Shown here: one piece after another, positions 1 to 64,000 of the stretch
Numbering within the stretch: position 1 is the stretch's first letter
Layout: every line of letters begins with the position of its first letter
DNA from: a virus
Strand: one strand, 5' to 3'
Length of the DNA stretch: 64,000 nucleotides
Virus genome (UHGV): UHGV-0286546
The notes under the pieces: generated by a model
Told to the model about the DNA's origin: nothing
The model's input: the letters and a program-made list of their open reading frames with translations, nothing else
Database searches by the model: none
Translations under genes and position numbers: made by a program

Positions 1-749
1 TTACGTATAATGAAGAAACTTCTGCATACGATGAATATAAATTACCAAATTCTAGTATAAGCAATGTTTCTAACGCTTCACTCAACTATCTTGTACAAAG
101 ACGATATTATGAAACGTTCTTTAGCACTGTAAATGGTAAAGATTATGTACATATTATTTATAAAGGCGTATATGAATATGTACCAGAAAGAGGAATTTAT
201 ACCTTCGAAGTAAATGAAGATAAAACACAAGCAGTGTTTGTATCATATTATCCTGCTTTAGGTGGTACATTATACGAATTCTTACCAGTTAAAGAAGATA
301 ACAATAGAATTGTTCTTGCAACAAATTCTTCTTATCACGTTTTGAATTTTGATGGTATTGCTAAAAAATGGGTTTCTTCATTTGATTCTCTTAATAAAAT
401 GCAGTCTTGTATTTATACTGACGAAAATAAATTATATGTAATTTTAGCCGATAATTCTATTGTTTGTCATGATTTAGAAGGTGCTGTTATTTTAGATTTT
501 GATTTTGAAAAAACTTCCTATAATTATAACAATGCAGATATTGATAGTTATATTAGCATTTGGGCTAAAAATGCGGATAGTGATTATGTAGCAACAAATA
601 TTAAATTGACTATTGTTGGTGATGCAGTGTGGAAACAGAACGGAGAGAAAACGTTAAATACTACAACGGCTGCGTCTGGTCCAAGTAACATTCCTTTCAC
701 TATTAAAGGCCAAACAGCAATTAATGTAAGTGTTGATGCAGTAATTTAA
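1..749 (+). CDS. tail fiber-like structural protein, 5'-truncated at window edge (open frame from nt 3, in frame with track ORF 234..749)
   Basis: No stop in frame 3 from window start to 749; lies at head of a block of fiber-like genes; beta-rich composition. Confidence 0.5.
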   Translation, partial: TYNEETSAYDEYKLPNSSISNVSNASLNYLVQRRYYETFFSTVNGKDYVHIIYKGVYEYVPERGIYTFEVNEDKTQAVFVSYYPALGGTLYEFLPVKEDNNRIVLATNSSYHVLNFDGIAKKWVSSFDSLNKMQSCIYTDENKLYVILADNSIVCHDLEGAVILDFDFEKTSYNYNNADIDSYISIWAKNADSDYVATNIKLTIVGDAVWKQNGEKTLNTTTAASGPSNIPFTIKGQTAINVSVDAVI

Positions 750-758
750 AAATAAACA

Positions 759-1928
759 ATGTCAGAAGCATATGGATATTATACGTACGGCGATGAAAAA
801 GCAAGGCATGTTGTTGGAACATCGTCGTACGGAATTAAAAAATTAAATACCGATATAAATTTAATATCTAAAGAAGCAAATTGTTACATAAAGACTTTAG
901 ATAAGGATTTAACATATACTTTAAAAAATACTGTTTCAAAAAATAGTGTTTGTTATTATCACAATCTTAATAAATCTGCAAATATACATCTATATTATAA
1001 AGAAACGGATTTAACGTCTTCGACTCCTGAATATATAAAAATTGATGAAGATACTTTTTCTTTTTCTTCTGATGTTAATGGATATTATGAAATCGGATTA
1101 GAAGGACAAATTGCTACACATAATGTTATAATAAATGTTCAGCCTGAAACAGCAATAACAAAAATAAATAATACAGAGCAAAATACTTATGTTGCAGTTG
1201 ACACAGAAGATCTCAATTGGGAAGTTTCGGCAGAAGGATATGTACCTCAAAGCGGTGAAATTTTAAATATACGTGAAAATAAAGTTTTAGACATTACATT
1301 ATTAGAAGCTGTTTTATTAACAATTACATGTAATATAGAGAATGCAACTATTCTTATTAACGGAATAGAAGGTGCTAGTCAAAAAGTCGTTAAGGGTGAA
1401 GAAATAACATATGTTGTATCTGCTCCTGCTTATAAAACAAAAACAGAAACTTTAATATTAAATGCAGACACTGTAATTGAAGTTGAATTAGAAAAAAATA
1501 TTGTAAATATAGTATATCCAGGTACTACATTACCAAGTACAGTAACAACAGAAGGAATAGGTCCGAGTAGTAGTTATGCATTTTATAATACTGGGTCACA
1601 ATTATATAGTTATAAAGGATCTTATCACATTAACAGTGGTTCTTCCATAGCATATATTAGATTTAGAAGCCCAGATGAAGCAAGTCAATTATCATTAAGA
1701 GCATATGTTAGTTCCGAAGCAAAGCATGATTTTGGAAGAATTTATTTGAATGGATCACGAATTTTTTCACAATCAGGTACATCAAATTCTTGGGTAACAG
1801 TAACGTGTGATTTAACACCAAATACTGACTATGAATTAAAACTACGATATACAAAAGATGGTTCCGGAAATAAAGGTAGTGACCGTCTATATGTTTCAAA
1901 TATCACCTTTAGTACATTTGGAGATTAG
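759..1928 (+). CDS. putative tail fiber / receptor-binding structural protein (389 aa)
   Basis: Tightly packed in same operon as fiber genes (10-nt spacing); S/T/N-rich beta-type composition; no recognisable catalytic motif. Confidence 0.45.
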   Translation: MSEAYGYYTYGDEKARHVVGTSSYGIKKLNTDINLISKEANCYIKTLDKDLTYTLKNTVSKNSVCYYHNLNKSANIHLYYKETDLTSSTPEYIKIDEDTFSFSSDVNGYYEIGLEGQIATHNVIINVQPETAITKINNTEQNTYVAVDTEDLNWEVSAEGYVPQSGEILNIRENKVLDITLLEAVLLTITCNIENATILINGIEGASQKVVKGEEITYVVSAPAYKTKTETLILNADTVIEVELEKNIVNIVYPGTTLPSTVTTEGIGPSSSYAFYNTGSQLYSYKGSYHINSGSSIAYIRFRSPDEASQLSLRAYVSSEAKHDFGRIYLNGSRIFSQSGTSNSWVTVTCDLTPNTDYELKLRYTKDGSGNKGSDRLYVSNITFSTFGD

Positions 1929-1930
1929 AT

Positions 1931-2614
1931 GTGGATGACGAAATAATCAAAGAAAGTGCTGATAATAATTGTTGGTATAAAATATATAAATCGGGAAGAG
2001 TAGTAAGTGGAATAAAAACAAGATACATAGGTAATCCTTTAACTTTTAACTTACCTTTTAAATTTACTAATACAGAATATACAATAAATAGTATAAACAT
2101 TCCACAATATAATCCAATGCAGCATTATTCTGATAAATCTGCAGTTTGTTATAATTCACATTGGGTTATAAATGAAACTGAAGGATTAGTACCAGAAAGA
2201 AAAGTAAATAAAAAAGTATATTCTCAAAGTGTTGTTGTAGGCTTTAATGAAAGTAATGTATGTCCTATAAATAAAACAGCATATACATTTGGTACACCTA
2301 TTCCTAAAGTTACATCATTTAAAGGGCCTACGAAAACTGCAAATGTAGAAAATATTTCAAGTGATCCAACAGTTGGTGTAAGTACAGGAACATTAAATGA
2401 AATTCGGTTATCTTTAGCAACAAATCAGTTTATTACATTAAAGGTTGATATTTCTGGTGCTAAAATTAATAATTTACCTACTGGATTTACATTTGCTAAT
2501 AGTGAAATAACAGGTGCAGCTAAAAATCCTGGAGAATATCGGTTTAATATAGTATCGGAAGCAATAACTGTCCCAGTAATAATGAAAGTTAGTAATATTA
2601 TTAGAATATCTTGA
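1931..2614 (+). CDS. hypothetical structural protein (227 aa)
   Basis: ORF 3 nt after previous gene; S/T/N/V-rich like fiber proteins. Confidence 0.45.
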   Translation: MDDEIIKESADNNCWYKIYKSGRVVSGIKTRYIGNPLTFNLPFKFTNTEYTINSINIPQYNPMQHYSDKSAVCYNSHWVINETEGLVPERKVNKKVYSQSVVVGFNESNVCPINKTAYTFGTPIPKVTSFKGPTKTANVENISSDPTVGVSTGTLNEIRLSLATNQFITLKVDISGAKINNLPTGFTFANSEITGAAKNPGEYRFNIVSEAITVPVIMKVSNIIRIS

Positions 2615-2632
2615 GTGTTTATAGAGGTTTAA

Positions 2633-4426
2633 ATGAAAAAAGTAGTAGAAAATATTATTCAAATTAAGAATCCAGATGGTTATCACTTATTTCCTAAAAC
2701 CAAGGCGTCTGCGGTATATATGGGTGATGGTAAAACATTAGGAAACATAGATCCAAATGCTCAAGAAAACAAAATTGAATCTATCTTAGTAAATGGAAAA
2801 GAATTACCAGTAGAAGGTAAAGCTGTTAATATTAATATTTCAGAAACGACTGGTGGTGTAAGTGATTATGTTTTACTTGAAAATAAACCTAAAATTAATA
2901 ATATTGAATTAGCAGGTAACAAAACTACAATTGATTTGGGTTTGGCTTCATCTTCTGAAGTTAAGAGATTAAATACAAAAATTGAAAACTCAGAAGTAGA
3001 AATTAATACAATAAACACTCAAATCACTATGTTAAATGACCAATTGACGACTACGACTGAAAATGCAAATAAAGCGTTGGAAGAAATAGAACAAACTTCT
3101 GCGTTAATTGAAAATGTTAATAATGATTTAAACACTGAAATAACAAGAGCATTAAAAACTGAACAATCCTTAGATGAAACCAAACAGAATAAATTGGTTG
3201 CGGAAAATGGCATTGTTATTAGAGAAGATTCGAATTCAGATAATACAGTAATTGCACTTGATAATGAATATGTAACGGTACCTTTCTTTAATACTCAGTT
3301 AGAAAGCCTATCTTCAGCGATTATTCAAGACTTAGATGGTTTACAGGAAAATAAACAAAATAATCTTACAGCTGGTTTTGGTATTAAACTTGAGAACGAT
3401 ATAATTTCTTTAGATGTCGAAAGTCCTGAAGAAGAATCTGGAAGTGGTAGTGGTGGAGGTAGTGCTTTTCCTACTCTTCAACTTAAAACAGATGACTTAA
3501 AAACAACCAATTCTTTGTATTTCGACGGTGATAAAGTTGATAGAGTTAAAGTTAATTCAAAAGATATGGTTTTGACTGGTGATAATTTAAAATACTTTAT
3601 TAAATCAGACGGTGAATATACAGAAATTAAAAAAATCGAATATGATATGTGTCAATTCAGTGCTCCAGACTTAGATATTGGTTATATATCGTTGAATCCT
3701 GGATTTACACAGACTTTAAATTTCAATACATACGTTATAGATGAAAATACTGTAATTGAAGATAATTTCTTTGTTGAAGTACCGCGTGATTTTGATAATA
3801 AGTTAACTCCTTTATACAATTATCGTACCGGTTCAGAAATGTATTCATTCGAAGTCTGGACTGATGAATTTGTTGAAGACATGACAGGATTAGGTTCAAC
3901 TGCTATGCCTAGAAAGGCTTTATTACAAGCTTACAGTATGGATGAAATGTCTTTAGCCCGTGTTGCTTTGATTGACTGTTCATATCTTTTCGGTAAACCT
4001 ACTCGTCCATATTTAGCAGTATTTATTAGAGGTTTAAATGGATATTGGCGTACGATAGTTGCTTATAACTTTTACAACTCTATTCCAGATAGCGTTGTTG
4101 GAAATGGAATAGGTAGATATACAATCGGTTTACAGCATTGGGTATGGGAACAAATTCAGCGTAATACTTTAAAAGGTATGGATTTAGACAAACTTAGTAA
4201 ATCGAATAAAAATAGCATCGATTCGATAAAAACTACACTTGACGCTCTGGATACAAAAACTTCTAATAACACGAAAGATATTACTGCGTTACAAACACGA
4301 GTTGATCAGCTTAATTCAGAGTTAAGTACGAGTTTAGCAAATATTGAACAAAGATTACTGACTATAGAAAATAATGTAAGTTCGATGTTAGTAAGATTAG
4401 AAGCACTAGAAGCTAGAAATAGTTAA
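2633..4426 (+). CDS. tail fiber protein (597 aa): conserved N-terminal fiber motif, G/S linker, C-terminal coiled coil
   Basis: N-terminus ...VLLENKPKINNIELAGNKTTIDLGL shares motif NKPxINNxEhxGxxSLxxLG with ORFs 6987..7859 and 8736..9236; GSGSGGGS linker; heptad-like Q/L/N-rich N- and C-terminal segments. Confidence 0.7.
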   Translation: MKKVVENIIQIKNPDGYHLFPKTKASAVYMGDGKTLGNIDPNAQENKIESILVNGKELPVEGKAVNINISETTGGVSDYVLLENKPKINNIELAGNKTTIDLGLASSSEVKRLNTKIENSEVEINTINTQITMLNDQLTTTTENANKALEEIEQTSALIENVNNDLNTEITRALKTEQSLDETKQNKLVAENGIVIREDSNSDNTVIALDNEYVTVPFFNTQLESLSSAIIQDLDGLQENKQNNLTAGFGIKLENDIISLDVESPEEESGSGSGGGSAFPTLQLKTDDLKTTNSLYFDGDKVDRVKVNSKDMVLTGDNLKYFIKSDGEYTEIKKIEYDMCQFSAPDLDIGYISLNPGFTQTLNFNTYVIDENTVIEDNFFVEVPRDFDNKLTPLYNYRTGSEMYSFEVWTDEFVEDMTGLGSTAMPRKALLQAYSMDEMSLARVALIDCSYLFGKPTRPYLAVFIRGLNGYWRTIVAYNFYNSIPDSVVGNGIGRYTIGLQHWVWEQIQRNTLKGMDLDKLSKSNKNSIDSIKTTLDALDTKTSNNTKDITALQTRVDQLNSELSTSLANIEQRLLTIENNVSSMLVRLEALEARNS

Positions 4427-4518
4427 TAAAATTTTATAAATTATATCTTTTACATAGTAATTCCCTGAATAAAGTTCTAATAAATAATGATTGGACTAAT
4501 TTAGGGAATTATTTTATT

Positions 4519-5139
4519 ATGCTCAAATTTCTTAAATCCATTGTGGAATATTTAAAACATGCTGTTTGGTTAATACCTGTTACTTTATCTGCTATTTTAT
4601 GTATGTACTTTATGAATCTTTTTCAGCGTATAGATGAAGCACAGTTACGCAGACAAATTGATGAAAGAGATAGTATTATAGAAATTACCAAGTTCATTAA
4701 AACGAAAGATACTTTATACGCATATTTAGATATTATAGATAGATTCGAAGATAATAATTTATATCTATTGGATAATAAGTTAGAATTATTACCAGATAAG
4801 AGACATACCAGACATTGTTATTATTCGATGTATAGTGTAACTCCTCCGTTTGAAATAGAAAAATTTAGACAGGAGATGTTAAAAAACAAGGTTGGTACAT
4901 TTGATCATAAAATAGTCCCAGGTATAAAAATTAATTTTCAATATCGTCATATACGTGCAGACAATAAAGAATATATTTTATTAGCCGGCGTTCATAATTA
5001 CGTTAAATTACCAGAAGAAGAAGAATTATATTTTGCGATTGGTTTACTTTTACTTTTTACAGCCGTTTGCAATCTTATTATTGTTATTTATGCAAAGCAC
5101 ATGAGATATTTGTGTCATCTGGAAAATGATAAAGAATAA
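4519..5139 (+). CDS. membrane protein (N- and C-terminal TM helices)
   Basis: Two hydrophobic segments (LIPVTLSAILCMYFMNLF; IGLLLLFTAVCNLIIVIYA); precedes lysis-like genes. Confidence 0.5.
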   Translation: MLKFLKSIVEYLKHAVWLIPVTLSAILCMYFMNLFQRIDEAQLRRQIDERDSIIEITKFIKTKDTLYAYLDIIDRFEDNNLYLLDNKLELLPDKRHTRHCYYSMYSVTPPFEIEKFRQEMLKNKVGTFDHKIVPGIKINFQYRHIRADNKEYILLAGVHNYVKLPEEEELYFAIGLLLLFTAVCNLIIVIYAKHMRYLCHLENDKE

Positions 5140-5474
5140 TGGAGAAAATAGAAATGCAAGAACAAGGTGCCAAGTATCCAGAGGTGCTGACAGTCTTTTT
5201 ATGTTTTATCTTGGCATTATTAGGTGGAACAGCAAAAGAATTATCTAAATCTGAAGAAGCTTTTACATGGAGAAATTTCTTAAAAAATATCTTTGTATCT
5301 GGATTTTGTGGTATAATTGTAGGTTTATTTGCTCCGGATTTTGACCATAAAAATTGGATTATGGTATGTGCTGGTATTTCTGGTGTTGCTGGAATTCAAT
5401 TTTTAGATTTTTGTACTGAGATTTTAAAAACAGTAATTAAAAAGACAATTGACGCCGAAACAAAAAAGGAATAA
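5139..5474 (+). CDS. putative holin-like small membrane protein (3 predicted TM, 111 aa)
   Basis: Three hydrophobic helices, charged C-terminus; ATGA overlap with upstream gene; adjacent to spanin-like pair. Confidence 0.45.
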   Translation: MEKIEMQEQGAKYPEVLTVFLCFILALLGGTAKELSKSEEAFTWRNFLKNIFVSGFCGIIVGLFAPDFDHKNWIMVCAGISGVAGIQFLDFCTEILKTVIKKTIDAETKKE

Positions 5475-5477
5475 TCA

Positions 5478-5792
5478 ATGATAGCGAATAAAGCGAGTCT
5501 TATTACTATTGCCGTTTCTATTTTGGCTGCAGTTATATTTTTTATGCTTTGGCAAATTTCACAAGATAATTTAAAGAATACAAGAGAAAAATTGTGTGAT
5601 GCAAATAATACTATTCAGACATTAAAAAATGATAACGATAAATTACTTGTATATATTCAAACAAAAGATCAAGAAATTAAAAAAATCGAAAAAGAATATA
5701 TAAATAAATTAAATAATATTCCAAAAGATAATTGTGGTGATACTAAACCTTCAAAAGAATTACTTGATTATTTAAAACAGAATGCACAATGA
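5478..5792 (+). CDS. i-spanin-like protein (N-terminal TM anchor + coiled coil)
   Basis: Single N-terminal TM (SLITIAVSILAAVIFFMLW) followed by K/E/L-rich helical region; overlaps downstream lipoprotein gene by 4 nt. Confidence 0.5.
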   Translation: MIANKASLITIAVSILAAVIFFMLWQISQDNLKNTREKLCDANNTIQTLKNDNDKLLVYIQTKDQEIKKIEKEYINKLNNIPKDNCGDTKPSKELLDYLKQNAQ

Positions 5793-6034
5793 AAATATTA
5801 TGTAGAATTTTAGGATTGTTGATATTTTTCTTATTTTTGTTCAGTATGCTTTTTGGGTGTACTTCTACAACGCAGGTAAATGTATCTACAAACAATTTAG
5901 TACAAACAGATTATGATTATCAATGTTTAGATAGTACTAAAACTTTTACACAAATTATAGTTTGTTATCAAGCTCAAGATAAAGCAGAAAAAGTCCAAAA
6001 CAAGATAACAAACGAATTACTTAAAAATAAATAA
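5789..6034 (+). CDS. o-spanin-like outer-membrane lipoprotein
   Basis: Signal peptide with lipobox LFGC (MKILCRILGLLIFFLFLFSMLFGC); ATGA overlap with i-spanin-like gene. Confidence 0.5.
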   Translation: MKILCRILGLLIFFLFLFSMLFGCTSTTQVNVSTNNLVQTDYDYQCLDSTKTFTQIIVCYQAQDKAEKVQNKITNELLKNK

Positions 6035-6035
6035 A

Positions 6036-6070
6036 AATAAAGGCTCGTTTTTTGACCGTACACGAGCCTT
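6036..6070. terminator. bidirectional intrinsic terminator between convergent + and - gene blocks
   Basis: Hairpin AAAGGCTCGT-tttttgaccgtac-ACGAGCCTTTT flanked by A/T runs on both sides. Confidence 0.7.
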
Positions 6071-6093
6071 TTAATTTAATCTTAAGAGTTTCT

Positions 6094-6972
6094 CTAGAAA
6101 GTTAATTTAGCTACACACATGACCAATTTTTCGGCATCTGTGTCATTGTCTTCTAATGCGATAGCAACTACTTTTCTAAAATCATACCATTTTTTAACAC
6201 AACCGACTCCGGCAATCTTACTGAGTACAATTTTATCAAACTTTTTAACTTTACCAACAACTCTTACTTTTACTTTGCCGACGAGAGCAATACTTTGACC
6301 TTTGCTTTTCGAATTTAAAATAAAACCTGGTTTTTCAGAAATTACACCATTCACTTCTTTATCAGCTATAGTTATTTCTTTTTCACCACCGAATTTAATC
6401 AATGTACCAACTGGATATTTTTCATCACTAAGATATTTTTCGGCTAAGTCTGCATATCGAGCTTGAGTTGCAACACCATTAAAGATGGGTGCGGTAATAG
6501 TACCTGGAAATTGACTATCACCAGCTTCATTCATCAATGTAATTTGTTTATCTAAGCTGTTTGTACCCGCATTTATAGTAGTATTTGAAGTATAACCAAG
6601 TAATAATTTATCTTGATAGGTGTTTAATGTGAATTTACCATTTGTACTATTCGTTTTAATAGCTGTAACATAAGCGCCGTTTGCAGCTTTTGAGTTTAAT
6701 ATAGCGGTGCCTTGGTTACCATTCAAATACGTATTTGTTAAAATATCAGTATTCAAACGATCAACTTCAATAGTATCTGGTAAAGGTTGCCAAATAAGCT
6801 TACTACCATCTGTATATAAGTAACTTCCAGCTTTTCCTGCAATCTCAGAAATTACACCGCCGATCGTTAAAGTACCTTCGGCTGTAACGTCTAAATCTTC
6901 TCCGATGATAACACCGCCTTTTTTAGTAGTGGTTGCAGGAGGTAAAACACTGTCTATAATTCTAATTGCCAT
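6094..6972 (-). CDS. tail fiber protein (292 aa) with N-terminal TTTKKGGVIIG fiber motif
   Basis: N-terminal ATTTKKGGVIIGEDL resembles A(S/T)xTxxG(I/V)VxL motif of phage fiber proteins; T/N/G-rich beta composition. Confidence 0.55.
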   Translation of the reverse strand: MAIRIIDSVLPPATTTKKGGVIIGEDLDVTAEGTLTIGGVISEIAGKAGSYLYTDGSKLIWQPLPDTIEVDRLNTDILTNTYLNGNQGTAILNSKAANGAYVTAIKTNSTNGKFTLNTYQDKLLLGYTSNTTINAGTNSLDKQITLMNEAGDSQFPGTITAPIFNGVATQARYADLAEKYLSDEKYPVGTLIKFGGEKEITIADKEVNGVISEKPGFILNSKSKGQSIALVGKVKVRVVGKVKKFDKIVLSKIAGVGCVKKWYDFRKVVAIALEDNDTDAEKLVMCVAKLTF

Positions 6973-6986
6973 TTTATATCCTCAAA

Positions 6987-7859
6987 CTATAAAGCAGTTA
7001 AATATTCTTCAAATTTTAATATTTCGATATCAGGAAAATTTTTATTCTGTGGAATATCACGTAAGTATTGAGCATACTGTAATAATTTAAAATAAATGTT
7101 TTCCGAATCTTCTGTTTTAATACCTAATTTAGTTTGTTGTTCAAAGCGTGTGATTCGCCATAATACATTTTCTAAATTTTGGTTGCGTTCTTCTCTTTTT
7201 AATTCTTCTTTTGATTTTTCTCTTTCGATAATATAAGGCTCTGCAACGTTACTTTCAAACGAAGATAATTCATCTGCCACTTTTAAAGATAACTCGGCAT
7301 TAGAAACATACTTACGTAATACTTTCGAAAGATCAGCTTTTGTAATATATTCTGCTTTTTTTAATGTGTTAATTAATTCATCTATTTCTTCTTTTGAATA
7401 TACATCTTCGTTACAAGCTTTTTCTGATATTAATTTTTTTACTTCGTCGGCAGTAACGTAATTTGTATCTTTAAGTAAATCAGATTCTGTTAGTACTACA
7501 TTGTTTGCTAAAACTTTTCCATTAATTGTTGGCTTATTTGAAAGAGTATTATAATCTAAATCAGTATCTTTAAGTTTATTTAAAACCGTATCGTGGGTAA
7601 ATTTAATTTTAGCGTTTATTTCACTTAATCTTGTATCGATATTCTTGTGTAATTCTTCAAAATCTTTAACAGTTGTAGTTACAAATTCAGCAAAATTATC
7701 TGTTTCAACATAACTTCCTTTCGGTTGAATACCCAAATCTGATAAAGATAAATTACCATTTAATTCGATATGATTAATAGAAGGTCTATTTTCTAAAGTG
7801 AGATAATCTTTAGAAGGAGTATATCCAGCAACTATTTTATCACCTTGTCTAATAGTCAT
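6987..7859 (-). CDS. tail fiber protein (290 aa) with shared N-terminal fiber motif and coiled-coil C-terminus
   Basis: N-terminus LTLENRPSINHIELNGNLSLSDLG matches motif of 2633..4426 and 8736..9236. Confidence 0.6.
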   Translation of the reverse strand: MTIRQGDKIVAGYTPSKDYLTLENRPSINHIELNGNLSLSDLGIQPKGSYVETDNFAEFVTTTVKDFEELHKNIDTRLSEINAKIKFTHDTVLNKLKDTDLDYNTLSNKPTINGKVLANNVVLTESDLLKDTNYVTADEVKKLISEKACNEDVYSKEEIDELINTLKKAEYITKADLSKVLRKYVSNAELSLKVADELSSFESNVAEPYIIEREKSKEELKREERNQNLENVLWRITRFEQQTKLGIKTEDSENIYFKLLQYAQYLRDIPQNKNFPDIEILKFEEYLTAL

Positions 7860-7862
7860 TTG

Positions 7863-8168
7863 TTATTCCTTTGGATATTTCTTTTTTATTTGATTAATAG
7901 TGTTAAACCAGACATTTGTACCTTTAACTTTATCCCAATACAACATGTCTAATTGATCTTCTAAACTTGGGTATTCTGCCAATCTCGCTGCAATAGCTTT
8001 TTCTGCTTTTACTTTTGATTCTAAAACATACTGATTGTTTACAAATACATAGTTTTCATTCGTTTTAATTATTTCGTCAAAGATAATAAATGGAATATTT
8101 TCTAATTCTTCTTTTGTTTTAGCTACTGCGATTATCTTATTGTCTTTATATGCTAAGTACTGACTCAT
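7863..8168 (-). CDS. hypothetical protein (101 aa), possible fiber assembly factor
   Basis: Small ORF overlapping neighbours by 4 nt inside fiber gene block. Confidence 0.45.
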   Translation of the reverse strand: MSQYLAYKDNKIIAVAKTKEELENIPFIIFDEIIKTNENYVFVNNQYVLESKVKAEKAIAARLAEYPSLEDQLDMLYWDKVKGTNVWFNTINQIKKKYPKE

Positions 8169-8731
8169 TCAAATTTATCTCCTTTAACGTATAAGAAATT
8201 TACAGTCTCACCAGCAAAAGTATATTCAATCTTTAATTCATCGTCTTTTAATACGGGAATAAACAGCGAATACATTGAATGAGCACGCGTAGATACACAA
8301 TGCTGATAAATAGTATTCATTATTTTACTGTGTACTGAAATGTATTGACCGAGTGAAGTACAATATTTATTCAGTAAGATATATCCATTTTCAGGAATTT
8401 TATAAGTAGAACCAGATGCAAATAATTGTAAAGAGACTGTACTTATTCCATTTTTTGTGGATTCTGCTTCGATTTCATTCCATTTTAGTATTCCGTCAGA
8501 GGCTTCTAATAAATGGCATCCAGACTGTGGCACTCTTGGAAGAAGACCTTGTAAAGTTTCATATATTTTAGATGACGACCAAGTTTTATCTTTATATAAA
8601 CCAGAATCTTCAAGTAAATCTATAACTTCACAATCGTCTGTGATAATATATGTAATGTCGTCATCGTGTTTTGACAATGCATTATATTCAGCTAATGTAC
8701 CCTTCCACAACTTTTCTTTTTTCGTTGTCAT
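8165..8731 (-). CDS. hypothetical structural protein (188 aa)
   Basis: ORF in fiber block, 4-nt overlaps both sides. Confidence 0.45.
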   Translation of the reverse strand: MTTKKEKLWKGTLAEYNALSKHDDDITYIITDDCEVIDLLEDSGLYKDKTWSSSKIYETLQGLLPRVPQSGCHLLEASDGILKWNEIEAESTKNGISTVSLQLFASGSTYKIPENGYILLNKYCTSLGQYISVHSKIMNTIYQHCVSTRAHSMYSLFIPVLKDDELKIEYTFAGETVNFLYVKGDKFE

Positions 8732-8735
8732 TTAA

Positions 8736-9236
8736 TTAGCTCCAATAAGACTGTAAGTTACCAATCCAATTAACACCTTGATCAAAACTTCTAAATGCTA
8801 ATAAATAATTATTATTTGCTTCTATTAAAGGCACTTCTCCACTTAACCATTTTACACTACCTGGCCAAGTAATTGTTCCAACTGTCGCAGACGCTGGTAT
8901 ATATAATTCAAAAGTTATAATCTTTCCAGGTACATTTCCAGTCAAAGAAGAAGTATCGAATGTAAATGTAACATCACCTGTAATAGTATAACTATAAATA
9001 CTAGTCGACGCAGTTAATGCTATATTGTTAGTAGTAGAAATTAAATCTTGATAAATTGTACAAGCATGAGTAGCAAAAGCATTGTCAACTTCTGCTTTTG
9101 TATAACAGCCTAACGAATCTAAACTAATTTCCCCTTTTATTTCTACATTATTAATTTTGGGTTTGTTAGTTAAAACATTGTAATCTGTAGTCCCAGAAGG
9201 ACCCGCAATTAATGTATCTCCAATATAAACTGACAT
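8736..9236 (-). CDS. fiber-like protein (166 aa) with shared N-terminal fiber motif
   Basis: N-terminus TDYNVLTNKPKINNVEIKGEISLDSLG nearly identical in pattern to N-termini of 2633..4426 and 6987..7859. Confidence 0.55.
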   Translation of the reverse strand: MSVYIGDTLIAGPSGTTDYNVLTNKPKINNVEIKGEISLDSLGCYTKAEVDNAFATHACTIYQDLISTTNNIALTASTSIYSYTITGDVTFTFDTSSLTGNVPGKIITFELYIPASATVGTITWPGSVKWLSGEVPLIEANNNYLLAFRSFDQGVNWIGNLQSYWS

Positions 9237-9382
9237 TCTTTGTTTTCCTTACTTTATATATAGTATATAGAACTTTAATAATAAAAGCCCAATTTCTAAT
9301 ACGAAATATAACCAAATAAACAAAAAGTCTCAGAAAATCAATCTGAGACTTTATGCAACGCTATTTCAAATTATAACGTTTA

Positions 9383-11344
9383 TTATCTAGCAGTAACAGT
9401 AACGTTTGCATCACTACCTTGAATAACACTATTCAAAATAATGACTTCAGCTGTATAAACTGGCCATAAGTAAACGTCAATTACCATTTGATTGTTTGCA
9501 ATTACTAACGGTGTATTGTTTTCTTCGTTACAAACAACACTATATTTAGTAATACCTTCAGCAGACAAGATTGAATTTAAGAAGCTGTTGAACTGTAATG
9601 TGATTTGCATACGTTCATAAGCTGTGTTGTTTTCAAACAAGTGCCATTTAGCTGCATCACGTAATACAGTCTCAATGTAGATAACTGTTCTTGCAACGTT
9701 AATACGATCTAATGCAGAAGGTTTAGCTTGTAACGTTCTTTGACCCCAGTTAACATAACCAGCACTCGGATCTTTAATAATGCAGTTAATCTGGTTGTCT
9801 GTATAGATGTTACCGCCTTTAGTCTGATCGTAGTATTGAGTCAAACCAGTCGGAGAAACAACAGCAGAAGTTAAGACACCTCTATTTAAACCTGCAGGAG
9901 CCATCCAAGGCTGACCATTACCCATAATTTTAGCAACATACGCAGATGGGCACATTACAAAATTTGCACGACCTTGAACTGAATCATATGTTTTAACCCA
10001 AGGAGCAGAAACAGCACCACGATAAGAGTTAAAGCCTTGAATATTCTTACGCCAATCAACTAAGTTTTCGTAATCAGTCTCAGTCATCGGGCAGTCAAAC
10101 AAGCAGAAGCAGTCACGACGATGTTCGGCGATTTCTAACATTTTAGCCTGATAAGAAACATTGCCTTTGTTGACATAACCACTGTTCATCAAGAGCGAAA
10201 CACCAACTTGTGATCTGTCTTTGAAATTATCCCAAGCAGCATTCAAATCAGTATATTTAGCATTCGCATCTTTCCATGTACCAGATTTACCACCAGTCAA
10301 TGCAACGTTTTCAACAAATTCAGGAATAACAATAGCATCTGGATTTGCTTGAACAAAATTCTGGTTTACAAATACTTGAATGTAATTAGAAGTACCGTTT
10401 ACAACGTCTTCAACATACATTGAGTTACCGTAGCTATCTTGGCTCGGATACAATGTACAATATTCAAACGTTTCAAGAGTTTGCATAACGCGACCAACTT
10501 TCTCAATAACTGACAAAGTGAAAGTTGTTTGATCATCATCTGGATAACGACCTACACGTGCATTTGAATCATTTGTCTGTGTTTCAATACTATTAACGAA
10601 GAATGAAACTGTACTAGATTGTCCGTTAACTGTCCAATCATATACTTTAAATGTACCATTCAACGCTTCATTAGACATTCTAGAAACAACAATAGATGCA
10701 CCTAATTCTAATCCATCAACAACACTCGCCGGAACAGTAATCGTAACTAATGTTCTACCTGTATCTCCAGATTCTTCTTCGAATTTAGTAGGAGCAGTTA
10801 CAGCATATGCACGATTTTCATTAATCGTACTATCTGATAAGGAGATATAGAATTTTCTGTTGTTCGGGTCGGTTGCAGTAACAATGAAAGCAGAATCTAA
10901 ATCGTCGCTAGCAAATAAACCAGATTCAGCACCGGAGTCACGAGATGTCTGAGCTGCTGTAATTTCTTCATAAAAATACCCATTTGAAACAGGCATTTCT
11001 TTAACACTGCCTTGAACAGGAATTGTAGCTGCAGCCCAATGAGCATCATTTACACGGTCTTCTGCAGGTAATTCTGGATCACCAGTCGGAACTACACGTA
11101 CAAAGTAATGTTCACCAATTGTATCTGACGCAACTGCTAAAGAATAACCAGCATAACCGTATTTGGAACTTAATGAACCAAAACGACCAGTATAATCTTG
11201 CAGCGTAGATAACAGAGTTGGAGTATTAATCGGTCCATATTCAGCTTCACCGACATAAGCACATGCTGTCGTAGTATTTGTAGCGACAACTCCACTTAAA
11301 TCTTTAATAGAAGCATAAATTCCCGGAAATTTATAGTTGGCCAT
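9383..11344 (-). CDS. contractile tail sheath protein (653 aa)
   Basis: N-terminus MANYKFPGIYASIKDLSGVV...YVGEAEYGPINTPTLLSTLQDYTGRFG matches the hallmark sheath N-terminal motif (xPGVYxxExDxS ... GPxxxPxLhTSxxxFxxxFG); size typical of sheath. Confidence 0.8.
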   Translation of the reverse strand: MANYKFPGIYASIKDLSGVVATNTTTACAYVGEAEYGPINTPTLLSTLQDYTGRFGSLSSKYGYAGYSLAVASDTIGEHYFVRVVPTGDPELPAEDRVNDAHWAAATIPVQGSVKEMPVSNGYFYEEITAAQTSRDSGAESGLFASDDLDSAFIVTATDPNNRKFYISLSDSTINENRAYAVTAPTKFEEESGDTGRTLVTITVPASVVDGLELGASIVVSRMSNEALNGTFKVYDWTVNGQSSTVSFFVNSIETQTNDSNARVGRYPDDDQTTFTLSVIEKVGRVMQTLETFEYCTLYPSQDSYGNSMYVEDVVNGTSNYIQVFVNQNFVQANPDAIVIPEFVENVALTGGKSGTWKDANAKYTDLNAAWDNFKDRSQVGVSLLMNSGYVNKGNVSYQAKMLEIAEHRRDCFCLFDCPMTETDYENLVDWRKNIQGFNSYRGAVSAPWVKTYDSVQGRANFVMCPSAYVAKIMGNGQPWMAPAGLNRGVLTSAVVSPTGLTQYYDQTKGGNIYTDNQINCIIKDPSAGYVNWGQRTLQAKPSALDRINVARTVIYIETVLRDAAKWHLFENNTAYERMQITLQFNSFLNSILSAEGITKYSVVCNEENNTPLVIANNQMVIDVYLWPVYTAEVIILNSVIQGSDANVTVTAR

Positions 11345-11527
11345 TTCTTTATTATCCTTATCTTAAACTTAACTAAAACAGTTAATATTTAGAACTTTTG
11401 AAAGGATATAAAGAGATATTAATCTAACTTATTATATCATTCCATAAATTCTTTTATATGTATAGAACCGGAATAAAGTTAGATTATTTTTCAATACGTT
11501 ATTATTTTAAAATCTGAATGAATGTAA

Positions 11528-12436
11528 TTAAACTTCGAATTTACATTTATCAGGAAACATACTATTTAAGAATTGGTTAAGTCTAGGATATTGTCTATTA
11601 TTACCAACTGTATCATCAAAAACACTCAACCAATCTTCTTGTAACCAAGCGTCAGTTAGATCCTGATTTAATGTTATTTTTACATCGTTAATTTTTCTAG
11701 GTTTTCCTAATCCTTCGTCTGGGTATAAGTTTTTGTAGACACTACGTTTGTGTAATACTTTTGGAGTTTGACAAAATTCTTTAATACAAGATAATTTCAT
11801 CATTTGATTAAAATTAGCTTTATTTATAATAATAGGAAGATGTGATTCGTAATTATAATGACTACGACAATCTAATTTATTTAACAATTCGACTGCATAA
11901 TCAAAGCCATACTTCCAACGAGATTTTTTTATATTGTTTGCGTTTCTTTTTACTTCGGCATCTAATGTACCAAGACAAACATTTAATGCTTCATACCAGT
12001 TTCTAATTGGCTTTAATGCGAAGAAATCATCATTCATTAATACAAAATTATCAGATATTTCCTGGCAATTACAAGCAGCTAAATAATTTGTAATGCTATT
12101 TTTCCACTTGTCTTGATTCTGGATAGTCGGAATATAACGAACATTTTTAATCCAACTAGGCTTATATCCAATAATCCAAATACGTTTAAAATTACAGAAT
12201 TTAGCAATAGAACGTAAAGACATCCGTATATCTGGATTATTTTCACTTGCTTTTAAAATATATACTAAATCTAATTCTAAATCTGGTTTGTATATTTCAG
12301 TCGTTAAACATGGATTTAAGAAAGATCTTGCCTTTTCTGATAAAACATTGTGTGGGTAACTTATTTTCTGTTTATCAGCCCACTCTTTTGTATGTAACCA
12401 CGGCTGAGTAACAATCTTCCTTTTTGATTCTACCAT
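11528..12436 (-). CDS. hypothetical protein (302 aa), possible glycosyltransferase-like (NDD motif)
   Basis: ORF with strong coding signal; W/K/N-rich; LMNDDFF DxD-like motif; no confident family assignment. Confidence 0.5.
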   Translation of the reverse strand: MVESKRKIVTQPWLHTKEWADKQKISYPHNVLSEKARSFLNPCLTTEIYKPDLELDLVYILKASENNPDIRMSLRSIAKFCNFKRIWIIGYKPSWIKNVRYIPTIQNQDKWKNSITNYLAACNCQEISDNFVLMNDDFFALKPIRNWYEALNVCLGTLDAEVKRNANNIKKSRWKYGFDYAVELLNKLDCRSHYNYESHLPIIINKANFNQMMKLSCIKEFCQTPKVLHKRSVYKNLYPDEGLGKPRKINDVKITLNQDLTDAWLQEDWLSVFDDTVGNNRQYPRLNQFLNSMFPDKCKFEV

Positions 12437-12446
12437 GTTTATACAC

Positions 12447-12830
12447 TTATTTCTGCTTTATTGCGTTTGCTAATTTTTTTGCTGATATTTCAAGAGGATA
12501 CATAATACCACCGTTAGATTTAAGAAAATTATAAATCTTGGCTTCTAATTCTTCTGTACTAACCTCTTCTTCGATTGGTTTTTGACCTAATACATTATGA
12601 ATAGTATTCCAAACTTTATGTAATACAATATCTTGCTGTTCTTCGTTTAACTCATCAAAAGCATTAGAATGGTATACGGAGGTTTTTTGTAAAAGATCTT
12701 GAACTTCTTCATAGCTTTTCGCTTTAAGAATAACACTACTTTCAATATAATTCAATTTTTTAATTATACTGTTTGCAATTCTATTGAGCGGATTTAATGC
12801 TTCTATGAATAATTCTTTCGTTTTAGACAT
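12447..12830 (-). CDS. hypothetical protein (start revised to second Met; TAATG stop-start overlap with upstream gene)
   Basis: Internal ATG at minus-strand 12830 overlaps stop of 12830..13720 (TAATG), typical phage translational coupling. Confidence 0.5.
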   Translation of the reverse strand: MSKTKELFIEALNPLNRIANSIIKKLNYIESSVILKAKSYEEVQDLLQKTSVYHSNAFDELNEEQQDIVLHKVWNTIHNVLGQKPIEEEVSTEELEAKIYNFLKSNGGIMYPLEISAKKLANAIKQK

Positions 12831-13720
12831 TATGCGATTATTCTCTTCTTTGGATTGTTTCCACCAAAAGCAGAATGACGAACAGACCAACCAATTTCTT
12901 TTTCGCCATTGTATTCTAACTTCTTAAGATACTGAATTACATCAAATAATTTTTCTTTTGCAGCAATCGAATAAACATTTTCCATGACATTCTCAATACT
13001 AGAGATGTCAGAATCGATGTCGCCTTTGAAATCATTTTTTCTATCAGTAATCGGATCATTGGAAGCAATAATAGCATTTTCAATTTGATCTATTTTTGAA
13101 TCAGATATATTAAAATAATTTCGTAATTCAATCAAAGCTCTATCGACTTCATCAGCAAGCATTTCATCTTCATAAAAACCAAATACTTTTTCTAAGATTT
13201 CGTACTGTTTATCGTTTAAACCTAAAGTATCTGCTATAATTTGACATACAGTATAATTATCATATGTACGATTTTGCTGTACTGCTTCTGTTAATACTTG
13301 CACTGATTCTTTTACTTCTTCTTTGTCTTTGGTCTCAACTTCGTCTTTATCTTGATCTTCTTTATTTTCTGTATTATCAAGAGACTGTTCTTCGCCAGAG
13401 TCTGCTTCTTTAACACCTGCTTCATAAGCTTTTTTCATTTCTGGAACTTCGCTTATTTTAGATGTTAATTGAGCCAGATGTTTCATTTCTTCATCACGTA
13501 CATCTACTAATACGTCATGAAAAAGATCAACTAATTCTTTTCTGGTAACATTATCTTCTAACGATAAAATTTGATCGTATTCGCTGTATGCTTTAGATTC
13601 AGAAGCAATCGCACCTAAAATCGCCTGGCAATAAGCTTCATCGTTTGACAAATCAACATCATTTGTTTCTAATGGATTTGCTTCTGCTTCAACCAATCTC
13701 TTTTTTGGAATAATACGCAT
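12830..13720 (-). CDS. acidic hypothetical protein (296 aa)
   Basis: D/E-rich helical composition. Confidence 0.5.
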   Translation of the reverse strand: MRIIPKKRLVEAEANPLETNDVDLSNDEAYCQAILGAIASESKAYSEYDQILSLEDNVTRKELVDLFHDVLVDVRDEEMKHLAQLTSKISEVPEMKKAYEAGVKEADSGEEQSLDNTENKEDQDKDEVETKDKEEVKESVQVLTEAVQQNRTYDNYTVCQIIADTLGLNDKQYEILEKVFGFYEDEMLADEVDRALIELRNYFNISDSKIDQIENAIIASNDPITDRKNDFKGDIDSDISSIENVMENVYSIAAKEKLFDVIQYLKKLEYNGEKEIGWSVRHSAFGGNNPKKRIIA

Positions 13721-13731
13721 TTTTTCCTCTA

Positions 13732-15018
13732 TTATCTAGCAAGCGGAAAAGCATCACTAGTTTTATTTACTTTATATGTGTCGCCGTCTAATTCAAGTAA
13801 TACGTTTTCGACATGTAATTTTTTAGGTAATAAATTTTTGTCGATCTGAGATACTTTATATGCATTATCTTTACGTTCATCATATTCCTGATCGACATGT
13901 ACAGCTTCTGAACCTTCGCCGATTTTATTCTTCAAAGCAGCAACAACATCTGCAACGGAAATACGAACATCAGGAACAAAATTTAACGGACCAGCATAGT
14001 TAGACTCTTTTACCGCTTCTCTTTGTAATTGATTTTTACTTGCCATGTGCCAATATAATTCAGATGGAGTAATGTTATAATCTAATAACTCATCAATTTC
14101 ACCGTACTTCGTTAAAATTAAATATGGATCTGCTTCAGGATCTCCGTTCATTTCTTTTTCTGCTTCTACAACGAAGGCGTGTTTATCCTCTTCAGACATA
14201 GAAGCAAGAAAGTTATCCATAACACGAGCTTCAAAATTCGCAAGACCAAGAGCTGGATTAATCGGTTTTAAATTATACTTTGTTTTTTCTGCTACCGCTT
14301 CTCTTTGTAATTGATTTTTACTTGCCATGTGCCAATATAATTCAGACGGAGTAATATTATAAGCTAACATATCATCAATTTTACCATAATTGGCCAAAAT
14401 TAAATATGGATCGGCTTCTGGGTCTCCGTTCATCTCTTTTTCACATTCTATAACAAAGTCTTGCTTATCTTCTTCGGACATTGAAGCGAGTAATTCATCC
14501 ATTACATATGCTTCAAAATTTGCCTGACTAAGAGCCGGATTGATCGGTTTAAAATTATAATTTGTTTTTTCTGCTAAATACTGTTCACAAGTTTTACCAT
14601 TCAAAATACTTTCAACGAATTTAGCCAAATGAGATTCACCAAAAGAATGTTTATTTTCTTCGCAATCACAGCAATCGTCTGTAGTTTTAACGATTTTCAA
14701 TGAAGTAACATCAGAATCTTCGTTATCACCGGCGGAAATATCAACCAGATCATTGGCCATATCTTCAACAGCTTTTTCGAAAGAATTTCCAGTATCAGAA
14801 GATTTACCAAAATCATTGTCGTTTGACATATTAGCTTTGTTAACTAAATTTTCTTGATCGGTAATTTCACCTTGCGCAAATTCACCCGGCTCAACGTTAG
14901 CCATTCCCATTTCTTCGAAGGAAGGCACAATATTGTTACTCATGATTTCTTTTGAACTTTCAACACCTTCGTTCAAATTTTTAGAAATAGCTTCTAACAT
15001 ACGTTCTCTAAGATTCAT
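13732..15018 (-). CDS. hypothetical protein (428 aa) with internal ~95-aa tandem duplication
   Basis: Two near-identical segments (KTNYNFKPINPAL...ELYWHMASKNQLQREAV) from a ~285-bp tandem DNA duplication around 14005..14575. Confidence 0.6.
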   Translation of the reverse strand: MNLRERMLEAISKNLNEGVESSKEIMSNNIVPSFEEMGMANVEPGEFAQGEITDQENLVNKANMSNDNDFGKSSDTGNSFEKAVEDMANDLVDISAGDNEDSDVTSLKIVKTTDDCCDCEENKHSFGESHLAKFVESILNGKTCEQYLAEKTNYNFKPINPALSQANFEAYVMDELLASMSEEDKQDFVIECEKEMNGDPEADPYLILANYGKIDDMLAYNITPSELYWHMASKNQLQREAVAEKTKYNLKPINPALGLANFEARVMDNFLASMSEEDKHAFVVEAEKEMNGDPEADPYLILTKYGEIDELLDYNITPSELYWHMASKNQLQREAVKESNYAGPLNFVPDVRISVADVVAALKNKIGEGSEAVHVDQEYDERKDNAYKVSQIDKNLLPKKLHVENVLLELDGDTYKVNKTSDAFPLAR

Positions 15019-15102
15019 ATTTTTATCCTTATTGAAAACTCTTATATTTTGTGAAATTAATACTTTTATAATTAGAACTTTACTTACTAAAAAATAAATA
15101 TT

Positions 15103-15381
15103 CTATTTAACTTTAACAAAACCCGGACAAAGTGTTACTATTTTTCCTTTTTTAGATTTTGCATACATGGCACATTGAGGCTTACCTGCTTTTATCCAAT
15201 GCTGACATAAATTAATATGAAAATGATTATAGGGATTTTTAGATTCTGCAAAATATCTACAAGAACAAGTTTTTAAATCAGCTGTTACAAAATGCGATTC
15301 AATTAAATTTCCATTAATTTTTTCATCAACCCAATAACCTATTGTTTGATTGTCTAAAGTATCTTCACGTATTAAGTACAT
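15103..15381 (-). CDS. SWIM-type zinc-finger protein (92 aa)
   Basis: CSCRYF...N-x-LCQH fits CxCxnCxH SWIM signature. Confidence 0.5.
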   Translation of the reverse strand: MYLIREDTLDNQTIGYWVDEKINGNLIESHFVTADLKTCSCRYFAESKNPYNHFHINLCQHWIKAGKPQCAMYAKSKKGKIVTLCPGFVKVK

Positions 15382-15420
15382 TGAATATCCATTCCATAGT
15401 ATTAATATATTAAACTAGAA

Positions 15421-15455
15421 CATAAAAAAAGGTCCCTCAATTAAGGAACCTTTTT
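15421..15455. terminator. intrinsic terminator-like hairpin downstream of minus-strand gene 15479..16567
   Basis: AAAAAAAGGTCCCT-caattaa-GGAACCTTTTT, A/T runs on both sides. Confidence 0.5.
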
Positions 15456-15478
15456 CATTTAGTATTTTATTAACTAGA

Positions 15479-16567
15479 TTAACCGAAAAAACGTTTTGTA
15501 AAACGTGATTCTTCAGCTGTTTCTGCAATGAAGTTATTTGCGTCAACAGATTCATTGAAAGCTGCAACGTATTTACCATATTTAGAGTCATAAACACGAA
15601 CACATTCTTTCAAAGAGCGATTGTCAAAAGTAGAAACGATTTTAGCAATAGCTTCTTCTTTCAAACCAGTTTTTTCTGTAGACAGAGCTTCAACCAATGC
15701 CATATAATCTTTACCAGATTTAGCAGATTCTTCGTAAGCACACAAAGCAGATTCGAGAACTTCAGTTTCAGCACCCATGTCATCGTCTTGCATCATCGGA
15801 GCAGGAGCAGCATCGAAAGAATCCATTTCGTCAGCAGATTCAAATGTTTTTTCAGGATAGATTTCACCAGAATTAGCTTCTGTATCAAAAGCACCCATAA
15901 CTTCGCCAGCTTCAGACAAAGCAATTTCACGTTTACCAGGCTGTAAAGAACCTTTCAATTCAGAAACTCTTTCAGCGAATTTCTTATAATCTGAGAAACT
16001 TTCTTTCTTAACAGAATCGGTTTTTAAGAGTCTCATATTAATCGGAGAATTATCAGCTTCGTCGATCAAGATAGATTCACAAACAACGAATTTAGTCGGA
16101 TTAATACGATTTTCACTGAATTTAGCGAATTTAGATTCAACAGATTCTTTTTCTTCAACATCTAATTCAGCAACTTCGATATTGTCACCAGCATCTTCGC
16201 CTTCAGGAGCATCAGCCAAACTATCGATAACGTCATCAACTTCTTCACCGTCCATAACAGCATCCAAAGCAGGTTTTTCAACAAATTTAACGTCAGACAA
16301 TTCATCAGAAGAAACAACGATGTCAGCGATTTTAGAAGCTAAATCTGCGTCAGAAATAACAACAACTGCAGCAGAACCGTCTAAAGCCATATCACCATCT
16401 GGAGTAGCACCGATTTCTACAGTTTCGCCTTTATCAAATTCAATATCGGCATCTTCTGTTTCGAGAATTAATTTTTTAGTTACAATCCAGCTTTTGCCTT
16501 CTTTAGCACTTTCACGCAAAGCTTCTCTGCAAAGTCTTGCTGAAAGTCTTTTCAAAAATTTTGCCAT
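15479..16567 (-). CDS. highly acidic protein (362 aa), possibly head scaffolding/prohead core protein
   Basis: D/E/A-rich (about 25% acidic), helical, noticeably higher GC than flanks; function inferred only from composition. Confidence 0.4.
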   Translation of the reverse strand: MAKFLKRLSARLCREALRESAKEGKSWIVTKKLILETEDADIEFDKGETVEIGATPDGDMALDGSAAVVVISDADLASKIADIVVSSDELSDVKFVEKPALDAVMDGEEVDDVIDSLADAPEGEDAGDNIEVAELDVEEKESVESKFAKFSENRINPTKFVVCESILIDEADNSPINMRLLKTDSVKKESFSDYKKFAERVSELKGSLQPGKREIALSEAGEVMGAFDTEANSGEIYPEKTFESADEMDSFDAAPAPMMQDDDMGAETEVLESALCAYEESAKSGKDYMALVEALSTEKTGLKEEAIAKIVSTFDNRSLKECVRVYDSKYGKYVAAFNESVDANNFIAETAEESRFTKRFFG

Positions 16568-16689
16568 TTTAAATCACTTTCCTTATGTGTTTTACTTAAT
16601 TAAATTTTTAAACTTATCAAAAACTAGAACTGTACAAATAAAAAATCAAAAACTAGAGATATATGCTTTTTAGAACTATATTTTTTGTA

Positions 16690-17661
16690 TTAACTAATTA
16701 CTATTCTATTTGTTCTTCCATCACCTTCTACATGGATATTCATTCTGATAGTCTCAATTAAAGATTGTGGCAATGGAGTATCTGTTAAGCAACCCCAGTA
16801 ATTAATCTTAAACGCTGAACCATAAATATATCCTTGACCTTTTAATTTATCTGTAGAAGAAGAATAACGGTCAATATTAGGAATTTCAAATACAGTAAAT
16901 AATTGATTTTCATTATTACCAATGGATGGAGATGCGTACTTATGCCAGATTTGAGCATCAGCACATCTTAAAATAAATTTATCACGAATGTATTGAATCT
17001 CGTCTCGATTATCACATAAAATAACTGCGCTATAAGTACCGGTTATTGATTTTGCTTTATATCTATTTGGTAATTTATCCCCAGTCGCACGTAAATCTTC
17101 AGTATTAAACCAAACATCTTCTTTCTTTAAATTCGGTAGAGATTTAGTAATGACTACTCCATTTATTGATAACTTACAAAAAACTTTATTTTCTTCGGTT
17201 TTAATTTCAACGATTTCACCCTGTAAACCTCTATATCTATCCATAGAAGCAATAAATACAGTATCACCTACTTCCCACGATTCTGGAGGACTAGGTAAAT
17301 CAAAATACCACTGACGAAAACGATTACCGCTTTTCCAAAAGACTGTTTCAATATCATTCTGCATAAAAGCTAAAATAGGATAAGAAACATCTACTCCTTT
17401 TTCTTTATTTATATTTTTTCGGAGTAAGTACGTATTAAAAATTTCTTCAGTATTTAATTCATCTACTTGAAAAACGCGTGAATAATCCCACAGCCAGTCA
17501 TTTTTTATTGGATCTGCATTTATATCTTGTATTCCAAGTTTATTTCTCGGGTCAGCAATTCTCATTTGATTTAATAGTACTTCTCTCATTGCTAAATCAA
17601 CTTCATTTAAACTAGAGTGAAATACACTATTTGTAGGTATATGTAATGTAATATCAGGCAT
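16690..17661 (-). CDS. hypothetical protein (323 aa)
   Basis: Long ORF; no recognisable motif. Confidence 0.5.
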   Translation of the reverse strand: MPDITLHIPTNSVFHSSLNEVDLAMREVLLNQMRIADPRNKLGIQDINADPIKNDWLWDYSRVFQVDELNTEEIFNTYLLRKNINKEKGVDVSYPILAFMQNDIETVFWKSGNRFRQWYFDLPSPPESWEVGDTVFIASMDRYRGLQGEIVEIKTEENKVFCKLSINGVVITKSLPNLKKEDVWFNTEDLRATGDKLPNRYKAKSITGTYSAVILCDNRDEIQYIRDKFILRCADAQIWHKYASPSIGNNENQLFTVFEIPNIDRYSSSTDKLKGQGYIYGSAFKINYWGCLTDTPLPQSLIETIRMNIHVEGDGRTNRIVIS

Positions 17662-17664
17662 ATC

Positions 17665-18522
17665 TTAATTATTTATCCATTCTATAAATTGGTCCATATT
17701 AAAAAACTCAATCCAATTTAATTTATTTTCTTTGACTATTTCTCTCTTTTTTGGATCTCTTATTGTCCATACGTCTATCGCACTCAAATAAGCAGGTTTA
17801 GTATTAGACTTTTCCTTCCATTTATTTAGAACTTTAATGTCATCTTCTGTACCTTTGAAAGCTTTTCCACCGTGTGTCCAATGGCCTTGATACTCAATAT
17901 ATAAATCTAAAGTTGGTATATAAAAATCACAATTGAATGGATACTCTTTTGATCTATATTGATACTTCACATCTTCAAACGTCTTCTCTAATGCTTCTTT
18001 TATAAATTTTTCTGGTTTTGAACTATTAACTGTGTGACGTTTTTTCTTTGTTTCATAACTTTTTTTACGAATTTTTGAGTTTTGAATAGGATTTTTACAA
18101 CCGTATCTTTTTATACAAGTAGATTCGCGTTTTTCTATAAATTCTTTTACTTTAGCAGTGCAAGTTACCCCATACTTTTTTAAATTTGTATTGATAACCT
18201 TTCTATATATCTCTTTGTTTTGTAAGGAATATTCATGACCATATTTTTTTATACATGTATTTCTAGCTTTTTTGTTTACTTCTTTTAATTGCAAAGTACA
18301 AGATACACCGTATTTTTTTAAATTATTTGTTATAGTTGTTTGTGTTACAGCTTTTCTATCTTTTTTTATATGTTCACGCTTTAATAAATAAGTTATTGTT
18401 CTTATACTTAAATTTAATTTAAATGCAATTTCAGATATTGTTAGATTATCAATAATATATAATTGATAAAGTTGATTTCTATTAATAAAATAGCGTTTTT
18501 TATACTGTCCTGAATTAATCAT
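17665..18522 (-). CDS. homing-endonuclease-like protein: N-terminal HTH, NUMOD-like KKYG repeats, C-terminal Vsr/DUF559-like PD-(D/E)xK domain
   Basis: HTH LTISEIAFKLNLSIRTITYLL; repeated K(K/R)YGxxCTxxxKE motifs; C-terminus DFYIPTLDLYIEYQGHWTHGG resembles Vsr/DUF559 core (DFxLP...IEvDGxxWH). Confidence 0.55.
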   Translation of the reverse strand: MINSGQYKKRYFINRNQLYQLYIIDNLTISEIAFKLNLSIRTITYLLKREHIKKDRKAVTQTTITNNLKKYGVSCTLQLKEVNKKARNTCIKKYGHEYSLQNKEIYRKVINTNLKKYGVTCTAKVKEFIEKRESTCIKRYGCKNPIQNSKIRKKSYETKKKRHTVNSSKPEKFIKEALEKTFEDVKYQYRSKEYPFNCDFYIPTLDLYIEYQGHWTHGGKAFKGTEDDIKVLNKWKEKSNTKPAYLSAIDVWTIRDPKKREIVKENKLNWIEFFNMDQFIEWINN

Positions 18523-18526
18523 TTGA

Positions 18527-19228
18527 TTATTTATCCAGTAATTCTAAATGTTTGTTAAATATTTTTTCAAGTAAACGCTGGCGGTTTTGTCTTGACATTG
18601 ATTTACAAAGGTTTGTTTCATGAGAACGATAATAATATAAAATTTCATGAATACTTAAAATAGGCATTCTTTTTAAAATCTGTAAATGAAAATCAAAATC
18701 TTCACACATTTTTAAAGATTCATCAATAGAACAATAATCAAGAACTTCTTTTTTAAACATCATTCCACCAGCATACCCTGTCCCAGCAGTCTGTTTATTC
18801 TTAATTATTTTTTCATAATTCCACTCTTTAGGCCTCGTTATATGTTGATCATAATCTCCAAAACGTTTTAATTCACAACAAACAGCACCAACCGATGGAT
18901 TTTCTTCTAATAATTCAACTTCTTTTTTAATTAAATCTTTATCAAAAATATCATCACTGCCTAATCTAACTAAATATTTACCGGTTGTTAATGAAAAAGC
19001 TTTATTTACAGACTTATTCATACCTAAATTTTTTTCATTTATATATAATTTTATTTTAGGTGATAATTTAGTTATTTCATCATAATTTACATTCGGAGAT
19101 GCGTCATTTATACAAACTATTTCTAAATTTTGATATGTTTGATTTAAGATACTATTTAAACATTCATATAAATATTGTAATTTGGTATCATATACTGTTA
19201 AAATTATTGAAACTAAAGACTGTGTCAT
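18527..19228 (-). CDS. glycosyltransferase family 2 (233 aa)
   Basis: N-terminal GT-A signature VSIILTVYDTKLQYLYECLNSILNQTYQNLEIVCINDAS. Confidence 0.7.
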   Translation of the reverse strand: MTQSLVSIILTVYDTKLQYLYECLNSILNQTYQNLEIVCINDASPNVNYDEITKLSPKIKLYINEKNLGMNKSVNKAFSLTTGKYLVRLGSDDIFDKDLIKKEVELLEENPSVGAVCCELKRFGDYDQHITRPKEWNYEKIIKNKQTAGTGYAGGMMFKKEVLDYCSIDESLKMCEDFDFHLQILKRMPILSIHEILYYYRSHETNLCKSMSRQNRQRLLEKIFNKHLELLDK

Positions 19229-19232
19229 AGCA

Positions 19233-19862
19233 TTACTCTTTGTTTAATTTATAGTTTGATAATGAGCCTTCTCTTTTTAAATAATGATAATATATACCGT
19301 TATCTGGACATTCAAAAATTTTATCTGTTAATTTATATAACCAAAATTTAAATCTACTGTCCTCTCCTTTCTTTAAAGCTGTAGGAAAACGACAATTAGG
19401 ATTATCATCTAATAATTTTTTACGGATAATAGAAGGAACTATACAACCATATTCATTTTTACCATGCTTGCCGTCTATTACTCGTATACCTCGTACAATA
19501 TCATAATCTTTGGAATGTTTATACAATTCTTCAAAATAGCCAAGATCTACTTTATCATCACTGTCAACAAAGCCAATAAATTCTCCGGTTGCATTTTTGA
19601 TAGCATGATTTCTTGCAATAGATACTCCGCTATTTGTTTTAAAATAGGTTACATGAATTCTACTATCTTTTTCGGCATATTGTTCTATTATGAATTTAGA
19701 ATCATCTGTAGAACCATCATCTACTATTAATATTTCAATATCACTCAGCGTTTGATTTACAATGGAATCTAAACATCTATTTAAATATGGAGCAGAGTTA
19801 TAAACAGGAACGATTATAGATATTTTAGGCATATATGAATCCTTGTCTTTGTAAATATTCAA
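19233..19862 (-). CDS. glycosyltransferase family 2 (209 aa)
   Basis: Classic GT2 N-terminus ISIIVPVYNSAPYLNRCLDSIVNQTLSDIEILIVDDGSTDDS. Confidence 0.8.
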   Translation of the reverse strand: MNIYKDKDSYMPKISIIVPVYNSAPYLNRCLDSIVNQTLSDIEILIVDDGSTDDSKFIIEQYAEKDSRIHVTYFKTNSGVSIARNHAIKNATGEFIGFVDSDDKVDLGYFEELYKHSKDYDIVRGIRVIDGKHGKNEYGCIVPSIIRKKLLDDNPNCRFPTALKKGEDSRFKFWLYKLTDKIFECPDNGIYYHYLKREGSLSNYKLNKE

Positions 19863-20304
19863 TAAATTCTAAAGCATGCTTACAAAAGCCCGGCAAGTTG
19901 TGTGGATTGTTTGGTTTACGCGCAGTTAATCTATGATAAGCTGGAAAACGCGCCCCTGTACCTGCTCTATTCATTCTATTTGCTTTATCGAATCTAAAAC
20001 GATAACTAGGACAACTACAGCGAATTAAGACTTCATGCCTACTTAAACTAGGTTTTGGCTGATACCCTTGTAAAATTTCTTCATCTGATAATCCGTCGTT
20101 TTCAAGTACACCTTTAAAACTAATCATAACAGAATAACTAGAAGGCTTATGGGAAGAACTAACCTCGCCATAGAAAGTAATTGTTCGTACGCCTTTATCG
20201 TATCTCAAATCTAAATTTCGTATTCTAGCAGATTGATCGGCGTTGTTTATTGAACCCGGCGATACTTTTGGTGTATTTCTGGCTAATTTTCCCCATACAG
20301 GCAT
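19825..20304 (-). CDS. SWIM zinc-finger domain protein (159 aa)
   Basis: CSCPSYRFRF...FCKHA fits CxCxnCxH; higher GC than neighbours. Confidence 0.5.
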   Translation of the reverse strand: MPVWGKLARNTPKVSPGSINNADQSARIRNLDLRYDKGVRTITFYGEVSSSHKPSSYSVMISFKGVLENDGLSDEEILQGYQPKPSLSRHEVLIRCSCPSYRFRFDKANRMNRAGTGARFPAYHRLTARKPNNPHNLPGFCKHALEFIEYLQRQGFIYA

Positions 20305-20766
20305 TTATTCTTCTTCTACTGTTTTATTTAAGTCAATCGTTTGTAAAATCCATTGAGTACATTCTTCTAAAGTACGCCATTCTAACACTTCATAACCCAT
20401 AGATTCTAGTCGATTACAAAAAGCTTCTTGATCTGCTGATTTTTTTCCCTTTCCAAATTTAAATTCTACAAAGGTACATTTTCCATTATGTAAAACAATC
20501 AAATCGGGTTGACCTTTTTTAGCTCCCATTTTTTCCATGTGTCCTTTATAGATGGCTTTGAATCTAACATCCTTAATAAAAGACATACCATTAAAAACAT
20601 CTGTACAAAAACACAGCATATTATGAGCTTGTAATTTTGCTACACAGGCTTTTTGTAATTCGTGCTCAGAGGTTATTTGATTTACTTTTTTTTCATCGAC
20701 TTTAACTTTTAGTTTAGATACCGTCGATGAACGTTTATAATAAGTCATATTAGCTGTACCATACAT
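20305..20766 (-). CDS. VRR-NUC domain nuclease (PD-(D/E)xK superfamily)
   Basis: GAKKGQPDLIVL...CTFVEFKFGKGKKSADQEAF matches VRR-NUC core (KKGxPDLxhh...hhExKxxxGKLSxxQ). Confidence 0.7.
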   Translation of the reverse strand: MYGTANMTYYKRSSTVSKLKVKVDEKKVNQITSEHELQKACVAKLQAHNMLCFCTDVFNGMSFIKDVRFKAIYKGHMEKMGAKKGQPDLIVLHNGKCTFVEFKFGKGKKSADQEAFCNRLESMGYEVLEWRTLEECTQWILQTIDLNKTVEEE

Positions 20767-20776
20767 AGCACTATTC

Positions 20777-21139
20777 CTAATTTAAACTATCTTTAAAATC
20801 AAGAATATTACAAGCAAGCATAGCAATAGCAATTTTAGCCTGGTTCCAAAGCTGCATAGCGCTTGATAACTGTAATTTCTCGGCATTTTCTTTATTAATA
20901 GATAGTTTTTCCATGTATTTTTGTAATTCAATGAGGGCACTTTCAATTGCTGGTTTTCCTTCATATAATTTTTTCTCAACTAAATATTTGTGTAATGAAA
21001 AACCTTCTTCGATAATTACATTTAAATCTGCAATAGATTCTTTTGTAGTAATACTTTTACCATCTTCAGAAGTATACTTTTCACTATAAGTATTAACGTC
21101 TTTTAAAATTTTTTCAGATAAGGTATATGCTTTTTCCAT
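20777..21139 (-). CDS. hypothetical protein (120 aa)
   Basis: ORF, coding-like composition. Confidence 0.5.
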   Translation of the reverse strand: MEKAYTLSEKILKDVNTYSEKYTSEDGKSITTKESIADLNVIIEEGFSLHKYLVEKKLYEGKPAIESALIELQKYMEKLSINKENAEKLQLSSAMQLWNQAKIAIAMLACNILDFKDSLN

Positions 21140-21426
21140 TAATTTTCCTCACTTTTCAATAATTTAATTACTTTGTTAATGTTTCCTTTTATCGCGTATT
21201 CCTGTAAAATATTTGATATAACAAAACACAATTCTTGATCTAATGCAATTTCAGTACCTGACTTTTTTTCAGTTAATATTAAAACTGTATCATTTCCTGC
21301 TGGTTTAAGATTAATTTCAATATTTTGTAATTTACTATCTTGGAACGTCAATGACATTTCTTGTATAGGTTGTTCATTATATTGAGCTTCTTTTTTAGAA
21401 AAAAATGATTTTAATTTAGAAAACAT
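21139..21426 (-). CDS. hypothetical protein (95 aa)
   Basis: ORF with 1-nt overlap to downstream gene; head of minus-strand operon facing divergent promoter region 21427..21518. Confidence 0.5.
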   Translation of the reverse strand: MFSKLKSFFSKKEAQYNEQPIQEMSLTFQDSKLQNIEINLKPAGNDTVLILTEKKSGTEIALDQELCFVISNILQEYAIKGNINKVIKLLKSEEN

Positions 21427-21518
21427 TTGAGATTAACCTCCTTCATTTTTATTATTAGAACTCAAAAGACATTAATATTCTATATAAAAAGCGAATCACG
21501 GGAAAGAGAACCTTTAAT

Positions 21519-23075
21519 ATGCCAATTTATCAAACACATTCTTTTTGGAATTATATAGCGAACGAATCAGAAACGATTATTAATAAAGTTAAAGATTTAC
21601 TGTATATTGAAAAATATAATTATGAAACAAAAGATTATGAAATCGCTCACTATTTTCAAGAAGTTGCCAAATTAAAAATAGAAGATTCGGTGTATATTAC
21701 TCTTCGCGTTCCGGCTGGTTTAACTCAATATCTTTTAGATAAAACAACTTTATTATTAGAAAAGAAAGAATATCCAGAAAAAAGATATAGTGAAAACGAA
21801 ATATTAAGAGTCGCTGAAGAAATTAAACAAATAAATCCCCAATTTGAAATAAGAGAGTATCAAACTGAAGCTGCTCTTACTTCTCTGAATCAATTTCAAA
21901 GTTTAATTGAAGCTAGTGTCGGAAGTGGTAAAACTAGCATTATGTCTTTTGTTTGTAAGATTTTAGAAAATGAAAAAATATTAATCTTAAATGATAATAA
22001 CTTTATTTTAGATCAAATATATAAAAGATTGCTTTCATTTGGTTTAACTAGTATAAGTTGGAATCTCAGTAAAGATCCAGATTATACAAAAAATATCGTT
22101 ATTCTTAATACTAGTGGCTCAGATGCAAAATTAAACAAACAAGATCCAGATTATATAAAGTATCTACAAAACGTGCATACAATTATATACGATGAAGCAC
22201 AACATGTTCAAAGTTTAACATTTTTTGAGCCAATTCTTTATACAGATCCCGAAAAATTGAAACATATCATAGGTTATTCAGGTAGTCCTTTTCGTTGCTA
22301 CAAACATCCCTACGATGATTTCGATGATTTTAGAACAATAGCAATTCTAGGTGAACCAGCTTTTAAATATACAATGTCAGATGCGATAAAAGACGGTAAT
22401 ATCGCACAACCTTACGGATACTTTATTAGATATAATAATAAACCTGGATATGTACCCGAACAATTTAAAGATAACTATTTCATGCAATACCGAGCAAATA
22501 TCATATATAATAAAAATAGAAACAAAGCCGGTTTGGAAATGCTAAAATTCTTAAATAAACATAATATTAAAACACTCGCTTCTTTTAATAATATAAAACC
22601 AGGGCAAAATATGATGAAGATGTTAAAAGAAGAAGGAATATCAGCAATTTTTAGTTGTGGTAATGAAACTCTTTATGAATGGCTACCCAACAAAAGAGGA
22701 ACTTTAAAATTAGATGTACGGAAAGGAAACACTGATGATATTAAAATTGCATTACAAAGTGGATACAATATAATCTTCGGTAGTCAAGTATTAGACGAAG
22801 GCGTTGATATATCAGAATTTCAAGCTGCTGTTTTATTTAGTGCTGGGAAAACACCTATTGCTGGTATTCAAAGGATTGGTCGAGCAAGTAGAAAAAGAAA
22901 AAACGAATTGAATGTTTCTTTAGTTATTGATTTCCAAGACATTAATGGTTATTATAAATTTCAAGAGCATTATATATTACGAAAACAAATGATGGTTGAT
23001 TCTGGCGTTAAAATATTTGCAAATGTACAAGATTTTATAAGTATGGTTGAACAAATTAGTAGCCAGAATAAATAA
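21519..23075 (+). CDS. superfamily-2 DNA/RNA helicase (DEAQ-box, 518 aa)
   Basis: Motif I ASVGSGKTS, motif II IIYDEAQHV, motif VI IQRIGRASRKRK. Confidence 0.8.
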   Translation: MPIYQTHSFWNYIANESETIINKVKDLLYIEKYNYETKDYEIAHYFQEVAKLKIEDSVYITLRVPAGLTQYLLDKTTLLLEKKEYPEKRYSENEILRVAEEIKQINPQFEIREYQTEAALTSLNQFQSLIEASVGSGKTSIMSFVCKILENEKILILNDNNFILDQIYKRLLSFGLTSISWNLSKDPDYTKNIVILNTSGSDAKLNKQDPDYIKYLQNVHTIIYDEAQHVQSLTFFEPILYTDPEKLKHIIGYSGSPFRCYKHPYDDFDDFRTIAILGEPAFKYTMSDAIKDGNIAQPYGYFIRYNNKPGYVPEQFKDNYFMQYRANIIYNKNRNKAGLEMLKFLNKHNIKTLASFNNIKPGQNMMKMLKEEGISAIFSCGNETLYEWLPNKRGTLKLDVRKGNTDDIKIALQSGYNIIFGSQVLDEGVDISEFQAAVLFSAGKTPIAGIQRIGRASRKRKNELNVSLVIDFQDINGYYKFQEHYILRKQMMVDSGVKIFANVQDFISMVEQISSQNK

Positions 23076-23162
23076 ACTATTTGGAAAATTTAATAGTGTA
23101 GAGAACAATCGGAAATACATTCTATATGGTAAGAAAATTAAATAAAAAAGGTATGGATAAAA

Positions 23163-24581
23163 ATGGTTGATATTGCATATAGCTTTGAAGATGAATATAG
23201 TATAGATGTTCAATTAAAATTCTTAAGTTTATTGCTGTTTGACGAAGCTTGGGCAGAACTCAGTGGATTAGAAGTAGTAAAACCTGAATTTTATGAAAAT
23301 CGTCATTTACATAGAATATGTGAATGGATCCATAAGTATTATAAAAAATATAAGAAAATGCCTACTTCTGCTGTTTTACGTGAATTGGCAAAAGATTATA
23401 TAAATGATAACAATTTAGCTCAAAAAGAATATTTTATCTATGAAGACTACATCAATCGTATTTCAGATTTAAAAGAAGAAGACGATTTAGAATATTTTAA
23501 AGATAAAGCTATTATTTTTGCTAGACAAGTAATGTGGAGAACTGCTTTAGCAAAAGGCGGAAAAGCATTTGAATTAGAAAATTATAAAGATGCAATGGAA
23601 GCTTTCGAAAAGGTATTACATATTGGCGAAGAAGCTGATATGGGCTTAGATTTTCAAAAGTTAGACATGCGTCAGTTCTTGGATTCTTTGGAAAACGAAT
23701 ATAGTACAGATAATATGCTTCAAACACATATTCCTGACTGGGACGAAGCATTAGGTGGAGGTTTTATTAAAGCAAACGTTCATATTATCGCTGCAGAACC
23801 TGGTGGTGGTAAAACTAAAACTATGTCATATTTAGCGAAAGAAGCTTTACTTTCATATAAACGAGTTGTTTTCATTACACTTGAATTAACAGAAAATCAA
23901 ATTATGCAAGGTATTGCTAACTGTGTAACAGGTTTGAGTATTTCAGAAATGCGTAATAAAGCAATACAAGAAGACTTTATACGTAAAATAACTAAGTTTA
24001 AAAATGATTATTCTGATAATTTGGTTATTAAGTTTTATAGACCAGATACAATTACCTGTAATACAATTAATAACTATATTAAAACTCTTTGTAGAAAAAA
24101 ATCCGAAGAATTAGGAAAAGATTGGAGACCGGATGTAATCTTTCTTGACTACATGGATAAAATATTACCGACAACAAGAATAAAGGGAAATGTATACGAA
24201 GATAACGGTAATGTCGCGACAGACTGTAAGAATTTAGCCATTACTTTCGATTGTCCTGTTATTACTGGCTCTCAGTTAGGACGTGGTGGTTGGAATTTAA
24301 CAGGTAATCAGGTAATCAGTATGGCTTCGATTGCGGAATCTGCACGTAAAGTTCATATTGCTCACTCCATGACAACCATCAATGCTAATAATGCCGAAAA
24401 ACAATTAAATAGATGTAGATTTTATATAGCTAAATCACGAACAGGTACACCAGGAAAAGTAATTTACATCGAAAGACATATGGGCAGAGGTACAATAAAA
24501 CAAGTTGAGCCTTACGACGCTGGAGCATTACAAGATCTGTCAGGATGCACCATTAGAAATACGAATAATACAGATAAATAA
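23163..24581 (+). CDS. DnaB-family replicative DNA helicase (472 aa)
   Basis: Walker A AAEPGGGKTKT; H4-like VITGSQLGRGGWN; overall DnaB/gp41-like architecture. Confidence 0.75.
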   Translation: MVDIAYSFEDEYSIDVQLKFLSLLLFDEAWAELSGLEVVKPEFYENRHLHRICEWIHKYYKKYKKMPTSAVLRELAKDYINDNNLAQKEYFIYEDYINRISDLKEEDDLEYFKDKAIIFARQVMWRTALAKGGKAFELENYKDAMEAFEKVLHIGEEADMGLDFQKLDMRQFLDSLENEYSTDNMLQTHIPDWDEALGGGFIKANVHIIAAEPGGGKTKTMSYLAKEALLSYKRVVFITLELTENQIMQGIANCVTGLSISEMRNKAIQEDFIRKITKFKNDYSDNLVIKFYRPDTITCNTINNYIKTLCRKKSEELGKDWRPDVIFLDYMDKILPTTRIKGNVYEDNGNVATDCKNLAITFDCPVITGSQLGRGGWNLTGNQVISMASIAESARKVHIAHSMTTINANNAEKQLNRCRFYIAKSRTGTPGKVIYIERHMGRGTIKQVEPYDAGALQDLSGCTIRNTNNTDK

Positions 24582-24688
24582 AAAGAGAGGCTTAAAAACC
24601 TCTCTAACTTTTTCAATGTACAAATCGCTGGATACTCTAAAACTTTTCCAATGATTTCATTACTCTCTGTACATAGGTAAAGTCAAAC

Positions 24689-24976
24689 CTATTTATTTTT
24701 CGGTAAAAATAACTTTTTCAATTCAGTGAACAAGAAAATGACTGAATCGTAGATAGCTTCAAATAAGGCAGAAAGAACACCAACTACCAAACTCATACAA
24801 ACAACTTCGATAGATTTAATTGTATTACCAACAAAATCCATAACTAAATCAATGGTTTGAACAACAAGTGCTTTTGCTTCATTAACAAAGTCATTAAAAA
24901 TAGCTTTAATTGAATCTTTAGTTTTATTCCAAGCTTCTTTACACTTTGTACTAAACTTTTTCCAAATTTCTTTCAT
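24689..24976 (-). CDS. small membrane protein (95 aa)
   Basis: ORF with central hydrophobic helix (VVCMSLVVGVLSALFEAI). Confidence 0.45.
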   Translation of the reverse strand: MKEIWKKFSTKCKEAWNKTKDSIKAIFNDFVNEAKALVVQTIDLVMDFVGNTIKSIEVVCMSLVVGVLSALFEAIYDSVIFLFTELKKLFLPKNK

Positions 24977-25007
24977 TTAGATATACCTCTTTAGTTTTAT
25001 ATTTACT

Positions 25008-25187
25008 TTATTTAGAACACTCTTCTTTCTCTGGTGGTCTAAAATCAATTTCAATTTCTTCTTGCTTCTCATTAAATCTAAATGTAAAGATTTCACTGGT
25101 TGGTCTGTCTAGTGGTTGAACGTCTACTAATTCGTTGGTAACTAGACTAGGATAATATCTTTTAACAATCTCATCTAACGTTTTCAT
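25008..25187 (-). CDS. small hypothetical protein (59 aa, below track cutoff)
   Basis: ATG with upstream GGAG; clean ORF MKTLDEIVKRYYPSLV...EKEECSK abutting 24689..24976. Confidence 0.4.
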   Translation of the reverse strand: MKTLDEIVKRYYPSLVTNELVDVQPLDRPTSEIFTFRFNEKQEEIEIDFRPPEKEECSK

Positions 25188-25228
25188 TTTTTGCTTTACA
25201 TCTCCATATAATTTATTATTATAGAACC

Positions 25229-25624
25229 ATGATGAAAAGAATTACTACAGCAAAAGAAACCGTTTTAGATTTATTAGAAAAAGGAAAGCTAATAAATCTT
25301 GTTGAATTACGCACCGGTAAAAACAATTCGGGATCTGGAATAAACAAGATTAACCAGTTACGAACAATCTGTAAATACTTTGATATACCTTTAGAAAATT
25401 ATGTACGTTATTGTAATACAAGTAAATTACGTAATCGTCGTAATTTTTTTATTTTTTTAAACTATCTAAAACGAAATAACATTCAATATATCTATGCAGA
25501 AAAAGTTTTATATTTTCCTGTAGAATCAGAAATTGCAGACATTCTAAGAGTATATAATAACAATTGGAATGCAGTATATGATTCTATCGTAGATTGTCAT
25601 TTGGCCGAGAAAGAAAGTAAATAG
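25229..25624 (+). CDS. hypothetical protein (131 aa)
   Basis: ORF; downstream gene starts 1 nt after stop. Confidence 0.5.
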   Translation: MMKRITTAKETVLDLLEKGKLINLVELRTGKNNSGSGINKINQLRTICKYFDIPLENYVRYCNTSKLRNRRNFFIFLNYLKRNNIQYIYAEKVLYFPVESEIADILRVYNNNWNAVYDSIVDCHLAEKESK

Positions 25625-26053
25625 ATGCTATACTATTCAGACTACCTTAATAAAGATTCTAGATTTGAAGCTGCAGTTTTATATTATCTATTAAATGCGA
25701 TTTCAAAAAACAACGAAGAAGTTAGTGTGGAAGATGTATTCTGGATAATCAATCGTGCAAATTTTAGAGCATGTGAAAAATATTGGACTCCTGTTATTGA
25801 TTATAATTTTTTAAATTGGTTAGGAGATATTGAATATAAATTAGAAGTATTTAATGTAGATTGGAATGAAGGTACATTTAAAAATACATATACTCATTTG
25901 GATTTTCTTTCACAGTCACAAATTGAATGTTTAGATAAAGCAATTTTTAGATATAAGTTATATGGTAAATATATTATAAAGAATAGAGAATGGGTATGGA
26001 AATTAAAAGATTATTTAAAAAAGGTAAAGAAAAAATGGTTAGAAAAATGTTAA
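25625..26053 (+). CDS. hypothetical protein (142 aa)
   Basis: ORF. Confidence 0.5.
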   Translation: MLYYSDYLNKDSRFEAAVLYYLLNAISKNNEEVSVEDVFWIINRANFRACEKYWTPVIDYNFLNWLGDIEYKLEVFNVDWNEGTFKNTYTHLDFLSQSQIECLDKAIFRYKLYGKYIIKNREWVWKLKDYLKKVKKKWLEKC

Positions 26054-26343
26054 AATTCATAGGTTTAGCGTTAGAAAAAGATTATGCAAAGGCAGATACT
26101 TGTTGGATCGTCGCATTGAATCATATCGCAAAACACCTATTTAATCCTAAGACCCCTATGCCGGTAATTAAAAATCTCGTAGAATTACTTTGTGTTATTG
26201 ATTATGATGGCAATGAACTTATAAACGATTGGATGACAGACTTAAAAAGTAGAAACGGCAATAAAGAATACTTGGCACGATTAAATGTGATTTGTCCAAT
26301 TATTATCAAAGAACAAAAGAAACTCGAAAAAGGAAACAAATAA
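26035..26343 (+). CDS. hypothetical protein (start ambiguous: 25990/26035/26047)
   Basis: ORF overlapping previous gene; internal ATGs give shorter overlap. Confidence 0.45.
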   Translation: MVRKMLKFIGLALEKDYAKADTCWIVALNHIAKHLFNPKTPMPVIKNLVELLCVIDYDGNELINDWMTDLKSRNGNKEYLARLNVICPIIIKEQKKLEKGNK

Positions 26344-26344
26344 T

Positions 26345-27460
26345 ATGTATATACTAAATGACATCCAATTAGATTATAATGATGTTTTAATTGCACCACA
26401 AACAACTACTATTAATCATAGGGGCGAAGTAGAGATTATTAGAAATTTTAAAACACTTCGAAAAGATGTCGGTGGCCATCATGAAGAATTTAATTGTTGC
26501 CCGGTTATGAATGCTAATATGACACAAACTGGTACTTTTGAATTAGTTGCTGAATTATTAAAAAATGATATGATCGGTTGTATTCATAAATTTTACACCG
26601 TAGAAAAAATTCGTGAATTCTGTGAGCAAAACACAACAGATAATAGATTTTTTATTACGATCGGTTTGCGCAATTGGCAATCTGAAATTCAAAAGTTAAA
26701 AGATTGTAACAAATATAAATGGTCTATTCTTATCGATGTACCGAATGCATATATTCCAGAAGTAGAAAATTTAGTTAAAGAAGTACGTAAAGAATTTCCA
26801 GATAGAATAATTGCTGTAGGTAATGTTTGTACTGGTGACCGTACTCAAGAACTAATTAAAGCTGGTGCAAATATTGTAAAGGTTGGCATTGGACCTTCTG
26901 CAGTATGTCGAACTCGTCATACAACTGGCTGTGGTCGTCCACAATTATCAGCAGTCATCGATTGTGCTAATGCTGCGCATCAAGTTGGTGGATTAATCAT
27001 TGCTGATGGTGGTTTTACAATGTCCGGTGATCTATGTAAAGCTTTTGTTGCTGGCGCAGATATTTGTATGTCTGGATCAATGTTTGCTGGTTGTGATGAA
27101 GCTGCAGGTCAAGTAATCAATAAATGTTTTCGTACATCTGTTTATTCTATGACAGAAAAAGAAAACGAATTCGGTGATATTATTTGTGAACACGATAAAC
27201 CACAATTTGAAATTAAACAATTTAAAGAATATTATGGTATGTCTAGTTTTAGAGCGCAATACGAAAATTATGGTCAAAAAACTAAAACTGGAACTTCTGA
27301 AGGAGTAGAAAGTAAACTTATTCCTTATACTGGACCAGTTATAGATACAATTAACAATATTAAAGGTAGTTTAAGAAGCTGTGGTAGTTATATTGGTGCA
27401 AAAAATATTAAGTATTTTTCTAGACAAGGTACTTTTTATAGAGTGAATAGGATTCAATAA
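26345..27460 (+). CDS. GMP reductase / IMP dehydrogenase-family enzyme lacking CBS subdomain (371 aa)
   Basis: Catalytic loop KVGIGPSAVCRTRHTTGCGRPQLSAV and IADGGFTMSGDLCKAFVAGAD...MSGSMFAG match IMPDH/GMPR TIM-barrel signatures; no CBS insert, so GMPR-like. Confidence 0.75.
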   Translation: MYILNDIQLDYNDVLIAPQTTTINHRGEVEIIRNFKTLRKDVGGHHEEFNCCPVMNANMTQTGTFELVAELLKNDMIGCIHKFYTVEKIREFCEQNTTDNRFFITIGLRNWQSEIQKLKDCNKYKWSILIDVPNAYIPEVENLVKEVRKEFPDRIIAVGNVCTGDRTQELIKAGANIVKVGIGPSAVCRTRHTTGCGRPQLSAVIDCANAAHQVGGLIIADGGFTMSGDLCKAFVAGADICMSGSMFAGCDEAAGQVINKCFRTSVYSMTEKENEFGDIICEHDKPQFEIKQFKEYYGMSSFRAQYENYGQKTKTGTSEGVESKLIPYTGPVIDTINNIKGSLRSCGSYIGAKNIKYFSRQGTFYRVNRIQ

Positions 27461-27625
27461 ATATAAAATGAAACAATTAAATATATCATGGATTGGATTG
27501 GTATATACTGTATTATTACATGCTTAGCTCAGTATACAGTTTCAACAAAACTTAAAAAAGGTTTTACAAATAAATTTTTTTGGTGTATATATACATTCAA
27601 TAAATGACGAAAGGAAATGTTAAAA

Positions 27626-27991
27626 ATGACACCTAACCAAAACAGAACGATTCATAGAGTTATTTCTGTATTCGGTGAAAAAAATCAACAGATGCAAGCA
27701 ATAGAAGAATTAATGGAACTTCAACGTGCGGTATTTGAAAATGTACACCGAGGAACAGACAACAGAGACAATATCGTAGAAGAAATTGCAGACGTAGAAA
27801 TCATGTTGACACAGCTTAAAAGAATTCATAATATTGATCAAAATGAAATCGAAGCAATTCAAGAGCATAAATTGAACCGTCTCGATCATACAATAGAAAA
27901 ATATTTGGCAAAACAACAGTCGAAAAACAATTCTATTGAAAGTAAACAGGTTGACATTCAAATCGATAGAAATACCTCTAACGGTAGATAA
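27626..27991 (+). CDS. MazG-like nucleotide pyrophosphohydrolase (start moved to ATG with better RBS spacing)
   Basis: EELMELQRAVFEN ... VEEIADVEIMLTQL matches the two EExx(E/D) helices of the MazG/NTP-PPase family. Confidence 0.65.
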   Translation: MTPNQNRTIHRVISVFGEKNQQMQAIEELMELQRAVFENVHRGTDNRDNIVEEIADVEIMLTQLKRIHNIDQNEIEAIQEHKLNRLDHTIEKYLAKQQSKNNSIESKQVDIQIDRNTSNGR

Positions 27992-28005
27992 AGGGAGAAA
28001 TATAA

Positions 28006-28200
28006 ATGTTTTTAATTAAGAATACAAAAAGATCTTATAACTGTTATCTTTCTGACGAAGGTAAATGGGCAGGATTGTTAATTGCCAAAGTTTTCGAAAA
28101 TAAAGAAGACGCAGAAAAAGTTTGTTCAGAAGACGGAAAAGTTATTTCTTGGAATGAAGCGACTGGTTTATATTTAAAAGATTCAAACGAACAAAATTAA
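28006..28200 (+). CDS. small hypothetical protein (64 aa)
   Basis: ORF with RBS AGGGAG. Confidence 0.45.
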   Translation: MFLIKNTKRSYNCYLSDEGKWAGLLIAKVFENKEDAEKVCSEDGKVISWNEATGLYLKDSNEQN

Positions 28201-28356
28201 TTAAAAAAAAATAATTATTATAAAAACTTTTCTAAAAATACTGTTCTAATGACTATGATTATACGTACTGAAAATAATAATAGTTTAGCGACAGATTTAG
28301 AAAAGCCTACAATCTGGCGACGTATTGTAATATAAAAACTGAATTTAAATATATGA

Positions 28357-28400
28357 AGTACGCCCCAGAAAAAAAAAATAAAAAAAATTCTGGGGTTTAT
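28357..28400 (+). terminator. terminator-like hairpin (CCCCAGAA-A-rich loop-TTCTGGGG + T run)
   Basis: Inverted repeat followed by TTTATTTTTTTC. Confidence 0.5.
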
Positions 28401-28535
28401 TTTTTTCGGTTTTACAAATAATAAATTTTCAGATATAAAATAATCATTCAAGAGTCAATAAAATGATTCTTTAGTTATAAGACATTGTGAATAGGAAATA
28501 ATATTAAACGAATTAGCCTTGGCAGCTAAACTGTT

Positions 28536-28574
28536 ATGTATTTGCCAAATAAAACAGAATATAAATATACATAA
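28536..28574 (+). CDS. candidate 12-codon leader mini-ORF (MYLPNKTEYKYT) upstream of tRNA cluster A
   Basis: ATG TAT TTG CCA AAT AAA ACA GAA TAT AAA TAT ACA TAA; codons largely match downstream tRNAs (Met, Leu, Pro, Asn, Thr-TGT, Glu); weaker case than 37719 and 43174 (see findings). Confidence 0.3.
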   Translation: MYLPNKTEYKYT

Positions 28575-28662
28575 CACCGGTAGTCTTAACGTTTATCTTA
28601 ACCGGCCTAGAGGGTAAAAGTAGATGTTTTTACTTAAAAATCTACGAAAGAAGCGTATCTAT

Positions 28663-28737
28663 CGCGGGGTAGAGCATTGGTAGATCACTAGGCTCATAAC
28701 CTAGAGGTAGGTGGTTCGATTCCATCCCCCGCAACCA
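28663..28737 (+). tRNA. tRNA-Met (anticodon CAT), possibly initiator-type (C1-A72 mismatch)
   Basis: Cloverleaf by eye: anticodon stem CTAGG/CCTAG, loop CTCATAA, T-loop TTCGATT, 3' ACCA encoded. Confidence 0.7.
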
Positions 28738-28800
28738 TTTTAGGTAGGAACAGCAATACATAACAAACTCAAACTTGAACTTTGACAGAATACTACCTAG
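28738..28800 (+). repeat. tRNA-trailer hairpin element, copy 1 (TTTTAGGTAGG...ACAGCAAT...ACTACCTAG); contains perfect TTGACA
   Basis: Second copy at 29098..29166, also immediately 3' of a tRNA; TAGGTAG/CTACCTA stem enclosing ~50 nt. Confidence 0.5.
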
Positions 28801-28816
28801 TTTTTATTTTAATTAC

Positions 28817-28903
28817 GCGCTCGTGGGGGAACAGGTAGACCCGTAAGACTTAAAATCTTATGTCCGTAGGGACGTGTCAGTTCGATTCTGACCGAGCGCA
28901 CCA
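28817..28903 (+). tRNA. tRNA-Leu (anticodon TAA), class II
   Basis: Acceptor GCGCTCG/CGAGCGC, anticodon loop CTTAAAA, long variable arm, T-loop TTCGATT, CCA encoded. Confidence 0.8.
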
Positions 28904-28915
28904 AAGTTTTTTTAT

Positions 28916-28989
28916 CGAGAACGTGGTGTAAGGGTAACACTCCTCGTTTGGGGCGAGGGATTGCCGTTCGAGTCGGACGTTCTCGACCA
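28916..28989 (+). tRNA. tRNA-Pro (anticodon TGG); T-arm folds poorly by eye
   Basis: Acceptor CGAGAAC/GTTCTCG, anticodon stem CCTCG/CGAGG with loop TTTGGGG, TTCGAGT T-loop, CCA encoded. Confidence 0.6.
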
Positions 28990-29011
28990 TTTGATTATTA
29001 TATTTTATTGT

Positions 29012-29087
29012 GCCGGCATCGACAAGCGGTTTAAGTCGTCTCCCTTTCACGGAGGAGTCACGGGTTCGAATCCCGTTGCTGGTACCA
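29012..29087 (+). tRNA. tRNA-Glu (anticodon TTC)
   Basis: Acceptor GCCGGCA/TGCTGGT (two G-U), D-stem CGAC/GTCG, anticodon loop CTTTCAC, T-arm ACGGG-TTCGAAT-CCCGT, CCA encoded. Confidence 0.7.
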
Positions 29088-29097
29088 TTTTATGATT

Positions 29098-29166
29098 TTT
29101 AGGTAGGTACAGCAATCAATTTCGCTTTGTAGCACCAGACTTTTAATCTGTTATAAAACTACCTAG
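29098..29166 (+). repeat. tRNA-trailer hairpin element, copy 2
   Basis: Shares TTTTAGGTAGGTACAGCAAT ... AACTACCTAG with copy 1. Confidence 0.5.
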
Positions 29167-29176
29167 TTAAAATCGT

Positions 29177-29252
29177 GGGGAATTAGCTCATCTGGGAGAG
29201 CGTCTGATTTGCATTCAGAAGGTGAGGAGTTCGAGTCTCCTATTCTCCACCA
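29177..29252 (+). tRNA. tRNA-Ala (anticodon TGC)
   Basis: GGGGAAT acceptor, D-arm AGCTCATCTGGGAGAGC, anticodon loop TTTGCAT, T-loop TTCGAGT, CCA encoded. Confidence 0.8.
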
Positions 29253-29397
29253 AATTTATGGAGGTTCTGTTAAGTATAGAGTAGTTAGAATATAAATTAG
29301 CTGATCCTAGGTATGTAAAAGCACTAATTAATTCAATGATACAAAATATACGATTAAATAACTTATATATGACACAGATATAGTTACCTCCGCCAAC

Positions 29398-29485
29398 GCC
29401 GACTTGCCAGAATTGGTTGAATGGAACGGATTTGTAATCCGTCGGAGTAATCCCATTGCAGGTTCGAATCCTGTGGTCGGCACCA
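29398..29485 (+). tRNA. aberrant class-II-length tRNA (88 nt), anticodon TGT (Thr) in a perfect 5-bp stem/7-nt loop but with a 15-nt extra arm; Tyr (GTA) register does not fold
   Basis: Acceptor GCCGACT/GGTCGGC, anticodon arm ACGGA-TTTGTAA-TCCGT, T-arm GCAGG-TTCGAAT-CCTGT, CCA encoded. Confidence 0.5.
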
Positions 29486-29574
29486 TTTTTCAAATGCTTT
29501 TTATTTCAGTTTATATAAAAGGTACTTATAAAAACAAGAGTATCATAGAATAAAACTTTTAGTTGTATTTTTAT

Positions 29575-29649
29575 TCTGACGTAGCCTAAAGGTTAGGCAG
29601 CAGACTGTTAATCTGCCCTATGCTGGTTCGAGTCCAGCCGTCAGAGCCA
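29575..29649 (+). tRNA. tRNA-Asn (anticodon GTT)
   Basis: Acceptor TCTGACG/CGTCAGA, D-stem GCCT/AGGC, anticodon arm GCAGA-CTGTTAA-TCTGC, T-arm CTGG-TTCGAGT-CCAG, CCA. Confidence 0.8.
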
Positions 29650-29789
29650 TTTTTTTTTTGTGGTAGTGTCGGTAAAATCTATCTTTATGAATGTTAATTG
29701 TTATATAGATGGATATTCCCGGTATATATGACACCGATATAGGGAGACTACCTCCTTTATTGAATTTACGTTTTTATTCTTAGCGATTT

Positions 29790-29867
29790 GGTCGTTTCGT
29801 TCAGTTGGTCTAGGACATCGCCCTGTCACGGCGAAGATCACGGGTTCGAGCCCCGTAACGACCGCCA
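29790..29867 (+). tRNA. tRNA-Asp (anticodon GTC)
   Basis: Acceptor GGTCGTT/AACGACC, anticodon arm TCGCC-CTGTCAC-GGCGA, T-arm CACGGG-TTCGAGC-CCCGT, CCA. Confidence 0.8.
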
Positions 29868-29944
29868 TTTTTTATCGGAATTTGTATTAGAGTGTTTGGA
29901 AATATTTGTTAATTATGCTCTAATACAATAGAGGTTAAGTGAAT

Positions 29945-29998
29945 CCGGTCTAGCTTAACACTGCAAACCCCTCTAGACCGGACAGTTTTTATATATTT
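29945..29998 (+). terminator. strong intrinsic terminator ending tRNA cluster A (9-bp stem CCGGTCTAG/CTAGACCGG + T run)
   Basis: Inverted repeat with 20-nt loop followed by ACAGTTTTTATAT; second hairpin GTATTAGAG...CTCTAATAC just upstream (29884..29925). Confidence 0.65.
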
Positions 29999-30062
29999 GT
30001 AGAAATAGTTAGTACTTGTTCTAAAAAGTATGTGTTAGTATTTTTTAGCGAGGGTTAACTAT

Positions 30063-30548
30063 ATGAAAATATACACAGACGCCAGTACAAGAAGTAATCT
30101 TTCAGGTTTAGCGTTTATAGTTACTGATGCGAAGAACAAAGTGCAATGTAGAAGAGCGTCTGTTGTAGAAGAAAAAGATAATAACACTGCAGAATTGAGA
30201 GCAATATGTTATGCATTGGCGTATACTAAGTCTGTTGATGAGCCTGTTGTATTAATGACAGATTCAACATATGCGATACAGGCGATAAGAGGTGGATATC
30301 ATAGACCTAATGAAGAAAAATTAATAAACTATATTCATGCTCATATGAAAAATAGAAAGTGTAATATATTTTGGGTGAAAGGACATAACAAAGATGGTAC
30401 TGTCCTTTCTTATTTTAATAAAGAAGCAGATAAGTTAGCAAAACACGTTAGAAAAGAATATGAATATAGTGTAGCTAAACAAAAGAAAATAGATAAACAA
30501 AAAAGATTAGAAGCTGCATTGGTATCTAAGAAAGGAAAAAATAGATGA
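30063..30548 (+). CDS. ribonuclease H (RNase HI-like, 161 aa)
   Basis: Catalytic DEDD pattern: IYTDAST, TAELRAICYAL, LMTDSTYAIQ, WVKGHNKDGTVLSYFNKEADKLAKH. Confidence 0.75.
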   Translation: MKIYTDASTRSNLSGLAFIVTDAKNKVQCRRASVVEEKDNNTAELRAICYALAYTKSVDEPVVLMTDSTYAIQAIRGGYHRPNEEKLINYIHAHMKNRKCNIFWVKGHNKDGTVLSYFNKEADKLAKHVRKEYEYSVAKQKKIDKQKRLEAALVSKKGKNR

Positions 30549-31123
30549 GGACCATAGACTTTTATACAGTTAAAGAAAGTGGTGCAAATATAAATAGAGT
30601 TATATATCATGTTGAAAATTCTGATATTGCTCTTATTAGTGCTTTTCGTTCTGATTCTTCGAAAAAACAAAATTTAGAAAATAATAAAAGATTAGCATTA
30701 GATATACATAATATTGGATTATCGTATATAAAAGTTACTGGTAATTATAAAGAAGAAAATAATTCAGAATTTACAACCGAAGATAGTTTTATAGTAATTC
30801 ATCGTCCAGAATCAAATAAAGCACAAGATGAATTTTTTGAAGAAATGCTTGGATTATGTAGAAAATATAATCAAGATGCAGTATTAATTAGTTTAAAAAA
30901 TCGAAAAGATGTCCCTATTGCTTCGTATGATAGTAATGGAAAAATTGTATATGGTCCATTTACTAAACTTACACTGAGTAATATAGAAGATTTTTATACT
31001 AGAATCCATAATCATAGGTTTAAATTTGAAAGCATTGTAGAATCAGAAGAAGGTATAAAACCGAGCGGATATTCAAATGCCATGCGATATTATGGAACAA
31101 AAGCTTTATTAAAATTAAAATAG
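30545..31123 (+). CDS. hypothetical protein (192 aa); leaderless paralog of 31592..32329
   Basis: Shares FFEEMLGLCRKYNQDAVLISL block with 31592..32329 (FKEEMLALGRKYNQETILLKL). Confidence 0.55.
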   Translation: MRTIDFYTVKESGANINRVIYHVENSDIALISAFRSDSSKKQNLENNKRLALDIHNIGLSYIKVTGNYKEENNSEFTTEDSFIVIHRPESNKAQDEFFEEMLGLCRKYNQDAVLISLKNRKDVPIASYDSNGKIVYGPFTKLTLSNIEDFYTRIHNHRFKFESIVESEEGIKPSGYSNAMRYYGTKALLKLK

Positions 31124-31224
31124 AAGTTTGAGACGTTGAGATTGCGGCTCTGGAGATAATCCTAAATTTATTATATACAATCTCTCAATTAAAACGTTAA
31201 CTTATAGAAAAGGAATAAATAGTC

Positions 31225-31587
31225 ATGTTGAATGGCAGCAATCAAGCACATAAAAGTAGTGCATACGAATCTTTGAGCAAATTAGAACAAGCTGAATTAG
31301 ACACTTTTATTAGAGGTCTTATTCAAGGGGCTTGTGCTTTTACAGACGAGTTTACAGTTTCAGATATTGTAGGTGGTAAGTTTACGCATTGGAAAAATAC
31401 TCCTTTGCATAAAATATATCTTTACCATAAGCATAGAAAAGATTGTGATAATCCGGTGGCCGAATCTGGTAAAGATATGGGAAGAATCTTTAAATATGTC
31501 ATGGCTAAAGATAAATTTAGAAATTATACTCTAGTCGGTACAGAACAAAGACAATTTCCAATTAACCGTTATAGAATAGAGTACTAA
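31225..31587 (+). CDS. hypothetical protein (120 aa)
   Basis: ORF with RBS AAAGGAA. Confidence 0.5.
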   Translation: MLNGSNQAHKSSAYESLSKLEQAELDTFIRGLIQGACAFTDEFTVSDIVGGKFTHWKNTPLHKIYLYHKHRKDCDNPVAESGKDMGRIFKYVMAKDKFRNYTLVGTEQRQFPINRYRIEY

Positions 31588-31591
31588 TAAA

Positions 31592-32329
31592 ATGTCAAAA
31601 TTTAAAGAAGTAGTAGAAAATGCTTTAAAAGAAAGAGGATTTTCTTTACAAAAACTAACAAATAATCTTGAGATAGATAGTCCGATATGTACGTGTTTTA
31701 TAACTGCATATTTAGAAACAAATGACAAGGAAACAAATATTGCTAATAACAACAAATTAGAATTAAATATTGTATCTCTCGGTTATGAATACGGTTATAA
31801 AAAAATCCTTGGTGGATATGTTTATTCAAATGGAACTTTTGCTAAAGAGCCTGGATTTTTAGTATCTTGTAAAAGAACTAATGTATTACCTGAAGATTTT
31901 AAAGAAGAAATGTTAGCTCTTGGCAGGAAATACAATCAAGAAACTATTTTACTAAAGTTACCAGGAGAAAAACCAGCTTACTATAATACCAGAGGTAATA
32001 AAATAGATGAAAAGGATATTGAATTCGCCTTTACAAAGCAGGTAGATCCAACAAAACCGAAAACACTTTATCCAAATGAAATTACAGCTTGGAGTAAAGG
32101 ATATACTCAATTACAAAAAGATGCAAACAAAGGTAAAAATCAAGCTATTGAATTGACCAATGAAAACTCTTCTGTTTTTGAATCGTTGATATTGACTGAT
32201 GAAGAAATCAATGAATTAAAAGAAGATACCAGAGAAAAATGTTTTTGTAGTGGCTCTGGGATATTAAGAATGGCTGCCTGTAGAGAACATTTGGGTTTAG
32301 AACCTTATCCTTGTCTCAAAAAGCGGTAA
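31592..32329 (+). CDS. member of MS(K/R)F(K/R)TIVEN-leader paralog family (245 aa)
   Basis: N-terminus MSKFKEVVENAL; body homologous to 30545..31123. Confidence 0.6.
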   Translation: MSKFKEVVENALKERGFSLQKLTNNLEIDSPICTCFITAYLETNDKETNIANNNKLELNIVSLGYEYGYKKILGGYVYSNGTFAKEPGFLVSCKRTNVLPEDFKEEMLALGRKYNQETILLKLPGEKPAYYNTRGNKIDEKDIEFAFTKQVDPTKPKTLYPNEITAWSKGYTQLQKDANKGKNQAIELTNENSSVFESLILTDEEINELKEDTREKCFCSGSGILRMAACREHLGLEPYPCLKKR

Positions 32330-32345
32330 TTTGAAAGTGTTTAAA

Positions 32346-32954
32346 ATGTCAAGCTTTAGAGAAATAGTAAATACTATTTTGAAGTCAGCTTTACTTGGTA
32401 AAAATCCTAATGTTGAATCATTAGCTATTATTACAGCTGAAGATTCCTTTGGTAAAAAAATTAACAGAAGAGACAATGCTACTCGATTGAAAGTTTTTAA
32501 GATACAATTGAAGCTAGGAGGTCATCCTTATGAAAACATTGTTGATAAATATGGAAATAAAGAGCATTCTTTTGTAATTTTTAATTTATCAAGATCTGCT
32601 GCTAAAAATTATGCAAAAGTATATGAGCAAGAATCGTTTATTTTTGGCATAAAGAATAAAGATGACATGTTATATGAATATTGGGAAACTGTAGATAATG
32701 GTAAAACTTATAATTTATCTAAAACTACAGATTTTATAAGAAATGAGCCAGAATTAGAAGATTATTTTTCTAGATTACATGATTATAAATTTAATATAGG
32801 CTTTGATTTTAATGAATCTATCGACGAAGAAACTGTAAGAAAATTAGAATCTATTACGACTCCAGAAGATAAGAAATGGATTAAAGAATATATTAATGAA
32901 GAACGTGTAGGTATGGCTTCTTATTTACATTATAAAAAGTTGTATAAAAATTAA
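32346..32954 (+). CDS. member of MSxFxxIVxN-leader paralog family (start at second ATG: MSSFREIVNTIL)
   Basis: Internal Met gives family-consensus N-terminus. Confidence 0.5.
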   Translation: MSSFREIVNTILKSALLGKNPNVESLAIITAEDSFGKKINRRDNATRLKVFKIQLKLGGHPYENIVDKYGNKEHSFVIFNLSRSAAKNYAKVYEQESFIFGIKNKDDMLYEYWETVDNGKTYNLSKTTDFIRNEPELEDYFSRLHDYKFNIGFDFNESIDEETVRKLESITTPEDKKWIKEYINEERVGMASYLHYKKLYKN

Positions 32955-32977
32955 TGTCTTAAAAGGAGAGAATCAGT

Positions 32978-33163
32978 ATGACACAAGAAGAAAAACAGAA
33001 ACGCTTAGAAGAACAGCAGTTTAAGAAAAAATGGGCCAAACGTTTGAAACTTAGCCCTATGCCAAATAAGATATCTGCAAATGTTGGTAGAGCACCTCGT
33101 TGTAATAGTAATACCGCTAAAAAAGAAGTATCTTTGGCAGTAGCTTCGAAGAAAAAGAAATAA
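32978..33163 (+). CDS. small basic (K-rich) protein (61 aa)
   Basis: Strong RBS AAGGAGAG 8 nt upstream; preferred over overlapping antisense ORF 32959..33204. Confidence 0.5.
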   Translation: MTQEEKQKRLEEQQFKKKWAKRLKLSPMPNKISANVGRAPRCNSNTAKKEVSLAVASKKKK

Positions 33164-33322
33164 TTTAATCCAATTGACTCCCTAAGCCTCTTAACAATGC
33201 GCAACTAGTCTCTGAATTAACAGTAGATGTATATATAAGCTGCAGTAATTATATATATAGGAGTCGTTTTCTGTTTTACAATACAATTAAAATACTGCAT
33301 ATAATGTATATATTAAATAAAT

Positions 33323-33595
33323 TTGAAAGATAATTTTATGAATTTACTTAATCAATGTCAAATCCGTTTATACGGTGAAAATGAGTGGAGTGAAATTAAA
33401 GAATTTTATCCGGTAGCTAAAAGTGTTTTGATTGAAACCTGGTTAGAAGATCATCCAGAATTTTATGAAAGATCGGTGTTAAGTGATGGATATAAAGAAT
33501 TGATTATTGAAACAAGACATAATGATTCTGAAGATTCTACAATACAAATTCATAAAGTAGATATTTCATATAAGTTTGATATAAAAGATTTATAA
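33323..33595 (+). CDS. hypothetical protein (90 aa)
   Basis: ORF ending 8 nt before tRNA-like element. Confidence 0.5.
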   Translation: MKDNFMNLLNQCQIRLYGENEWSEIKEFYPVAKSVLIETWLEDHPEFYERSVLSDGYKELIIETRHNDSEDSTIQIHKVDISYKFDIKDL

Positions 33596-33603
33596 ATTTT
33601 TAT

Positions 33604-33723
33604 GAGAGGGTAGCTCAGTCTGGTAGAGCAACGTAAAAAAGTATTTAGTATTTAAGTACGTTCAGCAACATATATTTTTGGTTGGTAACCCGTGTGTCGT
33701 AGGTTCAAATCCTACCCCTCTCA
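33604..33723 (+). tRNA. tRNA-like element with ~46-nt insertion replacing a canonical anticodon arm (intron-containing, disrupted or repurposed tRNA)
   Basis: Perfect acceptor GAGAGGG/CCCTCTC, canonical D-arm GCTCAGTCTGGTAGAGC and T-arm GTAGG-TTCAAAT-CCTAC, but 68 nt (33631..33698) between them with no foldable 17-nt anticodon arm; no encoded CCA. Confidence 0.45.
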
Positions 33724-34355
33724 ACAAGTTTTGGTTTGTTAGTTTAGATAGGCTATAATTAAAGTAAGTAAGTTTGGAAGTTACGACACAGACCAAATAA
33801 CCTATCGTTTCCAAATTATCTTTATCGTTGTCGTGAAGGATAAAGAGTGAAAAACTAACGTTAAAGTGACAAAAAGTATACTTAATTATCCAAAGTATTG
33901 CCAATATCACTTGAATTTATGGGTGTCGTGTTTTCGAAAGAGCATGAAGGTCAGGGTCAATCCCAAAAGAGTCACGAACGTGGATTTCATATTTTACCTC
34001 CACCTGCCCATAATTTTTTATGCTCCGTCGTAGTCTTGGTGACCACTAGTTGAATGTCTATAGCTCCAGTCAATTAGTATGGGAATACTGTTCGAATCAG
34101 TTACGGGGTACCAATTTTTATGAGTAGTTTATTAGTTCTTCTCGCCTTGGAAAATTGAACTAGTGAATAGTCATCTTGTAATGGTAAACATTCTTGACTG
34201 AAACTAAAGAAAAGTTTATATGTTTATTAGAGTAATATGGTAAGCCGCGGCTGAGACTTATAAGGGTAAGTAGATATATAGATGTAATGAAAGTTTTACC
34301 ACAGTATAAAGATTAGTAATATGAAGAAAGAATTAAATGACGCGAGGATAAAATA

Positions 34356-34541
34356 ATGAAAGCAAAGAAAATGACAATATCGATTAAAATACCTAAACCT
34401 AGAGATTTTAATCATTATACCTTACAATTAAAAGGATTGATGAGAACGAAAGTAATTAAAAATAAAAAGAAAGAAATCAAGAAATTCAATTGGAAAAAAG
34501 ATAGTACAGATTATTCAAACATTATATTAGCTAGTGCTTAA
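34356..34541 (+). CDS. small K-rich hypothetical protein (61 aa), doubtful
   Basis: ORF in AT-rich spacer; low-complexity lysine-rich. Confidence 0.3.
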   Translation: MKAKKMTISIKIPKPRDFNHYTLQLKGLMRTKVIKNKKKEIKKFNWKKDSTDYSNIILASA

Positions 34542-34562
34542 ATAATTTGTATTGTCTTCATT

Positions 34563-34650
34563 GGAGGAATGGCAGAGTGGCTTAATGCAGCGGTTTACTA
34601 AACCGTCGTACCGAAAGGTGCCGTGGGTTCAAATCCTACTTCCTCCGCCA
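34563..34650 (+). tRNA. class II tRNA (88 nt, Ser-like architecture) with non-canonical anticodon loop TTACTAA (ACT by standard register)
   Basis: Acceptor GGAGGAA/TTCCTCC, anticodon arm (G)CGGT-TTACTAA-ACCG(T), variable-arm hairpin GTACC-GAAA-GGTGC, T-arm GTGGG-TTCAAAT-CCTAC, CCA encoded. Confidence 0.5.
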
Positions 34651-34657
34651 ATTTATT

Positions 34658-34751
34658 AGGTCTGTCGTTCAATGGTTAGGACACTAGGCTTATACCCTAG
34701 CGAGCGTCTGATTAACGCGAAATCCCAGTTCGAGTCTGGGCGGACCTACCA
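34658..34751 (+). tRNA. 94-nt tRNA-like gene: anticodon arm CTAGG-CTTATAC-CCTAG (TAT) followed by a 23-nt extra arm that itself looks like an anticodon stem-loop (GCGT-CTGATTA-ACGC)
   Basis: Acceptor AGGTCTG/CGGACCT, D-arm GTTC-AATGGTTA-GGAC, T-arm CCCAG-TTCGAGT-CTGGG, CCA encoded. Confidence 0.45.
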
Positions 34752-34776
34752 GTTTTAAATAAGAAAGGAAGTATAA

Positions 34777-34971
34777 ATGAGCACACGTCAAGAATATAAT
34801 AAAAAAATTTTAGCACATATTTCTGAAAAAATAGACCAGTGTTCAGATATGCGTTTTGTACAAATTCTGTGGGCATTGAGAATTGATGATGGACAAGATA
34901 ATTTCTACGAAGAATCGAAAGAAACGTTAGAAAAAGTAGAAAACAATCTAAAGAAAATTAATAACGAATAA
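34777..34971 (+). CDS. small hypothetical protein (64 aa)
   Basis: ORF with RBS AAGGAAG. Confidence 0.5.
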   Translation: MSTRQEYNKKILAHISEKIDQCSDMRFVQILWALRIDDGQDNFYEESKETLEKVENNLKKINNE

Positions 34972-35046
34972 TATTATTTCCGGTTTTACAATATTTTTAA
35001 CAAGACATATATTTGTTTATAGATTAACAGAAAAAAGGAAGTGGAT

Positions 35047-36531
35047 ATGTCTGATAATAAAACAATGACTGAAAAAGGTGCTATTACTAATCAATCTACA
35101 TTAGACAAAGTTGTAGATTGGTTTTATCATGGAGCCGCATTACGTAGAGAAAAAAACAAAGACCGTATTATAGCTTTGTTTGATGATGCTTTTAAACAGG
35201 ATAAAACCAAAGCATTGCGTATTTTATTTTATATTCGTGATATTCGTGGTGGTCAAGGTGAAAGACGCATTTTTAGAATTTGCTTAAATCATTTGGCAAA
35301 AATAGAATCTGCTTGGTTAAAAGACAATTTGGCATTAATTGCTGAATACGGCAGATATGATGATTATTTGTGCTTGCTTGATACAGAAATTAAAAGTGCT
35401 GTAATTGATTTCGTTAAAGCACAATTAGATAAAGATATTGCTGCAATAGATAGCAATACACCTATTTCATTGCTTGCCAAATGGATGCCTTCCGTTACAA
35501 CCAAGAATAAAGAAAAAAGAAGATATTTAAATGCTCTTTTGAATTCTGGTAAATTTGGCACAGTAAAAAATTATAGACAAACGTTATCTAAACTTCGTGA
35601 TAAATTAAATATTGTTGAAAAGAATCTTTGCAATAAAGCCTTTGCTGAAATTGAATATTCTAAAGTTTCTTCTAATGCAATGTCTAAGTATTCAAAAACT
35701 AGAATTTCATCTGGATTAGCTGGTACTTTTTGGCGCAATGACTTAGATAGATTTAAAATGTATTTAGACGCTGTTAAAAACGGTAAAACAATCGACGGCA
35801 AAGAAGTAAAAATAAATGCAAAAACCTTATATCCATATGATGTTATTACAAAATATATGAGTGGTTATAGTATAAGTCATCAAGAAGATCCTGCAGCGGA
35901 AGCTCAATGGAATGCTTTACCTGATTATGTACCAGAGATTAACGGCATTGTAATTTATGATACTTCGGGTTCAATGTATGGATTACCTATGGCTGTATCT
36001 TTGTCGTTGGCTATTTATATTGCTGAAAGAAATAAATCAGAAGTTTGGCGTAATTATGTTATTCCATTCTCATCTAATGCGACTTGGAAAAAAGTAAAGG
36101 GTAACAATTTAGTAGAAAAAATTGAATCTATTTATACTGGAGATTGTTCAAATACTAATTTACAAGCAGCCTTTGATCTTATTTTAGGTAAAGCTATATA
36201 TGCGCAAGTACCTAAAGAAGATATGCCAAAACAGCTGATTATTATTAGTGATATGGAATTTGATTCGGTTTCTTCTAATAACCAAACTAATTATGAAGCT
36301 ATAAAAAGCAAATATAAGAAAGCTGGTTATGACTTACCACAATTAATCTGGTGGAACGTTGAATCAAGAAGCAATCAAACACCGATTACAGTAAATGATA
36401 AAAATTGTTTATTGCTTTCTGGCTGTTCACCGGTAGTTATGCAAGTAGCTTTGGGTGGTTCATACGATTTTATGGAAGCAATCGATAAAATTATTAACCA
36501 AGAACGTTATAGTTGCATCAATTATAATTAG
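35047..36531 (+). CDS. von Willebrand factor A (vWA) domain protein with DUF2828/TROVE-like N-terminal region
   Basis: MIDAS motif IVIYDTSGSMYG; N-terminal ALRILFYIRDIRGGQGERRIF block reminiscent of DUF2828-type proteins (uncertain); ATG at 35047 preferred over GTG at 35041. Confidence 0.6.
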   Translation: MSDNKTMTEKGAITNQSTLDKVVDWFYHGAALRREKNKDRIIALFDDAFKQDKTKALRILFYIRDIRGGQGERRIFRICLNHLAKIESAWLKDNLALIAEYGRYDDYLCLLDTEIKSAVIDFVKAQLDKDIAAIDSNTPISLLAKWMPSVTTKNKEKRRYLNALLNSGKFGTVKNYRQTLSKLRDKLNIVEKNLCNKAFAEIEYSKVSSNAMSKYSKTRISSGLAGTFWRNDLDRFKMYLDAVKNGKTIDGKEVKINAKTLYPYDVITKYMSGYSISHQEDPAAEAQWNALPDYVPEINGIVIYDTSGSMYGLPMAVSLSLAIYIAERNKSEVWRNYVIPFSSNATWKKVKGNNLVEKIESIYTGDCSNTNLQAAFDLILGKAIYAQVPKEDMPKQLIIISDMEFDSVSSNNQTNYEAIKSKYKKAGYDLPQLIWWNVESRSNQTPITVNDKNCLLLSGCSPVVMQVALGGSYDFMEAIDKIINQERYSCINYN

Positions 36532-36650
36532 TTCTTAATAACTATTAAAGACTGTGAAAAACGTACAGCAATCTATAAAATATTTTATATTGAAGACTTG
36601 CTGTGTTTTAACAGCATGATAAGGTATTAATTTCGGTTAATACCTGTTTA

Positions 36651-36715
36651 TAAGGAAGGGCCGAAACAAAAGTTTTTCGTTAAAAGACAGTCTTTACGGT
36701 CCTTCCTTTTTTTTA
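36651..36715 (+). terminator. long hairpin + T8 terminator after vWA gene
   Basis: AAGGAAGGGCCG...CGGTCCTTCCTTTTTTTT. Confidence 0.6.
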
Positions 36716-36728
36716 TCAAAGGATAGGA

Positions 36729-36977
36729 ATGTTTACAATGTTAGATTTGCATAAAAAGTCAATATATAATAAAGAAGAATTGGATAAAGCAGATTTATGT
36801 GGATGTTTCTATTGCTGCGAAGTATTTGATCCGAGTGAAATAAAAGAATACACTGATAACGGAAACACTGCACTTTGCCCATATTGTAAAGTTGATTCTG
36901 TAATACCTCTTAATAAAAACGATGAAGAGTCTAAAGAAATTTTACAAAAAATGTATGGATATTTCTTTAAAGATTAA
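36729..36977 (+). CDS. zinc-ribbon protein (82 aa)
   Basis: CGCFYCC...CPYC four-Cys pattern. Confidence 0.5.
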   Translation: MFTMLDLHKKSIYNKEELDKADLCGCFYCCEVFDPSEIKEYTDNGNTALCPYCKVDSVIPLNKNDEESKEILQKMYGYFFKD

Positions 36978-37057
36978 AATTTTATTTATTTTTTGTTTTA
37001 CATTTATATTCTATATTATATAAATATATTGTTTTTAAGTCAATATAAAAATTTTAT

Positions 37058-37130
37058 TCGGGGGTCGTCTAGTGGCAGGACATGAGATTTTGGCTCTCAT
37101 AACGTTGGTTCGAATCCAGCCCCCCGAACC
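37058..37130 (+). tRNA. tRNA-Gln (anticodon TTG)
   Basis: Acceptor TCGGGGG/CCCCCGA, anticodon arm TGAGA-TTTTGGC-TCTCA, T-loop TTCGAAT, CCA encoded. Confidence 0.75.
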
Positions 37131-37152
37131 AAAAATTGAAAGGAAAAGAAAA

Positions 37153-37380
37153 ATGAAGTTATATGATAGTGGAATTATTTTAGGTAGTGTAATTGCATTT
37201 ATGATATATGGAATAGGGTATATTATAAATGGAAAAATTAATGAACAGCCTAAAGTAGACTATCAAGAACAAAGAATTCTAAACGAAGGTTATGTAAAAA
37301 CTAATTATACAGAAGATCAAATTTTCTACAGTGATTACCAAGAATGTGTAGAATATAAAGATCATTTTTATTGTTATTAA
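37153..37380 (+). CDS. small membrane protein (start corrected to ATG after tRNA-Gln; track ORF 37072 begins inside the tRNA)
   Basis: RBS AAAGGAAAAG then ATG; hydrophobic N-terminus IILGSVIAFMIYGIGYII. Confidence 0.5.
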   Translation: MKLYDSGIILGSVIAFMIYGIGYIINGKINEQPKVDYQEQRILNEGYVKTNYTEDQIFYSDYQECVEYKDHFYCY

Positions 37381-37394
37381 TTTAGGAAGTAAAG

Positions 37395-37643
37395 ATGAAA
37401 AAAGTATTGTTAGGCATTTTTATTGTTTTATTGTTAACTGCTTGTGCTCAAGAAAGAGTACCGTACGTTAAAACAGATTGTAGAAATTGTAATTCTCAAT
37501 ATACCGTAAGAAAACCTGTAGAAATTGTATACGAAGAGATTACTTATACTACTGTTTATGAACCAAGAACATATGCTAAGACAAAAAGAGTAACGGTTCC
37601 ATATAAAAATTGTGAAAAAACTTATAAAAAATACTGTCGTTAA
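37395..37643 (+). CDS. small lipoprotein (82 aa)
   Basis: Signal peptide with lipobox LLTAC. Confidence 0.5.
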   Translation: MKKVLLGIFIVLLLTACAQERVPYVKTDCRNCNSQYTVRKPVEIVYEEITYTTVYEPRTYAKTKRVTVPYKNCEKTYKKYCR

Positions 37644-37650
37644 TAAAAAA

Positions 37651-37680
37651 TTGCTTTACAAATAAAAATTTTATGATAAT
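37651..37680 (+). promoter_or_regulatory. sigma70-like promoter TTGCTT-N17-TGATAAT (module copy 1)
   Basis: Near-consensus -35/-10 spacing; homologous copy at 43106..43136; related TTGTTTTAC motifs at 36999 and 39397. Confidence 0.55.
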
Positions 37681-37718
37681 ATAAATATATAAATTAAAAA
37701 AGAAGGGTTCTATAAACT

Positions 37719-37778
37719 ATGATGAAAATGATGTTTAAATATATTAGATTTTATAAACAGCTCAATCGAGGTGTATAA
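37719..37778 (+). CDS. 19-codon leader peptide MMKMMFKYIRFYKQLNRGV (candidate attenuator leader for downstream tRNA cluster)
   Basis: RBS AGAAGGG; first 13 codons are only ATG, AAA, TTT, TAT, ATT, AGA = codons of the downstream phage tRNAs Met/Lys/Phe/Tyr/Ile/Arg(TCT). Confidence 0.5.
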   Translation: MMKMMFKYIRFYKQLNRGV

Positions 37779-37811
37779 TTTTCTATTACGTTTTTATCAG
37801 ATAGAATTTAA

Positions 37812-37850
37812 AAGCCTCGAGAATAAGAATCGAGGCTTTATTATTATAAG
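37812..37850 (+). terminator. intrinsic terminator (AAGCCTCGA-N9-TCGAGGCTT + T-rich) between leader ORF and tRNA-Tyr
   Basis: 9-bp perfect stem; leader 3' end contains identical TCGAGG able to compete for the 5' arm. Confidence 0.6.
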
Positions 37851-37855
37851 TTTTT

Positions 37856-37940
37856 GGTTGGGTCGCATAGCGGCAATTGCTGGAGACTGTAAATCTCTTC
37901 TCTTCGGAGTTCGTAGGTTCGAGTCCTACCCCAACCACCA
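37856..37940 (+). tRNA. tRNA-Tyr (anticodon GTA), class II
   Basis: Acceptor GGTTGGG/CCCAACC, anticodon arm GGAGA-CTGTAAA-TCTCT, long variable arm, T-arm GTAGG-TTCGAGT-CCTAC, CCA. Confidence 0.8.
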
Positions 37941-37945
37941 TTTAT

Positions 37946-38023
37946 AGAGAGGTAACTCAGTTGGTCTAGAGTATTCGCCTGATATGCGAAGAGTCGTGAG
38001 TTCGAGTCTCACCCTCTCTACCA
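37946..38023 (+). tRNA. tRNA-Ile (anticodon GAT)
   Basis: Acceptor AGAGAGG/CCTCTCT, anticodon arm TTCGC-CTGATAT-GCGAA, T-arm GTGAG-TTCGAGT-CTCAC, CCA. Confidence 0.8.
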
Positions 38024-38042
38024 AATTATTTAGGGAGCATTT

Positions 38043-38600
38043 TTGTTGAGTTATAACAGATTAAAAAATTTTAGAAAATTACGAAAACTAGCTATATTAC
38101 AAGGATTTGGCGGAAAATGTCAATGTTGTGGTTATAACAAATGCGTTCAAGCTTTAGAATTTCATCATTTAAATTGTAATGATAAAGAATTTTCTATTAG
38201 TACCATTATGAATAAAAACTGGAACGAAATAAAAAATGAATTAAAAAAATGTATTTGTGTGTGTGCCAATTGTCATAGAGAAATACACAATAATTTATTA
38301 GAAATTGATGTTAATAAACAATATTTTGACGAAAACGCCGTACAAGATTATGAATGTGCTATAAATAAGGTAACAAAATATAGCAAATGTCCAATTTGCG
38401 GAGCATTAAAACCAGAATATAACAAATTTTGTTCTCGAAAATGTGCCGCGAAATCAAGAGATAGAGTAAATTGGGAACAATACGAAAGTTTAGTTTATAT
38501 TATTGATAATAAAATTGAATCTATTAATAGTATTGCTTCTAAATTAAATATTTCTTGGCAAGCTGTAAAGAAAAGATATAAAAAATTAAAATCGCAATAA
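38043..38600 (+). CDS. HNH homing endonuclease (185 aa, TTG start with AGGGAG RBS) inserted inside tRNA operon
   Basis: CQCCGYNKCVQALEFHHLNCN ... CANCHREIHNN = HNH/zinc-binding signature. Confidence 0.7.
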   Translation: MLSYNRLKNFRKLRKLAILQGFGGKCQCCGYNKCVQALEFHHLNCNDKEFSISTIMNKNWNEIKNELKKCICVCANCHREIHNNLLEIDVNKQYFDENAVQDYECAINKVTKYSKCPICGALKPEYNKFCSRKCAAKSRDRVNWEQYESLVYIIDNKIESINSIASKLNISWQAVKKRYKKLKSQ

Positions 38601-38617
38601 AGATTTGAATTATTTAT

Positions 38618-38693
38618 GGTCATGTAGCTCAGTTAGTAGAGCACCAGACTGAAAATCTGGGTGTCGTTGGGGCGGAACCAACCGTGACCACCA
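38618..38693 (+). tRNA. tRNA-Phe (anticodon GAA) with atypical T-loop GGCGGAA instead of TTCGAAT
   Basis: Acceptor GGTCATG/CGTGACC, anticodon arm CCAGA-CTGAAAA-TCTGG, T-stem GTTGG/CCAAC, CCA encoded. Confidence 0.65.
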
Positions 38694-38699
38694 TTTATT

Positions 38700-38775
38700 G
38701 GAAGTATAGCTCAGCCGGTAGAGCAACGAGCTTTTAACTCGTGGGTCATGGGTTCGAATCCCTTTGCTTCCACCA
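38700..38775 (+). tRNA. tRNA-Lys (anticodon TTT)
   Basis: Acceptor GGAAGTA/TGCTTCC, anticodon arm ACGAG-CTTTTAA-CTCGT, T-loop TTCGAAT, CCA. Confidence 0.8.
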
Positions 38776-38783
38776 ATTTTTAT

Positions 38784-38860
38784 GGCGATGTAGTTCAGCC
38801 GGTTAGAACGTATCCCTCATAAGGATAAGGTCACTTGTTCGAGTCAAGTCATCGCTACCA
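38784..38860 (+). tRNA. tRNA-Met or Ile2 (anticodon CAT), second CAT tRNA
   Basis: Acceptor GGCGATG/CATCGCT, anticodon arm TATCC-CTCATAA-GGATA, T-loop TTCGAGT, CCA. Confidence 0.75.
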
Positions 38861-38913
38861 TCTTTTTAAATTTTAAGTTCTAAACATAAAATGATTATTA
38901 CGGAGAAATTTTT

Positions 38914-39390
38914 ATGCCTAGAATTATAAAACATACAGATAAAGTTTTAGTAGAACGCTGTGAAAGTTATTGGTTAAGTCTACGACATGTAAATAGTTAT
39001 TTACCAGGGATAGAAATTTTTAAAAATCCGTCAAAGTCTGATCTTTTAAAAATGTTAAGACAAACATCTACAATACGAGGATTTGCTGATCACGAAGATG
39101 TAATTGTATGGAATGGAGAAGAAGAAATTCATGGTACAATCGAAAAGGCAATACGACAAAAGTATGGTGATGATACTTTTTCAGACGGTAAGCATAGGAT
39201 AGCAAGATTTCAAGTATTTAGAGATAAAAATAACCTTTTAGGATTTGAAGACAATGAGGGTCCCGATACAGATGAGGTAACGAATGAGTTAAAACAAACA
39301 CTTTTGGGTAACCCAAATTTCACTAAACTCTTTTCGAAAGAAGAAATACTAAATGCACAATCTCATCACATTATAGACGATGAAGAATAA
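38914..39390 (+). CDS. hypothetical protein (158 aa); leaderless paralog of 42557..43102
   Basis: Shares blocks LKERCES, TIRG(F/L)AD(H/N)EDVI(V/I)W(N/D)G, NPNFT(K/R)LFS(K/E)EEILNA(Q/D)SH with 42557..43102. Confidence 0.6.
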   Translation: MPRIIKHTDKVLVERCESYWLSLRHVNSYLPGIEIFKNPSKSDLLKMLRQTSTIRGFADHEDVIVWNGEEEIHGTIEKAIRQKYGDDTFSDGKHRIARFQVFRDKNNLLGFEDNEGPDTDEVTNELKQTLLGNPNFTKLFSKEEILNAQSHHIIDDEE

Positions 39391-39452
39391 ATAAAATTGT
39401 TTTACTTTTATTAAAAATAATATATATTTATTTTAAATAGCTTTGCATTAGA

Positions 39453-39529
39453 GGATTCTTAGCTCAATTGGATAGAGCAATAGCCTTCTAAGCTATGGGT
39501 TGCAAGTTCGAATCTTGCAGAATCCGCCA
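39453..39529 (+). tRNA. tRNA-Arg (anticodon TCT)
   Basis: Acceptor GGATTCT/AGAATCC, anticodon arm ATAGC-CTTCTAA-GCTAT, T-arm TTGCAAG-TTCGAAT-CTTGCAG, CCA. Confidence 0.8.
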
Positions 39530-39577
39530 TTTTTTTATTATTTTCTGTTTTACATTTTTTAATTATGGTGTATTTTA

Positions 39578-39855
39578 TTAATATCTGTTATGGCGGAAGT
39601 ATAGACGCTAGATGGAGTGTGGAGAGAGGAAGTGAATCCGGAATAGCTTACCTCGCAGATGAAAAGAATACGGCCGAAAGCGGTGAATAATCGCAATCGG
39701 AGAAACCGTAGAACGGAGGCTCAGACGGGATGCAAACTAACCAATTAAGTCACAATTCGCGAAGTGATGTCATCGAGCCCAAAACAAAGACCACACGTTC
39801 TAAAGGGTTGGTATTTTCTTAATAGTATATCATGGCTTTAGATAACAGATATTAA
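39578..39855 (+). ncRNA. candidate structured non-coding RNA / IR-bounded element: GC-enriched 250-nt ORF-free core flanked by perfect 14-bp inverted repeats TTAATATCTGTTAT / ATAACAGATATTAA
   Basis: No ORF >=60 aa on either strand; GC much higher than flanks; sits in tRNA island directly 3' of tRNA-Arg (T4 encodes stable RNAs C/D in its tRNA region, a precedent). Confidence 0.4.
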
Positions 39856-39887
39856 CAAAGTATATAGTGAAAGGAATGAATAAATAG

Positions 39888-40295
39888 ATGTTGGAAAAAA
39901 TAAAAGAAAAAATTAAAGATTGGTGGTTTTCTAGAGATAGTATTTTTAATTTTTATTTCTCAATATCTTCATCTGGTATTTTTATAAATTTTACTATATT
40001 AGATTACGGTATAGATTTAGATATCACTATTCCGTGTATTCTTCCTAGCTTCTATATTAAAACCTTTTATGAAAAAGAACAAGAAATCTTTACAAATAAA
40101 TTTTGGGGTGAACAGTTTACATTTGTTTCTGATTTGCGTACAGAATTTGGTACAGGTTGGTTTGTTAATCAAGATCATGCTGGTTTTAGTGCTCAAGCGT
40201 CAATTTTAGGTTTTAATTATAGTTATGAATTGAGAGATACAAGGCATTGGGATTACTTTAAAAATTGCTGGAAGAGCTGTTCAGAAGATAAATAA
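39888..40295 (+). CDS. hypothetical protein (135 aa), F/W/Y-rich
   Basis: ORF. Confidence 0.5.
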   Translation: MLEKIKEKIKDWWFSRDSIFNFYFSISSSGIFINFTILDYGIDLDITIPCILPSFYIKTFYEKEQEIFTNKFWGEQFTFVSDLRTEFGTGWFVNQDHAGFSAQASILGFNYSYELRDTRHWDYFKNCWKSCSEDK

Positions 40296-40350
40296 ATAAG
40301 ACATTCTAAAGTTCTAAGTATATATTTGGTATATTTAGGACTTTTTATTT

Positions 40351-41106
40351 ATGAGTAGATTCAGAACAATTGTAGAAAATATCATAAAAACTTTTACAGA
40401 AGACGCGTTCTCAGACAGAGATAGATATAAAGAGGCAATTGATGTATATCTTAATGTATTAGATAAAATGGAACCGTCTCTAAATACAGATAAAATTATT
40501 ACAGATAGCGCAGAATGTGTCAGTTTACAAGTAGATACACCTCATGGTCCTCTAATTGTTAGTGTTTCTCTAGATAAAGATGTACATAATGCCGGTGTAT
40601 ATTATCCAGAATACAACGCTATTGAACTTAACATACACGGTATAATGGATTTGAGTGATGAAACTATAAACATGACAGATCCGATTACCGGTGAAGAAAA
40701 TGTTACAGGTATAAATGCTAAATACTTATATAAAATTTTATCTTCTCGTGCCGTTCAAGATACATTTATTCACGAATATACCCATTTTATAGATGATAAA
40801 ACAAAGTACTCCATGAAAAAGCAAGCAGATACATATAAAAATATAGATTATTTCAATAAACCTTACGAAAGAAATGCGTTTTATATTGCTTGGTTAAATA
40901 AAATCGTTTCATATACCTATAAAAAATATGGTAAAATAATGAAAGAGTTGACACCAGATGAACGATTAAATTTTTTAAGAAATGCTTGGAAAGAAGACGA
41001 AGAATTTGTAGAATATTATAATAAACTTGAACCTGCTGCAAAGAAAAGATTTATGTCAAGATTATATAATTATTTTAGTACTGATTTCTGGTCGGATGCT
41101 GCATAA
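40351..41106 (+). CDS. leader-family member (MSRFRTIVENIIK) with HExxH zinc-metallopeptidase motif (251 aa)
   Basis: DTFIHEYTHFIDD = HEXXH; conserved N-terminal decapeptide. Confidence 0.55.
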   Translation: MSRFRTIVENIIKTFTEDAFSDRDRYKEAIDVYLNVLDKMEPSLNTDKIITDSAECVSLQVDTPHGPLIVSVSLDKDVHNAGVYYPEYNAIELNIHGIMDLSDETINMTDPITGEENVTGINAKYLYKILSSRAVQDTFIHEYTHFIDDKTKYSMKKQADTYKNIDYFNKPYERNAFYIAWLNKIVSYTYKKYGKIMKELTPDERLNFLRNAWKEDEEFVEYYNKLEPAAKKRFMSRLYNYFSTDFWSDAA

Positions 41107-41123
41107 CAAAAGGTAGATTTAAA

Positions 41124-41708
41124 ATGAGTAAAATAAGAACAATTATTGAAAATATCCTTTATGAAGGTGATAAAAAAATATTTGATAAAGAATCTGGATA
41201 CAATAGCTCTAAAGATGAGTTATATATTTATGATTTACTTAAAAAGAAATGGCCAGATGTTAAAATGAGCTATACCAGAGATGATTTTATTAATCCAGAA
41301 ACTCATCGTCATTTTCAATTAGATTTTTACGTACCTTCTGAAAATATGGGAATACAGGTAAATAAACATTGGAAACACGGTAGAAGAGTATATGATCCAT
41401 CTGATCCAAATTGTCAAAAAGATGTTCGTTGGTTAAAAAATAAAGGTGGAGATTTTTATAACAAAGTTTTGCATACCTGGACCGAATTAGATCCTATTAA
41501 ACGAGAAGTTGCAAAGCAAATAGGTATGAAATACGTAGAAATCTTTAATTTAGACGAATTTAATACTTGGTACAATAATCCAGAATTAACATACGAAGAA
41601 TATAAACAGGCTCCAGATTCTTTACAATACGACAGTGATGAATATTTTGCTGCAAAAGCTAATAATCGTGATATTTATGGTAATGATTCCGATCCGTTAG
41701 GTGCATAA
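41124..41708 (+). CDS. leader-family member (MSKIRTIIENILYE), possible nuclease-like fold (194 aa)
   Basis: Conserved N-terminus; FQLDFYVPSENMGIQVNKHWKH loosely PD-(D/E)xK-like. Confidence 0.5.
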   Translation: MSKIRTIIENILYEGDKKIFDKESGYNSSKDELYIYDLLKKKWPDVKMSYTRDDFINPETHRHFQLDFYVPSENMGIQVNKHWKHGRRVYDPSDPNCQKDVRWLKNKGGDFYNKVLHTWTELDPIKREVAKQIGMKYVEIFNLDEFNTWYNNPELTYEEYKQAPDSLQYDSDEYFAAKANNRDIYGNDSDPLGA

Positions 41709-41774
41709 TTACGGTTTTACTTTTATTTTAATATAAATTATTATATATAAAATTTAAAATAGATAGGTATAAGA

Positions 41775-42530
41775 ATGAGTAAGTTTAAAACCATCGTAGA
41801 AAATGCATTATATGAAGTTGGAGCATTGCCTTTTCCAAAAAATATTCAAGTATATGCTAAAAAAGAAAAAGTAAATTTATTTGAAATTAAATATTTACGA
41901 AAAGATGGTAAATTGGATGAACCAGGTGGAATTTGTTATGCTAAAACTGGAATTTGGAAAGATATCCGTGAAAATGAAAATGCTTTTATACGCACGCAAT
42001 TAGATGAAAAATTTAGACCAGATCAAGGCAATTTTAGTAAATATCGTGGTGGTATGATTGTATTTGCTCTGAGTGTCAATACTGTCATTGATAAATTGAA
42101 TTATAATCAATTAGTTGCAGAAATTAAAAAGATTTGGTATACCTTAATAAACAATACCTTTAAAAATAAAATGATTAAAGGTGTAGTTAATTCTATGAAA
42201 AATACTTATGCTAACATTGAAGATGCAGAGATCGGAGGTATTACAATAGGTAATAACTTTAAAGGCATGTATTTTGATGGTAATAAAGTATATAATGATA
42301 AATCAACGAGTTTAGAAATAAATGACATTTCTAGTGAGATGTTGTTATTACTAGCTATTGAAATTTGTAAAGCATTTCGTCAAGATAGCGTTTTAATCAA
42401 AGATTTCAATAAAAATAAATTCTTTTTGTGTGATTCTGAAGAAGTAGAAGGCGAAATTCCAGAAGAAAAAATAAAAAACGCTTCTAAAGACTTAGCAAAC
42501 TTAAAGAATGTAAATACAAAAACAAAATAA
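41775..42530 (+). CDS. leader-family member (MSKFKTIVENALYE), 251 aa hypothetical
   Basis: Conserved N-terminus. Confidence 0.55.
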   Translation: MSKFKTIVENALYEVGALPFPKNIQVYAKKEKVNLFEIKYLRKDGKLDEPGGICYAKTGIWKDIRENENAFIRTQLDEKFRPDQGNFSKYRGGMIVFALSVNTVIDKLNYNQLVAEIKKIWYTLINNTFKNKMIKGVVNSMKNTYANIEDAEIGGITIGNNFKGMYFDGNKVYNDKSTSLEINDISSEMLLLLAIEICKAFRQDSVLIKDFNKNKFFLCDSEEVEGEIPEEKIKNASKDLANLKNVNTKTK

Positions 42531-42556
42531 TGTATGATTTAGCAGAAAGTATAATT

Positions 42557-43102
42557 ATGAGTAGATTTAGAACAATTGTTGAAAATGCTATTGCCAAAGT
42601 AAATAAAAAACTTTTAAAAGAACGTTGTGAATCGCTTTTTATAGCACCAATGAGTCTACATAATGATGAGCGAGAAGTAGTAGAAGTACTTTATAATCCT
42701 TCGAAAGCAGAATTCAATAGAGCATTTAGAGAATGGGGTACTATACGAGGACTTGCTGACAATGAAGATGTAATTATTTGGGATGGATATAAAGCTGTTC
42801 ATGATTCAGTAAAAGAACAATTAGAAAAACAGTATGGTGCAACCTTTCCAACTAATTACGGGACATTATGCAGATTTGAAACAACACGCGAATATCCATT
42901 AATGCTCGAAGATGATACAAAACAGTATAGTCATGGTAAAGAATTAGATCCAGTAAAGCAAACCTTATTTAAAAATCCTAACTTTACACGATTATTTTCA
43001 GAAGAGGAAATACTAAATGCTGATTCTCATAATTTTGCTAATGGAGAATTCGGTGAGTTTCAAAATGATCCAGAAATATTAAAAAAGTTTGGATATGATT
43101 AA
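42557..43102 (+). CDS. leader-family member (start at MSRFRTIVENAIAK; track ORF starts 27 nt earlier), paralog of 38914..39390
   Basis: Family N-terminus at internal ATG; body homologous to 38914..39390. Confidence 0.55.
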   Translation: MSRFRTIVENAIAKVNKKLLKERCESLFIAPMSLHNDEREVVEVLYNPSKAEFNRAFREWGTIRGLADNEDVIIWDGYKAVHDSVKEQLEKQYGATFPTNYGTLCRFETTREYPLMLEDDTKQYSHGKELDPVKQTLFKNPNFTRLFSEEEILNADSHNFANGEFGEFQNDPEILKKFGYD

Positions 43103-43105
43103 AAA

Positions 43106-43136
43106 TTGCTTTACAGATATAAAATTTTATGATATT
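43106..43136 (+). promoter_or_regulatory. sigma70-like promoter TTGCTT-N18-TGATATT (module copy 2)
   Basis: ~90-bp region homologous to 37647..37735. Confidence 0.5.
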
Positions 43137-43173
43137 GTATAAATATAAAATAAAAAAGAGAGTTCTATAAATT

Positions 43174-43239
43174 ATGATTAATACGAATATTTTACATTGT
43201 TGGTGTCATCATTTACTTCACAGAGGTGTTGATGCTTAG
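43174..43239 (+). CDS. 21-codon leader peptide MINTNILHCWCHHLLHRGVDA (candidate attenuator leader for Cys-His-Trp tRNA cluster)
   Basis: RBS AAAAGAGAG; CAT TGT TGG TGT CAT CAT ... CAC = 7 of 21 codons are His/Cys/Trp, exactly the three tRNAs immediately downstream. Confidence 0.5.
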   Translation: MINTNILHCWCHHLLHRGVDA

Positions 43240-43272
43240 TTATACGTGTTAATTCATAAAATTATTAGTTTC

Positions 43273-43308
43273 AAGCCTCTAGGATAATTACTTTCTAGAG
43301 GTTTTTTT
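43273..43308 (+). terminator. intrinsic terminator (AAGCCTCTAG-loop-CTAGAGGTTT + T7) between leader ORF and tRNA-Cys
   Basis: 10-bp stem + TTTTTTT; leader 3' end AGAGGTG can pair with the CCTCT 5' arm. Confidence 0.65.
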
Positions 43309-43313
43309 ATTAT

Positions 43314-43387
43314 GGACTGTTGGTAGAGTGGTTATACGTTAGTCTGCAAAACTAATTACACAAGTTCGAATCTTGTACAGTCCTCCA
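43314..43387 (+). tRNA. tRNA-Cys (anticodon GCA), U73 discriminator
   Basis: Acceptor GGACTGT/ACAGTCC, anticodon arm TTAGT-CTGCAAA-ACTAA, T-arm CAAG-TTCGAAT-CTTG, TCCA end. Confidence 0.75.
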
Positions 43388-43430
43388 ATTTTACGCATAG
43401 AAGTATATATCAATAAAATGGTCTATTCTT

Positions 43431-43506
43431 GTGTGCGTAGCTTAATTGGTAAAGCGTCGGTTTGTGGTACCGAAGGATACGAGTTCGAATCTCGCTGCTC
43501 ACCCCA
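43431..43506 (+). tRNA. tRNA-His (anticodon GTG), C73 discriminator, no encoded G-1
   Basis: Anticodon arm TCGGT-TTGTGGT-ACCGA, D-arm GCTT-AATTGGTA-AAGC, T-arm ACGAG-TTCGAAT-CTCGC, one acceptor mismatch. Confidence 0.7.
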
Positions 43507-43512
43507 CTTTAT

Positions 43513-43586
43513 AGGGACTTAGTTTAATGGTAAAACACTAGTCTCCAAAACTAGATATAGGAGTTCGATTCTCTTAGTCCTTGCCA
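43513..43586 (+). tRNA. tRNA-Trp (anticodon CCA)
   Basis: Acceptor AGGGACT/AGTCCTT, anticodon arm CTAGT-CTCCAAA-ACTAG, T-arm AGGAG-TTCGATT-CTCTT, GCCA end. Confidence 0.75.
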
Positions 43587-43589
43587 ATT

Positions 43590-43940
43590 CTAACGATATT
43601 TAAAGTATAATGTATCTGCTTCATATCTTATTCTGTTATAACGTATTATATTTTTTACATCTTCTATATCAGAGTCTGGAACAGTAAACCATTCACCACG
43701 CATTTTATAATTTTTACGACGTAATTCTCTATGTATTAATCTTTCGATTTTAAGTAAATGATTTCTTTCACATTCAAATTCTTCAGTAAACAATAACACC
43801 AAATCATTCGGATGTCCGGTTTGTAATTCTTTTATTCTTTTATTAGGATCTTTAGATATACCTACTTTTATATGACCGTTATTATCTCCAATCATATACA
43901 TATAATCTAAAGGTTGTATTTCATCATTTATTATTTGCAT
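43590..43940 (-). CDS. T5orf172/GIY-YIG-like (MUG113-type) domain protein, putative homing endonuclease
   Basis: YMYMIGDNNGHIKVGISKDPNKRIKELQTGHPNDLVLL ... GEWF matches T5orf172 core. Confidence 0.65.
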   Translation of the reverse strand: MQIINDEIQPLDYMYMIGDNNGHIKVGISKDPNKRIKELQTGHPNDLVLLFTEEFECERNHLLKIERLIHRELRRKNYKMRGEWFTVPDSDIEDVKNIIRYNRIRYEADTLYFKYR

Positions 43941-44050
43941 ACTTATTAGAATACTTAATCTCTACAAAATAACAAAATAAATTTCAATTAACGGTTTTAC
44001 ATATATAGTCAACAATAGTAAAATGTAATTATAGATAAAAGGAAAATGTC

Positions 44051-44842
44051 ATGGTTAAAAACTATTACGAAATATTAGAAGTACATAAATTTGCTTCAGA
44101 TACTGAAATTAAGCGTGCTTTTTACAAGTTAGCTAAAAAGTATCATCCTGACATTAACCCTAAAACAGCAAACTTATTTAAAGAAATTAATGAAGCTTAT
44201 CATGTTTTAATTGATCCTAAACTAAGACGTGAATATAATAACAGCTTAAATACAGAAGTTCCGTTCACTTTAAACGAAGATATTTTTAAATCCTCTGAAA
44301 ACGATTCATTAGTAGATATTCTTAATAATGTAACCAAACAAACAGAAGACCTGAATAAAGAATTAGAAGAACTTATAAACTCTTTTGATTACTTTGAAGA
44401 TGGACAATACTACTATAATCCAGAAAAAGAAAGTATCTTTAGAATTATAGATGAATTTAAAACATTTAGATTTGAAAACGCTGTTGCTGCCATATGGAAT
44501 AGAAATGCAATTAGTATCTTCGGCGCGGCATTTGTTTTCCTGCTGAGTTTTATTTGTATTTTGTTTACTAAACCATTTAAACTCTATAAACATCTTACTT
44601 ATAAAAAACGTAACTTTGCTTGGTTAAATCATATTTCCAGATTAACTAAAGAAAATAAATTGTTTTTTACATTGTGCTGGACTATTATCTTAAATATTTT
44701 TAGCGTAAGTAGGCTAATTTATAATATTTTATATTCTACTGTATGGATTTTCAGTAAGATTTTAAAATACTTCTTGATTCCAGCCGCTATTATATTTGCT
44801 GCCACATTTAGAGTTGCTTTCTATAATCCAACAAGAAGATAG
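44051..44842 (+). CDS. J-domain (DnaJ-like) protein with C-terminal transmembrane segments (263 aa)
   Basis: [33 protein letters not shown] = J-domain with HPD; 3 hydrophobic helices in C-terminal half. Confidence 0.75.
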
Positions 44843-44856
44843 CAGAGAAGTTTAAA

Positions 44857-45189
44857 TTAATTTCTTTCCCAAATACCTAAAACAATCATTTGGCCAACTA
44901 AGACTTCAAAATCAACAGTTGGCTTTATTTTTATTTTCACTTTATATCCCAGATCAGAGGCTTCTATATGTGGTTTCAACATAGTCAGTTCCATTTCAAA
45001 TGAATCACACAAATCTGAATTAATTTGATTCATAATATCAACTAAAAGCTGTTGCTGACACATTATTTTAAAATTTAATGCTTCGTCTTCTAAATACGGT
45101 AATCGATCACAATAATACATATCGTGAAAGTAGGTATTCGTAATACATTTAAAAATCTTACTAATTAATAACTCTCTATTGAATTTCAT
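44857..45189 (-). CDS. hypothetical protein (110 aa)
   Basis: ORF in 3-gene minus-strand cassette with 4-nt and 10-nt overlaps. Confidence 0.5.
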   Translation of the reverse strand: MKFNRELLISKIFKCITNTYFHDMYYCDRLPYLEDEALNFKIMCQQQLLVDIMNQINSDLCDSFEMELTMLKPHIEASDLGYKVKIKIKPTVDFEVLVGQMIVLGIWERN

Positions 45190-45512
45190 AAAGCCATCTC
45201 ATATAGTCTATTGGTTATGCGTAATGTTGCAACTATTAATTCACTGTAGGTTTCGTCTAATACCTTTACATTTATACGAATATTAATTACTTTTGGACGT
45301 ACACGTACTAATGTATAATCAATTTGTAAGAACCCTTCGAATTCTTTTTTAATTTTCTTTATATTATCTAGAAAATCCGATTTATATGGACAAATAATAG
45401 TACATATACCTAATTCATTGTTAGAATTCATTGTCACTCGATAACCAGACATCTTAAAACACTTATGAACTAAGCTATAAAAAATTGCTCTATTATAATC
45501 TTCTATAACCAT
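45186..45512 (-). CDS. hypothetical protein (108 aa)
   Basis: ORF. Confidence 0.5.
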   Translation of the reverse strand: MVIEDYNRAIFYSLVHKCFKMSGYRVTMNSNNELGICTIICPYKSDFLDNIKKIKKEFEGFLQIDYTLVRVRPKVINIRINVKVLDETYSELIVATLRITNRLYEMAL

Positions 45513-45961
45513 GTCTTCATCTCTTGTTCAAATTTTAAGATGTGTGTATTCTTATGATACCCTTTGATCTTTAACAGCGTCATGAAATCTTCTATTTCAT
45601 CAGTATACTCATCGCTAACGCATATCCATAATTCATTCCTTAGCTTTCCGGGCCACGTTGTAATCATATCCTGAGCATATATATGATATGGTTCTGTTTT
45701 TTTAGTAAAATAAAGATATTCGTGTAACAACTTATATTCTCGACTAAATTTATGAATCATATCAATTTCCTCAGAATCTATATTCCCTTGTAAATTAAAT
45801 AAAACATTACAATAAGTTACTCCATCTGTTATTGAATACTCTTGATTGATTAAATATATAGGCAAACCAATATGATTTTTTGCCATTTCTTTTGTCAAAA
45901 TATCAAATATAAAACCTAACTTTTCATCTATAATATCTCTACTATTCATACTGGACTCCAA
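45503..45961 (-). CDS. hypothetical protein (152 aa)
   Basis: ORF. Confidence 0.5.
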   Translation of the reverse strand: MESSMNSRDIIDEKLGFIFDILTKEMAKNHIGLPIYLINQEYSITDGVTYCNVLFNLQGNIDSEEIDMIHKFSREYKLLHEYLYFTKKTEPYHIYAQDMITTWPGKLRNELWICVSDEYTDEIEDFMTLLKIKGYHKNTHILKFEQEMKTWL

Positions 45962-46067
45962 AGATTATTATAATTATAAAGAATTGTACCATAGTCTTAA
46001 TAGAAAAGTAAAACATTATTATTCTATTATGTGATATTAATTTAAATAAACAAGGATATAACTCACA

Positions 46068-46370
46068 ATGATTAAAACATTAAATGAAGAAACTTATGAG
46101 TATGAAGATATATCATTGGAAGAATTACATTGGCGCGTACATAATAGCATGGACCGTTCAGATAACTTTAATTACGGTGAATATGAAGATTTAGAAAAAC
46201 CAACTAATGATTATGATATAGAAGATTTTACTGAAAATCCTTATGACTATGGATCACAAGAATATCTGACTACTATGGAAAAACTAAAGGCACAGCGAGA
46301 CAAATACAGAGAAAGTAAAGAAAACTCTAAAAATTTATACCTGCAAAATTGTAAAAAATATTCCAGATAA
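46068..46370 (+). CDS. small acidic hypothetical protein (100 aa)
   Basis: ORF with RBS AAGGATA. Confidence 0.5.
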   Translation: MIKTLNEETYEYEDISLEELHWRVHNSMDRSDNFNYGEYEDLEKPTNDYDIEDFTENPYDYGSQEYLTTMEKLKAQRDKYRESKENSKNLYLQNCKKYSR

Positions 46371-46431
46371 AAAGGTTTTACATTATACCATATATTAAAT
46401 ATAATAAACTCATGATAACAAAGGATATAAC

Positions 46432-46761
46432 ATGTATAACCAACAAAAAGTAAATAATTTTAAAACACTATTGAGAATAAAATACCCAACGCCTCTTGCT
46501 GATGGAAACGAAGCACAAAAGTTGGCCTGGCGTATCTTTAATCATTTAACTACAACATATAATCCTAAAATAGAAGCATTAGATACGTATGACTCTCCAA
46601 AAACGCATTATATATTATTTATAGGTAACAAACGTATAGATGTTGAATTATCCTCATCTGCTTTTTATGTTAAAGATGTACCACTTTGGACAGTAGATGA
46701 AAAAGAAACTTATCTAAACAGTACATTTATAAATTACTTGCTAAATGAAAATTTAATATAA
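46432..46761 (+). CDS. hypothetical protein (109 aa)
   Basis: ORF with RBS AAGGATA. Confidence 0.5.
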   Translation: MYNQQKVNNFKTLLRIKYPTPLADGNEAQKLAWRIFNHLTTTYNPKIEALDTYDSPKTHYILFIGNKRIDVELSSSAFYVKDVPLWTVDEKETYLNSTFINYLLNENLI

Positions 46762-46775
46762 AAGGAAGATAAATC

Positions 46776-47075
46776 ATGGGAACTAATTACTACTTACACA
46801 CTGACTTCTGTCCTTGCTGTGGAAAACCTAAAAAAGAAATTCACCTGGGTAAGTCTTCCTTCGGTTGGAAATTCTTAATTCATAAAACAAAGAAAACTTC
46901 TAATTATAAAGATTTTTGTAATTTTTTAAAAACAGGAATAATTAAAGACGAATACGGTGAAGAATGGACAACAGAAGATTTTCTAGATTTAGTAAACGCA
47001 CATCAAAACGATAAAACTGATAAAGACTGCGAAATTATTGACGGATATGCTTTTTTAGATTGTGATTTTACTTAA
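46776..47075 (+). CDS. zinc-ribbon protein (99 aa)
   Basis: CPCCGKPKKEIHLGKSSFGWKF Cys pair + downstream Cys. Confidence 0.5.
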   Translation: MGTNYYLHTDFCPCCGKPKKEIHLGKSSFGWKFLIHKTKKTSNYKDFCNFLKTGIIKDEYGEEWTTEDFLDLVNAHQNDKTDKDCEIIDGYAFLDCDFT

Positions 47076-47087
47076 AGGAATAACGTA

Positions 47088-47540
47088 ATGAAAATATTTG
47101 GATACAACATTTTAAAAGATTCCGAACTTGAAAGAATTAAAAAAGACCATTGGGAAGATTTTAAAAAATATCTTAAAATAAAAAAGCTTTGGCATATTGA
47201 CTATCACTGGGAAAAGAAACCTAAGTGTTCTGCTTGTGATGAAAAAAGAAAACTAACCATACAAATGCCTGATGGTAGCACAACAAAAATTTCTTGCTCT
47301 TGTGATAAAACTATAACAATAATGGAAGTAGCCCCACTCGATAAGGAATTACCTATTATCGCTGTTAAAGGAGAAATCGTATATATGGCTGATGGGTTTA
47401 GTGAATGGAGTGTTAGTGGCAGAATTATATTCAAACAATCAGAATTATATACCACAGAAGAACATTTAGATAGATGTTTCTTTACTTCAAAGAAATTAGC
47501 TGAGCAGGCTTTAAAAATTATAAAGGAAAATGAAAAGTGA
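47088..47540 (+). CDS. Cys-containing hypothetical protein (150 aa)
   Basis: ORF; CSACDEKRK...CSCDK. Confidence 0.5.
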   Translation: MKIFGYNILKDSELERIKKDHWEDFKKYLKIKKLWHIDYHWEKKPKCSACDEKRKLTIQMPDGSTTKISCSCDKTITIMEVAPLDKELPIIAVKGEIVYMADGFSEWSVSGRIIFKQSELYTTEEHLDRCFFTSKKLAEQALKIIKENEK

Positions 47541-48223
47541 CTTTATTGATTGACAATACAGATAAACTAAAAGCTATAATGGAATTTAATCCATCATTAT
47601 CTTATTATAAATTTGTCTGTTTGATAAGAGAAAAAGATTATAAAGATAAAGAAATGCCTCTATCTAACAAAGAAAAACAAGAAATACTTGTAAAACAATG
47701 GCTTGTTGATTCCCAAGAATCATTAGATAAACAATTGCCTGATATGCTTAAAATGACAGATATGTTTAAATGTAGATTATATATGTGCTTAGATAGAAAA
47801 TCTACAATGAAAACATTAGTACAGATGAGAAATCAAATAAATAATTATCTTGATCCATTTTTGGGTAATGATAATCCTAGCTGTTCTATTAAAGCTATAA
47901 ACAAAGTCATTATATCAGCAAGTTCTGTTTCTGAATCTTCTGATAAAAAATTTAGAAGATGGTTATATGATTGTGATTCATTGTCTTCATCTTTGAAAGA
48001 ATATGTTAGAGATGATTGTGGACAATTTTATCTAGCAACATTTAAAACAAAAAACGGTTATCATGTTGTTGCTAAAAGAGAGTTTAATGGTACTAGTGTT
48101 ATATCTGAATTAGCTGATTATGCTTTTGAAAATGGGTTAACTAAAGAATTTTTAGATTCACAAAATAGACCACTAGTTGAACTAAAAGAAAATGCTATGG
48201 TATTGGTTGCTATGGGAGAGTAA
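47537..48223 (+). CDS. hypothetical protein (228 aa)
   Basis: ORF with 4-nt overlap. Confidence 0.5.
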   Translation: MTLLIDNTDKLKAIMEFNPSLSYYKFVCLIREKDYKDKEMPLSNKEKQEILVKQWLVDSQESLDKQLPDMLKMTDMFKCRLYMCLDRKSTMKTLVQMRNQINNYLDPFLGNDNPSCSIKAINKVIISASSVSESSDKKFRRWLYDCDSLSSSLKEYVRDDCGQFYLATFKTKNGYHVVAKREFNGTSVISELADYAFENGLTKEFLDSQNRPLVELKENAMVLVAMGE

Positions 48224-48225
48224 CA

Positions 48226-48528
48226 ATGGAAATTAAAGATAGCATACCAAAAATTCCAAGTAATAGATTTTTATTTGAAAATTGGAACTCAAGATTTTGT
48301 ATAAACTTTTATGATATGTATGAGAATAAGGAATTTATAAAAAGTAAAATCATAGGCTGGTGTGAATCATCAAAAGTTTTTGCGAGAAAAAGAAATGACG
48401 AGGAATCCATTGCTATTATGCTTGATGATAATACTTGGTGTCATTTTCCAACCTTTGCGATTGAGTGTTTAATAGGTAAAGATATGAGAAATTTTTGGAA
48501 TTTTGAAAAGTATGAGGTCAAAGAATGA
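48226..48528 (+). CDS. hypothetical protein (100 aa)
   Basis: ORF. Confidence 0.5.
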   Translation: MEIKDSIPKIPSNRFLFENWNSRFCINFYDMYENKEFIKSKIIGWCESSKVFARKRNDEESIAIMLDDNTWCHFPTFAIECLIGKDMRNFWNFEKYEVKE

Positions 48529-48680
48529 TTAAAGTGGCAATTTATAATAGCTATTATTCTTGGGTAAATGATGAACCAGAGGCTGTATTAACCTTGAAAG
48601 AGTTTGAAGATGAGTTTAACAGCAGATTAGATAATAATTTAGACTTTGACCCTAGTCGTATCAGATTTATTGTTGAATAG
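48525..48680 (+). CDS. small hypothetical protein (51 aa, below track cutoff), ATGA-coupled to upstream gene
   Basis: ATG overlapping upstream TGA; clean ORF MIKVAIYNSYYSWVNDEPEAV... Confidence 0.4.
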   Translation: MIKVAIYNSYYSWVNDEPEAVLTLKEFEDEFNSRLDNNLDFDPSRIRFIVE

Positions 48681-48688
48681 GAAATTAA

Positions 48689-48931
48689 GTGATGTTTGAA
48701 GTACCAGAAGAAATATTGATTTATGCTTTTAGATATGCATTAGGTAGATTATCTTCTTCCCCCTACGATGTTGCTATATTGTTGATTAAAAACAAAAATA
48801 AAATAAGTAAGCATTACAAAACTATGATTGTAAATGAAATAGACTTGTTTTTAAGTTTGAAAGAAGATCATCCTAAAGATTTGGTAGAATTATGGAAAAC
48901 TGTTAAAACCGAAATGGAAAGGACAAATTGA
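48689..48931 (+). CDS. hypothetical protein (80 aa)
   Basis: ORF. Confidence 0.5.
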   Translation: MMFEVPEEILIYAFRYALGRLSSSPYDVAILLIKNKNKISKHYKTMIVNEIDLFLSLKEDHPKDLVELWKTVKTEMERTN

Positions 48932-49203
48932 TGTCATATTATTCAGAAAAAGATGAAGTGATATTCTATAATAGTCCTACAAATGATGAAATTGAGCTTT
49001 ATCTTATGTTAAATTGGGAAGAACTGAAAAAGAACAATTATATTTGGGAAGATATTAATGGTAAGAGGTTTAAAGAAAATCAAATAGATAACAGATATCT
49101 AAAAAATATAATCCGTTATTGTAGACGAAATTTTAGACCGCAAGAACAAATAACAGCTTTAAACAATCTAGCTTTAAGAAGGGGTATCAAATGGCACGTT
49201 TAG
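48928..49203 (+). CDS. hypothetical protein (91 aa)
   Basis: ORF with 4-nt overlap. Confidence 0.5.
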   Translation: MMSYYSEKDEVIFYNSPTNDEIELYLMLNWEELKKNNYIWEDINGKRFKENQIDNRYLKNIIRYCRRNFRPQEQITALNNLALRRGIKWHV

Positions 49204-49595
49204 AAGAAGTTTTATCAGAGTTCAGAAAAGGAGCGAAAATTAGAGCTACTCATTGGGATAAAAACTCCTATATCGAAATCAAGAATGAAGAGATTGTTGA
49301 TTGTAAAGGAACTGATGTCGGTGATTTACCATTTTATAAAGTAATGAACAATGATTGGGAATTTTATCGAGAACTAGAACCAGACTGGGATTATATCATT
49401 AAGAATAAGTGTTTATGCTGGTTTTGGGATAAAAGAGAAGATCACAAAATAGCAGGAATTTTAGAAAAATATTGTAATTTAAACAATATAAGTAGATTTA
49501 TTGTGAATATTTATGGGGAAGAAGCAGGTTTTTTTCACTGTCGTCCTGTTTGTAAAAATGAGATAAACTTTTATGAGGATAGAAAAGATGAGTAG
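49191..49595 (+). CDS. hypothetical protein (134 aa)
   Basis: ORF. Confidence 0.5.
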   Translation: MARLEEVLSEFRKGAKIRATHWDKNSYIEIKNEEIVDCKGTDVGDLPFYKVMNNDWEFYRELEPDWDYIIKNKCLCWFWDKREDHKIAGILEKYCNLNNISRFIVNIYGEEAGFFHCRPVCKNEINFYEDRKDE

Positions 49596-49803
49596 ATACG
49601 ATTATATGGATAAAGAAATCCTAGCTAATTTGCTATATGAGAGAGATAAAGAAATTGAATCTCTAAAAGATGAATTACGCTCAGAACGTAGAAAAAAGGA
49701 AGATTTAATGTATGAAGTAACAAAATTAAAACCTTATGAACAACGAGCAAAAAACTCTTATGATAATTGGGTTACAAACGCTGAAAGAGAAATATATGAA
49801 TAA
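49588..49803 (+). CDS. small coiled-coil protein (start moved to ATG after GAGGATAGAAAAG RBS)
   Basis: RBS spacing; same RBS module repeated before 49892 and 51437. Confidence 0.5.
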   Translation: MSRYDYMDKEILANLLYERDKEIESLKDELRSERRKKEDLMYEVTKLKPYEQRAKNSYDNWVTNAEREIYE

Positions 49804-49891
49804 AGAAATATTTAAGGTTCAAATAAGCGTGAATAAAAAGTGGGCATCTTGTTTATAATGAAAACCGAAGATTTTACAGAGGATAGAAAAG

Positions 49892-50074
49892 ATGGGATTT
49901 GAAGAAGCATTAAATTATATGAAAGAAGGTAAAAAAGTCTATATCAACGGTGATGATTACGCAATCATTGACGATGAAATAAGAGTTTTCCCAAATAAGT
50001 GGGATGATGATTTTCCAGCTTCGTTGGATAGTGATTTAATTTTATCTGATAATTGGAGCTTATGCGATGAGTAA
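49892..50074 (+). CDS. small hypothetical protein (60 aa)
   Basis: ORF after GAGGATAGAAAAG RBS. Confidence 0.5.
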   Translation: MGFEEALNYMKEGKKVYINGDDYAIIDDEIRVFPNKWDDDFPASLDSDLILSDNWSLCDE

Positions 50075-50210
50075 AGAAAAGGTCTATATCTGTGTCGGTG
50101 AGGGCTACATAAACAACATCAGACAAGGCTTGTGCGGTGGCTATGGAACTGTTAGTAATATCATTCAATGGTTATTTAATCGTTCAAAAAAAGATTGTTT
50201 CCCTGAATAA
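50067..50210 (+). CDS. small Cys/Gly-rich protein (47 aa, below cutoff)
   Basis: ATG overlapping upstream stop; ORF MSKEKVYICVGEGYINNIRQGLCGGYG... Confidence 0.35.
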   Translation: MSKEKVYICVGEGYINNIRQGLCGGYGTVSNIIQWLFNRSKKDCFPE

Positions 50211-50235
50211 ACAGACAAGGAAATAATTAATTATT

Positions 50236-50508
50236 TTGCCAAGAATTACCGGAAAAGGTTTGAAGAAAAGAGCAACGAAAGCGGAGGTTGGAGTATTCAA
50301 AAGGAGAAATCAGATGTGGCAGAAGATTAAAAAAATTTTAAATTTATACAAAAATTGGTTTTTATCAATATTGAAAATTTTATTTTTGATTTGTTTATTA
50401 ATAATGAGTTTAACTGTAATAATATTATCAGCCCCTTTTATTATTTCAACAAAAGTTCAAACGGTTTTACAAAATATGTTTGATAAGATTATAAGGTTTA
50501 TGTGGTGA
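50236..50508 (+). CDS. small membrane protein (90 aa) containing internal MWQKIK module
   Basis: Hydrophobic C-terminal half; shares DNA repeat TGATGTGGCAGAAGATTAAA with next two MWQKIK genes. Confidence 0.45.
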   Translation: MPRITGKGLKKRATKAEVGVFKRRNQMWQKIKKILNLYKNWFLSILKILFLICLLIMSLTVIILSAPFIISTKVQTVLQNMFDKIIRFMW

Positions 50509-50699
50509 TGTGGCAGAAGATTAAATGCTGGCTAAAACAACTATTTTGCAAGCACGAATGGAAGTGTTTAAATTATGACTGCAAATATCGTAAACCGAAT
50601 TGGTGTGGTGACGAGGGTTTAATTCATGGATTACCGTTATGTTGGGCTTGTTATTCTCGTCATGTAGTTTGTAAACATTGTGGAAAGATAAAAAAATGA
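50502..50699 (+). CDS. Cys-rich MWQKIK-family small protein (65 aa)
   Basis: 9 Cys; ends CKHCGKIKK; GTG/ATG start. Confidence 0.5.
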   Translation: MVMWQKIKCWLKQLFCKHEWKCLNYDCKYRKPNWCGDEGLIHGLPLCWACYSRHVVCKHCGKIKK

Positions 50700-51112
50700 G
50701 TGTACAAGCTTGTAGAATAAGAGGATTTGGTTATAAATTTGATTATGAATATCCATTGTTCTCTTTTATAAAAGGTGAAGATGAAGAAGAAATATTAGAC
50801 AACGAATATGACTTCATTGATGTTTTGGGATTGAATTTTAGTTATTATGATATGCATAACACCCCATCTGATAAAAATAAACGCAAATTAATGATTATTA
50901 CAGATGGAATGAATGGAAACTATAAAGCCGTTATGTTTGTAACTCAAGTTATTGATATGTATGATACTCATGGATTTTATGAGCAGGGTTGGGTAAGAGA
51001 TTTTAGAAATGACGACTGGTTGCGAAAATGTGCGAAAAGAGATATTGAAACGTTATTACAGCGAAAATTTGATGAAGAACCTATTGAATTAGATTTAGAA
51101 TATTATAGTTAG
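50696..51112 (+). CDS. hypothetical protein (start at ATG overlapping upstream TGA)
   Basis: ATGA coupling; track TTG start less likely. Confidence 0.5.
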   Translation: MSVQACRIRGFGYKFDYEYPLFSFIKGEDEEEILDNEYDFIDVLGLNFSYYDMHNTPSDKNKRKLMIITDGMNGNYKAVMFVTQVIDMYDTHGFYEQGWVRDFRNDDWLRKCAKRDIETLLQRKFDEEPIELDLEYYS

Positions 51113-51121
51113 GAGATTGTG

Positions 51122-51394
51122 ATGTGGCAGAAGATTAAACGCTGGTTTACTAGACCGTTACTTAAACCTAGAACAGTGTTAGCTAGAGCTGATATAGGCG
51201 GAGAATGGTTTAGATTTAAAGTTCATAAAGGTAACCAAATTTACCTATATTGGTTTGGTTATATGTTTCCCCTCGAGTTGCAAGAAGATGGTTCAACTAT
51301 TTGTAAAAAAGAGGGGATAAGAGGATACAATAAACCATATTATTGGCATTGGATAGGAGATGACGGTAGAGATTGTCGTCAGGCAACGTTGTAA
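51122..51394 (+). CDS. MWQKIK-family small protein (paralog of 50502..50699 with replaced middle)
   Basis: Same 5' module; decayed copy of the CKHCGKIKK-encoding 3' module lies just past its stop (51380..51410). Confidence 0.5.
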   Translation: MWQKIKRWFTRPLLKPRTVLARADIGGEWFRFKVHKGNQIYLYWFGYMFPLELQEDGSTICKKEGIRGYNKPYYWHWIGDDGRDCRQATL

Positions 51395-51436
51395 ATATTG
51401 TGGAAAGATTAAGTAATTTTTATAAGGATAGAAATG

Positions 51437-51874
51437 ATGAGTAAATCAAAACCAGAAGTCGGTGATATATGGGAAATATCTGATCCAAACGCTGGAACTT
51501 ACCGAGCTCTTGTCATTAATACAACCAACTTTAAACATCCCTATTGTATTACAGATGACCTAGAAGGATGTTTTTTATGGGGCTATTCAACTGAAACATA
51601 TATTGGTAACTCTAAAGGTTCAATTTCGGCTTTATTTGAGGTAAAAAACGATAATATTATAAAAGTAGGACAGATTTACGAATTACCAGAAACAAAGGGT
51701 AGAGTTGTTGTTATTAGAGCTCCTGAAACAAAATCTCCATTAGATTGGGTGTATTTTATTTTTGATAATGGATATACCAAAAGATTATGGCAGAAAACAG
51801 TTAAAGAGCTTAAACTCATCACAGAATACCCCACTTGGCAGGAGGCCGTTAATTCAAAGGAGTTTAAAAAATAA
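51437..51874 (+). CDS. hypothetical protein (145 aa)
   Basis: ORF after AAGGATAGAAATG module. Confidence 0.5.
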   Translation: MSKSKPEVGDIWEISDPNAGTYRALVINTTNFKHPYCITDDLEGCFLWGYSTETYIGNSKGSISALFEVKNDNIIKVGQIYELPETKGRVVVIRAPETKSPLDWVYFIFDNGYTKRLWQKTVKELKLITEYPTWQEAVNSKEFKK

Positions 51875-51988
51875 TACAAATGGGGATGTGATAGTTTAGG
51901 CGTTTGAAATACTAGTTAGCCGATACGAAAGAGATTCCACCGGTGCGACTCTGGACATCCCCACTATTTTAACAAAGGAGTTTAAAAA

Positions 51989-52186
51989 ATGATTGATATT
52001 ATAAAAGCCTTCTGTGAAATGATAATAGATACTACTGTCATTACATTACTAGGTATCGTGTGTATTCTTCTATTTGTATGCGCCTTCTTATTTTTTCCAT
52101 TTAAAAGTATAAAAGCTTGGTTCGGTACACAAATATATAAAATCGCAGATACTATGGAATACTACTTAACAAAAACTGAATACTAA
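51989..52186 (+). CDS. small membrane protein (65 aa)
   Basis: Central hydrophobic helix; RBS AAAGGAG. Confidence 0.5.
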   Translation: MIDIIKAFCEMIIDTTVITLLGIVCILLFVCAFLFFPFKSIKAWFGTQIYKIADTMEYYLTKTEY

Positions 52187-52214
52187 AACATAACTACTAC
52201 TGAAAGATAAACAA

Positions 52215-52574
52215 ATGAACACTACTGATAAAACATACCTCAAATCAAGAACTAAAACTGAATATAAACTCCTATCCTATATAACAAAAACACTAAACCT
52301 TAACTCAAAAGACTTTAAAATTAAAAAAGCCAAACGTAAAGATAAACCCTCTATGCTAATGTCTTCCATGCCAATTATAACTAACGTCTACAAATTTCTA
52401 AAAAATAATTATAACCTACCAGAACTTACTATATCTACATCATATTATTCAGATACAAAAAAACTACTAAGAAGATCTCATACTGAATATAATGTCCTAC
52501 ACCTCAAAATAAACAATACAGTACAAGATCCTCAAGACATACTAACCCTACTCCGTATTAAAAACTCTATATAA
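52215..52574 (+). CDS. doubtful ORF (119 aa, K/T/L/N low complexity) inside G-depleted block
   Basis: Open frame may simply reflect absence of G (TAG/TGA impossible) over 52.19-52.92 kb. Confidence 0.25.
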   Translation: MNTTDKTYLKSRTKTEYKLLSYITKTLNLNSKDFKIKKAKRKDKPSMLMSSMPIITNVYKFLKNNYNLPELTISTSYYSDTKKLLRRSHTEYNVLHLKINNTVQDPQDILTLLRIKNSI

Positions 52575-52942
52575 CACACAATCTACCTATAGGGGCCATA
52601 CGTATATTACACAACCTACTACGTTAATAACTACGCTAATAGCTACACTAACTCCAACATGGCCCCTCTACATATCCCATAACCATACATACCACACAAC
52701 TTCACCTACAATACCTACAAGGGGCCTTACTTATACCTATACAACATAATACGGACCTACAACTATACTAGCCTATAAACTAACTTTACCTTTGGCCCCT
52801 CTACGAACTCTACGACTAATACTTCCCTTGCTACCTATGTACCCTGCCTTGCTACTTCTGCCTTTCTTTTATTTATCTTAACACTTCCAACGCTTCCCCT
52901 CCTACTGGATTTTATATTGAGCTTATTATTTATATACGTAAA

Positions 52943-52961
52943 GGCCCCATGGCGGGGGGCC
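52943..52961. repeat. GC-only palindromic hairpin GGCCCC-atggcgg-GGGGCC at junction of G-depleted block and AT-rich iterons
   Basis: 6-bp pure G/C stem in about 25% GC context. Confidence 0.6.
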
Positions 52962-53470
52962 CACCATGAGATAATTAAAATATTTTCAATGGTGAATTTT
53001 TTTTATTTCAATGGTGAAAAAAATTTATTATTATAAATATATAATAAATAATAAAAAAGCTTAATTAAAAAAATTTTAATATAAATATAAAAAATACAAG
53101 GTTAAAATTTTTATTTTCAAGGCTAAAATTATTTATTATAATAAATTATAATTTAAAATAAAATTTTACAAAAGCTTTTTATTTTATATAATATGCAAGT
53201 TTGTAAATTTATTTTAAGAAGTAAATTAAAAGCTAATTAAATATAAAGAGCTTCAAGGCTAACTTTTTTGTTTTCAAGGCTTAAAAAATATAATATAATA
53301 AAAAAATTTTAATTAAAATAATAAAAAGCTTCAAGGTTGAAATTTTTGTTTTCAAGGTTCAAATTATTTATTATTATAAAAATATAATAAATAAAAAATT
53401 ATAAAAGCTTTTTATTTTAATAATAATATGCAAGTTTATAAGTTTATTTATTAAATATAAAAAAAGAATC
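52962..53470. repeat. extreme AT-rich iteron region (direct repeats of ~45 bp AAAAGCTTTTTATTTTA..ATATGCAAGTTT(G/A)TAA(A/G)TTTATTT and TTTTCAAGG(C/T)T(A/T)AAA motifs x6)
   Basis: Repeats visible at 53165/53400 and 53113/53258/53283/53330/53347; >90% A+T. Confidence 0.6.
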
Positions 53471-53623
53471 TAATCGTAATTTGTAAATATATAATACAAT
53501 TACAATTAGCCCTAGGAGAACAGTTGTCTCAGAGCTGTTGTGATTATACTATATATTTCGTTTTGACAGAGATGATATATATAGATTTTGTAAATTAACC
53601 AACCACTATGAAAGGAAAAAGCT

Positions 53624-53959
53624 ATGACAAAGGCTAAAAAAACCATGACTGTTGAAGAAGTACGTAAAGCAAGAGAAGAAAACATCCCGGTAGTATTTAA
53701 TATGATAGCTGCACTGAAGGCCATAGAAGATACGCCTGCCAAGGTTGTTAAAAGCGGTGCTCTTGGTGATTTCAGTAAGGATATTATGGAATTGTTTAGG
53801 CAGGCCGGTACCCCCTTGGCATTAAATCAGGTAAGAGCGGCACTTATAGCAGGGGGTAAGGAAGTTACAGCGAAGCAGGTTGCTGATAGATGCTGGTTGC
53901 TTGCGAAGCGTGGTCAGTTGAAGAAGGGTACTGATAAAGGTGTATATGAGTTAGCTTAA
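53624..53959 (+). CDS. hypothetical basic helical protein (111 aa), first gene of higher-GC block
   Basis: ORF preceded by AACCAACC-N-GAAAGGAAA leader motif. Confidence 0.55.
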   Translation: MTKAKKTMTVEEVRKAREENIPVVFNMIAALKAIEDTPAKVVKSGALGDFSKDIMELFRQAGTPLALNQVRAALIAGGKEVTAKQVADRCWLLAKRGQLKKGTDKGVYELA

Positions 53960-54132
53960 GAGCGCCGCATGGTAATTGATATAAGGGGATGTCGTTAGTG
54001 ATGTCCCCTTTTGTTGTATATGAGTAGTATATATAAACGACGAAGATGAGTGAGCGTCGCTTATACATATTGCTTGATAGACAGAATTAAGTGATATGAA
54101 ACCCAACCGATATTAAATGAAAGGAAAATATT

Positions 54133-54327
54133 ATGAATAAAGTATTTAAGAACGTCGCTTATAATAGATCATTGAAGGTAGTGTCGTTAGGAAATGGCAA
54201 CTATGGTTTGTATGATCGTGAGTTTAAGTTTTGGGTAGCGCAAGGCAGCAAGACTGATATGTTAATGTTGTACAAAAAGATGACGGTTAATGCTTATTGT
54301 GATTCAAAGTTATTGATAGCACAGTGA
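54133..54327 (+). CDS. small hypothetical protein (64 aa)
   Basis: ORF preceded by ACCCAACC motif. Confidence 0.5.
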   Translation: MNKVFKNVAYNRSLKVVSLGNGNYGLYDREFKFWVAQGSKTDMLMLYKKMTVNAYCDSKLLIAQ

Positions 54328-54404
54328 CGTTGTAAGAGTAAGAGCGATGTTAGTAATTAGCGTCGCTCTTGTTTGTATTAACCTTTTATTAGGGAGTAAA
54401 CGAT

Positions 54405-54509
54405 ATGACAATATTAAAAAGTGTTGCTATCGCGTTGGTTGTAGTTAAACCAGGTAGTAAAAGTCAGCAAACGTTGTTAGTTGTTGATGAGAAAGTAAAA
54501 ACCTATTGA
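54405..54509 (+). CDS. very small hydrophobic peptide (34 aa)
   Basis: Strong RBS AGGGAG; MTILKSVAIALVVVKPG... Confidence 0.35.
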   Translation: MTILKSVAIALVVVKPGSKSQQTLLVVDEKVKTY

Positions 54510-54523
54510 TAAGGAACAAAGCA

Positions 54524-54661
54524 ATGAACGATATAAAGGTTGATAAAGATCCTATAGGTTATTTGTGGCGTGTATGGTTATGTAACGTTATCATATTTGT
54601 AACTGATACACAAGCTCGTGCTGAAGAATTTGCTAAACTTTATAGAGGAGCAACACAGTGA
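54524..54661 (+). CDS. small hypothetical protein (45 aa)
   Basis: RBS AAGGAAC; stop overlaps GTG start of next gene. Confidence 0.35.
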   Translation: MNDIKVDKDPIGYLWRVWLCNVIIFVTDTQARAEEFAKLYRGATQ

Positions 54662-54849
54662 GTAAAACCTTGAAAAACCTAGCGTATTTAATCCTAATGA
54701 TGAGTGCGCTTATTTTAATGACAATATGCTTGATGACGCCGGATAAAACGAACGATGGTTATTTTACGGATATTGTTCGTTATTGGACGGATAATCAGTA
54801 TTATTGTGATAATTTTAACCCTAACTACTGTAAAGGAATAAAACCATGA
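54658..54849 (+). CDS. small membrane protein (63 aa, GTG start)
   Basis: RBS AGAGGAG; hydrophobic N-terminus. Confidence 0.5.
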   Translation: MSKTLKNLAYLILMMSALILMTICLMTPDKTNDGYFTDIVRYWTDNQYYCDNFNPNYCKGIKP

Positions 54850-55085
54850 GTGAGTTTATTACAGTAAACACGCTGGAGTTAAAACCAATAGATCCTAATA
54901 CGTTGGGACTTACTTATAAACTCACTGCGTGTGTGGATGTCAATAAAAGGATGGTTGAGTCATTTCGAACAATCAAAGATCCTTTTAATAAGAAGGCATA
55001 CGTTTTATTAACAATGACTTCTGGTAAAGAGTATGTCATTACTGAAGAATCTGAAACCTTACTTAGAGAGGAGATTGAACAATGA
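54846..55085 (+). CDS. hypothetical protein (79 aa)
   Basis: ORF, 4-nt overlap. Confidence 0.5.
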   Translation: MSEFITVNTLELKPIDPNTLGLTYKLTACVDVNKRMVESFRTIKDPFNKKAYVLLTMTSGKEYVITEESETLLREEIEQ

Positions 55086-55294
55086 GTATCGTAAATAAAA
55101 CAGATAGAGATTGGAATTACACAATGCTTGTAAGTACAGTCGATACATTAAAATCTTCACAAGGATTTTATTCAAGATTAGCGGCAGAGCTTGCTGAAAT
55201 GTCTGAGGAAGAAAAAGAGCAGCTTAAAGAACAGTTAGCTAATCAACCTAAGTTTAACGACTCATTAGATGTTGTTATGTTTTTAGAAGGTTAA
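55082..55294 (+). CDS. hypothetical protein (70 aa)
   Basis: ORF, 4-nt overlap. Confidence 0.5.
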   Translation: MSIVNKTDRDWNYTMLVSTVDTLKSSQGFYSRLAAELAEMSEEEKEQLKEQLANQPKFNDSLDVVMFLEG

Positions 55295-55308
55295 CAAAGG
55301 AGGCTACC

Positions 55309-55722
55309 GTGACAATACCTTATGTAACAGGTGACCAACTTAAAAATGCTGCAGACTATCTTGCTTCTACTAAAGAACAAGGTGGATGTTATCATTGGAA
55401 AGTTTGCAGTAAAGACGACAAAGATATTTCTGTTGTCTTAGGTTGGACAGATGGTTTTGATAAAGATGATCCTGATAAAGATAAATATCAAGATGATACT
55501 TGGAGACTTGCTGTTAAAGTAGGTTATCAACCGTCAAATAGTATGATGCAATGTGATTATGATGTAGACTTTAATCTTCCATACTGGCCAGAAAATGGTG
55601 ATGTTTTGGATGAATGTGAACGCGTCATCTATGAAACCACTGACTTTGGAATACTTGCTAAGGATATAAATAGCAATGTAAATTGGGTAATCGAGCATTG
55701 GAAGGAGTTAGGACATGATTAA
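55309..55722 (+). CDS. hypothetical acidic protein (137 aa)
   Basis: ORF with RBS AAGGAGG. Confidence 0.55.
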   Translation: MTIPYVTGDQLKNAADYLASTKEQGGCYHWKVCSKDDKDISVVLGWTDGFDKDDPDKDKYQDDTWRLAVKVGYQPSNSMMQCDYDVDFNLPYWPENGDVLDECERVIYETTDFGILAKDINSNVNWVIEHWKELGHD

Positions 55723-56065
55723 AACACTGTGTGATGTGGAAATAATTATATCTGAAGACAATGAAGTCTCATATAATTATAAAGGAGTACTCTATACCAA
55801 AGAAAAATTTGAAGAGAGATTCCTTCCTAAGTCCAAAAAGTTTGCGTTAATCTATACAGACTATGGTGATACCTGTGATGGTTTAGCTAGAGTGTCTGGG
55901 GTATATGATACATTCAGAGAAGCGCAGATTGAAATGAACAAAGATGTTGAACACTTTAAAAAAGTAAACAGTCAATATCCTGACGAAGCTTCTGATGATA
56001 ACTACATTGTATTAGGTGATACATTTGATGGTTGTCAATGGCAAATCTTAGAAATGGAAGTATGA
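55715..56065 (+). CDS. hypothetical protein (116 aa)
   Basis: ORF. Confidence 0.5.
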   Translation: MIKTLCDVEIIISEDNEVSYNYKGVLYTKEKFEERFLPKSKKFALIYTDYGDTCDGLARVSGVYDTFREAQIEMNKDVEHFKKVNSQYPDEASDDNYIVLGDTFDGCQWQILEMEV

Positions 56066-56128
56066 AACAACTAAAAACTATGAATTATTATGTACTTTTA
56101 ACCTAACCACATTAAAGGAGAATAAATT

Positions 56129-56530
56129 ATGACTAATATGTGTAATGATGATGACCATGAATTTGTTGGCATGGACATGTGCATATATTGTGGTGAATGT
56201 AAACAATTGCTATTACAACCACATTTTTTCAAAGATGCAAATGGTGAAATGAAACCAAAAAGAGGTATTCGTAAATATCAATCAACGAGTCCTGAACCTT
56301 GTGACAAATGTAAAAAGAAGTTTGAAGAGGATGGAGTTGTACCTATGATTGAAGCAACTCGCGGTCATAAAGGTGAGCCTATCTTTGGTAAGAGATACAT
56401 CTTCATGAGAAGAGAAGCTATTCAGGGTCAAGAGTTTATTGACTTTATGAATAAACACGGATACTTAATCTGTGAACCTGAATTTATTGATACAGTGTTA
56501 GCTAAACATAAGGAACAAATGAATGTGTGA
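56129..56530 (+). CDS. Cys-rich zinc-finger-like protein (133 aa)
   Basis: CIYCGEC ... CDKCKKKF. Confidence 0.5.
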   Translation: MTNMCNDDDHEFVGMDMCIYCGECKQLLLQPHFFKDANGEMKPKRGIRKYQSTSPEPCDKCKKKFEEDGVVPMIEATRGHKGEPIFGKRYIFMRREAIQGQEFIDFMNKHGYLICEPEFIDTVLAKHKEQMNV

Positions 56531-56750
56531 TGACATTAAAAAGTTAGAGGAAGAACTCAAGCAAGCTGAATATGATGAAACAGATGCATATGGAACGTAT
56601 ATGTATTATGAATGTGCAGACCGAGGATATGATTATGCAGCTGCCTCAAAAGCGTGTGATGATTATCATAAAGCAAGTCAACGAGTGAAAGACCTCAAAG
56701 AAAAACTTGAAAGCCTACGTAAAAAGGTTAATGGTATTAAAAATGAATGA
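56523..56750 (+). CDS. hypothetical protein (75 aa)
   Basis: ORF. Confidence 0.5.
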   Translation: MCDDIKKLEEELKQAEYDETDAYGTYMYYECADRGYDYAAASKACDDYHKASQRVKDLKEKLESLRKKVNGIKNE

Positions 56751-56805
56751 TACCATGTAAAACATATTATTATGAATCTTCTACACTAACTGAAAGGAGT
56801 GTGAC

Positions 56806-57090
56806 ATGTCTAAGAAACTAAAAGAAGTCTTTACGGTTGATTTAAATACACAGGATGAAGATAATCAAGGTCGTCCTGTATATGTTGTATCGACCAGAAA
56901 AGAAGCTGAAAGGAGAGTGCGAATCCTTAATGAGCAAGAAGCTTGGGGAGTTGAACTTACTGAGGATAAGTTGGATATTAGTGATTGTGATGAGAATTAC
57001 AGAGTAATCAGTTGTGGTCGTCCTCATAGATTTTATAACGTAGGATCATTTGAAGTAGATGGTCCTTTTTATGAAGAAGAAAGTGAATGA
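56806..57090 (+). CDS. hypothetical protein (94 aa)
   Basis: ORF with RBS AAAGGAG. Confidence 0.5.
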   Translation: MSKKLKEVFTVDLNTQDEDNQGRPVYVVSTRKEAERRVRILNEQEAWGVELTEDKLDISDCDENYRVISCGRPHRFYNVGSFEVDGPFYEEESE

Positions 57091-57091
57091 T

Positions 57092-57331
57092 ATGAATAAA
57101 GATTCAAAGCAAACTTTATATATGGTTGCTTATTGGTTTTTCTGTGATGTAGAAAGTATGGTTATTGAAGCTTTCGAAACTCAAGAAGAAGCAGACAAAT
57201 TTGAAGAACTTGTCTGGGATAAATGCCAAGATGCACATATTGAATGTGATGTTGTTACTTATATTGGCACAACAAATCGATATAATGATGCTTTAAGTAA
57301 CCTCAATAAGTTACTAAATGAAGAAAAATGA
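57092..57331 (+). CDS. hypothetical protein (start ambiguous 57059/57074/57092)
   Basis: ORF. Confidence 0.45.
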   Translation: MNKDSKQTLYMVAYWFFCDVESMVIEAFETQEEADKFEELVWDKCQDAHIECDVVTYIGTTNRYNDALSNLNKLLNEEK

Positions 57332-57349
57332 TAATAAGGAGTAAAAAAC

Positions 57350-58009
57350 ATGGGAAATCGTGCAGTAATCACAGATGCTGAAAAGAAAATCGGTGTATAT
57401 CTTCATTGGAACGGTGGACGAGATACAATCGAACCGCTTTTGGCATACTGTAAATTAAAAGGATACAGGGATGTAGAGAATGATCCTAGTTATGCCTTTG
57501 CGAGATTAACACAGGTTATTGCTAACTTTTTTGGTGGTAGTAATTCCCTTGGTGTTGGACTTTTCAGTGAGCTTGATACTGATAACATGGACAATGGTAC
57601 ATATGTTATTGGTAAAGATTGGAAGATTGTTGACAGACTGTTCTTTAAAGGTTTCGAACAAGATCATTATAAATTCTTACCTATGCTGCGTGCACTTAAT
57701 GATAGTCAACCAAAAAAAGAACAACTTGATAATATAGAGTTAGTCAAGTATTGTTTACAGAACGGTATATCCTTAGAAGATGACTGTGATCGTGAACATG
57801 TTATTGATGCCAATGGATTTGATGAAACAGTTGGATACATTATTAAAGATCTTAATATAGAGATTGATGTCACTCGGATTAAAACAATGTATCAAACCGA
57901 GTCAGACAATTTCGAATTAGAATTAGTCAACGGTCTCAAATATCCTATTAGCTCTAATGACGCCAACCTAATCATGGCTAAAATTGCAACCCTTAACAAT
58001 CCGGAGTAA
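57350..58009 (+). CDS. hypothetical protein (219 aa)
   Basis: ORF with RBS AAGGAG. Confidence 0.55.
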   Translation: MGNRAVITDAEKKIGVYLHWNGGRDTIEPLLAYCKLKGYRDVENDPSYAFARLTQVIANFFGGSNSLGVGLFSELDTDNMDNGTYVIGKDWKIVDRLFFKGFEQDHYKFLPMLRALNDSQPKKEQLDNIELVKYCLQNGISLEDDCDREHVIDANGFDETVGYIIKDLNIEIDVTRIKTMYQTESDNFELELVNGLKYPISSNDANLIMAKIATLNNPE

Positions 58010-58013
58010 ATAA

Positions 58014-58211
58014 ATGGCAACACCTAAATCATTAAAACCTATTCCAGCAGATGAAGCACGAGCCTTGATTGAAAAACATCTTAAGGCAGGAACAGGTTTT
58101 TACGAATATCCTGATAATGTCGGTGATTTCGTATATCAAACAAAACGAGGAGTGTATCTAATCCGTGAAAACTTTGGAGGTAGATATGAAACCGGTAAAA
58201 TCAGCGACTAA
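58014..58211 (+). CDS. hypothetical protein (65 aa)
   Basis: ORF. Confidence 0.5.
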   Translation: MATPKSLKPIPADEARALIEKHLKAGTGFYEYPDNVGDFVYQTKRGVYLIRENFGGRYETGKISD

Positions 58212-58461
58212 TAATCTTTTGTTTGTAAACGTGAGAACCTATACACCAAATGTAAGGTTTGATACTGATGGTTTAAATGATGATGTGGAACTTGTAGAAG
58301 ATAACTGCATCAGATTAAACATTTTACAAATCTGTTATATCGAACCTTATAAACATCTAGGTTTCACATACTATAAATTGGTAATGACAAATGGACAATC
58401 CATAGTTACCGATAAGTTTTCATTTTCTTCTATTGATAAACTTATACAAGGAGGTGATTAA
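58186..58461 (+). CDS. hypothetical protein (start at ATG after GGAGG RBS)
   Basis: GGAGGTAGAT-ATG. Confidence 0.5.
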   Translation: MKPVKSATNNLLFVNVRTYTPNVRFDTDGLNDDVELVEDNCIRLNILQICYIEPYKHLGFTYYKLVMTNGQSIVTDKFSFSSIDKLIQGGD

Positions 58462-58462
58462 A

Positions 58463-58915
58463 ATGACAAATAGACAGTGGCAAACATGTGAAAAATGTGG
58501 AAAACAATATATCGATGAAGAATCTGATATATGTCCACAGTGTCAAGATGAATTGTATTGTGAGCTTAATAATCTTGAAGACGTAACACCAAAATCTGAA
58601 AATGTTACTTGGTCTGCATCGGGTGTTGTTATTGGTAAAGACTTCTATGGTAATGCGGGAAGTTATCCTGCTTTAAACTACGCGAGTTTTGATACTAAAG
58701 AACACCTGCTTGAAAAGATAAATACGGACTTTGCAGACAACTGTCTTGATGCAGGTTTTGGTTTTGACCGTCTACTTGCTGCTAGGATGCATGTATGTAT
58801 GAAGCATACCATAGTAATTGATGGTAAAGATTATACACATGAAGAATGGCAGAATGTGGATATTGGTGACACAAGTCTTATTGATAAACTAACCAAGGAG
58901 AACGGCAATGAATGA
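58463..58915 (+). CDS. zinc-ribbon protein (start at ATG after AAGGAGGTG RBS)
   Basis: CEKCGKQY...CPQCQ. Confidence 0.55.
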   Translation: MTNRQWQTCEKCGKQYIDEESDICPQCQDELYCELNNLEDVTPKSENVTWSASGVVIGKDFYGNAGSYPALNYASFDTKEHLLEKINTDFADNCLDAGFGFDRLLAARMHVCMKHTIVIDGKDYTHEEWQNVDIGDTSLIDKLTKENGNE

Positions 58916-59177
58916 AGATATAGAAGTCGGTGATATTATTTCAAAGATGTATGGTTACAATATGACCTTATATAAATTTTATCGTGTTGAACGTATAACT
59001 GGTCGGAGTATGTTCCTTCAAGAGATTGGTAAGACAATTGTAGATGGAGATTATATGACTCCGAAAGTTATACCTAATCCAAAAGAGTTAAAAGGAGGTG
59101 TAATTCGTAAGAGTTTAAATACTTATGTAGGTAATAAATGGGATGGTAAGCCTTTACAAGAAGATCGTTGGGATTAA
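58908..59177 (+). CDS. hypothetical protein (89 aa)
   Basis: ORF. Confidence 0.5.
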   Translation: MNEDIEVGDIISKMYGYNMTLYKFYRVERITGRSMFLQEIGKTIVDGDYMTPKVIPNPKELKGGVIRKSLNTYVGNKWDGKPLQEDRWD

Positions 59178-59264
59178 TTTTTGTAAAAATTTTTTCAATT
59201 TATTAACTATTTTTTAGTAATTTTATGATATGTATTAACCAACCACAACGAAAGGAAACAAAAA

Positions 59265-59627
59265 ATGTATGTACTTAATACTGTCACTACCGAAGAACAG
59301 TTTAAAGAATTGTATGATGCATCTGCTTATACGATAACTGGTGCTGGTGGTGATTTAAGTGAATGGATGAAAGGTATTAACGATGGATTGCAGCAACGTA
59401 AAATCGGCTCAGTCTCTCAGTTTTATACCTTTAAGGGTGCAGATATGAACAGAGTCTATAACTTAAAAGGTGATGTGATGTATCAAGATGATTTGACATT
59501 CCTCGCCTTTAAGTTAGATGGCTTGAATGTTGGTAAGTTGTCAATGCTCAAGTTAGAAATGGGTGACAGATGGTTTGACGATATTGTAGATAATAACCGT
59601 CACTTCAATAAACGTTTGTTGAACTAA
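59265..59627 (+). CDS. hypothetical protein (120 aa)
   Basis: Preceded by AACCAACC-N-GAAAGGAAA motif. Confidence 0.55.
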   Translation: MYVLNTVTTEEQFKELYDASAYTITGAGGDLSEWMKGINDGLQQRKIGSVSQFYTFKGADMNRVYNLKGDVMYQDDLTFLAFKLDGLNVGKLSMLKLEMGDRWFDDIVDNNRHFNKRLLN

Positions 59628-59637
59628 GGAGTGTGTG

Positions 59638-59832
59638 ATGACAGACAAACAACTGCGAAAACTGGCTAAAGAAGAATACCTTGATTGTCGTGAGTGTGGT
59701 CATTATCCTGAATTTATTACTGATTGCTGTGAGCTAAGTGATGAAGAAGAAAAAATGTATGCCTCTGAATATGATATGACTATCGAGGAATTCAGAAAGT
59801 ACAAAGCATATCTTGAAGAATTGTGTAACTAA
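59638..59832 (+). CDS. small Cys-containing protein
   Basis: RBS AAGGAGTG then ATG. Confidence 0.5.
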   Translation: MTDKQLRKLAKEEYLDCRECGHYPEFITDCCELSDEEEKMYASEYDMTIEEFRKYKAYLEELCN

Positions 59833-59893
59833 ATAAATAAGTATTATTATGTTTTTTTGTTTAAACCCAACCGTAGAATGAAAGGAAAGTACA

Positions 59894-60523
59894 ATGGGAA
59901 AATCAAGTCGTATACAAATTGAAGATGAAGTTTTTGATAGCTTAAAAGATGCTGCAGACTTCCTCGGTATTAATGATTATGATCTATCTGGTAAGCTGGA
60001 TGATTGTGAAGAAAAAGTCATTAAAGGTTTTAAAGTTAGAAGATTGGATCCAAGAGTATCTCGTTTGTGTGGTGCAATCTATTGTAATAAAACCGGTAAA
60101 TTGTACAAGAATGCAGTTATCCTCGGTAAGTGTTTGAAAGTAAATCCTACGTATATCTCTAATGAATTACGTAAGAACAACAAGTATGTTGACCGGTTTA
60201 ATAATACATATCGTCGGGTACAGAATCCTGAAAACTTCGATATGTCTAAAGCGATTGATACCATCGAGCCAGTTACTTTACATGCTGTATCATTGGTTGA
60301 AACGCAGAAACCGGTTGTACAGAATGAACCGTCTACATATATCGAACCTGCACCGGTAGCTAAGCCTGAGGTAAAAGAATCGGTTGTTGAAGATGATAGT
60401 GACATCCTAAATGATTTGGAAAAACTTACCGTAAGATTCTTGAATAAAAGAGATTACAGTACAGTTGAAGGTCTTCTGGATGTTATGAAAAAGATTACTT
60501 CTGAAAAAACAAATCTAGCTTGA
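59894..60523 (+). CDS. protein with two NUMOD1/IENR1-like HTH repeats (homing-endonuclease DNA-binding module without a nuclease domain)
   Basis: VFDSLKDAADFLGINDYDLSGKL and LYKNAVILGKCLKVNPTYISNEL resemble FxSxxEAAxxLGxxxSxI repeats; preceded by AACCCAACC motif. Confidence 0.45.
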   Translation: MGKSSRIQIEDEVFDSLKDAADFLGINDYDLSGKLDDCEEKVIKGFKVRRLDPRVSRLCGAIYCNKTGKLYKNAVILGKCLKVNPTYISNELRKNNKYVDRFNNTYRRVQNPENFDMSKAIDTIEPVTLHAVSLVETQKPVVQNEPSTYIEPAPVAKPEVKESVVEDDSDILNDLEKLTVRFLNKRDYSTVEGLLDVMKKITSEKTNLA

Positions 60524-60537
60524 GGGAGAATAGAAAC

Positions 60538-61026
60538 ATGACTGACCAAACTGTAAAGAAAATTAAACGGAAAGATGATTATACCTTAGAAGAATTGCGG
60601 GCATTAATCGCTGAAATGGATGAGAGTATAGGTCGTCAGCATGGAAAATCCGGTAAAATCTTTGAAGACGAAGAAAAAGAAAAGAACAGACTTTGGAATA
60701 ACTATTGTTCAAGAAAGTCTCGTGAGCGTAGAAGAAAAGTTGAGAAAGACCAGGAAAAATCATTCATGGAAGCTCATGGTTTAAGCGCTGACGAAGACGA
60801 GTACGGAATAAGACCTGTTGATGAAAGGAGATATATACGATGCTTCCACTCTGGTTACATTGATGCTCCAGTCTATCGTAAATACGTACAACGAATGACT
60901 GGCTTAAGTCTTAAACAAATCTGTATCCTACAAAAGCGTACAGGTTTAATTCCAGTTCCTGCTGTCGGTGATGCTGAAGCTGAGAAAGACTGGAAAGAAA
61001 GATATGAGCGTGGCGATATTTATTAA
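60538..61026 (+). CDS. hypothetical basic protein (start at ATG after AGGGAGA)
   Basis: ORF. Confidence 0.5.
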   Translation: MTDQTVKKIKRKDDYTLEELRALIAEMDESIGRQHGKSGKIFEDEEKEKNRLWNNYCSRKSRERRRKVEKDQEKSFMEAHGLSADEDEYGIRPVDERRYIRCFHSGYIDAPVYRKYVQRMTGLSLKQICILQKRTGLIPVPAVGDAEAEKDWKERYERGDIY

Positions 61027-61365
61027 TGGTAAAAAAATAATTTTCCACGGCAACTAAAATGTGATATATATAATATTGTTTTATGAGCTAAACAATATTT
61101 AAATAACAATCGGAATTGGTCCGGTTGTATAACTGAAAGGCACTAAAATATAAAACGTAATTAAGGTTCAAGGCGACTATGATAATTCTACAGAGTAATC
61201 CTTTTTATGATATTCACTAACAACTAGTACACGATTACTTTGTATATCACGCTCGGCTGGTAAAATGTAAGTTGCGTTAAGATTTACAAACCTACAGAGT
61301 TTTCCCTTTTTCCTTGTGGTTGGGGAAAGAATCCTGGACATGATTATAAACTGTCTTTCTGTCGC

Positions 61366-61420
61366 GAAGAGGTATTTAATTATTGAGTACATTGTAGTTA
61401 GATACCTCTTCTTTTTATTC
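61366..61420 (+). terminator. 10-bp perfect hairpin GAAGAGGTAT...ATACCTCTTC + TTTTTATTC, ending an ORF-poor 435-bp spacer
   Basis: Inverted repeat + T run. Confidence 0.5.
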
Positions 61421-61461
61421 AACCCTATACTGTAAATGTATAACATCTAAGGAGATCAATT

Positions 61462-61779
61462 ATGACAAAACAGATTAAAACGTTAACTGACAAACAGATT
61501 GAAGAGTTGGTTAAAGCTTACGTAGAATATAAAAACGCTGAACAGAAATTTAAAGACCTTAAAGAAAAATATACCAAAGACTTGGTCGAAGGTAAATTTT
61601 CAGCTGAAGGCATTGGTGAAGTTATTAAAACCAAGTTTGTAAGGTCTTCCCTCAATTCCACAAGATTATCAGAAGAACACCCTGAAATCAACCTTGATGA
61701 ATATAAAGATTCCACTGAATCAACAAGTGTAACCATTAAAAATAAAATGGTTAACAATAAAGTTCTTGGTATATTCTAA
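61462..61779 (+). CDS. hypothetical protein (105 aa)
   Basis: RBS AAGGAG. Confidence 0.55.
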   Translation: MTKQIKTLTDKQIEELVKAYVEYKNAEQKFKDLKEKYTKDLVEGKFSAEGIGEVIKTKFVRSSLNSTRLSEEHPEINLDEYKDSTESTSVTIKNKMVNNKVLGIF

Positions 61780-61790
61780 AGGAGAATGCC

Positions 61791-62810
61791 ATGAAGACAA
61801 TTGAAGAATGGTTTCAAGGTTTAACTGAGACCCAACAAGACTACATCAAAAGAACTGCTAACGGTTTTGATGTAAATGTTCCGGGTTATTTCGAATTCGA
61901 TAAAGACTTAGATGCAGATAAAATACTTAGTTTTATTGCGCGAGGTCGTTTAGATAGTGCAGGATCTACAAATACGGAACGTAAAGAAGCCAATTTGTTT
62001 CTAGTCTATAGTCTGAATAAATGTAACAAAGAGTTACTATCTGATGATATGTTCATAACTTACCTAGATAATACATATTATGATGCTTCTTACGTACGTA
62101 AATACCTATCTAAAGAAATTTATCTGAAATTTCTCGAAAGTAAATATAGCAGATATGGTGAAGGAATATATGACTTAGACCAATTGCTTATTAGTACTGA
62201 AGACTTTGATAATATCAATTGGAATAAACTCAAAAATTCTTCTGGTTTCTGTAACGAAGAACTGTTTGGTATCATGGGTAAAGAAAAAGCTAAGGAATGG
62301 TTAAAAGAACATCCTGCAGCTTTTGATATTTATCGTGATGAGGAACGTCCACTTATTGATGAACTCTTTGATGAGTTATTCTTTGGTGAAGATGGATGGT
62401 GTGAATCAGATAAAATGGTAGTAGTTAGAAGGTATGCTGCACATCAATATCGTTTTGATGATCTGTTAAAGCGAATTGTTTGTGTAGATAAAAAGTATTA
62501 CAAGTATATCTATCCATTCATTGAAAATCGCACAGCTATGGCAAATGAAATCTATACAGCAAAGAAATCGGAGGAAGAGCTAACCGGTAATGAAACGGTA
62601 GAACAAGTTTATAGATATTCGAAAGAAATACGTAAGCTTGCTCAAATCGCTGCATGCTGTGTCAGAGGAAATATCAGTAAAGCAATGACAGGTACACTTG
62701 CTGAAGTCGCAGGACTTATGAAGATATACCAATATGACTTCGATAAGATCTTTGCGTGTATGTATCCTGAAACAATTGAAGATGATGAGGAGGAATACCA
62801 GGAAGCTTAA
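61791..62810 (+). CDS. hypothetical protein (339 aa)
   Basis: RBS AAGGAG. Confidence 0.55.
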   Translation: MKTIEEWFQGLTETQQDYIKRTANGFDVNVPGYFEFDKDLDADKILSFIARGRLDSAGSTNTERKEANLFLVYSLNKCNKELLSDDMFITYLDNTYYDASYVRKYLSKEIYLKFLESKYSRYGEGIYDLDQLLISTEDFDNINWNKLKNSSGFCNEELFGIMGKEKAKEWLKEHPAAFDIYRDEERPLIDELFDELFFGEDGWCESDKMVVVRRYAAHQYRFDDLLKRIVCVDKKYYKYIYPFIENRTAMANEIYTAKKSEEELTGNETVEQVYRYSKEIRKLAQIAACCVRGNISKAMTGTLAEVAGLMKIYQYDFDKIFACMYPETIEDDEEEYQEA

Positions 62811-62975
62811 GTAACTGATTTGGTTTAATTTTCAGGTAGTGAAACATGTATTTATTGAAGTAACTACCTTTTTTAATTACCATGTTAAAAAAATATATTT
62901 TCATGGTGAATCAATTGTAGTATATAAACAAACGTATTTTATAATATAACCCAACCAAAATTAGGAGAAAATGTT

Positions 62976-64000
62976 ATGGTTAAGAATGTACAAGATAAAT
63001 TGCTGATGCCGGAATTCACGATTGATACAGTTGTTAATGATAGTGGTATCGAAATTCCTGGTATCAAAAGAATGTATGATATTGCATTGGCTATTGGTGA
63101 TTCATTGATGCAGTGGGGTGGTCCAGGATGTGGTAAGTCTCAGTCAGTACAGCAGTGGAATGCAGATAAAGTTGCTGAGTATGAAAAACGTATGGCTGAA
63201 GGTGAAAAAGTAAAACCTTGGAATCCGGTCGTTTGTGATGTTCGTTTGTCTATGAAAGAGCCAGTTGATATGGTTGGTGTTCCTATTCCGACTAAAGATG
63301 AAAAAGGTAACATGACAACTGTTTGGGCAACTCCTTCGATGTGGCCTAAGAATGATGGTGAATTCGCTGGTGGTGTTATTCACTTGGATGAAATGAATCA
63401 GGGTCAAGCTGCTATTCTGAATGCTGCCTTCCAGTTGATTCAAGACCGTGCTTTGGGAGAATACAAAGTACCTGAAGGTTATATCATTATTGGTTCATCT
63501 AACCCGTCTGCATATAACTCTACTGTTACTGAGTTTTCTGTACCATTGTCAAACAGATTTAGTCACTTCAATGTTAAACCTGACTTCGATTCTTGGTTGA
63601 ACTACAGAATGAATAACGGTGGTAACTTGGATGTTATGACCTTCTTAAAGACACAGGGTATGAATATGTTGTTTGATAAAGAAGGTATGGAAGCCAAAGT
63701 TGGTAGTCTTGCCGATGCTATGTATACAGATATTGTTATCACTCCTCGCTCTTGGGAAGTAATTGAAAAAGTATTAGCGCTTCCTGATGGTAATAAAGCA
63801 ACTGGTGGATTTACAATAGATGAAAAACAAAGATATGCAACCGGTCGTTTAGGTCTTGCTATTGCTTCCAGACTGTTTACTTGGTTGAAAGATAAAGCTA
63901 AATATCAAGACTGGAGAGAAATCCTTATCGATGGTAAAGACTTTAAAGATGAAAACAGTGAACAATTCTGGGCTGTTCAGATGGCATGTATGAATGCAAT
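62976..64000 (+). CDS. AAA+ ATPase, AAA_5/MoxR-CobS-like (3'-truncated at window end; not in supplied track)
   Basis: Walker A GGPGCGKS, Walker B VIHLDEMNQ, sensor ...SSNPSAY...NRFSHF; preceded by AACCCAACC motif and AGGAG RBS. Confidence 0.7.
   Translation, partial: MVKNVQDKLLMPEFTIDTVVNDSGIEIPGIKRMYDIALAIGDSLMQWGGPGCGKSQSVQQWNADKVAEYEKRMAEGEKVKPWNPVVCDVRLSMKEPVDMVGVPIPTKDEKGNMTTVWATPSMWPKNDGEFAGGVIHLDEMNQGQAAILNAAFQLIQDRALGEYKVPEGYIIIGSSNPSAYNSTVTEFSVPLSNRFSHFNVKPDFDSWLNYRMNNGGNLDVMTFLKTQGMNMLFDKEGMEAKVGSLADAMYTDIVITPRSWEVIEKVLALPDGNKATGGFTIDEKQRYATGRLGLAIASRLFTWLKDKAKYQDWREILIDGKDFKDENSEQFWAVQMACMNA

Follow-up and report, generated by a model that had tools for sequence, protein, structure and literature searches.

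Two adjacent, oversized tRNA-like genes in the virus genome UHGV-0286546 raise the question of what kind of RNA they specify. Each combines good acceptor and T arms with an anticodon that is out of place in its apparent architecture, and an earlier reading of the sequence alone had left three options, namely specialised decoders, decoys or structural RNAs. We analyzed the pair in a stretch of 64,000 nucleotides (the window, by which we mean that whole stretch). The window, with a GC content of ~30%, comes from an AT-rich myovirus, and ARAGORN identifies 20 tRNA genes on its + strand between 28.6 and 43.6 kb. The two genes, which we term Ser(ACU) and Ile(UAU), are separated by 7 nt (Table 1).

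Table 1. Positions of the two tRNA genes and their diagnostic elements in the window, with the related serine tRNAs
Feature	Position	Strand	Description
tRNA-Ser(ACU)	34563..34650	+	88 nt, class II, G73, encoded CCA; ARAGORN, Rfam 53.9 bits; identical in L023 and L042
Ser anticodon loop UUACUAA	34595..34601	+	anticodon ACU at 34597-34599; read from sequence
tRNA-Ser(ACU) homologues with compensated stems			L030, L031, L035, L043-L062 and phage Munch
tRNA-Ile(UAU)	34658..34751	+	94 nt, five-arm cloverleaf, A73, encoded CCA; ARAGORN, Rfam 53.0 bits; identical in L023 and L042
Ile anticodon loop CUUAUAC	34689..34695	+	canonical; anticodon UAU at 34691-34693, U33, A37; read from sequence
Ile variable region	34701..34723	+	23 nt; stem GCGU 34704-34707 / ACGC 34715-34718
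Ile variable-arm loop CUGAUUA	34708-34714	+	7 nt; invariant GAU at 34710-34712

Direct reading of the sequence, ARAGORN and the Rfam tRNA model together bear out every structural detail of the sequence-only reading, which had described oversized tRNA genes with good acceptor and T arms and an encoded CCA. The first gene has the Ser-like class II architecture proposed for it, with the acceptor stem GGAGGAA/TTCCTCC, a 3-bp D stem and a 5-bp variable arm, and its loop TTACTAA does yield ACT. The second has, as claimed, TAT in the anticodon position, and combines the acceptor stem AGGTCTG/CGGACCT with a class-I-like D arm comprised of a 4-bp stem and an 8-nt loop. Its variable region folds into the anticodon-arm-like hairpin previously noticed, a 4-bp stem closed by the loop CTGATTA, and it is this conserved hairpin that turns out to define a large family of phage tRNAs. 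The scores of both genes with the Rfam model RF00005 (gathering score 29 bits) lie inside the range of the neighboring tRNAs. The anticodons are indeed non-standard, and the software recovers neither a Ser(GCU) from the first gene nor a conventional Ile tRNA from the second. Both RNAs pass the tests for a tRNA, but each departs from its nearest family in one defining respect. The long variable arm, G73 and 3-bp D stem of a class II tRNA-Ser are all present in the first gene, but the standard bacterial Ser anticodon (NGA or GCU) is absent, the window and 29 further homologous genes having ACU. The TAT anticodon of the second gene means that it is not a lysidine-type tRNA-Ile2, in which TilS converts CAU to LAU; a separate tRNA(CAT) gene at 38784-38860 of the window may be such a tRNA. 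The orthologue of this tRNA(CAT) in one relative (L031) has acceptor-stem mismatches, indicating decay in one of the neighboring tRNA families.

Sequencing error at the key positions, which had been considered a way in which these anticodons might be spurious, is excluded by two independent assemblies. One of these, L023 (Logan SRR14784663), was found via a neighboring protein and the other, L042, via a DNA pattern; both are 96-97% identical to the window across 8-9 kb, and in each of them the two genes show 0 differences in 182 nt. When all tRNA genes of the two loci are counted, 3-4 positions differ among 650-725 nt (0.5%), as against 3.9-4.0% in the remaining DNA, which indicates that both genes are under purifying selection like the ordinary tRNAs around them. 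Pseudogene calls typically come with non-standard anticodons and odd lengths, and the tRNA(CAT) orthologue mentioned above does decay; nevertheless, we consider it extremely improbable that either gene is a pseudogene in decay, an error of assembly or a tRNA-like fold that arose by chance, given their identity in independent assemblies, the complete pairing and frequent compensation of their stems, the encoded CCA, and their conservation across many phage lineages and environments. On the evidence of structure, conservation and covariation, which we regard as established, both genes are functional, selected phage tRNAs. The full tRNA architecture, the encoded CCA, the covarying stems and the purifying selection likewise argue against a decoy or a purely structural RNA.

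The conservation in related phages that the earlier reading had named as a check is found: both genes are kept, with compensated stems, in diverged relatives. One set of relatives was fetched through the DUF2828 protein encoded next to the pair, whose homologues there show 57-67% protein identity. The two genes do not behave as a functional tandem pair, since Ser(ACU) and Ile(UAU) each occur without the other in relatives. A scan for promoters and terminators around the pair gave nothing above background. A tRNA-dependent form of DNA modification (PMC13219725), considered as a lead, has no bearing on the two genes. The tRNA region of the window has no near match among 50,697 GenBank phage records, and no close cultured relative of the phage was found, its tail sheath being only ~25% identical to those of T4-like phages. 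Binning suggests a host among the Succinivibrionaceae: L042 is a contig of a Succinivibrionaceae MAG, and a 97% identical helicase also labeled as coming from a Succinivibrionaceae MAG gives a further, weak hint.

Turning to the serine tRNA, we found Ser(ACU) in three further diverged lineages (L030, L031/32/34 and L035), making four with the window. Acceptor stems and variable arms are different in these three, and in L030 the anticodon stem differs as well; in one other lineage (L024) the syntenic position is occupied by Ser(GCU). When five sequences are aligned all 100 of 100 stem cells pair, and 10 of the 20 pairs are compensated. The ACU anticodon is kept despite altered anticodon stems, namely TCTGA/TCAGA in L030 and ACGGT/ACCGT in the cultured Salmonella jumbo phage Munch. 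The Munch gene, whose loop is CUACUAA, is annotated merely as tRNA-Ser, and the same blastn match recurs in its relatives 7t3, SE_PL, PHA46, fENko-Kae01 and Hallingskeid. G73 and CCA are present in all metagenomic ACU homologues, while Munch has A73. The exact ACU arm was recovered from 20 IMG/VR contigs, which derive from many samples and encode 12 distinct tRNA sequences; the same 19-mer with G34 is the commoner form, with at least 120 viral contigs.

The relationship to the bacterial and phage tRNA-Ser(GCU) is close. Both share the 3-bp D stem, the long variable arm, G73 and CCA, and the anticodon arm GCGGU-UU[G/A]CUAA-ACCGU is identical in the two except for position 34, which is A in the window and G in the GCU form. 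Among 103 distinct GCU relatives, the ACU tRNAs are each other's nearest neighbors, and on a neighbor-joining tree the ACU state needs ~6 changes as compared to 12.5 with shuffled labels, the largest pure ACU clade having 7 members. This clustering and change count, along with the spread in IMG/VR contigs, show that Ser(ACU) is a recurrent and persistent variant: the Ser(GCU) tree appears to contain up to ~6 separate origins of ACU, and the A34 variant persists in phages as a lineage of its own.

What such a tRNA would read depends on the fate of A34. When an orthogonal tRNA carrying ACU in the loop context CU-ACU-AA was placed in E. coli, its A34 was not deaminated and it read AGU, while any reading of AGC or AGA stayed below detection, and unmodified A34 in a two-codon box is otherwise essentially unused by cells (PMC11066159). 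Moreover, the anticodon plays no part in serine identity (PMC9976931). By analogy, A34 of Ser(ACU) would stay unmodified and form a Watson-Crick pair with U, while SerRS, which ignores the anticodon, should charge the tRNA. Ser(ACU) is hence most likely an AGU-specialist serine tRNA, though A34 could be differently modified in the real host. The earlier suggestion of an A34-to-inosine conversion is disfavored by the E. coli result and by the misreading of AGA that I34 would entail; AGA, with 346 occurrences in the window, is the main Arg codon of the phage. Codon usage accords with AGU reading (AGT 277 versus AGC 61 in the window, i.e. 4.5x), and marine contigs with Ser(ACU) show AGT/AGC ratios of 3-5:1 next to AAT/AAC ratios of ~1:1. 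In the window phage, all NNT/NNC pairs are equally skewed and codon matching alone does not single out Ser. The AGT columns of a conserved helicase align to S with a frequency of 0.51, similar to its TCN columns.

That A34 is seen in Ser alone, although the other NNY boxes of this phage are skewed as much as AGT/AGC, could also reflect a different pressure, under which Ser(ACU) mainly escapes a host tRNase or toxin that recognizes the GCU loop. Anticodon-loop changes by which phage tRNAs evade anticodon nucleases are documented (PMC10264068), and the up to ~6 origins of ACU on the Ser(GCU) tree could point the same way. No tRNA-Ser(GCU)-specific nuclease was found here. We know of none specific for this tRNA. 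The restriction to Ser is explained equally well by the anticodon-blind SerRS: among the NNY two-codon boxes, a change from G34 to A is predicted to cost no aminoacylation solely in Ser, because the synthetases of the other boxes read position 34. We regard nuclease escape as an unlikely but live alternative, and still less likely is its companion version, in which I34 reads AGU, AGC and AGA, given the 346 AGA codons at risk and the lack of deamination of ACU in E. coli (PMC11066159).

An AGU-specialist Ser(ACU) would differ in setting from the known natural A34 tRNAs. The latter are found in four-codon boxes and reduced genomes, whereas Ser(ACU) is phage-encoded, serves a split box and occurs in gut, marine and enterobacterial phages. 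It resembles the A34 tRNAs of Mollicutes and the engineered tRNA-ACU in that A34 is likewise expected to be unmodified and to prefer U-ending codons (PMC11066159, PMC3711424).

The second gene belongs to a more remarkable group. Pattern searches and look-ups of neighboring genes first recovered seven distinct 94-95-nt homologues of the window subfamily (L003-6, L025-L030 and L042). RNAalifold, applied to these seven, independently gives the five-arm fold, with 175 of 175 stem cells paired and 11 of the 25 pairs compensated. Covariation is seen in the acceptor, anticodon, variable-arm and T stems, the extra arm contributing one compensated pair (G-C to A-U). Within this subfamily hardly any variation is seen in the D arm, in the anticodon loop or anywhere in the variable region, in contrast to the freely varying acceptor and T stems. 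About 20 further long tRNA(UAU) genes came from 120 loci that had been fetched as the Ser(GCU) control and were hence chosen regardless of Ile. The wider family comprises 26 distinct sequences of 90-99 nt in at least 8 diverged subfamilies, with no relation between them in the sequences of the acceptor, D, T and variable-arm stems; members of subfamilies other than that of the window score 56-67 bits with the Rfam tRNA model. Short UAU tRNAs are represented in the same sample by just ~3 distinct sequences, against the 26 long ones.

All 26 long UAU tRNAs have a 7-bp acceptor stem, a 5-bp T stem and the anticodon loop YUUAUAN, together with a variable region of 20-29 nt that folds into a hairpin with a 3-5-bp stem and a 7-nt loop. 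The consensus of this loop is Y-W-G-A-U-D-D, with the G, A and U present in 26/26 sequences. The commonest form is CAGAUAA and that of the window subfamily CUGAU[A/U][U/A]; one variant, CUGAUAU (five lineages), is also what the tRNA-Ile(GAU) of the window has as its anticodon loop. Position 2 of the variable-arm loop, the equivalent of position 33, is A rather than U in 19 of the 26 sequences, and positions 6 and 7, corresponding to 37 and 38, vary, the window having U at the former. The discriminator is A73 or, in two lineages, C73. Searches with blastn using four long-UAU subfamilies (that of the window and three others) yielded no match in the 50,697 GenBank phage records. In bacterial genomes the variable-arm pattern had one real match, L042, which represents the same phage, and the other three were chance matches without a tRNA. 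When arm-deleted versions were compared with 294 tRNAs no clear nearest isotype emerged as the ancestor of Ile(UAU). We also considered whether the GAU arm might be the true anticodon arm and the UAU arm an insertion, and rejected this arrangement on the grounds that the UAU loop is always canonical (U33, A37, 5-bp stem), whereas the GAU arm usually has A at the 33 equivalent and a stem of just 3-5 bp.

The amino acid delivered by Ile(UAU) can be gauged from the alignment columns that its codon occupies in phage proteins. In the helicase, ATA columns contain I at 0.63, V at 0.14 and L at 0.06, as compared to I at 0.61 in ATT/ATC columns and L at 0.56 in Leu columns, and a second protein shows the same trend. 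The alignments draw on homologues from related phages and on translation by the standard code, which makes the test partly circular; within that limit, the columns fit standard Ile and Ser decoding. ATA is also a frequent codon in the window, accounting for 415 of its 1315 Ile codons. With the AGT bias, this share of ATA and the codon columns that fit Ser and Ile, specialised decoding is the best supported of the three options initially considered.

Given the long variable arm, charging of Ile(UAU) by LeuRS or another synthetase whose substrates are class II tRNAs, with a non-Ile residue being inserted at AUA, has to be weighed. In the phage tRNA a long variable arm goes together with A73 and an A15-U48 Levitt pair, which is reminiscent of features on which E. 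coli LeuRS relies. A precedent is provided by the nematode nev-tRNA-Ile(UAU), which shares the long variable arm and UAU anticodon and is leucylated in vitro (PMC3333845, PMC4300185). The nev-tRNAs, however, are eukaryotic class II tRNAs of the Leu type, whereas the phage tRNA has a class-I-like D arm, a short variable arm with a 7-nt GAU loop, and Ile-like codon columns. The ATA columns in both proteins are Ile-like and not Leu-like, the D arm, with its 4-bp stem and 8-nt loop, is class-I-like, the acceptor stems vary freely and C73 occurs in two lineages. Furthermore, such charging would leave the invariance of GAU unexplained, as bacterial LeuRS ignores the sequence of the variable arm. We consider this alternative highly improbable. 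Another group with some likeness is that of the allo-tRNAs, which are also metagenomic, have long variable arms and frequently carry UAU (PMC5389517, PMC7609411). They have 8/4 or 9/3 structures and Ser-type identity, whereas the long UAU tRNAs are 7/5 with A73 or C73; 26/26 being 7/5, membership in the allo-tRNAs is ruled out.

A functional parallel is found in Mycoplasma mobile and a small number of further bacteria, whose tRNA-Ile2(UAU) uses the same UAU anticodon to decode AUA without lysidine (PMC3575796). The phage tRNA would likewise decode AUA without lysidine, and hence without TilS, and both tRNAs face the same problems, namely recognition of U34 by IleRS and possible misreading of AUG. 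The solutions differ: in M. mobile IleRS itself is changed (Arg865) and the tRNA is an ordinary class I form, whereas the phage, which cannot alter the host enzyme, has a tRNA with an extra GAU arm. Tested for the M. mobile type, the phage tRNA has the canonical UAU loop with U33 and A37 but lacks the 4-5-nt class I variable loop, having a hairpin-forming region of 20-29 nt in its place. Poor charging of UAU tRNAs is a trait of bacterial IleRS with Trp at the site that reads the wobble base; it is seen in E. coli IleRS, where W905R fixes the defect, although this enzyme may not match that of the phage host, and UAU-using species have an altered form of the IleRS Trp that stacks on base 34 (PMC3575796). 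For bacterial IleRS, the determinants are the anticodon nucleotides G34, A35 and U36 with t6A37, the discriminator A73, and minor stem pairs including U12-G23 (PMC9976931). The window tRNA itself carries A73, A1-U72 and U12-G23, and its fifth arm displays G-A-U (in the family often G-A-U-A-A), the same bases that serve for identity at positions 34-38 in the anticodon loop of the major tRNA-Ile(GAU). A38 is also an IleRS determinant in E. coli.

As the GAU arm sits on a tRNA without G34, in a phage that cannot alter the host IleRS, it is most simply read as a transplanted identity signal. From these sequence features we infer that Ile(UAU) would be charged by IleRS, with the GAU arm supplying the missing recognition signal or otherwise securing Ile identity. 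In its full form this proposal holds that the IleRS anticodon signal (G34-A35-U36, often with A37-A38) has been moved to the fifth arm, so that the tRNA would be charged via a decoy anticodon while UAU decodes AUA, rendering the phage independent of TilS where IleRS rejects UAU. We advance it tentatively, as a possibility that falls clearly short of even confidence, and there are real difficulties. A variable arm of 3-5 bp ends far from the anticodon and would be hard for one IleRS to read; most loops have A at the 33 equivalent, and the equivalents of 37 and 38 vary even though A37/t6A37 is a strong IleRS determinant; and two lineages have C73. In work ascribed to Fukunaga and Yokoyama in 2005, the C-terminal domain of the archaeal LeuRS reportedly reads bases at the tip of the tRNA-Leu variable arm. 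That enzyme is an IleRS relative that reads a variable-arm tip; being a different enzyme for a different amino acid, it provides a lead for IleRS rather than a test.

The same difficulties leave room for functions of the GAU arm that are unrelated to IleRS, such as a site for an enzyme that modifies U34 or for a phage protein, a decoy or shield against a host anticodon nuclease that targets tRNA-Ile, or a module for tertiary structure and stability. Class Ia synthetases come to the tRNA by way of its D arm and normally make no contact with the face that bears the variable arm. Extra hairpins moreover appear to be a general habit of these phages, several of whose class-I-isotype tRNAs carry a short one (Thr(UGU) in the window; Arg, Asn, Lys, Cys and Met elsewhere), and the A at the 33 equivalent of most loops also fits a non-IleRS role, as do the known changes in phage tRNA loops that evade host tRNases (PMC10264068). 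Those other extra arms are, however, capped by GNRA tetraloops and not by cognate anticodons, the 7-nt GAU loop being found on UAU tRNAs only, and a generic stabilizer would have no need of an invariant GAU above unrelated stems. Among the ~30 window proteins scanned, none was recognized as a tRNA-modifying enzyme, a nuclease inhibitor or any other tRNA enzyme (deaminase, TilS, synthetase or ligase). On balance we hold these functions to be somewhat unlikely, if still worth serious consideration.

A further reading takes the variable-arm loop as a codon mimic, with positions 4-7 (A-U-A-A) pairing with U33-U36 and so masking the anticodon or driving dimerization in a regulatory or protective capacity. 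AUA, the cognate codon, is indeed present in 16 of the 26 loops, and at positions 6 and 7 every base but C is found, as pairing with U34 and U33 would allow. The invariant trio, however, is G-A-U and not A-U-A; U at position 6 in six sequences, including that of the window, would create a U-U mismatch; the G at position 3 would have no partner; and contact between the variable arm and the anticodon inside one L-shaped tRNA seems sterically implausible. Codon mimicry thus appears very unlikely.

For the locus as a whole, the best joint explanation is an AGU-specialist Ser(ACU) next to an Ile(UAU) whose GAU arm serves as an IleRS signal, a combination that we judge about evenly balanced between being right and wrong. 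In open-access papers and bioRxiv preprints we found no description of a phage Ser(ACU) or of a long- or GAU-armed tRNA-Ile(UAU), although one may exist elsewhere, and the GAU-armed family appears to be widespread in phages and undescribed. Both families are abundant in metagenomic viral contigs, yet current annotation hides them, since the four queried long-UAU subfamilies gave no match in sequenced isolates and Ser(ACU) is labeled just as tRNA-Ser. If Ser(ACU) is as predicted, it would be a natural and recurrent case of unmodified A34 in a split box, a configuration that wobble theory holds to be avoided, and would offer a natural test of the fidelity of A34 decoding. If Ile(UAU) is charged via a decoy anticodon, this would be a previously unknown mode of tRNA identity, widespread in uncultivated phages. 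Should the GAU arm be the identity element, the sequence read by the synthetase and that read by the ribosome would be separated within one tRNA, which would constitute a new principle of tRNA identity, provide a ready-made design for orthogonal or codon-reassigning tRNAs, and explain how these phages could decode AUA independently of the host TilS.

Three structural-module genes are devoid, or almost devoid, of ATA codons (none in the tail sheath gene, one and none in two adjoining genes of unknown function), and these codons are common in the replication genes, with 21 in the DEAD/DEAH helicase gene. Hence, it may be chiefly the non-structural genes, those for replication among them, that depend on the capacity to decode AUA. 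Many homologues of this helicase are 830-870 aa long with Hom_end/LAGLIDADG domains (P0156, P0162, P0168 and others) and are intein-containing versions; the window copy is without an intein.

Features in the window and in other viral loci (L-handles)
Feature	Location	Strand	Remark
Structural-module genes	window 9383-11344, 13732-15018, 15479-16567	-	
DEAD/DEAH helicase gene	window 21519-23075	+	
tRNA-Met(CAT)	window 28663-28737	+	
tRNA-Thr(UGU)	window 29398-29485	+	88 nt, also oversized
SAM-lyase family and DUF3293 paralogues	window 30545-31123, 31592-32329, 32331-32954, 41775-42530	+	
DUF2828/DUF7788 protein	window 35041-36531	+	496 aa, directly downstream of the tRNA pair
tRNA(CAT)	window 38784-38860	+	G1-U72
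Rearranged tRNA gene	L010:1623-1714	-	92 nt
Ser(ACU) gene	L059:2638-2725		
Ile(UAU) gene	L059:2776-2851		76 nt
Long UAU tRNA	L087:2977-3075	-	99 nt
Long UAU tRNA	L171:8214-8312	+	99 nt

In tRNA-Met(CAT), positions 1 and 72 form the C1xA72 mismatch that is the hallmark of bacterial initiator tRNAs; an initiator tRNA may therefore be among those that the phage encodes. The tRNA(CAT) with G1-U72 could be an elongator tRNA-Met or a lysidine-type Ile2; in the diverged relatives L031, L032 and L034 the anticodon of its orthologue (L031:8025-8099) is now TAT, and this orthologue, with mismatched acceptor and anticodon stems and without an encoded CCA, looks like a decaying copy. Beyond the Ser(ACU)-Ile(UAU) pair, tRNA-Thr(UGU) combines a class-II-like D arm with a variable arm that forms a short hairpin, closed by a GNRA tetraloop (GUAA). 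Other viral contigs encode Met, Cys, Arg, Lys and Asn tRNAs with similar extra arms, likewise ending in GNRA loops (e.g. L028:4345-4431, L077, L089 and L099).

A Ser(ACU) gene with an Ile(UAU) gene of ordinary length less than 50 nt behind it is also found in L059, on an unrelated viral contig of 230 kb and 44% GC; this adjacency could reflect chance or an old linkage. ARAGORN called the 99-nt long UAU tRNAs of L087 and L171 as '???(ctcc)' and 'Glu(ctc)', both wrongly, and the long UAU family will therefore be undercounted or mislabelled by automatic annotation. ARAGORN's Phe(gaa) call for the L010 gene is likewise a misreading: the gene has the ends and D arm of the widespread phage tRNA-Ser(UGA) but a rearranged anticodon-arm and variable region, and may have been disrupted or have gained an insertion.

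The DUF2828/DUF7788 gene lies within or adjoining tRNA clusters in relatives as well, and homologues of its product occur in 711 phage records. The protein is labelled 'RNA-binding protein' by PHROG 850, and one homologue is labelled a vWA-domain protein by JGI; it may act in the quality control of tRNA or other RNA. Succinivibrionaceae MAG bins include near-identical copies of the window phage (L042, JBJFGR010000076.1; protein homologue P0121), and a gene for an outer-membrane beta-barrel protein (Opacity/OMP) is present in the relatives L024 and L031, which together suggest a Gram-negative host from the rumen or gut. In the window, as in L024, the tRNA region is interspersed with several SAM-lyase family and DUF3293 paralogues. 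If their products deplete SAM, this would affect the SAM-dependent modification of the phage's tRNAs.

Follow-up and report, generated by a model that had tools for sequence, protein, structure and literature searches.

Genes and features of the locus

The window analysed here is a stretch of 64,000 nucleotides of a jumbo phage, and its features of interest are listed in Table 1. Related loci are denoted by L and a number. The central gene lies in a 20-tRNA region and encodes a protein of 494 aa counted from the ATG, with an alternative GTG at 35041 and the sequence AAGGAAG 7 nt 5' of the ATG. It is flanked by two small ORFs, and no PHROG match was found for the 64-aa ORF on the 5' side. Because the ORFs adjoining the gene differ in PHROG between lineages, the idea that a small conserved zinc-finger protein is a general partner was dropped. 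No near-identical DNA was found among cultured phages.

Table 1. Positions of genes, RNAs and RNA elements in the window.
Feature	Position	Strand	Remarks
Doubtful weak covariance-model match	25236..25301	+	24 bits, E 0.29
ACAGCAA RNA unit 1	28740..28800	+	CM R1 45.8 bits, E 1e-7; P1 helix and motif
ACAGCAA RNA unit 2	29099..29166	+	CM R1 38.5 bits, E 3e-6
tRNA-like gene	33604..33735	+	Acceptor, D and T arms; Thr-like GG[UUGGUAA]CC mini anticodon hairpin
tRNA-Ser(ACU), type II	34563..34650	+	ARAGORN; Rfam tRNA 53.9 bits; CCA encoded; syntenic in L083, L084
tRNA(UAU), 94 nt	34658..34751	+	ARAGORN; Rfam tRNA 53.0 bits; long variable arm with GAU in its loop
Small ORF, 64 aa	34777..34971	+	Just 5' of the Ro60-like gene; syntenic in L081, L084
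Gene of predicted Ro60-like ring protein, 494 aa	35047..36531	+	DUF2828 N-terminal helical domain and DUF7788 vWA domain, complete MIDAS
Conserved 3' element, divergent ACAGCAA copy	36549..36715	+	Directly after the stop of the Ro60-like gene
Cys-rich small ORF, 82 aa, phrog_30788	36729..36977	+	Just 3' of the Ro60-like gene; position kept in L081, L084

The preliminary description of this DNA had pointed out a C-terminal vWA domain with the MIDAS sequence DTSGS and an N-terminal motif, LRILFYIRDIRGGQGERRIF, in this protein. Both are present, the motif at residues 57-76 and DTSGS at residues 305-309. In an alignment of 40 family sequences, D305, T306, S307, G308, S309, T370 and D402 were invariant, as was a GGQGER block; the invariance of D305, S307, S309, T370 and D402 indicates a complete MIDAS signature (DxSxS...T...D). 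Pfam searches matched DUF7788 at residues 299-474 (8.6e-40) and DUF2828 (7.9e-31), with 136.8 bits for PF25043 (cut-off 27.1) and 107.7 bits for PF11443 (cut-off 29), and other family members matched VWA and VWA_2 as well. The protein also matched phrog_850 over its full length (2e-115). Judged by these profile matches, the window protein is part of the large phage family DUF2828/DUF7788, PHROG 850. Matches to PHROG 850/DUF2828 were found in 711 cultured phage records, which include Felixounavirus, Listeria P100-like, Staphylococcus Twort-like, Campylobacter and KVP40-like phages and cluster L mycobacteriophages. The homologs of Felixounavirus and of cluster L are about 34% and 36% identical to the window protein, respectively, and the latter carry the annotation 'Ro-like RNA binding protein'.

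Predicted fold of the protein

The N-terminus had been described as TROVE/DUF2828-like. Its DUF2828 part holds, whereas no match to TROVE was found in sequence: Pfam TROVE (PF05731) was not matched by the window protein at E<=1 or by 40 family members at E<=10, and no Ro60 in the PDB was matched at E<=10 by the single sequence (phmmer) or by a 40-sequence profile. In a fold comparison, the window protein was predicted to form an alpha-helical repeat ring closed by the vWA domain, and its N-terminal 300 residues matched the Ro60 ring, not the N-terminus of CobT or NorD. The model thus predicts a phage Ro60-like ring, with TROVE-like helical repeats closed by a vWA/MIDAS domain. It is the fold comparison, not sequence, that links this protein to Ro60, and convergence of the helical ring of the DUF2828 family with Ro60 is a formal possibility.

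A vWA/MIDAS protein could instead be the partner of a MoxR/CobS-type AAA+ ATPase in an RNA-free chaperone or chelatase-like machine, a scenario that had been named as the refutation of an RNA-related role. When the vWA domain was compared alone, its nearest structural neighbours were the MIDAS domains of midasin and NorD, which both work with AAA+ ATPases, and CobT_C was weakly matched by 15 of 40 family members (best E 0.021). A MoxR-like ATPase fragment does begin at 62976, as had been noted (phrog_1297, 6.7e-52; no Pfam match at E<=0.01). However, it lies 26 kb from the Ro60-like gene and differs from it in its spread among phages. Of its 652 phage matches, most are in phages of Escherichia, Pseudomonas and Klebsiella, and none of its ten top genera is Mycobacterium, Listeria, Staphylococcus, Enterococcus or Bacillus, genera that account for many DUF2828 records. 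No AAA_5 gene was present in the DUF2828 neighbourhoods examined, and the match of the N-terminal residues to the Ro60 ring also speaks against such a partnership. The ATPase pairing found no support, and we regard it as highly improbable.

Structure of the ACAGCAA RNAs

A candidate partner RNA family, new to this analysis and named ACAGCAA RNAs, was found beside the Ro60-like gene. Each unit consists of a covarying P1 helix of 7-8 bp, an invariant ACAGCAA, a variable core and a closing ...CU(A/U)G. The P1 consensus is 5'-WWAGRYNNN / NNNRYCUWG-3'; the invariant ACAGCAA(U) is single-stranded and follows the 5' P1 strand, and an A-rich stretch comes before the 3' P1 strand. Rfam 15 lacks this RNA family. 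In 38 hand-collected units, P1 was 88.7% paired, compared with 29-51% in slid controls, and all 8 pairs covaried, with 65 double-change cells compared with 4-9 in the controls; in a second set of 50 further units, from loci picked by an 18-nt pattern only, P1 was 93.6% paired with 76 double changes, and these counts lean towards structure because complementarity guided the choice of the seed units and the model fitted the second alignment.

The core resembles parts of tRNA. An anticodon-loop-like hairpin was present in 31 of 87 units, where 8 were expected from shuffles. The anticodon-arm likeness is limited to about one third of the units. A YrlA-like core was found in one copy, in which Rfam YrlA matched L073 8137-8201 inside the unit at L073 8105-8214 (47.2 bits, E 1.5e-7, model positions 23-86), below the YrlA cut-off of 69 bits. 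Modules embedded in tRNA-like genes scored as tRNA with about 45 nt inserted. Scans of the window and of 19 related loci gave no Y_RNA or YrlA match at the Rfam gathering score; the place of a Y RNA or YrlA gene (within about 4 kb, same strand) is taken by a different conserved RNA.

Unit 1 of the window is located between tRNA-Met (end 28737) and tRNA-Leu (start 28817) and has the order UUAGGUAGGA-ACAGCAAU-...-hairpin with loop CUUGAAC-...-UACUACCUAG. Unit 2 is located between tRNA-Glu (end 29087) and tRNA-Ala (start 29177), has the order UUAGGUAGGU-ACAGCAAU-...-CAGA[CUUUUAA]UCUG-...-AACUACCUAG, and has an ortholog at L081 2707-2776. Its hairpin is like the anticodon arm of tRNA-Lys(UUU), and this likeness to window tRNAs was also detected as repeat family D13. 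The two strong units of the window lie about 6 kb 5' of the Ro60-like gene, and the gene-adjacent copy is weak.

That copy, in the 3' element, contains AAAAACGUACAGCAAU (motif at 36561-36572) and internal hairpins, followed by a 12-bp terminator-like stem (36652-36663 with 36698-36709) and a U-run. The inner sequence of this stem, GUUUUUCGUUAAAA, is conserved while the outer stem covaries. The covariance model matched 36558-36628 with 16.8 bits (E 0.12), and the orthologous 3' copies in L084 and L081 with 28.3 and 22.8 bits, respectively. The motif follows the stop of the gene after 19-33 nt in L081, L082 and L084, whereas in L083 it is at +268. Its reading as a general phage promoter was rejected, since the exact 13-mer of the 3' element occurs once in the 64 kb of the window and the P1 flanks covary. 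A strongly conserved non-coding block at 34114-34335, 90% identical to L084, was also tried as a partner RNA and rejected. Its degenerate pattern gave only chance matches in IMG/VR and its position relative to the gene varies (4.4 kb 3' in L082), so it is a separate unexplained element.

tRNA genes next to the protein gene

The preliminary description had proposed that the tRNA genes at 34563 and 34658 are non-canonical and are themselves the Y-RNA-like partners, together with a tRNA-like gene at 33604. The first two are on the same strand, 296-484 nt 5' of the Ro60-like gene, and are atypical in that one has a Ser anticodon with A34 and the other combines UAU with a long variable arm. However, both are full tRNAs with a canonical cloverleaf and a 7-nt anticodon loop; they score 53-54 bits (Rfam cut-off 29 bits), end in encoded ...GCCA and ...ACCA and have no ACAGCAA module. 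In other phages their relatives, those of the long-arm tRNA(UAU) among them, are found at distances of 0.3-8 kb and on both sides of the gene, and the best Rfam YrlA score near the gene, 21 bits, is an artefact of tandem tRNAs of the kind described previously (PMC4201824). These two genes are bona fide tRNAs and not the conserved partner, a role that we consider very unlikely for them.

The tRNA-like gene at 33604, one of the three RNAs named, is real and does carry the module, but in altered order. Between its D arm and anticodon hairpin, the gene has an inserted capped helix and, after it, UCAGCAAC, and this insert is a permuted version of the ACAGCAA module. With its insertion of about 60 nt, the gene was called by neither ARAGORN nor Rfam tRNA in the window; its acceptor and T stems showed compensatory changes in four relatives (alignment A3, RNAalifold). 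The ortholog at L084 3922-4036 has the canonical order AAGAUACAC-ACAGCAAU and scored 41.9 bits as tRNA. tRNA-like genes with an inserted module were also found in cyanophage-like loci, such as L005 11553-11672 and L034 11833-11951.

Linkage of the RNA to the protein gene

When 1.39 Mb were searched on both strands with cmsearch, 160 matches were obtained at E<=1, all on the strand of the DUF2828 gene, with none inside that gene and none in 8 unrelated control loci. A match was present in 65 of 74 DUF2828 loci and was within 700 nt of the gene in 61 of the 74. The 123 matches at most 700 nt from the gene were placed on both sides of it, with 55 matches within 300 nt 5' and 59 within 700 nt 3' of the gene. 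In 65 genome and MAG contigs, all 56 matches were again on the strand of the DUF2828 gene. In the reverse test, 22 of 80 viral loci matching TTAGACNNNNACAGCAAT held a unit validated by the covariance model; DUF2828 was beside the unit on the same strand in 17 of these, and four of the remaining five were cut at the locus end. Among the 58 unvalidated loci, DUF2828 was present in one, whose unit is truncated by the start of the locus. Units on the flanks of the gene occur in cultured phages of Bacillus, Listeria, Escherichia, Campylobacter, Staphylococcus and Mycobacterium; in Listeria phage List-36, one adjacent unit spans 103449-103506, which corresponds to L217 2613-2670.

The nearness of RNA and gene could reflect shared tRNA regions if the ACAGCAA elements were general punctuation or processing signals of tRNA arrays. 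A tRNA was found within 10 kb of the gene in 62 of 82 loci and within 1 kb in 33 of 82, and many units come straight after the 3' end of a tRNA. However, many loci with units and gene have no tRNA within 10 kb (for example, gene-flanking units in L003, L016, L031, L050, L053, L060, L068 and L077), and JoeDirt has gene-flanking units with no tRNA in the 9.4-kb stretch examined. The matches concentrate near the gene, at up to 700 nt from it, and are not spread along arrays; in large arrays (such as L005, with 29 tRNAs), units were found only beside the gene or at few sites. The search from the RNA back to the DUF2828 gene likewise argues against signals of this kind, which we hold to be a most improbable explanation.

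A second explanation is that the elements are solely cis-acting leader or trailer structures, which control DUF2828 expression, for instance by autogenous translational repression or attenuation, and are not free-standing partners. In its favour are the 55 matches within 300 nt 5' of the gene, several of which end a few nt before the Shine-Dalgarno sequence (as in L014, L071, L077 and L028). Most units directly precede the ribosome-binding site of the gene, a placement that a purely cis-regulatory leader would explain just as well. Autoregulation is frequent among phage RNA-binding proteins. However, 2-5 units often occur in tandem, 59 matches lie within 700 nt on the 3' side, and some units lie at a distance from the gene, with tRNAs to either side (window 28740 and 29099; Felixounavirus EC6, with units at L086 5711-5773, 5872-5933 and 6267-6336). 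Copies inside full tRNA-like genes or with the YrlA-like core also speak against a role in cis only, which we judge to be rather unlikely. Even under that explanation the RNA would be bound by the protein, and the pairing of the two would stand.

We favour, as fairly likely, a ribonucleoprotein made of the ring protein and dedicated ACAGCAA small RNAs encoded beside its gene. The proposal of an RNP module at this locus is partly supported: a conserved RNA is linked to the gene, but that RNA is not the pair of tRNAs originally put forward.

Discussion

The idea of a Ro60/Y-RNA system in the DUF2828/PHROG 850 family is not new and predates the present analysis. In a 2024 preprint, Bas63 gp130 was described as Ro60-like in structure and as encoded directly upstream of the tRNA genes of the phage, and was reported to counter Ppl defence, and the authors speculated that some of the tRNAs are Y RNAs (PMC11482910). 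Judged through the other Felixounavirus homologs (about 34% identity), Bas63 gp130 and the window protein are probably of the same family. In contrast to that proposal, the partner candidates found here are a separate conserved RNA family and not tRNAs, and they are also present in Felixounavirus EC6; no defined partner RNA for Bas63 gp130 or other PHROG 850 members was found in the literature searched. LeBron gp53 is annotated as an RNA-binding, Ro-like protein and is toxic when overexpressed (PMC13148394).

Ro60 of Thermus phage phiLo binds adjoining Y-like RNAs and host PNPase (PMC12135203). This protein (PDB 9l5y) was deposited as TROVE domain-containing, and its RNAs, Yrl1 and Yrl2, were defined by a CGAA motif (PMC12135203); our PDB searches gave no sequence-level match between phiLo Ro60 and the DUF2828 family. 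Unlike Ro60/Rsr with Y RNAs, in particular Rsr of bacteria and mycobacteriophages with YrlA (RF02553; Chen et al. 2014, PMC4201824), the DUF2828 family has no detectable sequence similarity to TROVE or to a solved Ro60, and the P1 and ACAGCAA module is unrelated to the GNCGAAN0-1G motif or to the Ro-binding helix. Most ACAGCAA copies are minimal, 50-70 nt with an anticodon-arm-like hairpin only, and some modules are inserted in complete tRNAs of normal topology. The gene order in Listeria phage List-36, where an HD phosphohydrolase and an RtcB ligase are encoded 0.6-1.3 kb downstream, echoes the rsr-yrlA-rtcBA arrangement.

Taken together, the predicted fold and a conserved structured RNA beside members of this protein family in hundreds of phages suggest that a phage particle of RNA and protein, modelled on the Ro60/Y-RNA plan, is widespread. 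The protein and the ACAGCAA RNAs would act together, and by analogy with the Ro-binding helix of Y RNAs, the junction of P1, ACAGCAA and the A-rich stretch is the likely protein-binding site. The core between the P1 strands would imitate tRNA parts, usually as an anticodon-arm-like hairpin and in some copies as a YrlA-like permuted T-arm/acceptor/D-arm domain; in other copies the whole module appears inserted into a complete tRNA-like gene. Since many copies sit between tRNA genes, tRNA processing by RNase P and RNase Z could release the units, and other copies are part of the mRNA of the protein itself, in its leader or trailer. As in Ro60/Y RNA, the RNA may tether the ring to host factors that recognise tRNA, or present a tRNA-like bait to them; ribonucleases, anticodon nucleases and repair enzymes are candidates. 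The outcome would be that phage translation is protected or host defence is countered.

More tentatively, and with low confidence, the ACAGCAA RNAs might be protein-loaded tRNA decoys with anticodon-arm mimics such as CAGA[CUUUUAA]UCUG. Gripped by the Ro60-like ring at the P1/ACAGCAA junction, such a unit might intercept or inhibit tRNA-targeting defence nucleases, for example PrrC-like anticodon nucleases or whatever Ppl senses; alternatively, the particle might pass cleaved tRNAs on to RtcB or other repair enzymes. If true, a widespread RNA-based anti-defence system would be present in more than 700 cultured phages.

Among the genes of large lytic phages that lack an explanation, DUF2828/PHROG 850 is one of the more common. 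The predicted Ro60-like fold and an almost universal neighbouring RNA replace the vague label 'RNA-binding protein' with a concrete hypothesis, and if it is true, the Ro60/Y-RNA principle of a ring with a tRNA-mimicking adaptor RNA would reach a second, sequence-unrelated family. The ACAGCAA family also accounts for some 'tRNA genes with odd insertions' and some intergenic gaps in tRNA arrays, and it explains at least one small ORF that is probably spurious (CP81 ORF140).

The Ro-like protein and its family

ORF 35047-36531 (+) encoded a protein of 494 aa, with the ATG located 7 nt after AAGGAAG. LRILFYIRDIRGGQGERRIF was found at residues 57-76 and DTSGS at residues 305-309. Pfam assigned DUF2828 (7.9e-31) and DUF7788 (8.6e-40, residues 299-474), and the full-length protein matched phrog_850, annotated as 'RNA-binding protein' (2e-115). 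In an alignment of 40 sequences, the GGQGER block was invariant, as was every residue of the MIDAS (D305, S307, S309, T370 and D402), in agreement with the DTSGS MIDAS of the preliminary description. The TROVE/DUF2828-like N-terminus proposed there was retained as DUF2828 by Pfam and as TROVE-like in the predicted fold of the N-terminal 300 residues, but not as TROVE by sequence. Pfam TROVE did not match any family member checked, even at E<=10, and neither the window protein nor the family profile matched the Ro60 chains in the PDB. Therefore, the TROVE-likeness is one of predicted fold, and judged by sequence the protein belongs to a separate family.

At least 7,972 relatives at E<=1e-5 were found among 8,000 candidates scored. 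The family matched 711 cultured phage records, with Felixounaviruses, cluster L mycobacteriophages, Herelleviridae of Listeria, Staphylococcus and Enterococcus, Campylobacter phages, KVP40-like vibriophages, Bacillus Tsamsa-like phages and a Lak megaphage among them. Felixounaviruses other than Bas63 matched the window protein at ~34% identity. A protein 99% identical to that of the window was encoded on a 12.2-kb contig in a Succinivibrionaceae MAG bin (L221, JBJFGR010000076.1), which would indicate the host unless a phage contig was mis-binned. A Gammaproteobacterium of gut or rumen is the probable host.

The Ro-likeness of the protein was already known from annotations, and a Y-RNA partner had been speculated upon in one preprint. 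Cluster L homologs are annotated as 'Ro-like RNA binding protein' by SEA-PHAGES, and LeBron gp53, which carries this annotation, is toxic on overexpression (PMC13148394). According to the PhageMaP preprint, Bas63 gp130 structurally resembles Ro60, acts against the Ppl defence system and is encoded directly upstream of the tRNA genes of that phage; its authors speculated that some Bas63 tRNAs are Y RNAs (PMC11482910). Thus, the Ro60/Y-RNA idea of the preliminary description was sound but not the first for the DUF2828 family. A true TROVE Ro60 with adjacent YrlA RNAs is known from 22 phages (PMC4201824), and the Ro60 of phiLo has two adjacent Y-like RNAs as well as host PNPase as binding partners (PMC12135203).

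The preliminary description had also considered a MoxR ATPase as the partner of the protein. Such an ATPase fragment is present in the window (Table), but this pairing is unlikely, as the fragment is 26 kb from the gene and its 652 phage matches are mainly phages of Escherichia, Pseudomonas and Klebsiella, with little overlap with the DUF2828 phages. The fragment had no Pfam hit at E<=0.01. Phages annotated with MoxR or AAA-ATPase, some of them N4-like or jumbo phages, carried its relatives.

A small RNA linked to the DUF2828 gene

A candidate partner RNA (ACAGCAA RNA, each copy a unit) had the consensus, read from matches, 5'-WWAGRYNNN(N)-ACAGCAA(U/A/C)-[25-100 nt]-N'N'N'RYCUWG-3', its two ends forming helix P1. 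G was nearly absent from the 7 nt 3' of ACAGCAA, and the A two nt 5' of the 3' P1 strand was 82% conserved. In 38 units, which were selected for complementarity and lean towards structure, P1 was paired at 88.7% compared with 29-51% when the partner columns were slid, compensatory changes occurred at 8/8 pairs, and 65 double-change cells were counted compared with 4-9 for the slid columns. Another 50 units, an independent set fitted by covariance model (CM) and also leaning towards structure, showed 93.6% pairing and 76 double changes. The excess of G-U over A-C cells in P1 (10 vs 3) weakly favours a pairing that is read in RNA, and from this strand. In unrelated viral loci, the relaxed motif NNNN-ACAGCAA-W had 151 matches on the gene's strand and 27 on the opposite strand; in most of these loci it was found on the gene's strand and near the gene.

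The CM R1, built from the 38 units, gave 160 hits at E<=1 in 1.39 Mb searched on both strands. All 160 shared the strand of the DUF2828 gene and lay outside it; the eight unrelated control loci had none. At least one hit was present in 65 of 74 DUF2828 loci, and within 700 nt of the gene in 61 of the 74. In total, 123/160 hits were within 700 nt of the gene; 55 were up to 300 nt upstream and 59 up to 700 nt downstream, and tandem runs of 2-5 units were frequent. The main rival explanation, a purely cis-regulatory leader of the DUF2828 gene, seems rather improbable, and even under this explanation the protein would have to bind the RNA. On 65 bacterial and MAG contigs, 56/56 hits at E<=0.1 were on the gene's strand. 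Cultured phages showed the same pairing of gene and unit as the viral loci (Table). The linkage is independent of tRNAs; several loci carried the gene and units without any tRNA within 10 kb.

When the RNA pattern TTAGACNNNNACAGCAAT was used as the start, 80 viral loci were retrieved, 22 of which contained a CM-validated unit. A same-strand DUF2828 gene adjoined the unit in 17 of these 22, and four of the remaining five were truncated at an end of the locus. Among the 58 chance pattern matches, the gene was present in one, where the unit was cut at the locus start. It is unlikely that the units, some of which lie between tRNA genes, are punctuation of tRNA arrays, since the CM hits were concentrated at <=700 nt from the gene and not spread over arrays, and the reverse test from RNA to gene also speaks against it.

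In EC6, a Felixounavirus, the tRNA array begins 165 nt after the DUF2828 gene. The annotated 45-aa ORF140 of Campylobacter phage CP81 had no PHROG hit, was nearly all covered by two units and is probably not a real gene. In Listeria phage List-36, a small 'RaiA zinc finger' ORF (phrog_1257), also present in Staphylococcus phage Alsa_2, was upstream of the Ro-like gene.

tRNA-likeness of the units and the proposed particle

Three forms were distinguished. Form (a) comprised minimal units of 50-70 nt with a hairpin core. A 7-nt loop on a stem of >=4 bp was present in 67/87 units (34 expected from shuffles) and the anticodon-loop signature (loop U2, purine 6) in 31/87 (8 expected), with CU-NNN-AA as the sequence of many core loops. 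In form (b), the core was a permuted T-arm, acceptor hairpin and D-arm. Rfam YrlA matched inside the unit at L073 8105-8214 (47.2 bits, E 1.5e-7), and this match was limited to model positions 23-86, the tRNA-like core. In contrast, the Ro-binding stem of YrlA was outside the match, with P1/ACAGCAA in its stead. Form (c) comprised complete tRNA-like genes in which an insert, a capped P1 helix and then ACAGCAA, separates the D arm from the anticodon hairpin. These tRNA-embedded versions matched Rfam 'tRNA' with a ~45-nt insertion; apart from them, no Rfam 15 family was found at unit positions. Neither Rfam 15 nor the literature searched (subscription journals were outside its coverage) contained this RNA family, its three forms or its near-universal linkage to the gene, and in that literature no partner RNA was defined for the DUF2828 family.

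The data above establish the Ro60-like predicted fold of the protein and, for the RNA, that it exists, covaries, is linked to the gene and resembles tRNA. From these we infer that the ring protein and the ACAGCAA RNA form a Ro60/Y-RNA-type particle. The P1/ACAGCAA junction would be the binding site of the protein, the RNA would be processed, and its tRNA-like core would act as an adaptor or bait for tRNA-recognising host factors. The context fits RNA damage and defence: Bas63 gp130 is reported to counter Ppl, and the Ro-like gene of List-36 is followed, at 0.6-1.3 kb, by genes for an HD phosphohydrolase and for RtcB, a 'tRNA splicing ligase'.

RNAs of the window

Features of the window and of related loci (L-numbers, viral loci compared; L081 to L085, closest relatives)
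Feature	Location	Score	Remark
Strong unit 1	28740-28800	45.8 bits (R1)	between tRNA-Met and tRNA-Leu
Strong unit 2	29099-29166	38.5 bits (R1)	between tRNA-Glu and tRNA-Ala
S-adenosylmethionine lyase / DUF3293-like genes	30545-31123; 31592-32329; 32331-32954		amid tRNAs
tRNA-like gene, form (c)	33604-33735		insertion ~60 nt
tRNA-like with 16-nt 'anticodon' loop	34024-34116		conserved counterpart L084 8708-8816
Non-coding block	34114-34335		counterparts L084 9191-9412; L082 6608-6707; L081 9351-9423
tRNA-Ser(ACU), type II	34563-34650	53-54 bits (Rfam tRNA)	CCA encoded; ACU also in L083 7811-7900; L084 9486-9573
tRNA(UAU), 94 nt, long variable arm	34658-34751	53-54 bits (Rfam tRNA)	CCA encoded
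Divergent unit directly 3' of gene	36558-36628	16.8 bits, E 0.12	within conserved element 36549-36715
HNH homing-endonuclease-like gene	38043-38600		between tRNA-Ile and tRNA-Phe
MoxR-like AAA+ ATPase fragment	62976-63998	6.7e-52	phrog_1297
Form (c) examples	L005 11553-11672; L034 11833-11951; L084 3922-4036
tRNA(UAU) class, set 1	window 34658-34751; L082 6885-6978; L083 8932-9026; L008 8379-8469; L022 1456-1545; L024 11503-11592
tRNA(UAU) class, set 2	L029 7818-7910(-); L033 17477-17568; L044 13449-13536; L065 3137-3231(-); L067 4443-4535(-)
Tsamsa unit	92 nt upstream of DUF2828 gene
List-36 (L217) units	upstream of DUF2828 gene		three in tandem
List-36 HD phosphohydrolase and RtcB	L217 5069-7015
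EC6 (L086) units	downstream of DUF2828 gene		three, in tRNA array
CP81 (L219) units	2804-2869; 2876-2956		upstream of DUF2828 gene, overlapping ORF140 (2843-2980)
Alsa_2 units	downstream of DUF2828 gene
JoeDirt units	downstream of DUF2828 gene		two, in 360-nt gap
Skipping-rope RNA (RF02924)	L080 13158-13254	62 bits	within phage tRNA array
abiF RNAs (RF03085)	L034 4821-4857; L023 4775-4811		just before large tRNA arrays

The region enclosing the DUF2828 gene contained 20 tRNA genes. The two strong units were >700 nt from the gene, as in only a few loci, and ordinary processing of the tRNAs could set both free. The core of the second, CAGA[CUUUUAA]UCUG, mimics the anticodon arm of tRNA-Lys(UUU). 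The closest relatives compared were contigs of ~240-kb phages (L081 to L085), with homologs 60-67% identical to the Ro-like protein of the window. The motif AAAAAC(A/G)UACAGCAA(U) was located 19-33 nt past the stop codon in the window, L081, L082 and L084, and 268 nt past it in L083; its exact 13-mer occurred once in the 64-kb window. Hairpins followed 3' of the motif, and then a long terminator-like stem whose outer pairs covaried and whose inner GUUUUUYGUWAAAA was conserved.

The three RNAs that the preliminary description placed in an RNP module all exist. The form (c) gene 33604-33735 was called by neither ARAGORN nor Rfam in the window, but its acceptor and T stems covaried across four related contigs; it carries the inserted P1/ACAGCAA module in permuted form. 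Its ortholog in L084 had the canonical AAGAUACAC-ACAGCAAU. The tRNA-Ser(ACU) and the tRNA(UAU) had no ACAGCAA module and scored as tRNAs, so that their proposed part as RNP partners was not upheld.

Other features of the tRNA regions

The tRNA-Ser carried ACU, with an unmodified-looking A34, compared with the usual GCU. The tRNA(UAU), which reads AUA, belonged to a recurrent phage class with a long variable arm and a covarying arm stem, of which no description was found in the literature searched. The 7-nt loop of the arm (consensus YWGAUWD) always contained GAU, which is also the anticodon in the major tRNA-Ile. By imitating the anticodon arm of tRNA-Ile(GAU), the variable arm might lead IleRS to accept the UAU tRNA.

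The non-coding block was 90% identical to its counterpart in L084, whereas the proteins there were only ~60-70% identical. In every case, the block or its counterpart started right where a tRNA or tRNA-like gene had its 3' end, and its position was not tied to the Ro-like gene. The block had a promoter-like TTGACT-17-TATATG site and a 10-nt palindrome that differed yet stayed palindromic (AGCCGCGGCT in the window, AGCTGCAGCT in L084). The tRNA-like 34024-34116, with acceptor stem, D arm, GTTCGAATC T arm and encoded ACCA, was called by neither ARAGORN nor Rfam.

The three S-adenosylmethionine lyase / DUF3293-like genes were paralogous, and L081 also had three. HNH, LAGLIDADG and T5orf172 genes were present in the arrays of relatives. 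A skipping-rope RNA was found in L080, and the abiF RNAs were on cyanophage-like contigs.

Follow-up and report, generated by a model that had tools for sequence, protein, structure and literature searches.

Our analysis suggests that the phage modules described here are probably ribosome-mediated (leader-peptide) transcription attenuators that gate tRNA clusters, and that the codons through which each would sense translation are those read by the tRNAs it gates. The window analysed, 64,000 nucleotides of UHGV virus genome UHGV-0286546 from a large uncultured phage, carries one such module before tRNA-Tyr (W1) and two further ones, W2 before Cys-His-Trp tRNAs and a weaker W0 before an eight-tRNA cluster at 28663. 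The same anatomy was confirmed in all three window modules and in two modules of L096, two of L098 and one of L099, which are diverged metagenomic relatives. This anatomy, the co-variation of leaders with tRNA sets, the base-pair covariation of both alternative helices and the geometry of the parts are direct observations, and the proposal is built on them.

Module W1 (37646-37855) consists of a promoter-like site, a Shine-Dalgarno (SD) sequence, a 19-codon ORF, a 10-bp terminator and, 16 nt beyond the hairpin, the gene for tRNA-Tyr (Table 1). An earlier note on this DNA had described a promoter-like site, ribosome-binding site (RBS), ORF, terminator and tRNAs here, and all of these elements are present in the sequence, the tRNAs being called by ARAGORN and Rfam. 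Its promoter, TTGCTT (37651-56) and TGATAAT (37674-80) separated by 17 nt, can also be read there, but TTTACA with TG-n-TAATAT (37674-82) is the likelier pair of -35 and extended -10 elements, since the block CTTTACAAATA is conserved in the seven-module alignment; the block AAAAAnTGCTTTACAAATAnAAA of the promoter-like site is kept in seven modules from four phages. The SD/initiation block occurs in two exact copies in the window, each preceding a leader. A consensus scan missed the W1 terminator because its loop is 9 nt long. Between tRNA-Ile and tRNA-Phe lies an HNH gene that is missing from L004-L007 and L009 and is a mobile insertion. Whether tRNA-Arg(TCT) belongs to the W1 unit is uncertain, because it stands behind another ORF and is preceded by a promoter-like TTTTAC...TATATT of its own. 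In both W1 and W2 the terminator follows the promoter by 160 nt and abuts tRNA genes that have no other promoter-like site, an arrangement that makes sense only if termination is conditional.

Table 1. Coordinates of module features in the window
Feature	Position	Strand	Details and basis
W1 promoter-like site	37646..37682	+	A-tract; -35 TTTACA 37655-60; TG 37674-75; -10 TAATAT 37677-82; from sequence and seven-module conservation
W1 SD and initiation block	37700..37724	+	SD AAGAAGGG 37700-07; initiation block GTTCTATAAACTATGATG 37707-24; near-invariant across 7 modules
W1 leader ORF	37719..37778	+	19 codons, MMKMMFKYIRFYKQLNRGV, then stop; cognate block, codons 1-13 (37719-37757)
W1 antiterminator hairpin (predicted)	37765..37820	+	UCGAGGU 37766-72 (codons 16-19) pairs with GCCUCGA 37814-20 (terminator 5' arm)
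W1 intrinsic terminator (predicted)	37811-37839, U-rich tail to 37855	+	AAAGCCUCGA / UCGAGGCUUU; 10-bp stem, 9-nt loop
W1 tRNAs	37856..38860	+	Tyr(GTA) 37856-37940, Ile(GAT) 37946-38023, Phe(GAA) 38618-38693, Lys(TTT) 38700-38775, Met(CAT) 38784-38860; ARAGORN, Rfam
HNH ORF between tRNA-Ile and tRNA-Phe	38043-38600	+	PHROGs
tRNA-Arg(TCT), cognate to leader AGA	39453..39529	+	ARAGORN, Rfam; behind 158-aa ORF 38914-39390
W2 promoter-like site, SD and leader	43101..43239	+	leader ORF 43174-43239, MINTNILHCWCHHLLHRGVDA, then stop
W2 antiterminator and terminator (predicted)	43217..43304	+	leader 43217-28 pairs with terminator 5' arm 43273-84; terminator 43273-43304
tRNAs under putative W2 control	43314..43586	+	Cys(GCA), His(GTG), Trp(CCA); ARAGORN, Rfam
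W0 leader ORF	28255..28335	+	MIIRTENNNSLATDLEKPTIWRRIVI, then stop; SD degenerate
W0 antiterminator 5' strand and terminator (predicted)	28312..28403	+	strand 28312-27 ends 5 nt before stop; terminator 28355-28403
Second promoter-like site, spacer and cluster A	28410..29867	+	promoter-like site 28410-40; 220-nt spacer; tRNAs Met, Leu(TAA), Pro, Glu, Ala, Thr, Asn, Asp

The structural evidence for a switch lies at the junction of leader and terminator. In W1, TCGAGG (37766-71) near the end of the ORF is the same as the terminator 3' arm and complementary to CCTCGA (37814-19) in the 5' arm, in which the earlier note saw a possible antiterminator/terminator pair. Folding bears this out: the two hairpins are mutually exclusive, with an antiterminator of -15.1 kcal/mol, whose upper helices fall within the post-stop spacer, against a terminator of -14.2 kcal/mol, and the leader/terminator-arm duplex scores -10.8 kcal/mol (null P = 0.011). 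The same pairing is found with different sequences in all seven homologous modules, where the leader 3' end pairs with the terminator 5' arm over 7-10 bp, the best leader partner of that arm always lies 2-17 nt before the stop (null P 0.0045-0.094 per module), and the antiterminator strand copies the terminator 3' arm nearly base for base. In the covariation alignment (A3), 98% of antiterminator cells and 100% of terminator cells are paired, percentages that are partly so by construction since the segments were chosen for pairing, and double changes occur at five of seven antiterminator pairs and six of seven terminator pairs. Across modules, antiterminator energies range from -12.7 to -22 kcal/mol and those of terminators from -11.6 to -15.3 kcal/mol, the latter combining 8-15-bp stems with U-tracts, 21-41 nt past the leader stop.

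The earlier note also supposed that a stalled ribosome would leave the TCGAGG segment free, and folding under a ribosome mask agrees. In W1 the antiterminator is predicted for every A-site position from codon 1 to codon 12 and disappears from codon 14 onwards, and in the homologous modules it is kept for stalls on matched codons and lost at the last codons or stop in six of seven; the exception is MB, whose antiterminator strand finishes 17 nt short of the stop codon, so that a ribosome at the stop would not cover it. The comparison with trp-type attenuation therein made holds for the antiterminator/terminator pair. A trp-like 1:2 anti-antiterminator (pairing of initiation and post-stop regions) is predicted in W1, W2, L98b and L069 and not in MA, MB, L99 and L98a. 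Predicted in only half of the modules, this hairpin was rejected as a conserved part, and the untranslated state may therefore read through.

The second line of evidence is the correspondence between leader codons and downstream tRNAs. The W1 ORF reads ATG ATG AAA ATG ATG TTT AAA TAT ATT AGA TTT TAT AAA CAG CTC AAT CGA GGT GTA TAA, and its first 13 codons had been called cognate to the tRNAs that follow. This is true of this strain, but codon 4 is ACG (Thr) in seven of the eight other strain-level copies, and the first four or so codons are part of a conserved initiation block, GTTCTATAAAnTATGATG, common to modules with other tRNA sets, so that they are weak evidence of matching. Strain variants alter only codon 4 (M/T), TTT/TTC and TAA/TAG. 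Over the whole leader 13 of 18 codons are cognate against a background of 0.32 (P = 6e-4), with 6 and 5 of 18 in the other two frames. Taken alone, W1 is not significant after multiple testing over the 822-ORF screen, because its matched K, I, F, Y and M are common in a 30% GC genome; the match holds in context because of the W2 result, the co-variation in homologues and this frame specificity.

In the W2 leader, Cys, His and Trp codons make up 7 of 20, where the background frequency is 0.04 (P between 8e-6 and 1.5e-5 according to the set used as background), which places it first of 416 ATG mini-ORFs at the codon level and second of 822 at the amino-acid level. W0 represents all eight amino acids of its tRNA set, and 13 of its codons 5-19 are cognate to cluster A; its whole-leader match is not significant (P = 0.35) because that set is large, and its antiterminator duplex scores -13.7 kcal/mol (null P = 0.03). 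A nearer mini-ORF, MYLPNKTEYKYT (28537-28575), was considered as the cluster A leader and rejected, having neither SD nor terminator, and W0 at 28255 was preferred.

The match of codons to tRNAs extends to related phages, in which leader amino-acid content co-varies with tRNA cluster content. Four homologous modules, located through promoter/RBS similarity or synteny with the peptide ignored, track their own sets (Fisher P = 5e-7), and of 20,000 permutations one did as well as the true pairing. Module by module, and bearing in mind that orthologous modules are not independent of one another, P for the leader match was 1.5e-5 for W2, 5e-4 for MB, 2e-5 for L99, 1e-4 for L98b, 0.03 for MA, 4e-6 for L069 and, over the whole leader, a non-significant 0.16 for L98a; W2 and L069 survive Bonferroni correction over 822 ORFs. 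When every leader is scored against every tRNA set, the diagonal is best or tied with an orthologue's identical set, except that L98a scores higher against the W1 set. Each leader contains every amino acid of its own set, with the exception of Val in MA; one of them, KKCWHMFGFAGK, precedes Ala-Phe-Lys-Met-Cys-Gly-Trp-His tRNAs. The tracking reaches the level of codon choice, with ATT beside tRNA-Ile(GAT) in W1 versus ATA beside tRNA-Ile(TAT) in L98a, and GGA beside Gly(UCC) in MB versus GGC beside Gly(GCC) in L99. Over codons 1-22, MB and L99 differ by five synonymous changes and one non-synonymous change, with a post-stop spacer 59% identical, a pattern pointing to coding-type constraint on the leader.

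The layout occurs in one family of AT-rich phages of about 235 kb and in a phage of about 200 kb with unrelated sequence, L069, whose leader, MVFNALLSLSLLSSWSNQLR, lies upstream of Ser-Leu-Trp-Leu-Leu tRNAs; its presence in two unrelated sequence backgrounds suggests independent origins. No antiterminator was found at the L069 leader end (P = 0.42), and its terminator arm is able to pair with the SD/AUG region instead; other copies of the promoter in the L069 phage run directly into tRNAs or 60-70-aa genes. The related loci are not assembly artefacts of one sequence, as the L096 tRNA-Phe and tRNA-Lys genes share only about 57-63% identity with their L099 counterparts. The gap from terminator to first tRNA is 7-30 nt in most modules, being 9-30 nt in five of the seven homologous ones, 92 nt in MA and about 260 nt in W0, and in these last two a second promoter-like site lies within it, so that control there would not be absolute. 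Homologous modules were not found in IMG/VR with two promoter/RBS patterns or in INPHARED by blastn, and nhmmer over 121 loci returned nothing beyond the seven known ones. L016 and L017, the closest DUF2828 relatives, have tRNAs, and leaders were not found there; nor were modules found near the DnaJ homologues of L013, L014, L015, L100-L103 and L120. As search anchors, the 158-aa ORF returned near-identical strains only and an 82-aa ORF nothing of use. In a general screen of 252 tRNA-upstream regions within 80 viral loci anchored on DUF2828, nothing stood out apart from the window modules and L069, and the device is thus not universal.

From these sequence features we infer promoter activity, a transcription start, leader translation and regulated termination, as well as the direction in which the switch responds and what triggers it physiologically. 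A host-type RNA polymerase would initiate at the sigma-70-like promoter, and a ribosome would load at the conserved SD/AUG and enter a leader of 19-28 codons whose middle holds at least one codon for nearly every downstream tRNA. The last few codons would serve as the antiterminator 5' strand, with the 5' arm of the intrinsic terminator as its 3' strand. With fast decoding, the ribosome would run onto the antiterminator strand or the stop, melting the antiterminator and allowing the terminator to form, and transcription would stop before the tRNAs; if any gated tRNA were scarce, uncharged or cleaved, the ribosome would stall upstream, the antiterminator would persist and polymerase would read through into the tRNA genes. 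The outcome would be a demand-driven, self-limiting supply of exactly those tRNAs that are limiting. On balance, we lean towards the broader view that some large phages possess an unrecognised class of closed-loop "tRNA homeostats", in which each cluster is switched on by a stall on its own codon barcode.

A competing account keeps the switch but gives it another purpose or sign, such that the leader would be a general sensor of translation or aminoacylation status (starvation, ribosome availability, coupling or Rho access), or stalling would favour termination. We consider this unlikely. It draws on the fact that a missing and an uncharged tRNA are indistinguishable to a leader, and on the closeness of the last matched codons to the antiterminator, which a ribosome stalled there would partly cover; with no conserved anti-antiterminator, the untranslated default also appears in mask folding to be read-through in W1, MA and MB, so that on this account translation as such would trigger termination. 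A general sensor, however, would not need a separate codon set for each cluster, and the sets observed follow tRNA gene content down to the choice of Ile and Gly codons. Moreover, a distance of more than 15 nt separates most matched codons from the antiterminator strand downstream, which a ribosome stalled on them would leave free.

It is still less probable, and in our view quite improbable, that the product of the mini-ORF is a small peptide with a function of its own, perhaps in the membrane or in regulation, the hairpin being a leaky terminator or RNA-stability element and the likeness to the tRNAs incidental or a matter of codon bias. Phage tRNA regions hold many small ORFs, the leaders are hydrophobic or basic and conserved between relatives, and the residues matched in W1 are the commonest in an AT-rich genome. 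A conserved peptide fits poorly, however, with the comparison of W1 and L98a, in which composition is kept and order permuted, with the 3' (C-terminal) part conserved as nucleotides in another frame; this argues against a functional peptide. Enrichment of the rare residues C, H and W is confined to leaders ahead of Cys, His and Trp tRNAs, paralogous modules within one genome encode unrelated peptides, and changes at the 3' end of the leader go together with changes in the terminator arm.

Direct sensing by the RNA, in which the leader would bind tRNAs by codon-anticodon pairing without a ribosome, is very improbable. Codons complementary to downstream anticodons do stand beside a terminator/antiterminator pair, as in T-box leaders, but neither a T-box (RF00230; no hit at the gathering threshold in the window or at E <= 1 in the modules) nor any other riboswitch family was detected with Rfam, there is no conserved bulge for binding the tRNA acceptor, and the matched codons share a single reading frame, with a conserved SD/AUG in front of them and an in-frame stop after them. 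We also know of no precedent for 8-13 different specifiers in one leader. That promoter, hairpin and tRNAs merely adjoin by chance, amid short ORFs abundant in AT-rich spacers, is scarcely credible: the region shows no excess of promoter-like or terminator-like sites over shuffled sequence and about 0.36 hits are expected at the W1 P among 822 ORFs, but W2 and L069 pass Bonferroni correction over those ORFs, each of four homologous modules, located independently, fits the tRNA set that follows it, the match is frame-specific, synonymous differences exceed non-synonymous ones and the helices co-vary.

We thus return to leader-peptide attenuation, for which the classical models are the trpL, hisL, pheL and leuL attenuators of amino-acid biosynthetic operons described by Yanofsky and colleagues. 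As in those systems, the phage modules have a short SD-led ORF (its translation being predicted) with relevant regulatory codons, an intrinsic terminator ahead of the regulated genes and a mutually exclusive antiterminator whose 5' strand overlaps the ORF end, such that ribosome position would select the hairpin; an unregulated promoter with an ordinary terminator does not describe them, the competing helix co-varying and leader composition tracking the tRNAs. Unlike those systems, they are phage-borne, they have a predicted 1:2 pause or anti-antiterminator hairpin in only half of the cases, their leaders devote one or two codons to each of 3-13 different amino acids where the classical ones have a run for a single residue, and they would regulate tRNAs rather than enzymes, so that the product would feed back on the sensor directly. 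A scan of the whole window with Rfam found only tRNAs above the gathering threshold, which none of His_leader, Leu_leader, Thr_leader and Trp_leader reached; His_leader gave 21.1 bits on W2 (E = 0.17, against a threshold of 49) and no hit on W1. On W2, OmrA-B as well as His_leader matched below threshold, and these hits were attributed to its terminator and His codons.

Multivalent attenuation is known from the thr leader, with Thr and Ile codons, and from the ilvGMEDA and ilvBN leaders, with Ile, Leu and Val codons, in which likewise a single leader senses several amino acids or tRNAs. Those leaders serve two or three amino acids of a shared pathway, whereas phage sets such as A, F, K, M, C, G, W and H have no metabolic logic and mirror the adjacent tRNAs. 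The pheST attenuator, with its pheM leader, and T-box riboswitches control aminoacyl-tRNA synthetase genes and resemble the phage modules in that a component of the decoding apparatus is regulated by the state of its cognate tRNA. Their targets are synthetases and those of the phage modules tRNA genes, and T-boxes bind uncharged tRNA directly, with no need of a ribosome, whereas the phage modules have no T-box signature. Mycobacterial polycysteine leaderless sORF attenuators are reported to sense cysteine for cysteine-metabolism operons (bioRxiv 10.1101/834739), and are similar in using short ORFs rich in one rare codon as sensors of operon expression; they differ in mechanism and targets, and are not reported to involve tRNA genes. 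The same class of cargo, phage tRNAs that stand in for host ones destroyed by anticodon nucleases or lost in host shut-off, is the subject of three papers on phage tRNA arrays in counter-defence or codon compensation (eLife 2023 PMC10264068; Nat Commun 2024 PMC11555353; Nature 2024 PMC11464382). These papers address tRNA function, and the text of PMC10264068 nowhere mentions a leader, attenuator, promoter or terminator.

Literature and full-text searches returned no earlier description of leader attenuators gating phage tRNA clusters. To our knowledge, no case of leader-peptide attenuation of tRNA genes has been described before, and the modules are best read as ribosome-mediated attenuators of the trp type whose target is new, probably closing a loop on tRNA supply. 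The regulation of phage tRNA genes is largely unknown, and whether they serve codon compensation or evasion of tRNA-targeting immunity is actively debated. If our proposal is correct, phages keep watch on the tRNA pool and adjust each cluster separately. They would make homeostat tRNAs as needed, whenever anticodon-nuclease defences cleave host tRNAs, host shut-off degrades them or they are too scarce for the codon usage of the phage, and would end synthesis once supply recovers. A cis-acting sensor that gauges decoding capacity one codon at a time and switches on a tRNA array would be a new regulatory layer and a minimal autoregulatory loop, with the product acting as ligand for the sensor that controls it. 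It would tie counter-expression by the phage to anticodon-nuclease defences directly and in a way open to testing. It would also be a programmable part, as swapping leader codons should change the triggering tRNA shortage and yield a tRNA/codon biosensor. For annotation, the correspondence would offer a rule by which to find unannotated regulatory mini-ORFs and to predict which non-canonical tRNA-like genes function. For instance, the leader of MB contains an Ala codon, which led to a tRNA-Ala-like gene that had not been called.

The earlier note had described a leader ORF whose codons match the tRNAs encoded next, and this observation was confirmed in the sequence: a promoter-like site, SD, ORF, and hairpin lie at 37646-37855 (module W1), with the tRNAs directly after them, and TCGAGG (37766-71) has the sequence of the W1 terminator's 3' arm and is the complement of the 5' arm. 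The window, 30% GC and from a large uncultured myovirus with genes for tail sheath, DnaB, and further helicases, is not closely related to any isolated phage and carries 20 tRNAs between 28.6 and 43.6 kb (ARAGORN). A second copy, W2, shares ~80% identity with W1 across promoter, UTR, SD, and first codons, and GAGGTGT at the end of the leader and AAGCCTC as a terminator arm occur in both; Cys, His, and Trp fill 7/20 W2 leader codons versus a genomic frequency of 0.04. Searching the window with the conserved initiation block revealed a third, more degenerate module, W0, in which 13 of leader codons 5-19 are cognate and the amino acids of its cluster are all represented (8/8), with a whole-leader match that is not significant (P = 0.35). 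A second promoter-like site lies downstream of the terminator in W0 and in MA, a module of a related phage, and the tRNA-Arg(TCT) after W1 may be transcribed from its own promoter.

Features of the leader modules in the window (W), in relatives L096 (MA, MB), L098 (L98a, L98b), and L099 (L99), and in the unrelated phage L069; pairings are leader strand:terminator 5' arm
Module	Feature	Position	Description
W1	SD		AAGAAGGG
W1	Leader ORF	37719-37778	19 codons, MMKMMFKYIRFYKQLNRGV (stop)
W1	Spacer		32 nt, between leader ORF and hairpin
W1	Hairpin	37811-37839	10 bp, U-rich tail
W1	tRNAs		tRNA-Tyr 16 nt after hairpin, then Ile(GAT), mobile HNH gene, Phe, Lys, Met
W1	Downstream end		after Met, 158-aa ORF, then Arg(TCT)
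W1	Pairing		UCGAGGU:GCCUCGA
W2	Leader	43174-43239	MINTNILHCWCHHLLHRGVDA (stop)
W2	Terminator	43273-43304	then tRNA-Cys, -His, -Trp
W0	Leader	28255-28335	MIIRTENNNSLATDLEKPTIWRRIVI (stop)
W0	Terminator	28355-28403	then second promoter-like site, then Met-Leu-Pro-Glu-Ala-Thr-Asn-Asp
MA	Leader, tRNAs		MMKMILTYSDSNNQPREPRLTGLLLS; Val Arg Leu Ser Arg Thr Asn Asp Glu Met Pro Ile Tyr
MA	Pairing		UGACGGGUUU:AAACUCGUCA
MB	Leader, tRNAs		MMINLVKKCWHMFGFAGKTSGGVNYLAK; uncalled Ala(UGC)-like cloverleaf, then Phe Lys Met Cys Gly(UCC) Trp His
MB	Pairing		CGGAGGUG:CACCUCCG
L99	Leader, tRNAs		MMINMVKKCWHMFGFAGKTSGGNA; Ala Phe Lys Met Cys Gly(GCC) Trp His
L98a	Leader, tRNAs		MMNNVMKKYFRIYKDSSIEVNE; Tyr-like, Lys, Phe, Ile(TAT)
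L98b	Leader, tRNAs		MMKNVKLHCWHCFLLRRERC; Cys, His, Trp-like
L98b	Pairing		GCAGGGA:UCCUUGC
L069	Promoter		TTGACA-17-TATAAT, perfect; the genome has at least 25 copies
L069	SD		AGGAG
L069	Leader		MVFNALLSLSLLSSWSNQLR (stop)
L069	Terminator		15 bp; tRNA-Ser(GCT) 7 nt on, then Leu(TAA), Trp, Leu(TAG), Leu(CAA)

We compared the match with chance by screening 822 mini-ORFs in 252 tRNA-upstream regions of 80 DUF2828-anchored viral loci and the window. At the amino-acid level the L069 ORF ranked first (P = 4e-6), W2 second (P = 8e-6), and W1 third (P = 4e-4); the first two pass Bonferroni correction over the screen, and W1 by itself fails, its matched residues (K, I, F, Y, and M) being frequent in an AT-rich genome. 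In every module the codon match is found solely in the ORF's own frame (13/18 for W1 versus 6/18 and 5/18 in the others; 7/20 for W2 versus 0/20 and 2/20).

Diverged metagenomic relatives gave further instances. A metagenome scan with the promoter-plus-RBS pattern found L096 and L097, from a phage so diverged that blastn aligns just one of its tRNAs to the window, and L098 and L099 were reached via DnaJ homologues. The earlier note had proposed testing whether leaders in related phages follow their adjacent tRNAs, and they do: for four modules found independently of the peptide the combined match is Fisher's P = 5e-7, and when tRNA sets were shuffled among eight modules the observed fit was equalled in 1 of 20,000 trials. 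Leaders score best on their own tRNA set or tie with an orthologue's identical set, except that of L98a, which scores higher on the W1 set; all amino acids of each set occur in its leader, bar Val in MA. The correspondence extends to codons, with Ile as ATT beside Ile(GAT) in W1 and ATA beside Ile(TAT) in L98a, and the core Gly as GGA beside Gly(UCC) in MB and GGC beside Gly(GCC) in L99. Six of the first 22 codons differ between MB and L99, five of them synonymously, and their post-stop spacers share a mere 59% identity; the W1 and L98a leaders have the same composition in permuted order, and the 3' portion CAGCTCAAT(C/T)GAGGTG is kept between them but in a different frame. The synonymous changes, permuted order, and frame-shifted conservation point to selection on the codons present and on an RNA element rather than on the peptide sequence. 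Modules are missing from the nearest DUF2828 relatives and from several anchored on DnaJ, so the device is not universal; no homologous module was found in IMG/VR (promoter/RBS patterns) or INPHARED (blastn).

The antiterminator/terminator pair suggested for W1 recurs in all the homologous modules. In 7/7 the best partner of the terminator 5' arm within the leader is the ORF 3' end, 2-17 nt short of the stop, with 7-10 bp formed (-9 to -15 kcal/mol; P 0.0045-0.094 per module versus random windows of the same genome), and the antiterminator strand copies the terminator 3' arm almost base for base. In a hand-anchored alignment of the 7-bp cores, the antiterminator is 98% paired with double-sided changes at 5/7 pairs (covariation score 0.86 versus 0.29 shuffled) and the terminator 100% paired with double-sided changes at 6/7 (score 0.95); since the segments were picked for pairing, the independent information is in the double changes and constant position, not the percentage paired. 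Whole antiterminator hairpins (-12.7 to -22 kcal/mol) are transcribed ahead of the terminators (-11.6 to -15.3 kcal/mol).

Folding the transcript as far as the terminator loop under a 29-nt ribosome mask predicts the trp-type geometry envisaged for W1: the antiterminator forms with the A site at codons 1-12 (W1, W2) or codon 9 (MA, MB) and is lost with the ribosome at the last codons or stop; MB is the exception, its stop being 17 nt past the antiterminator strand. The permissive zone holds the matched codons, and the tail without matches supplies the antiterminator strand. A 1:2 anti-antiterminator conserved across the modules was not found, leaving read-through as the possible default of an untranslated leader. 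We infer the transcription start, the translation of the leader, and the direction and magnitude of the response.

Co-variation of leaders with tRNA sets, together with base-pair covariation of the alternative helices, thus supports the attenuator interpretation. The modules appear to be a variant of classical leader-peptide attenuation, five of whose defining features they share, with a new target; they belong to none of the Rfam leader families nor to the T-box family. What is new is that tRNA genes are the target, which makes the loop self-referential, and that the leader forms a multi-codon barcode, covering as many as 12 amino acids and mirroring gene content, not a metabolic pathway. Our literature search found no description of such tRNA-gene control in phages or bacteria. 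Recent studies show phage tRNAs rescuing infection from tRNA-cleaving defences (PMC10264068, PMC11555353, PMC11464382), a role that a stall-triggered switch would fit and might serve.

The L069 module, an independent instance on a 201-kb IMG/VR contig whose DUF2828 protein is just 37% identical to that of the window, has Leu, Ser, or Trp at 12/19 leader codons. No antiterminator was seen at its leader end, and its terminator arm could pair alternatively with the SD/AUG region; we treat it as an analogous device with a putative switch. In L069 (13430-13432 and 368) the leader stop is TAG and amber-suppressor-type tRNAs called Pyl(CTA) are encoded, as they are in several other DUF2828-bearing phages (L067, L070, L085-L087, L093-L094). 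We speculate that recoding of TAG late in infection, if it occurs, would let the ribosome pass this stop into the terminator, a second route to opening the switch.

Several further observations concern the modules and the tRNA genes. W2 (43206-43309) gave sub-threshold matches to the enterobacterial His_leader RF00514 (21.1 bits, E = 0.17) and OmrA-B (27.5 bits); we rejected membership, the matches probably reflecting His codons and terminator geometry. ARAGORN left non-canonical genes uncalled in L096 (reverse complement 10250-10332), L098 (695-785, 3630-3700), and L099 (4011-4081), which manual folding resolved as Ala(UGC)-like with an odd T-loop, class II Tyr(GUA), Trp(CCA)-like, and Gly(GCC), the last alone found by Rfam (45.6 bits); the leader has a matching amino acid for each, so leaders can help to tell which of these atypical tRNA-like genes are real. 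Two tRNA-like sequences in the window (33604-33725, 34020-34117) have good acceptor and T arms and were uncalled by ARAGORN and Rfam; the first has an insertion of ~55 nt within or close to the anticodon arm (hairpin 33630-33660), possibly an intron or a sign of a split or permuted tRNA. The tRNAs at 34563-34751 are unusually long (88 and 94 nt) and are called Ser(ACT), whose A34 anticodon is odd for Ser, and Ile(TAT); this pair is also found in L015 and L096, and it lacks a leader module.

Apparently structured, GC-rich non-coding stretches beside tRNA genes (39560-39800, 33740-34020), in surroundings that are otherwise 30% GC, match no Rfam family at gathering threshold and could be intron or ribozyme remnants or small RNAs of unknown type. 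A 190-250-aa protein family without PHROG match (conserved N-terminus MS.FRTIVEN...; 31592-32954, 40351-43102) has at least six tandem paralogues interleaved with the tRNA clusters, and its copy number varies among strains L001-L006. A DUF2828/DUF7788 protein (TROVE/Ro60-like, vWA) is encoded within the tRNA region (35041-36531), followed by a long GC-rich stem-loop and U-tract (36590-36715; AAGGAAGGGCCG...CGGTCCTTCCTTTTTTTT) with no Y-RNA match in Rfam; tRNA arrays very often lie within 10 kb of its gene in the 80 IMG/VR loci that were retrieved by way of this protein, which hints at a Ro/Y-RNA-like RNA quality-control module tied to phage tRNA islands.

Strains also differ within the controlled units. 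In L001 (15623-15700) and L003 (12000-12077), unrelated sequence replaces the W2 promoter (window 43085-43160), following an upstream insertion of extra genes (one ORF of 285 aa, one S-AdoMet-lyase-like); both strains still have the SD, leader, and terminator as well as the tRNAs, and the attenuator would there act on read-through transcripts. The HNH homing-endonuclease ORF between tRNA-Ile and tRNA-Phe (38043-38600) shows a presence/absence polymorphism within the attenuator-controlled unit: the window, L001-L003, and L010 have it, and L004-L007 and L009 lack it, with 234 nt rather than 672 separating the starts of the two tRNAs.
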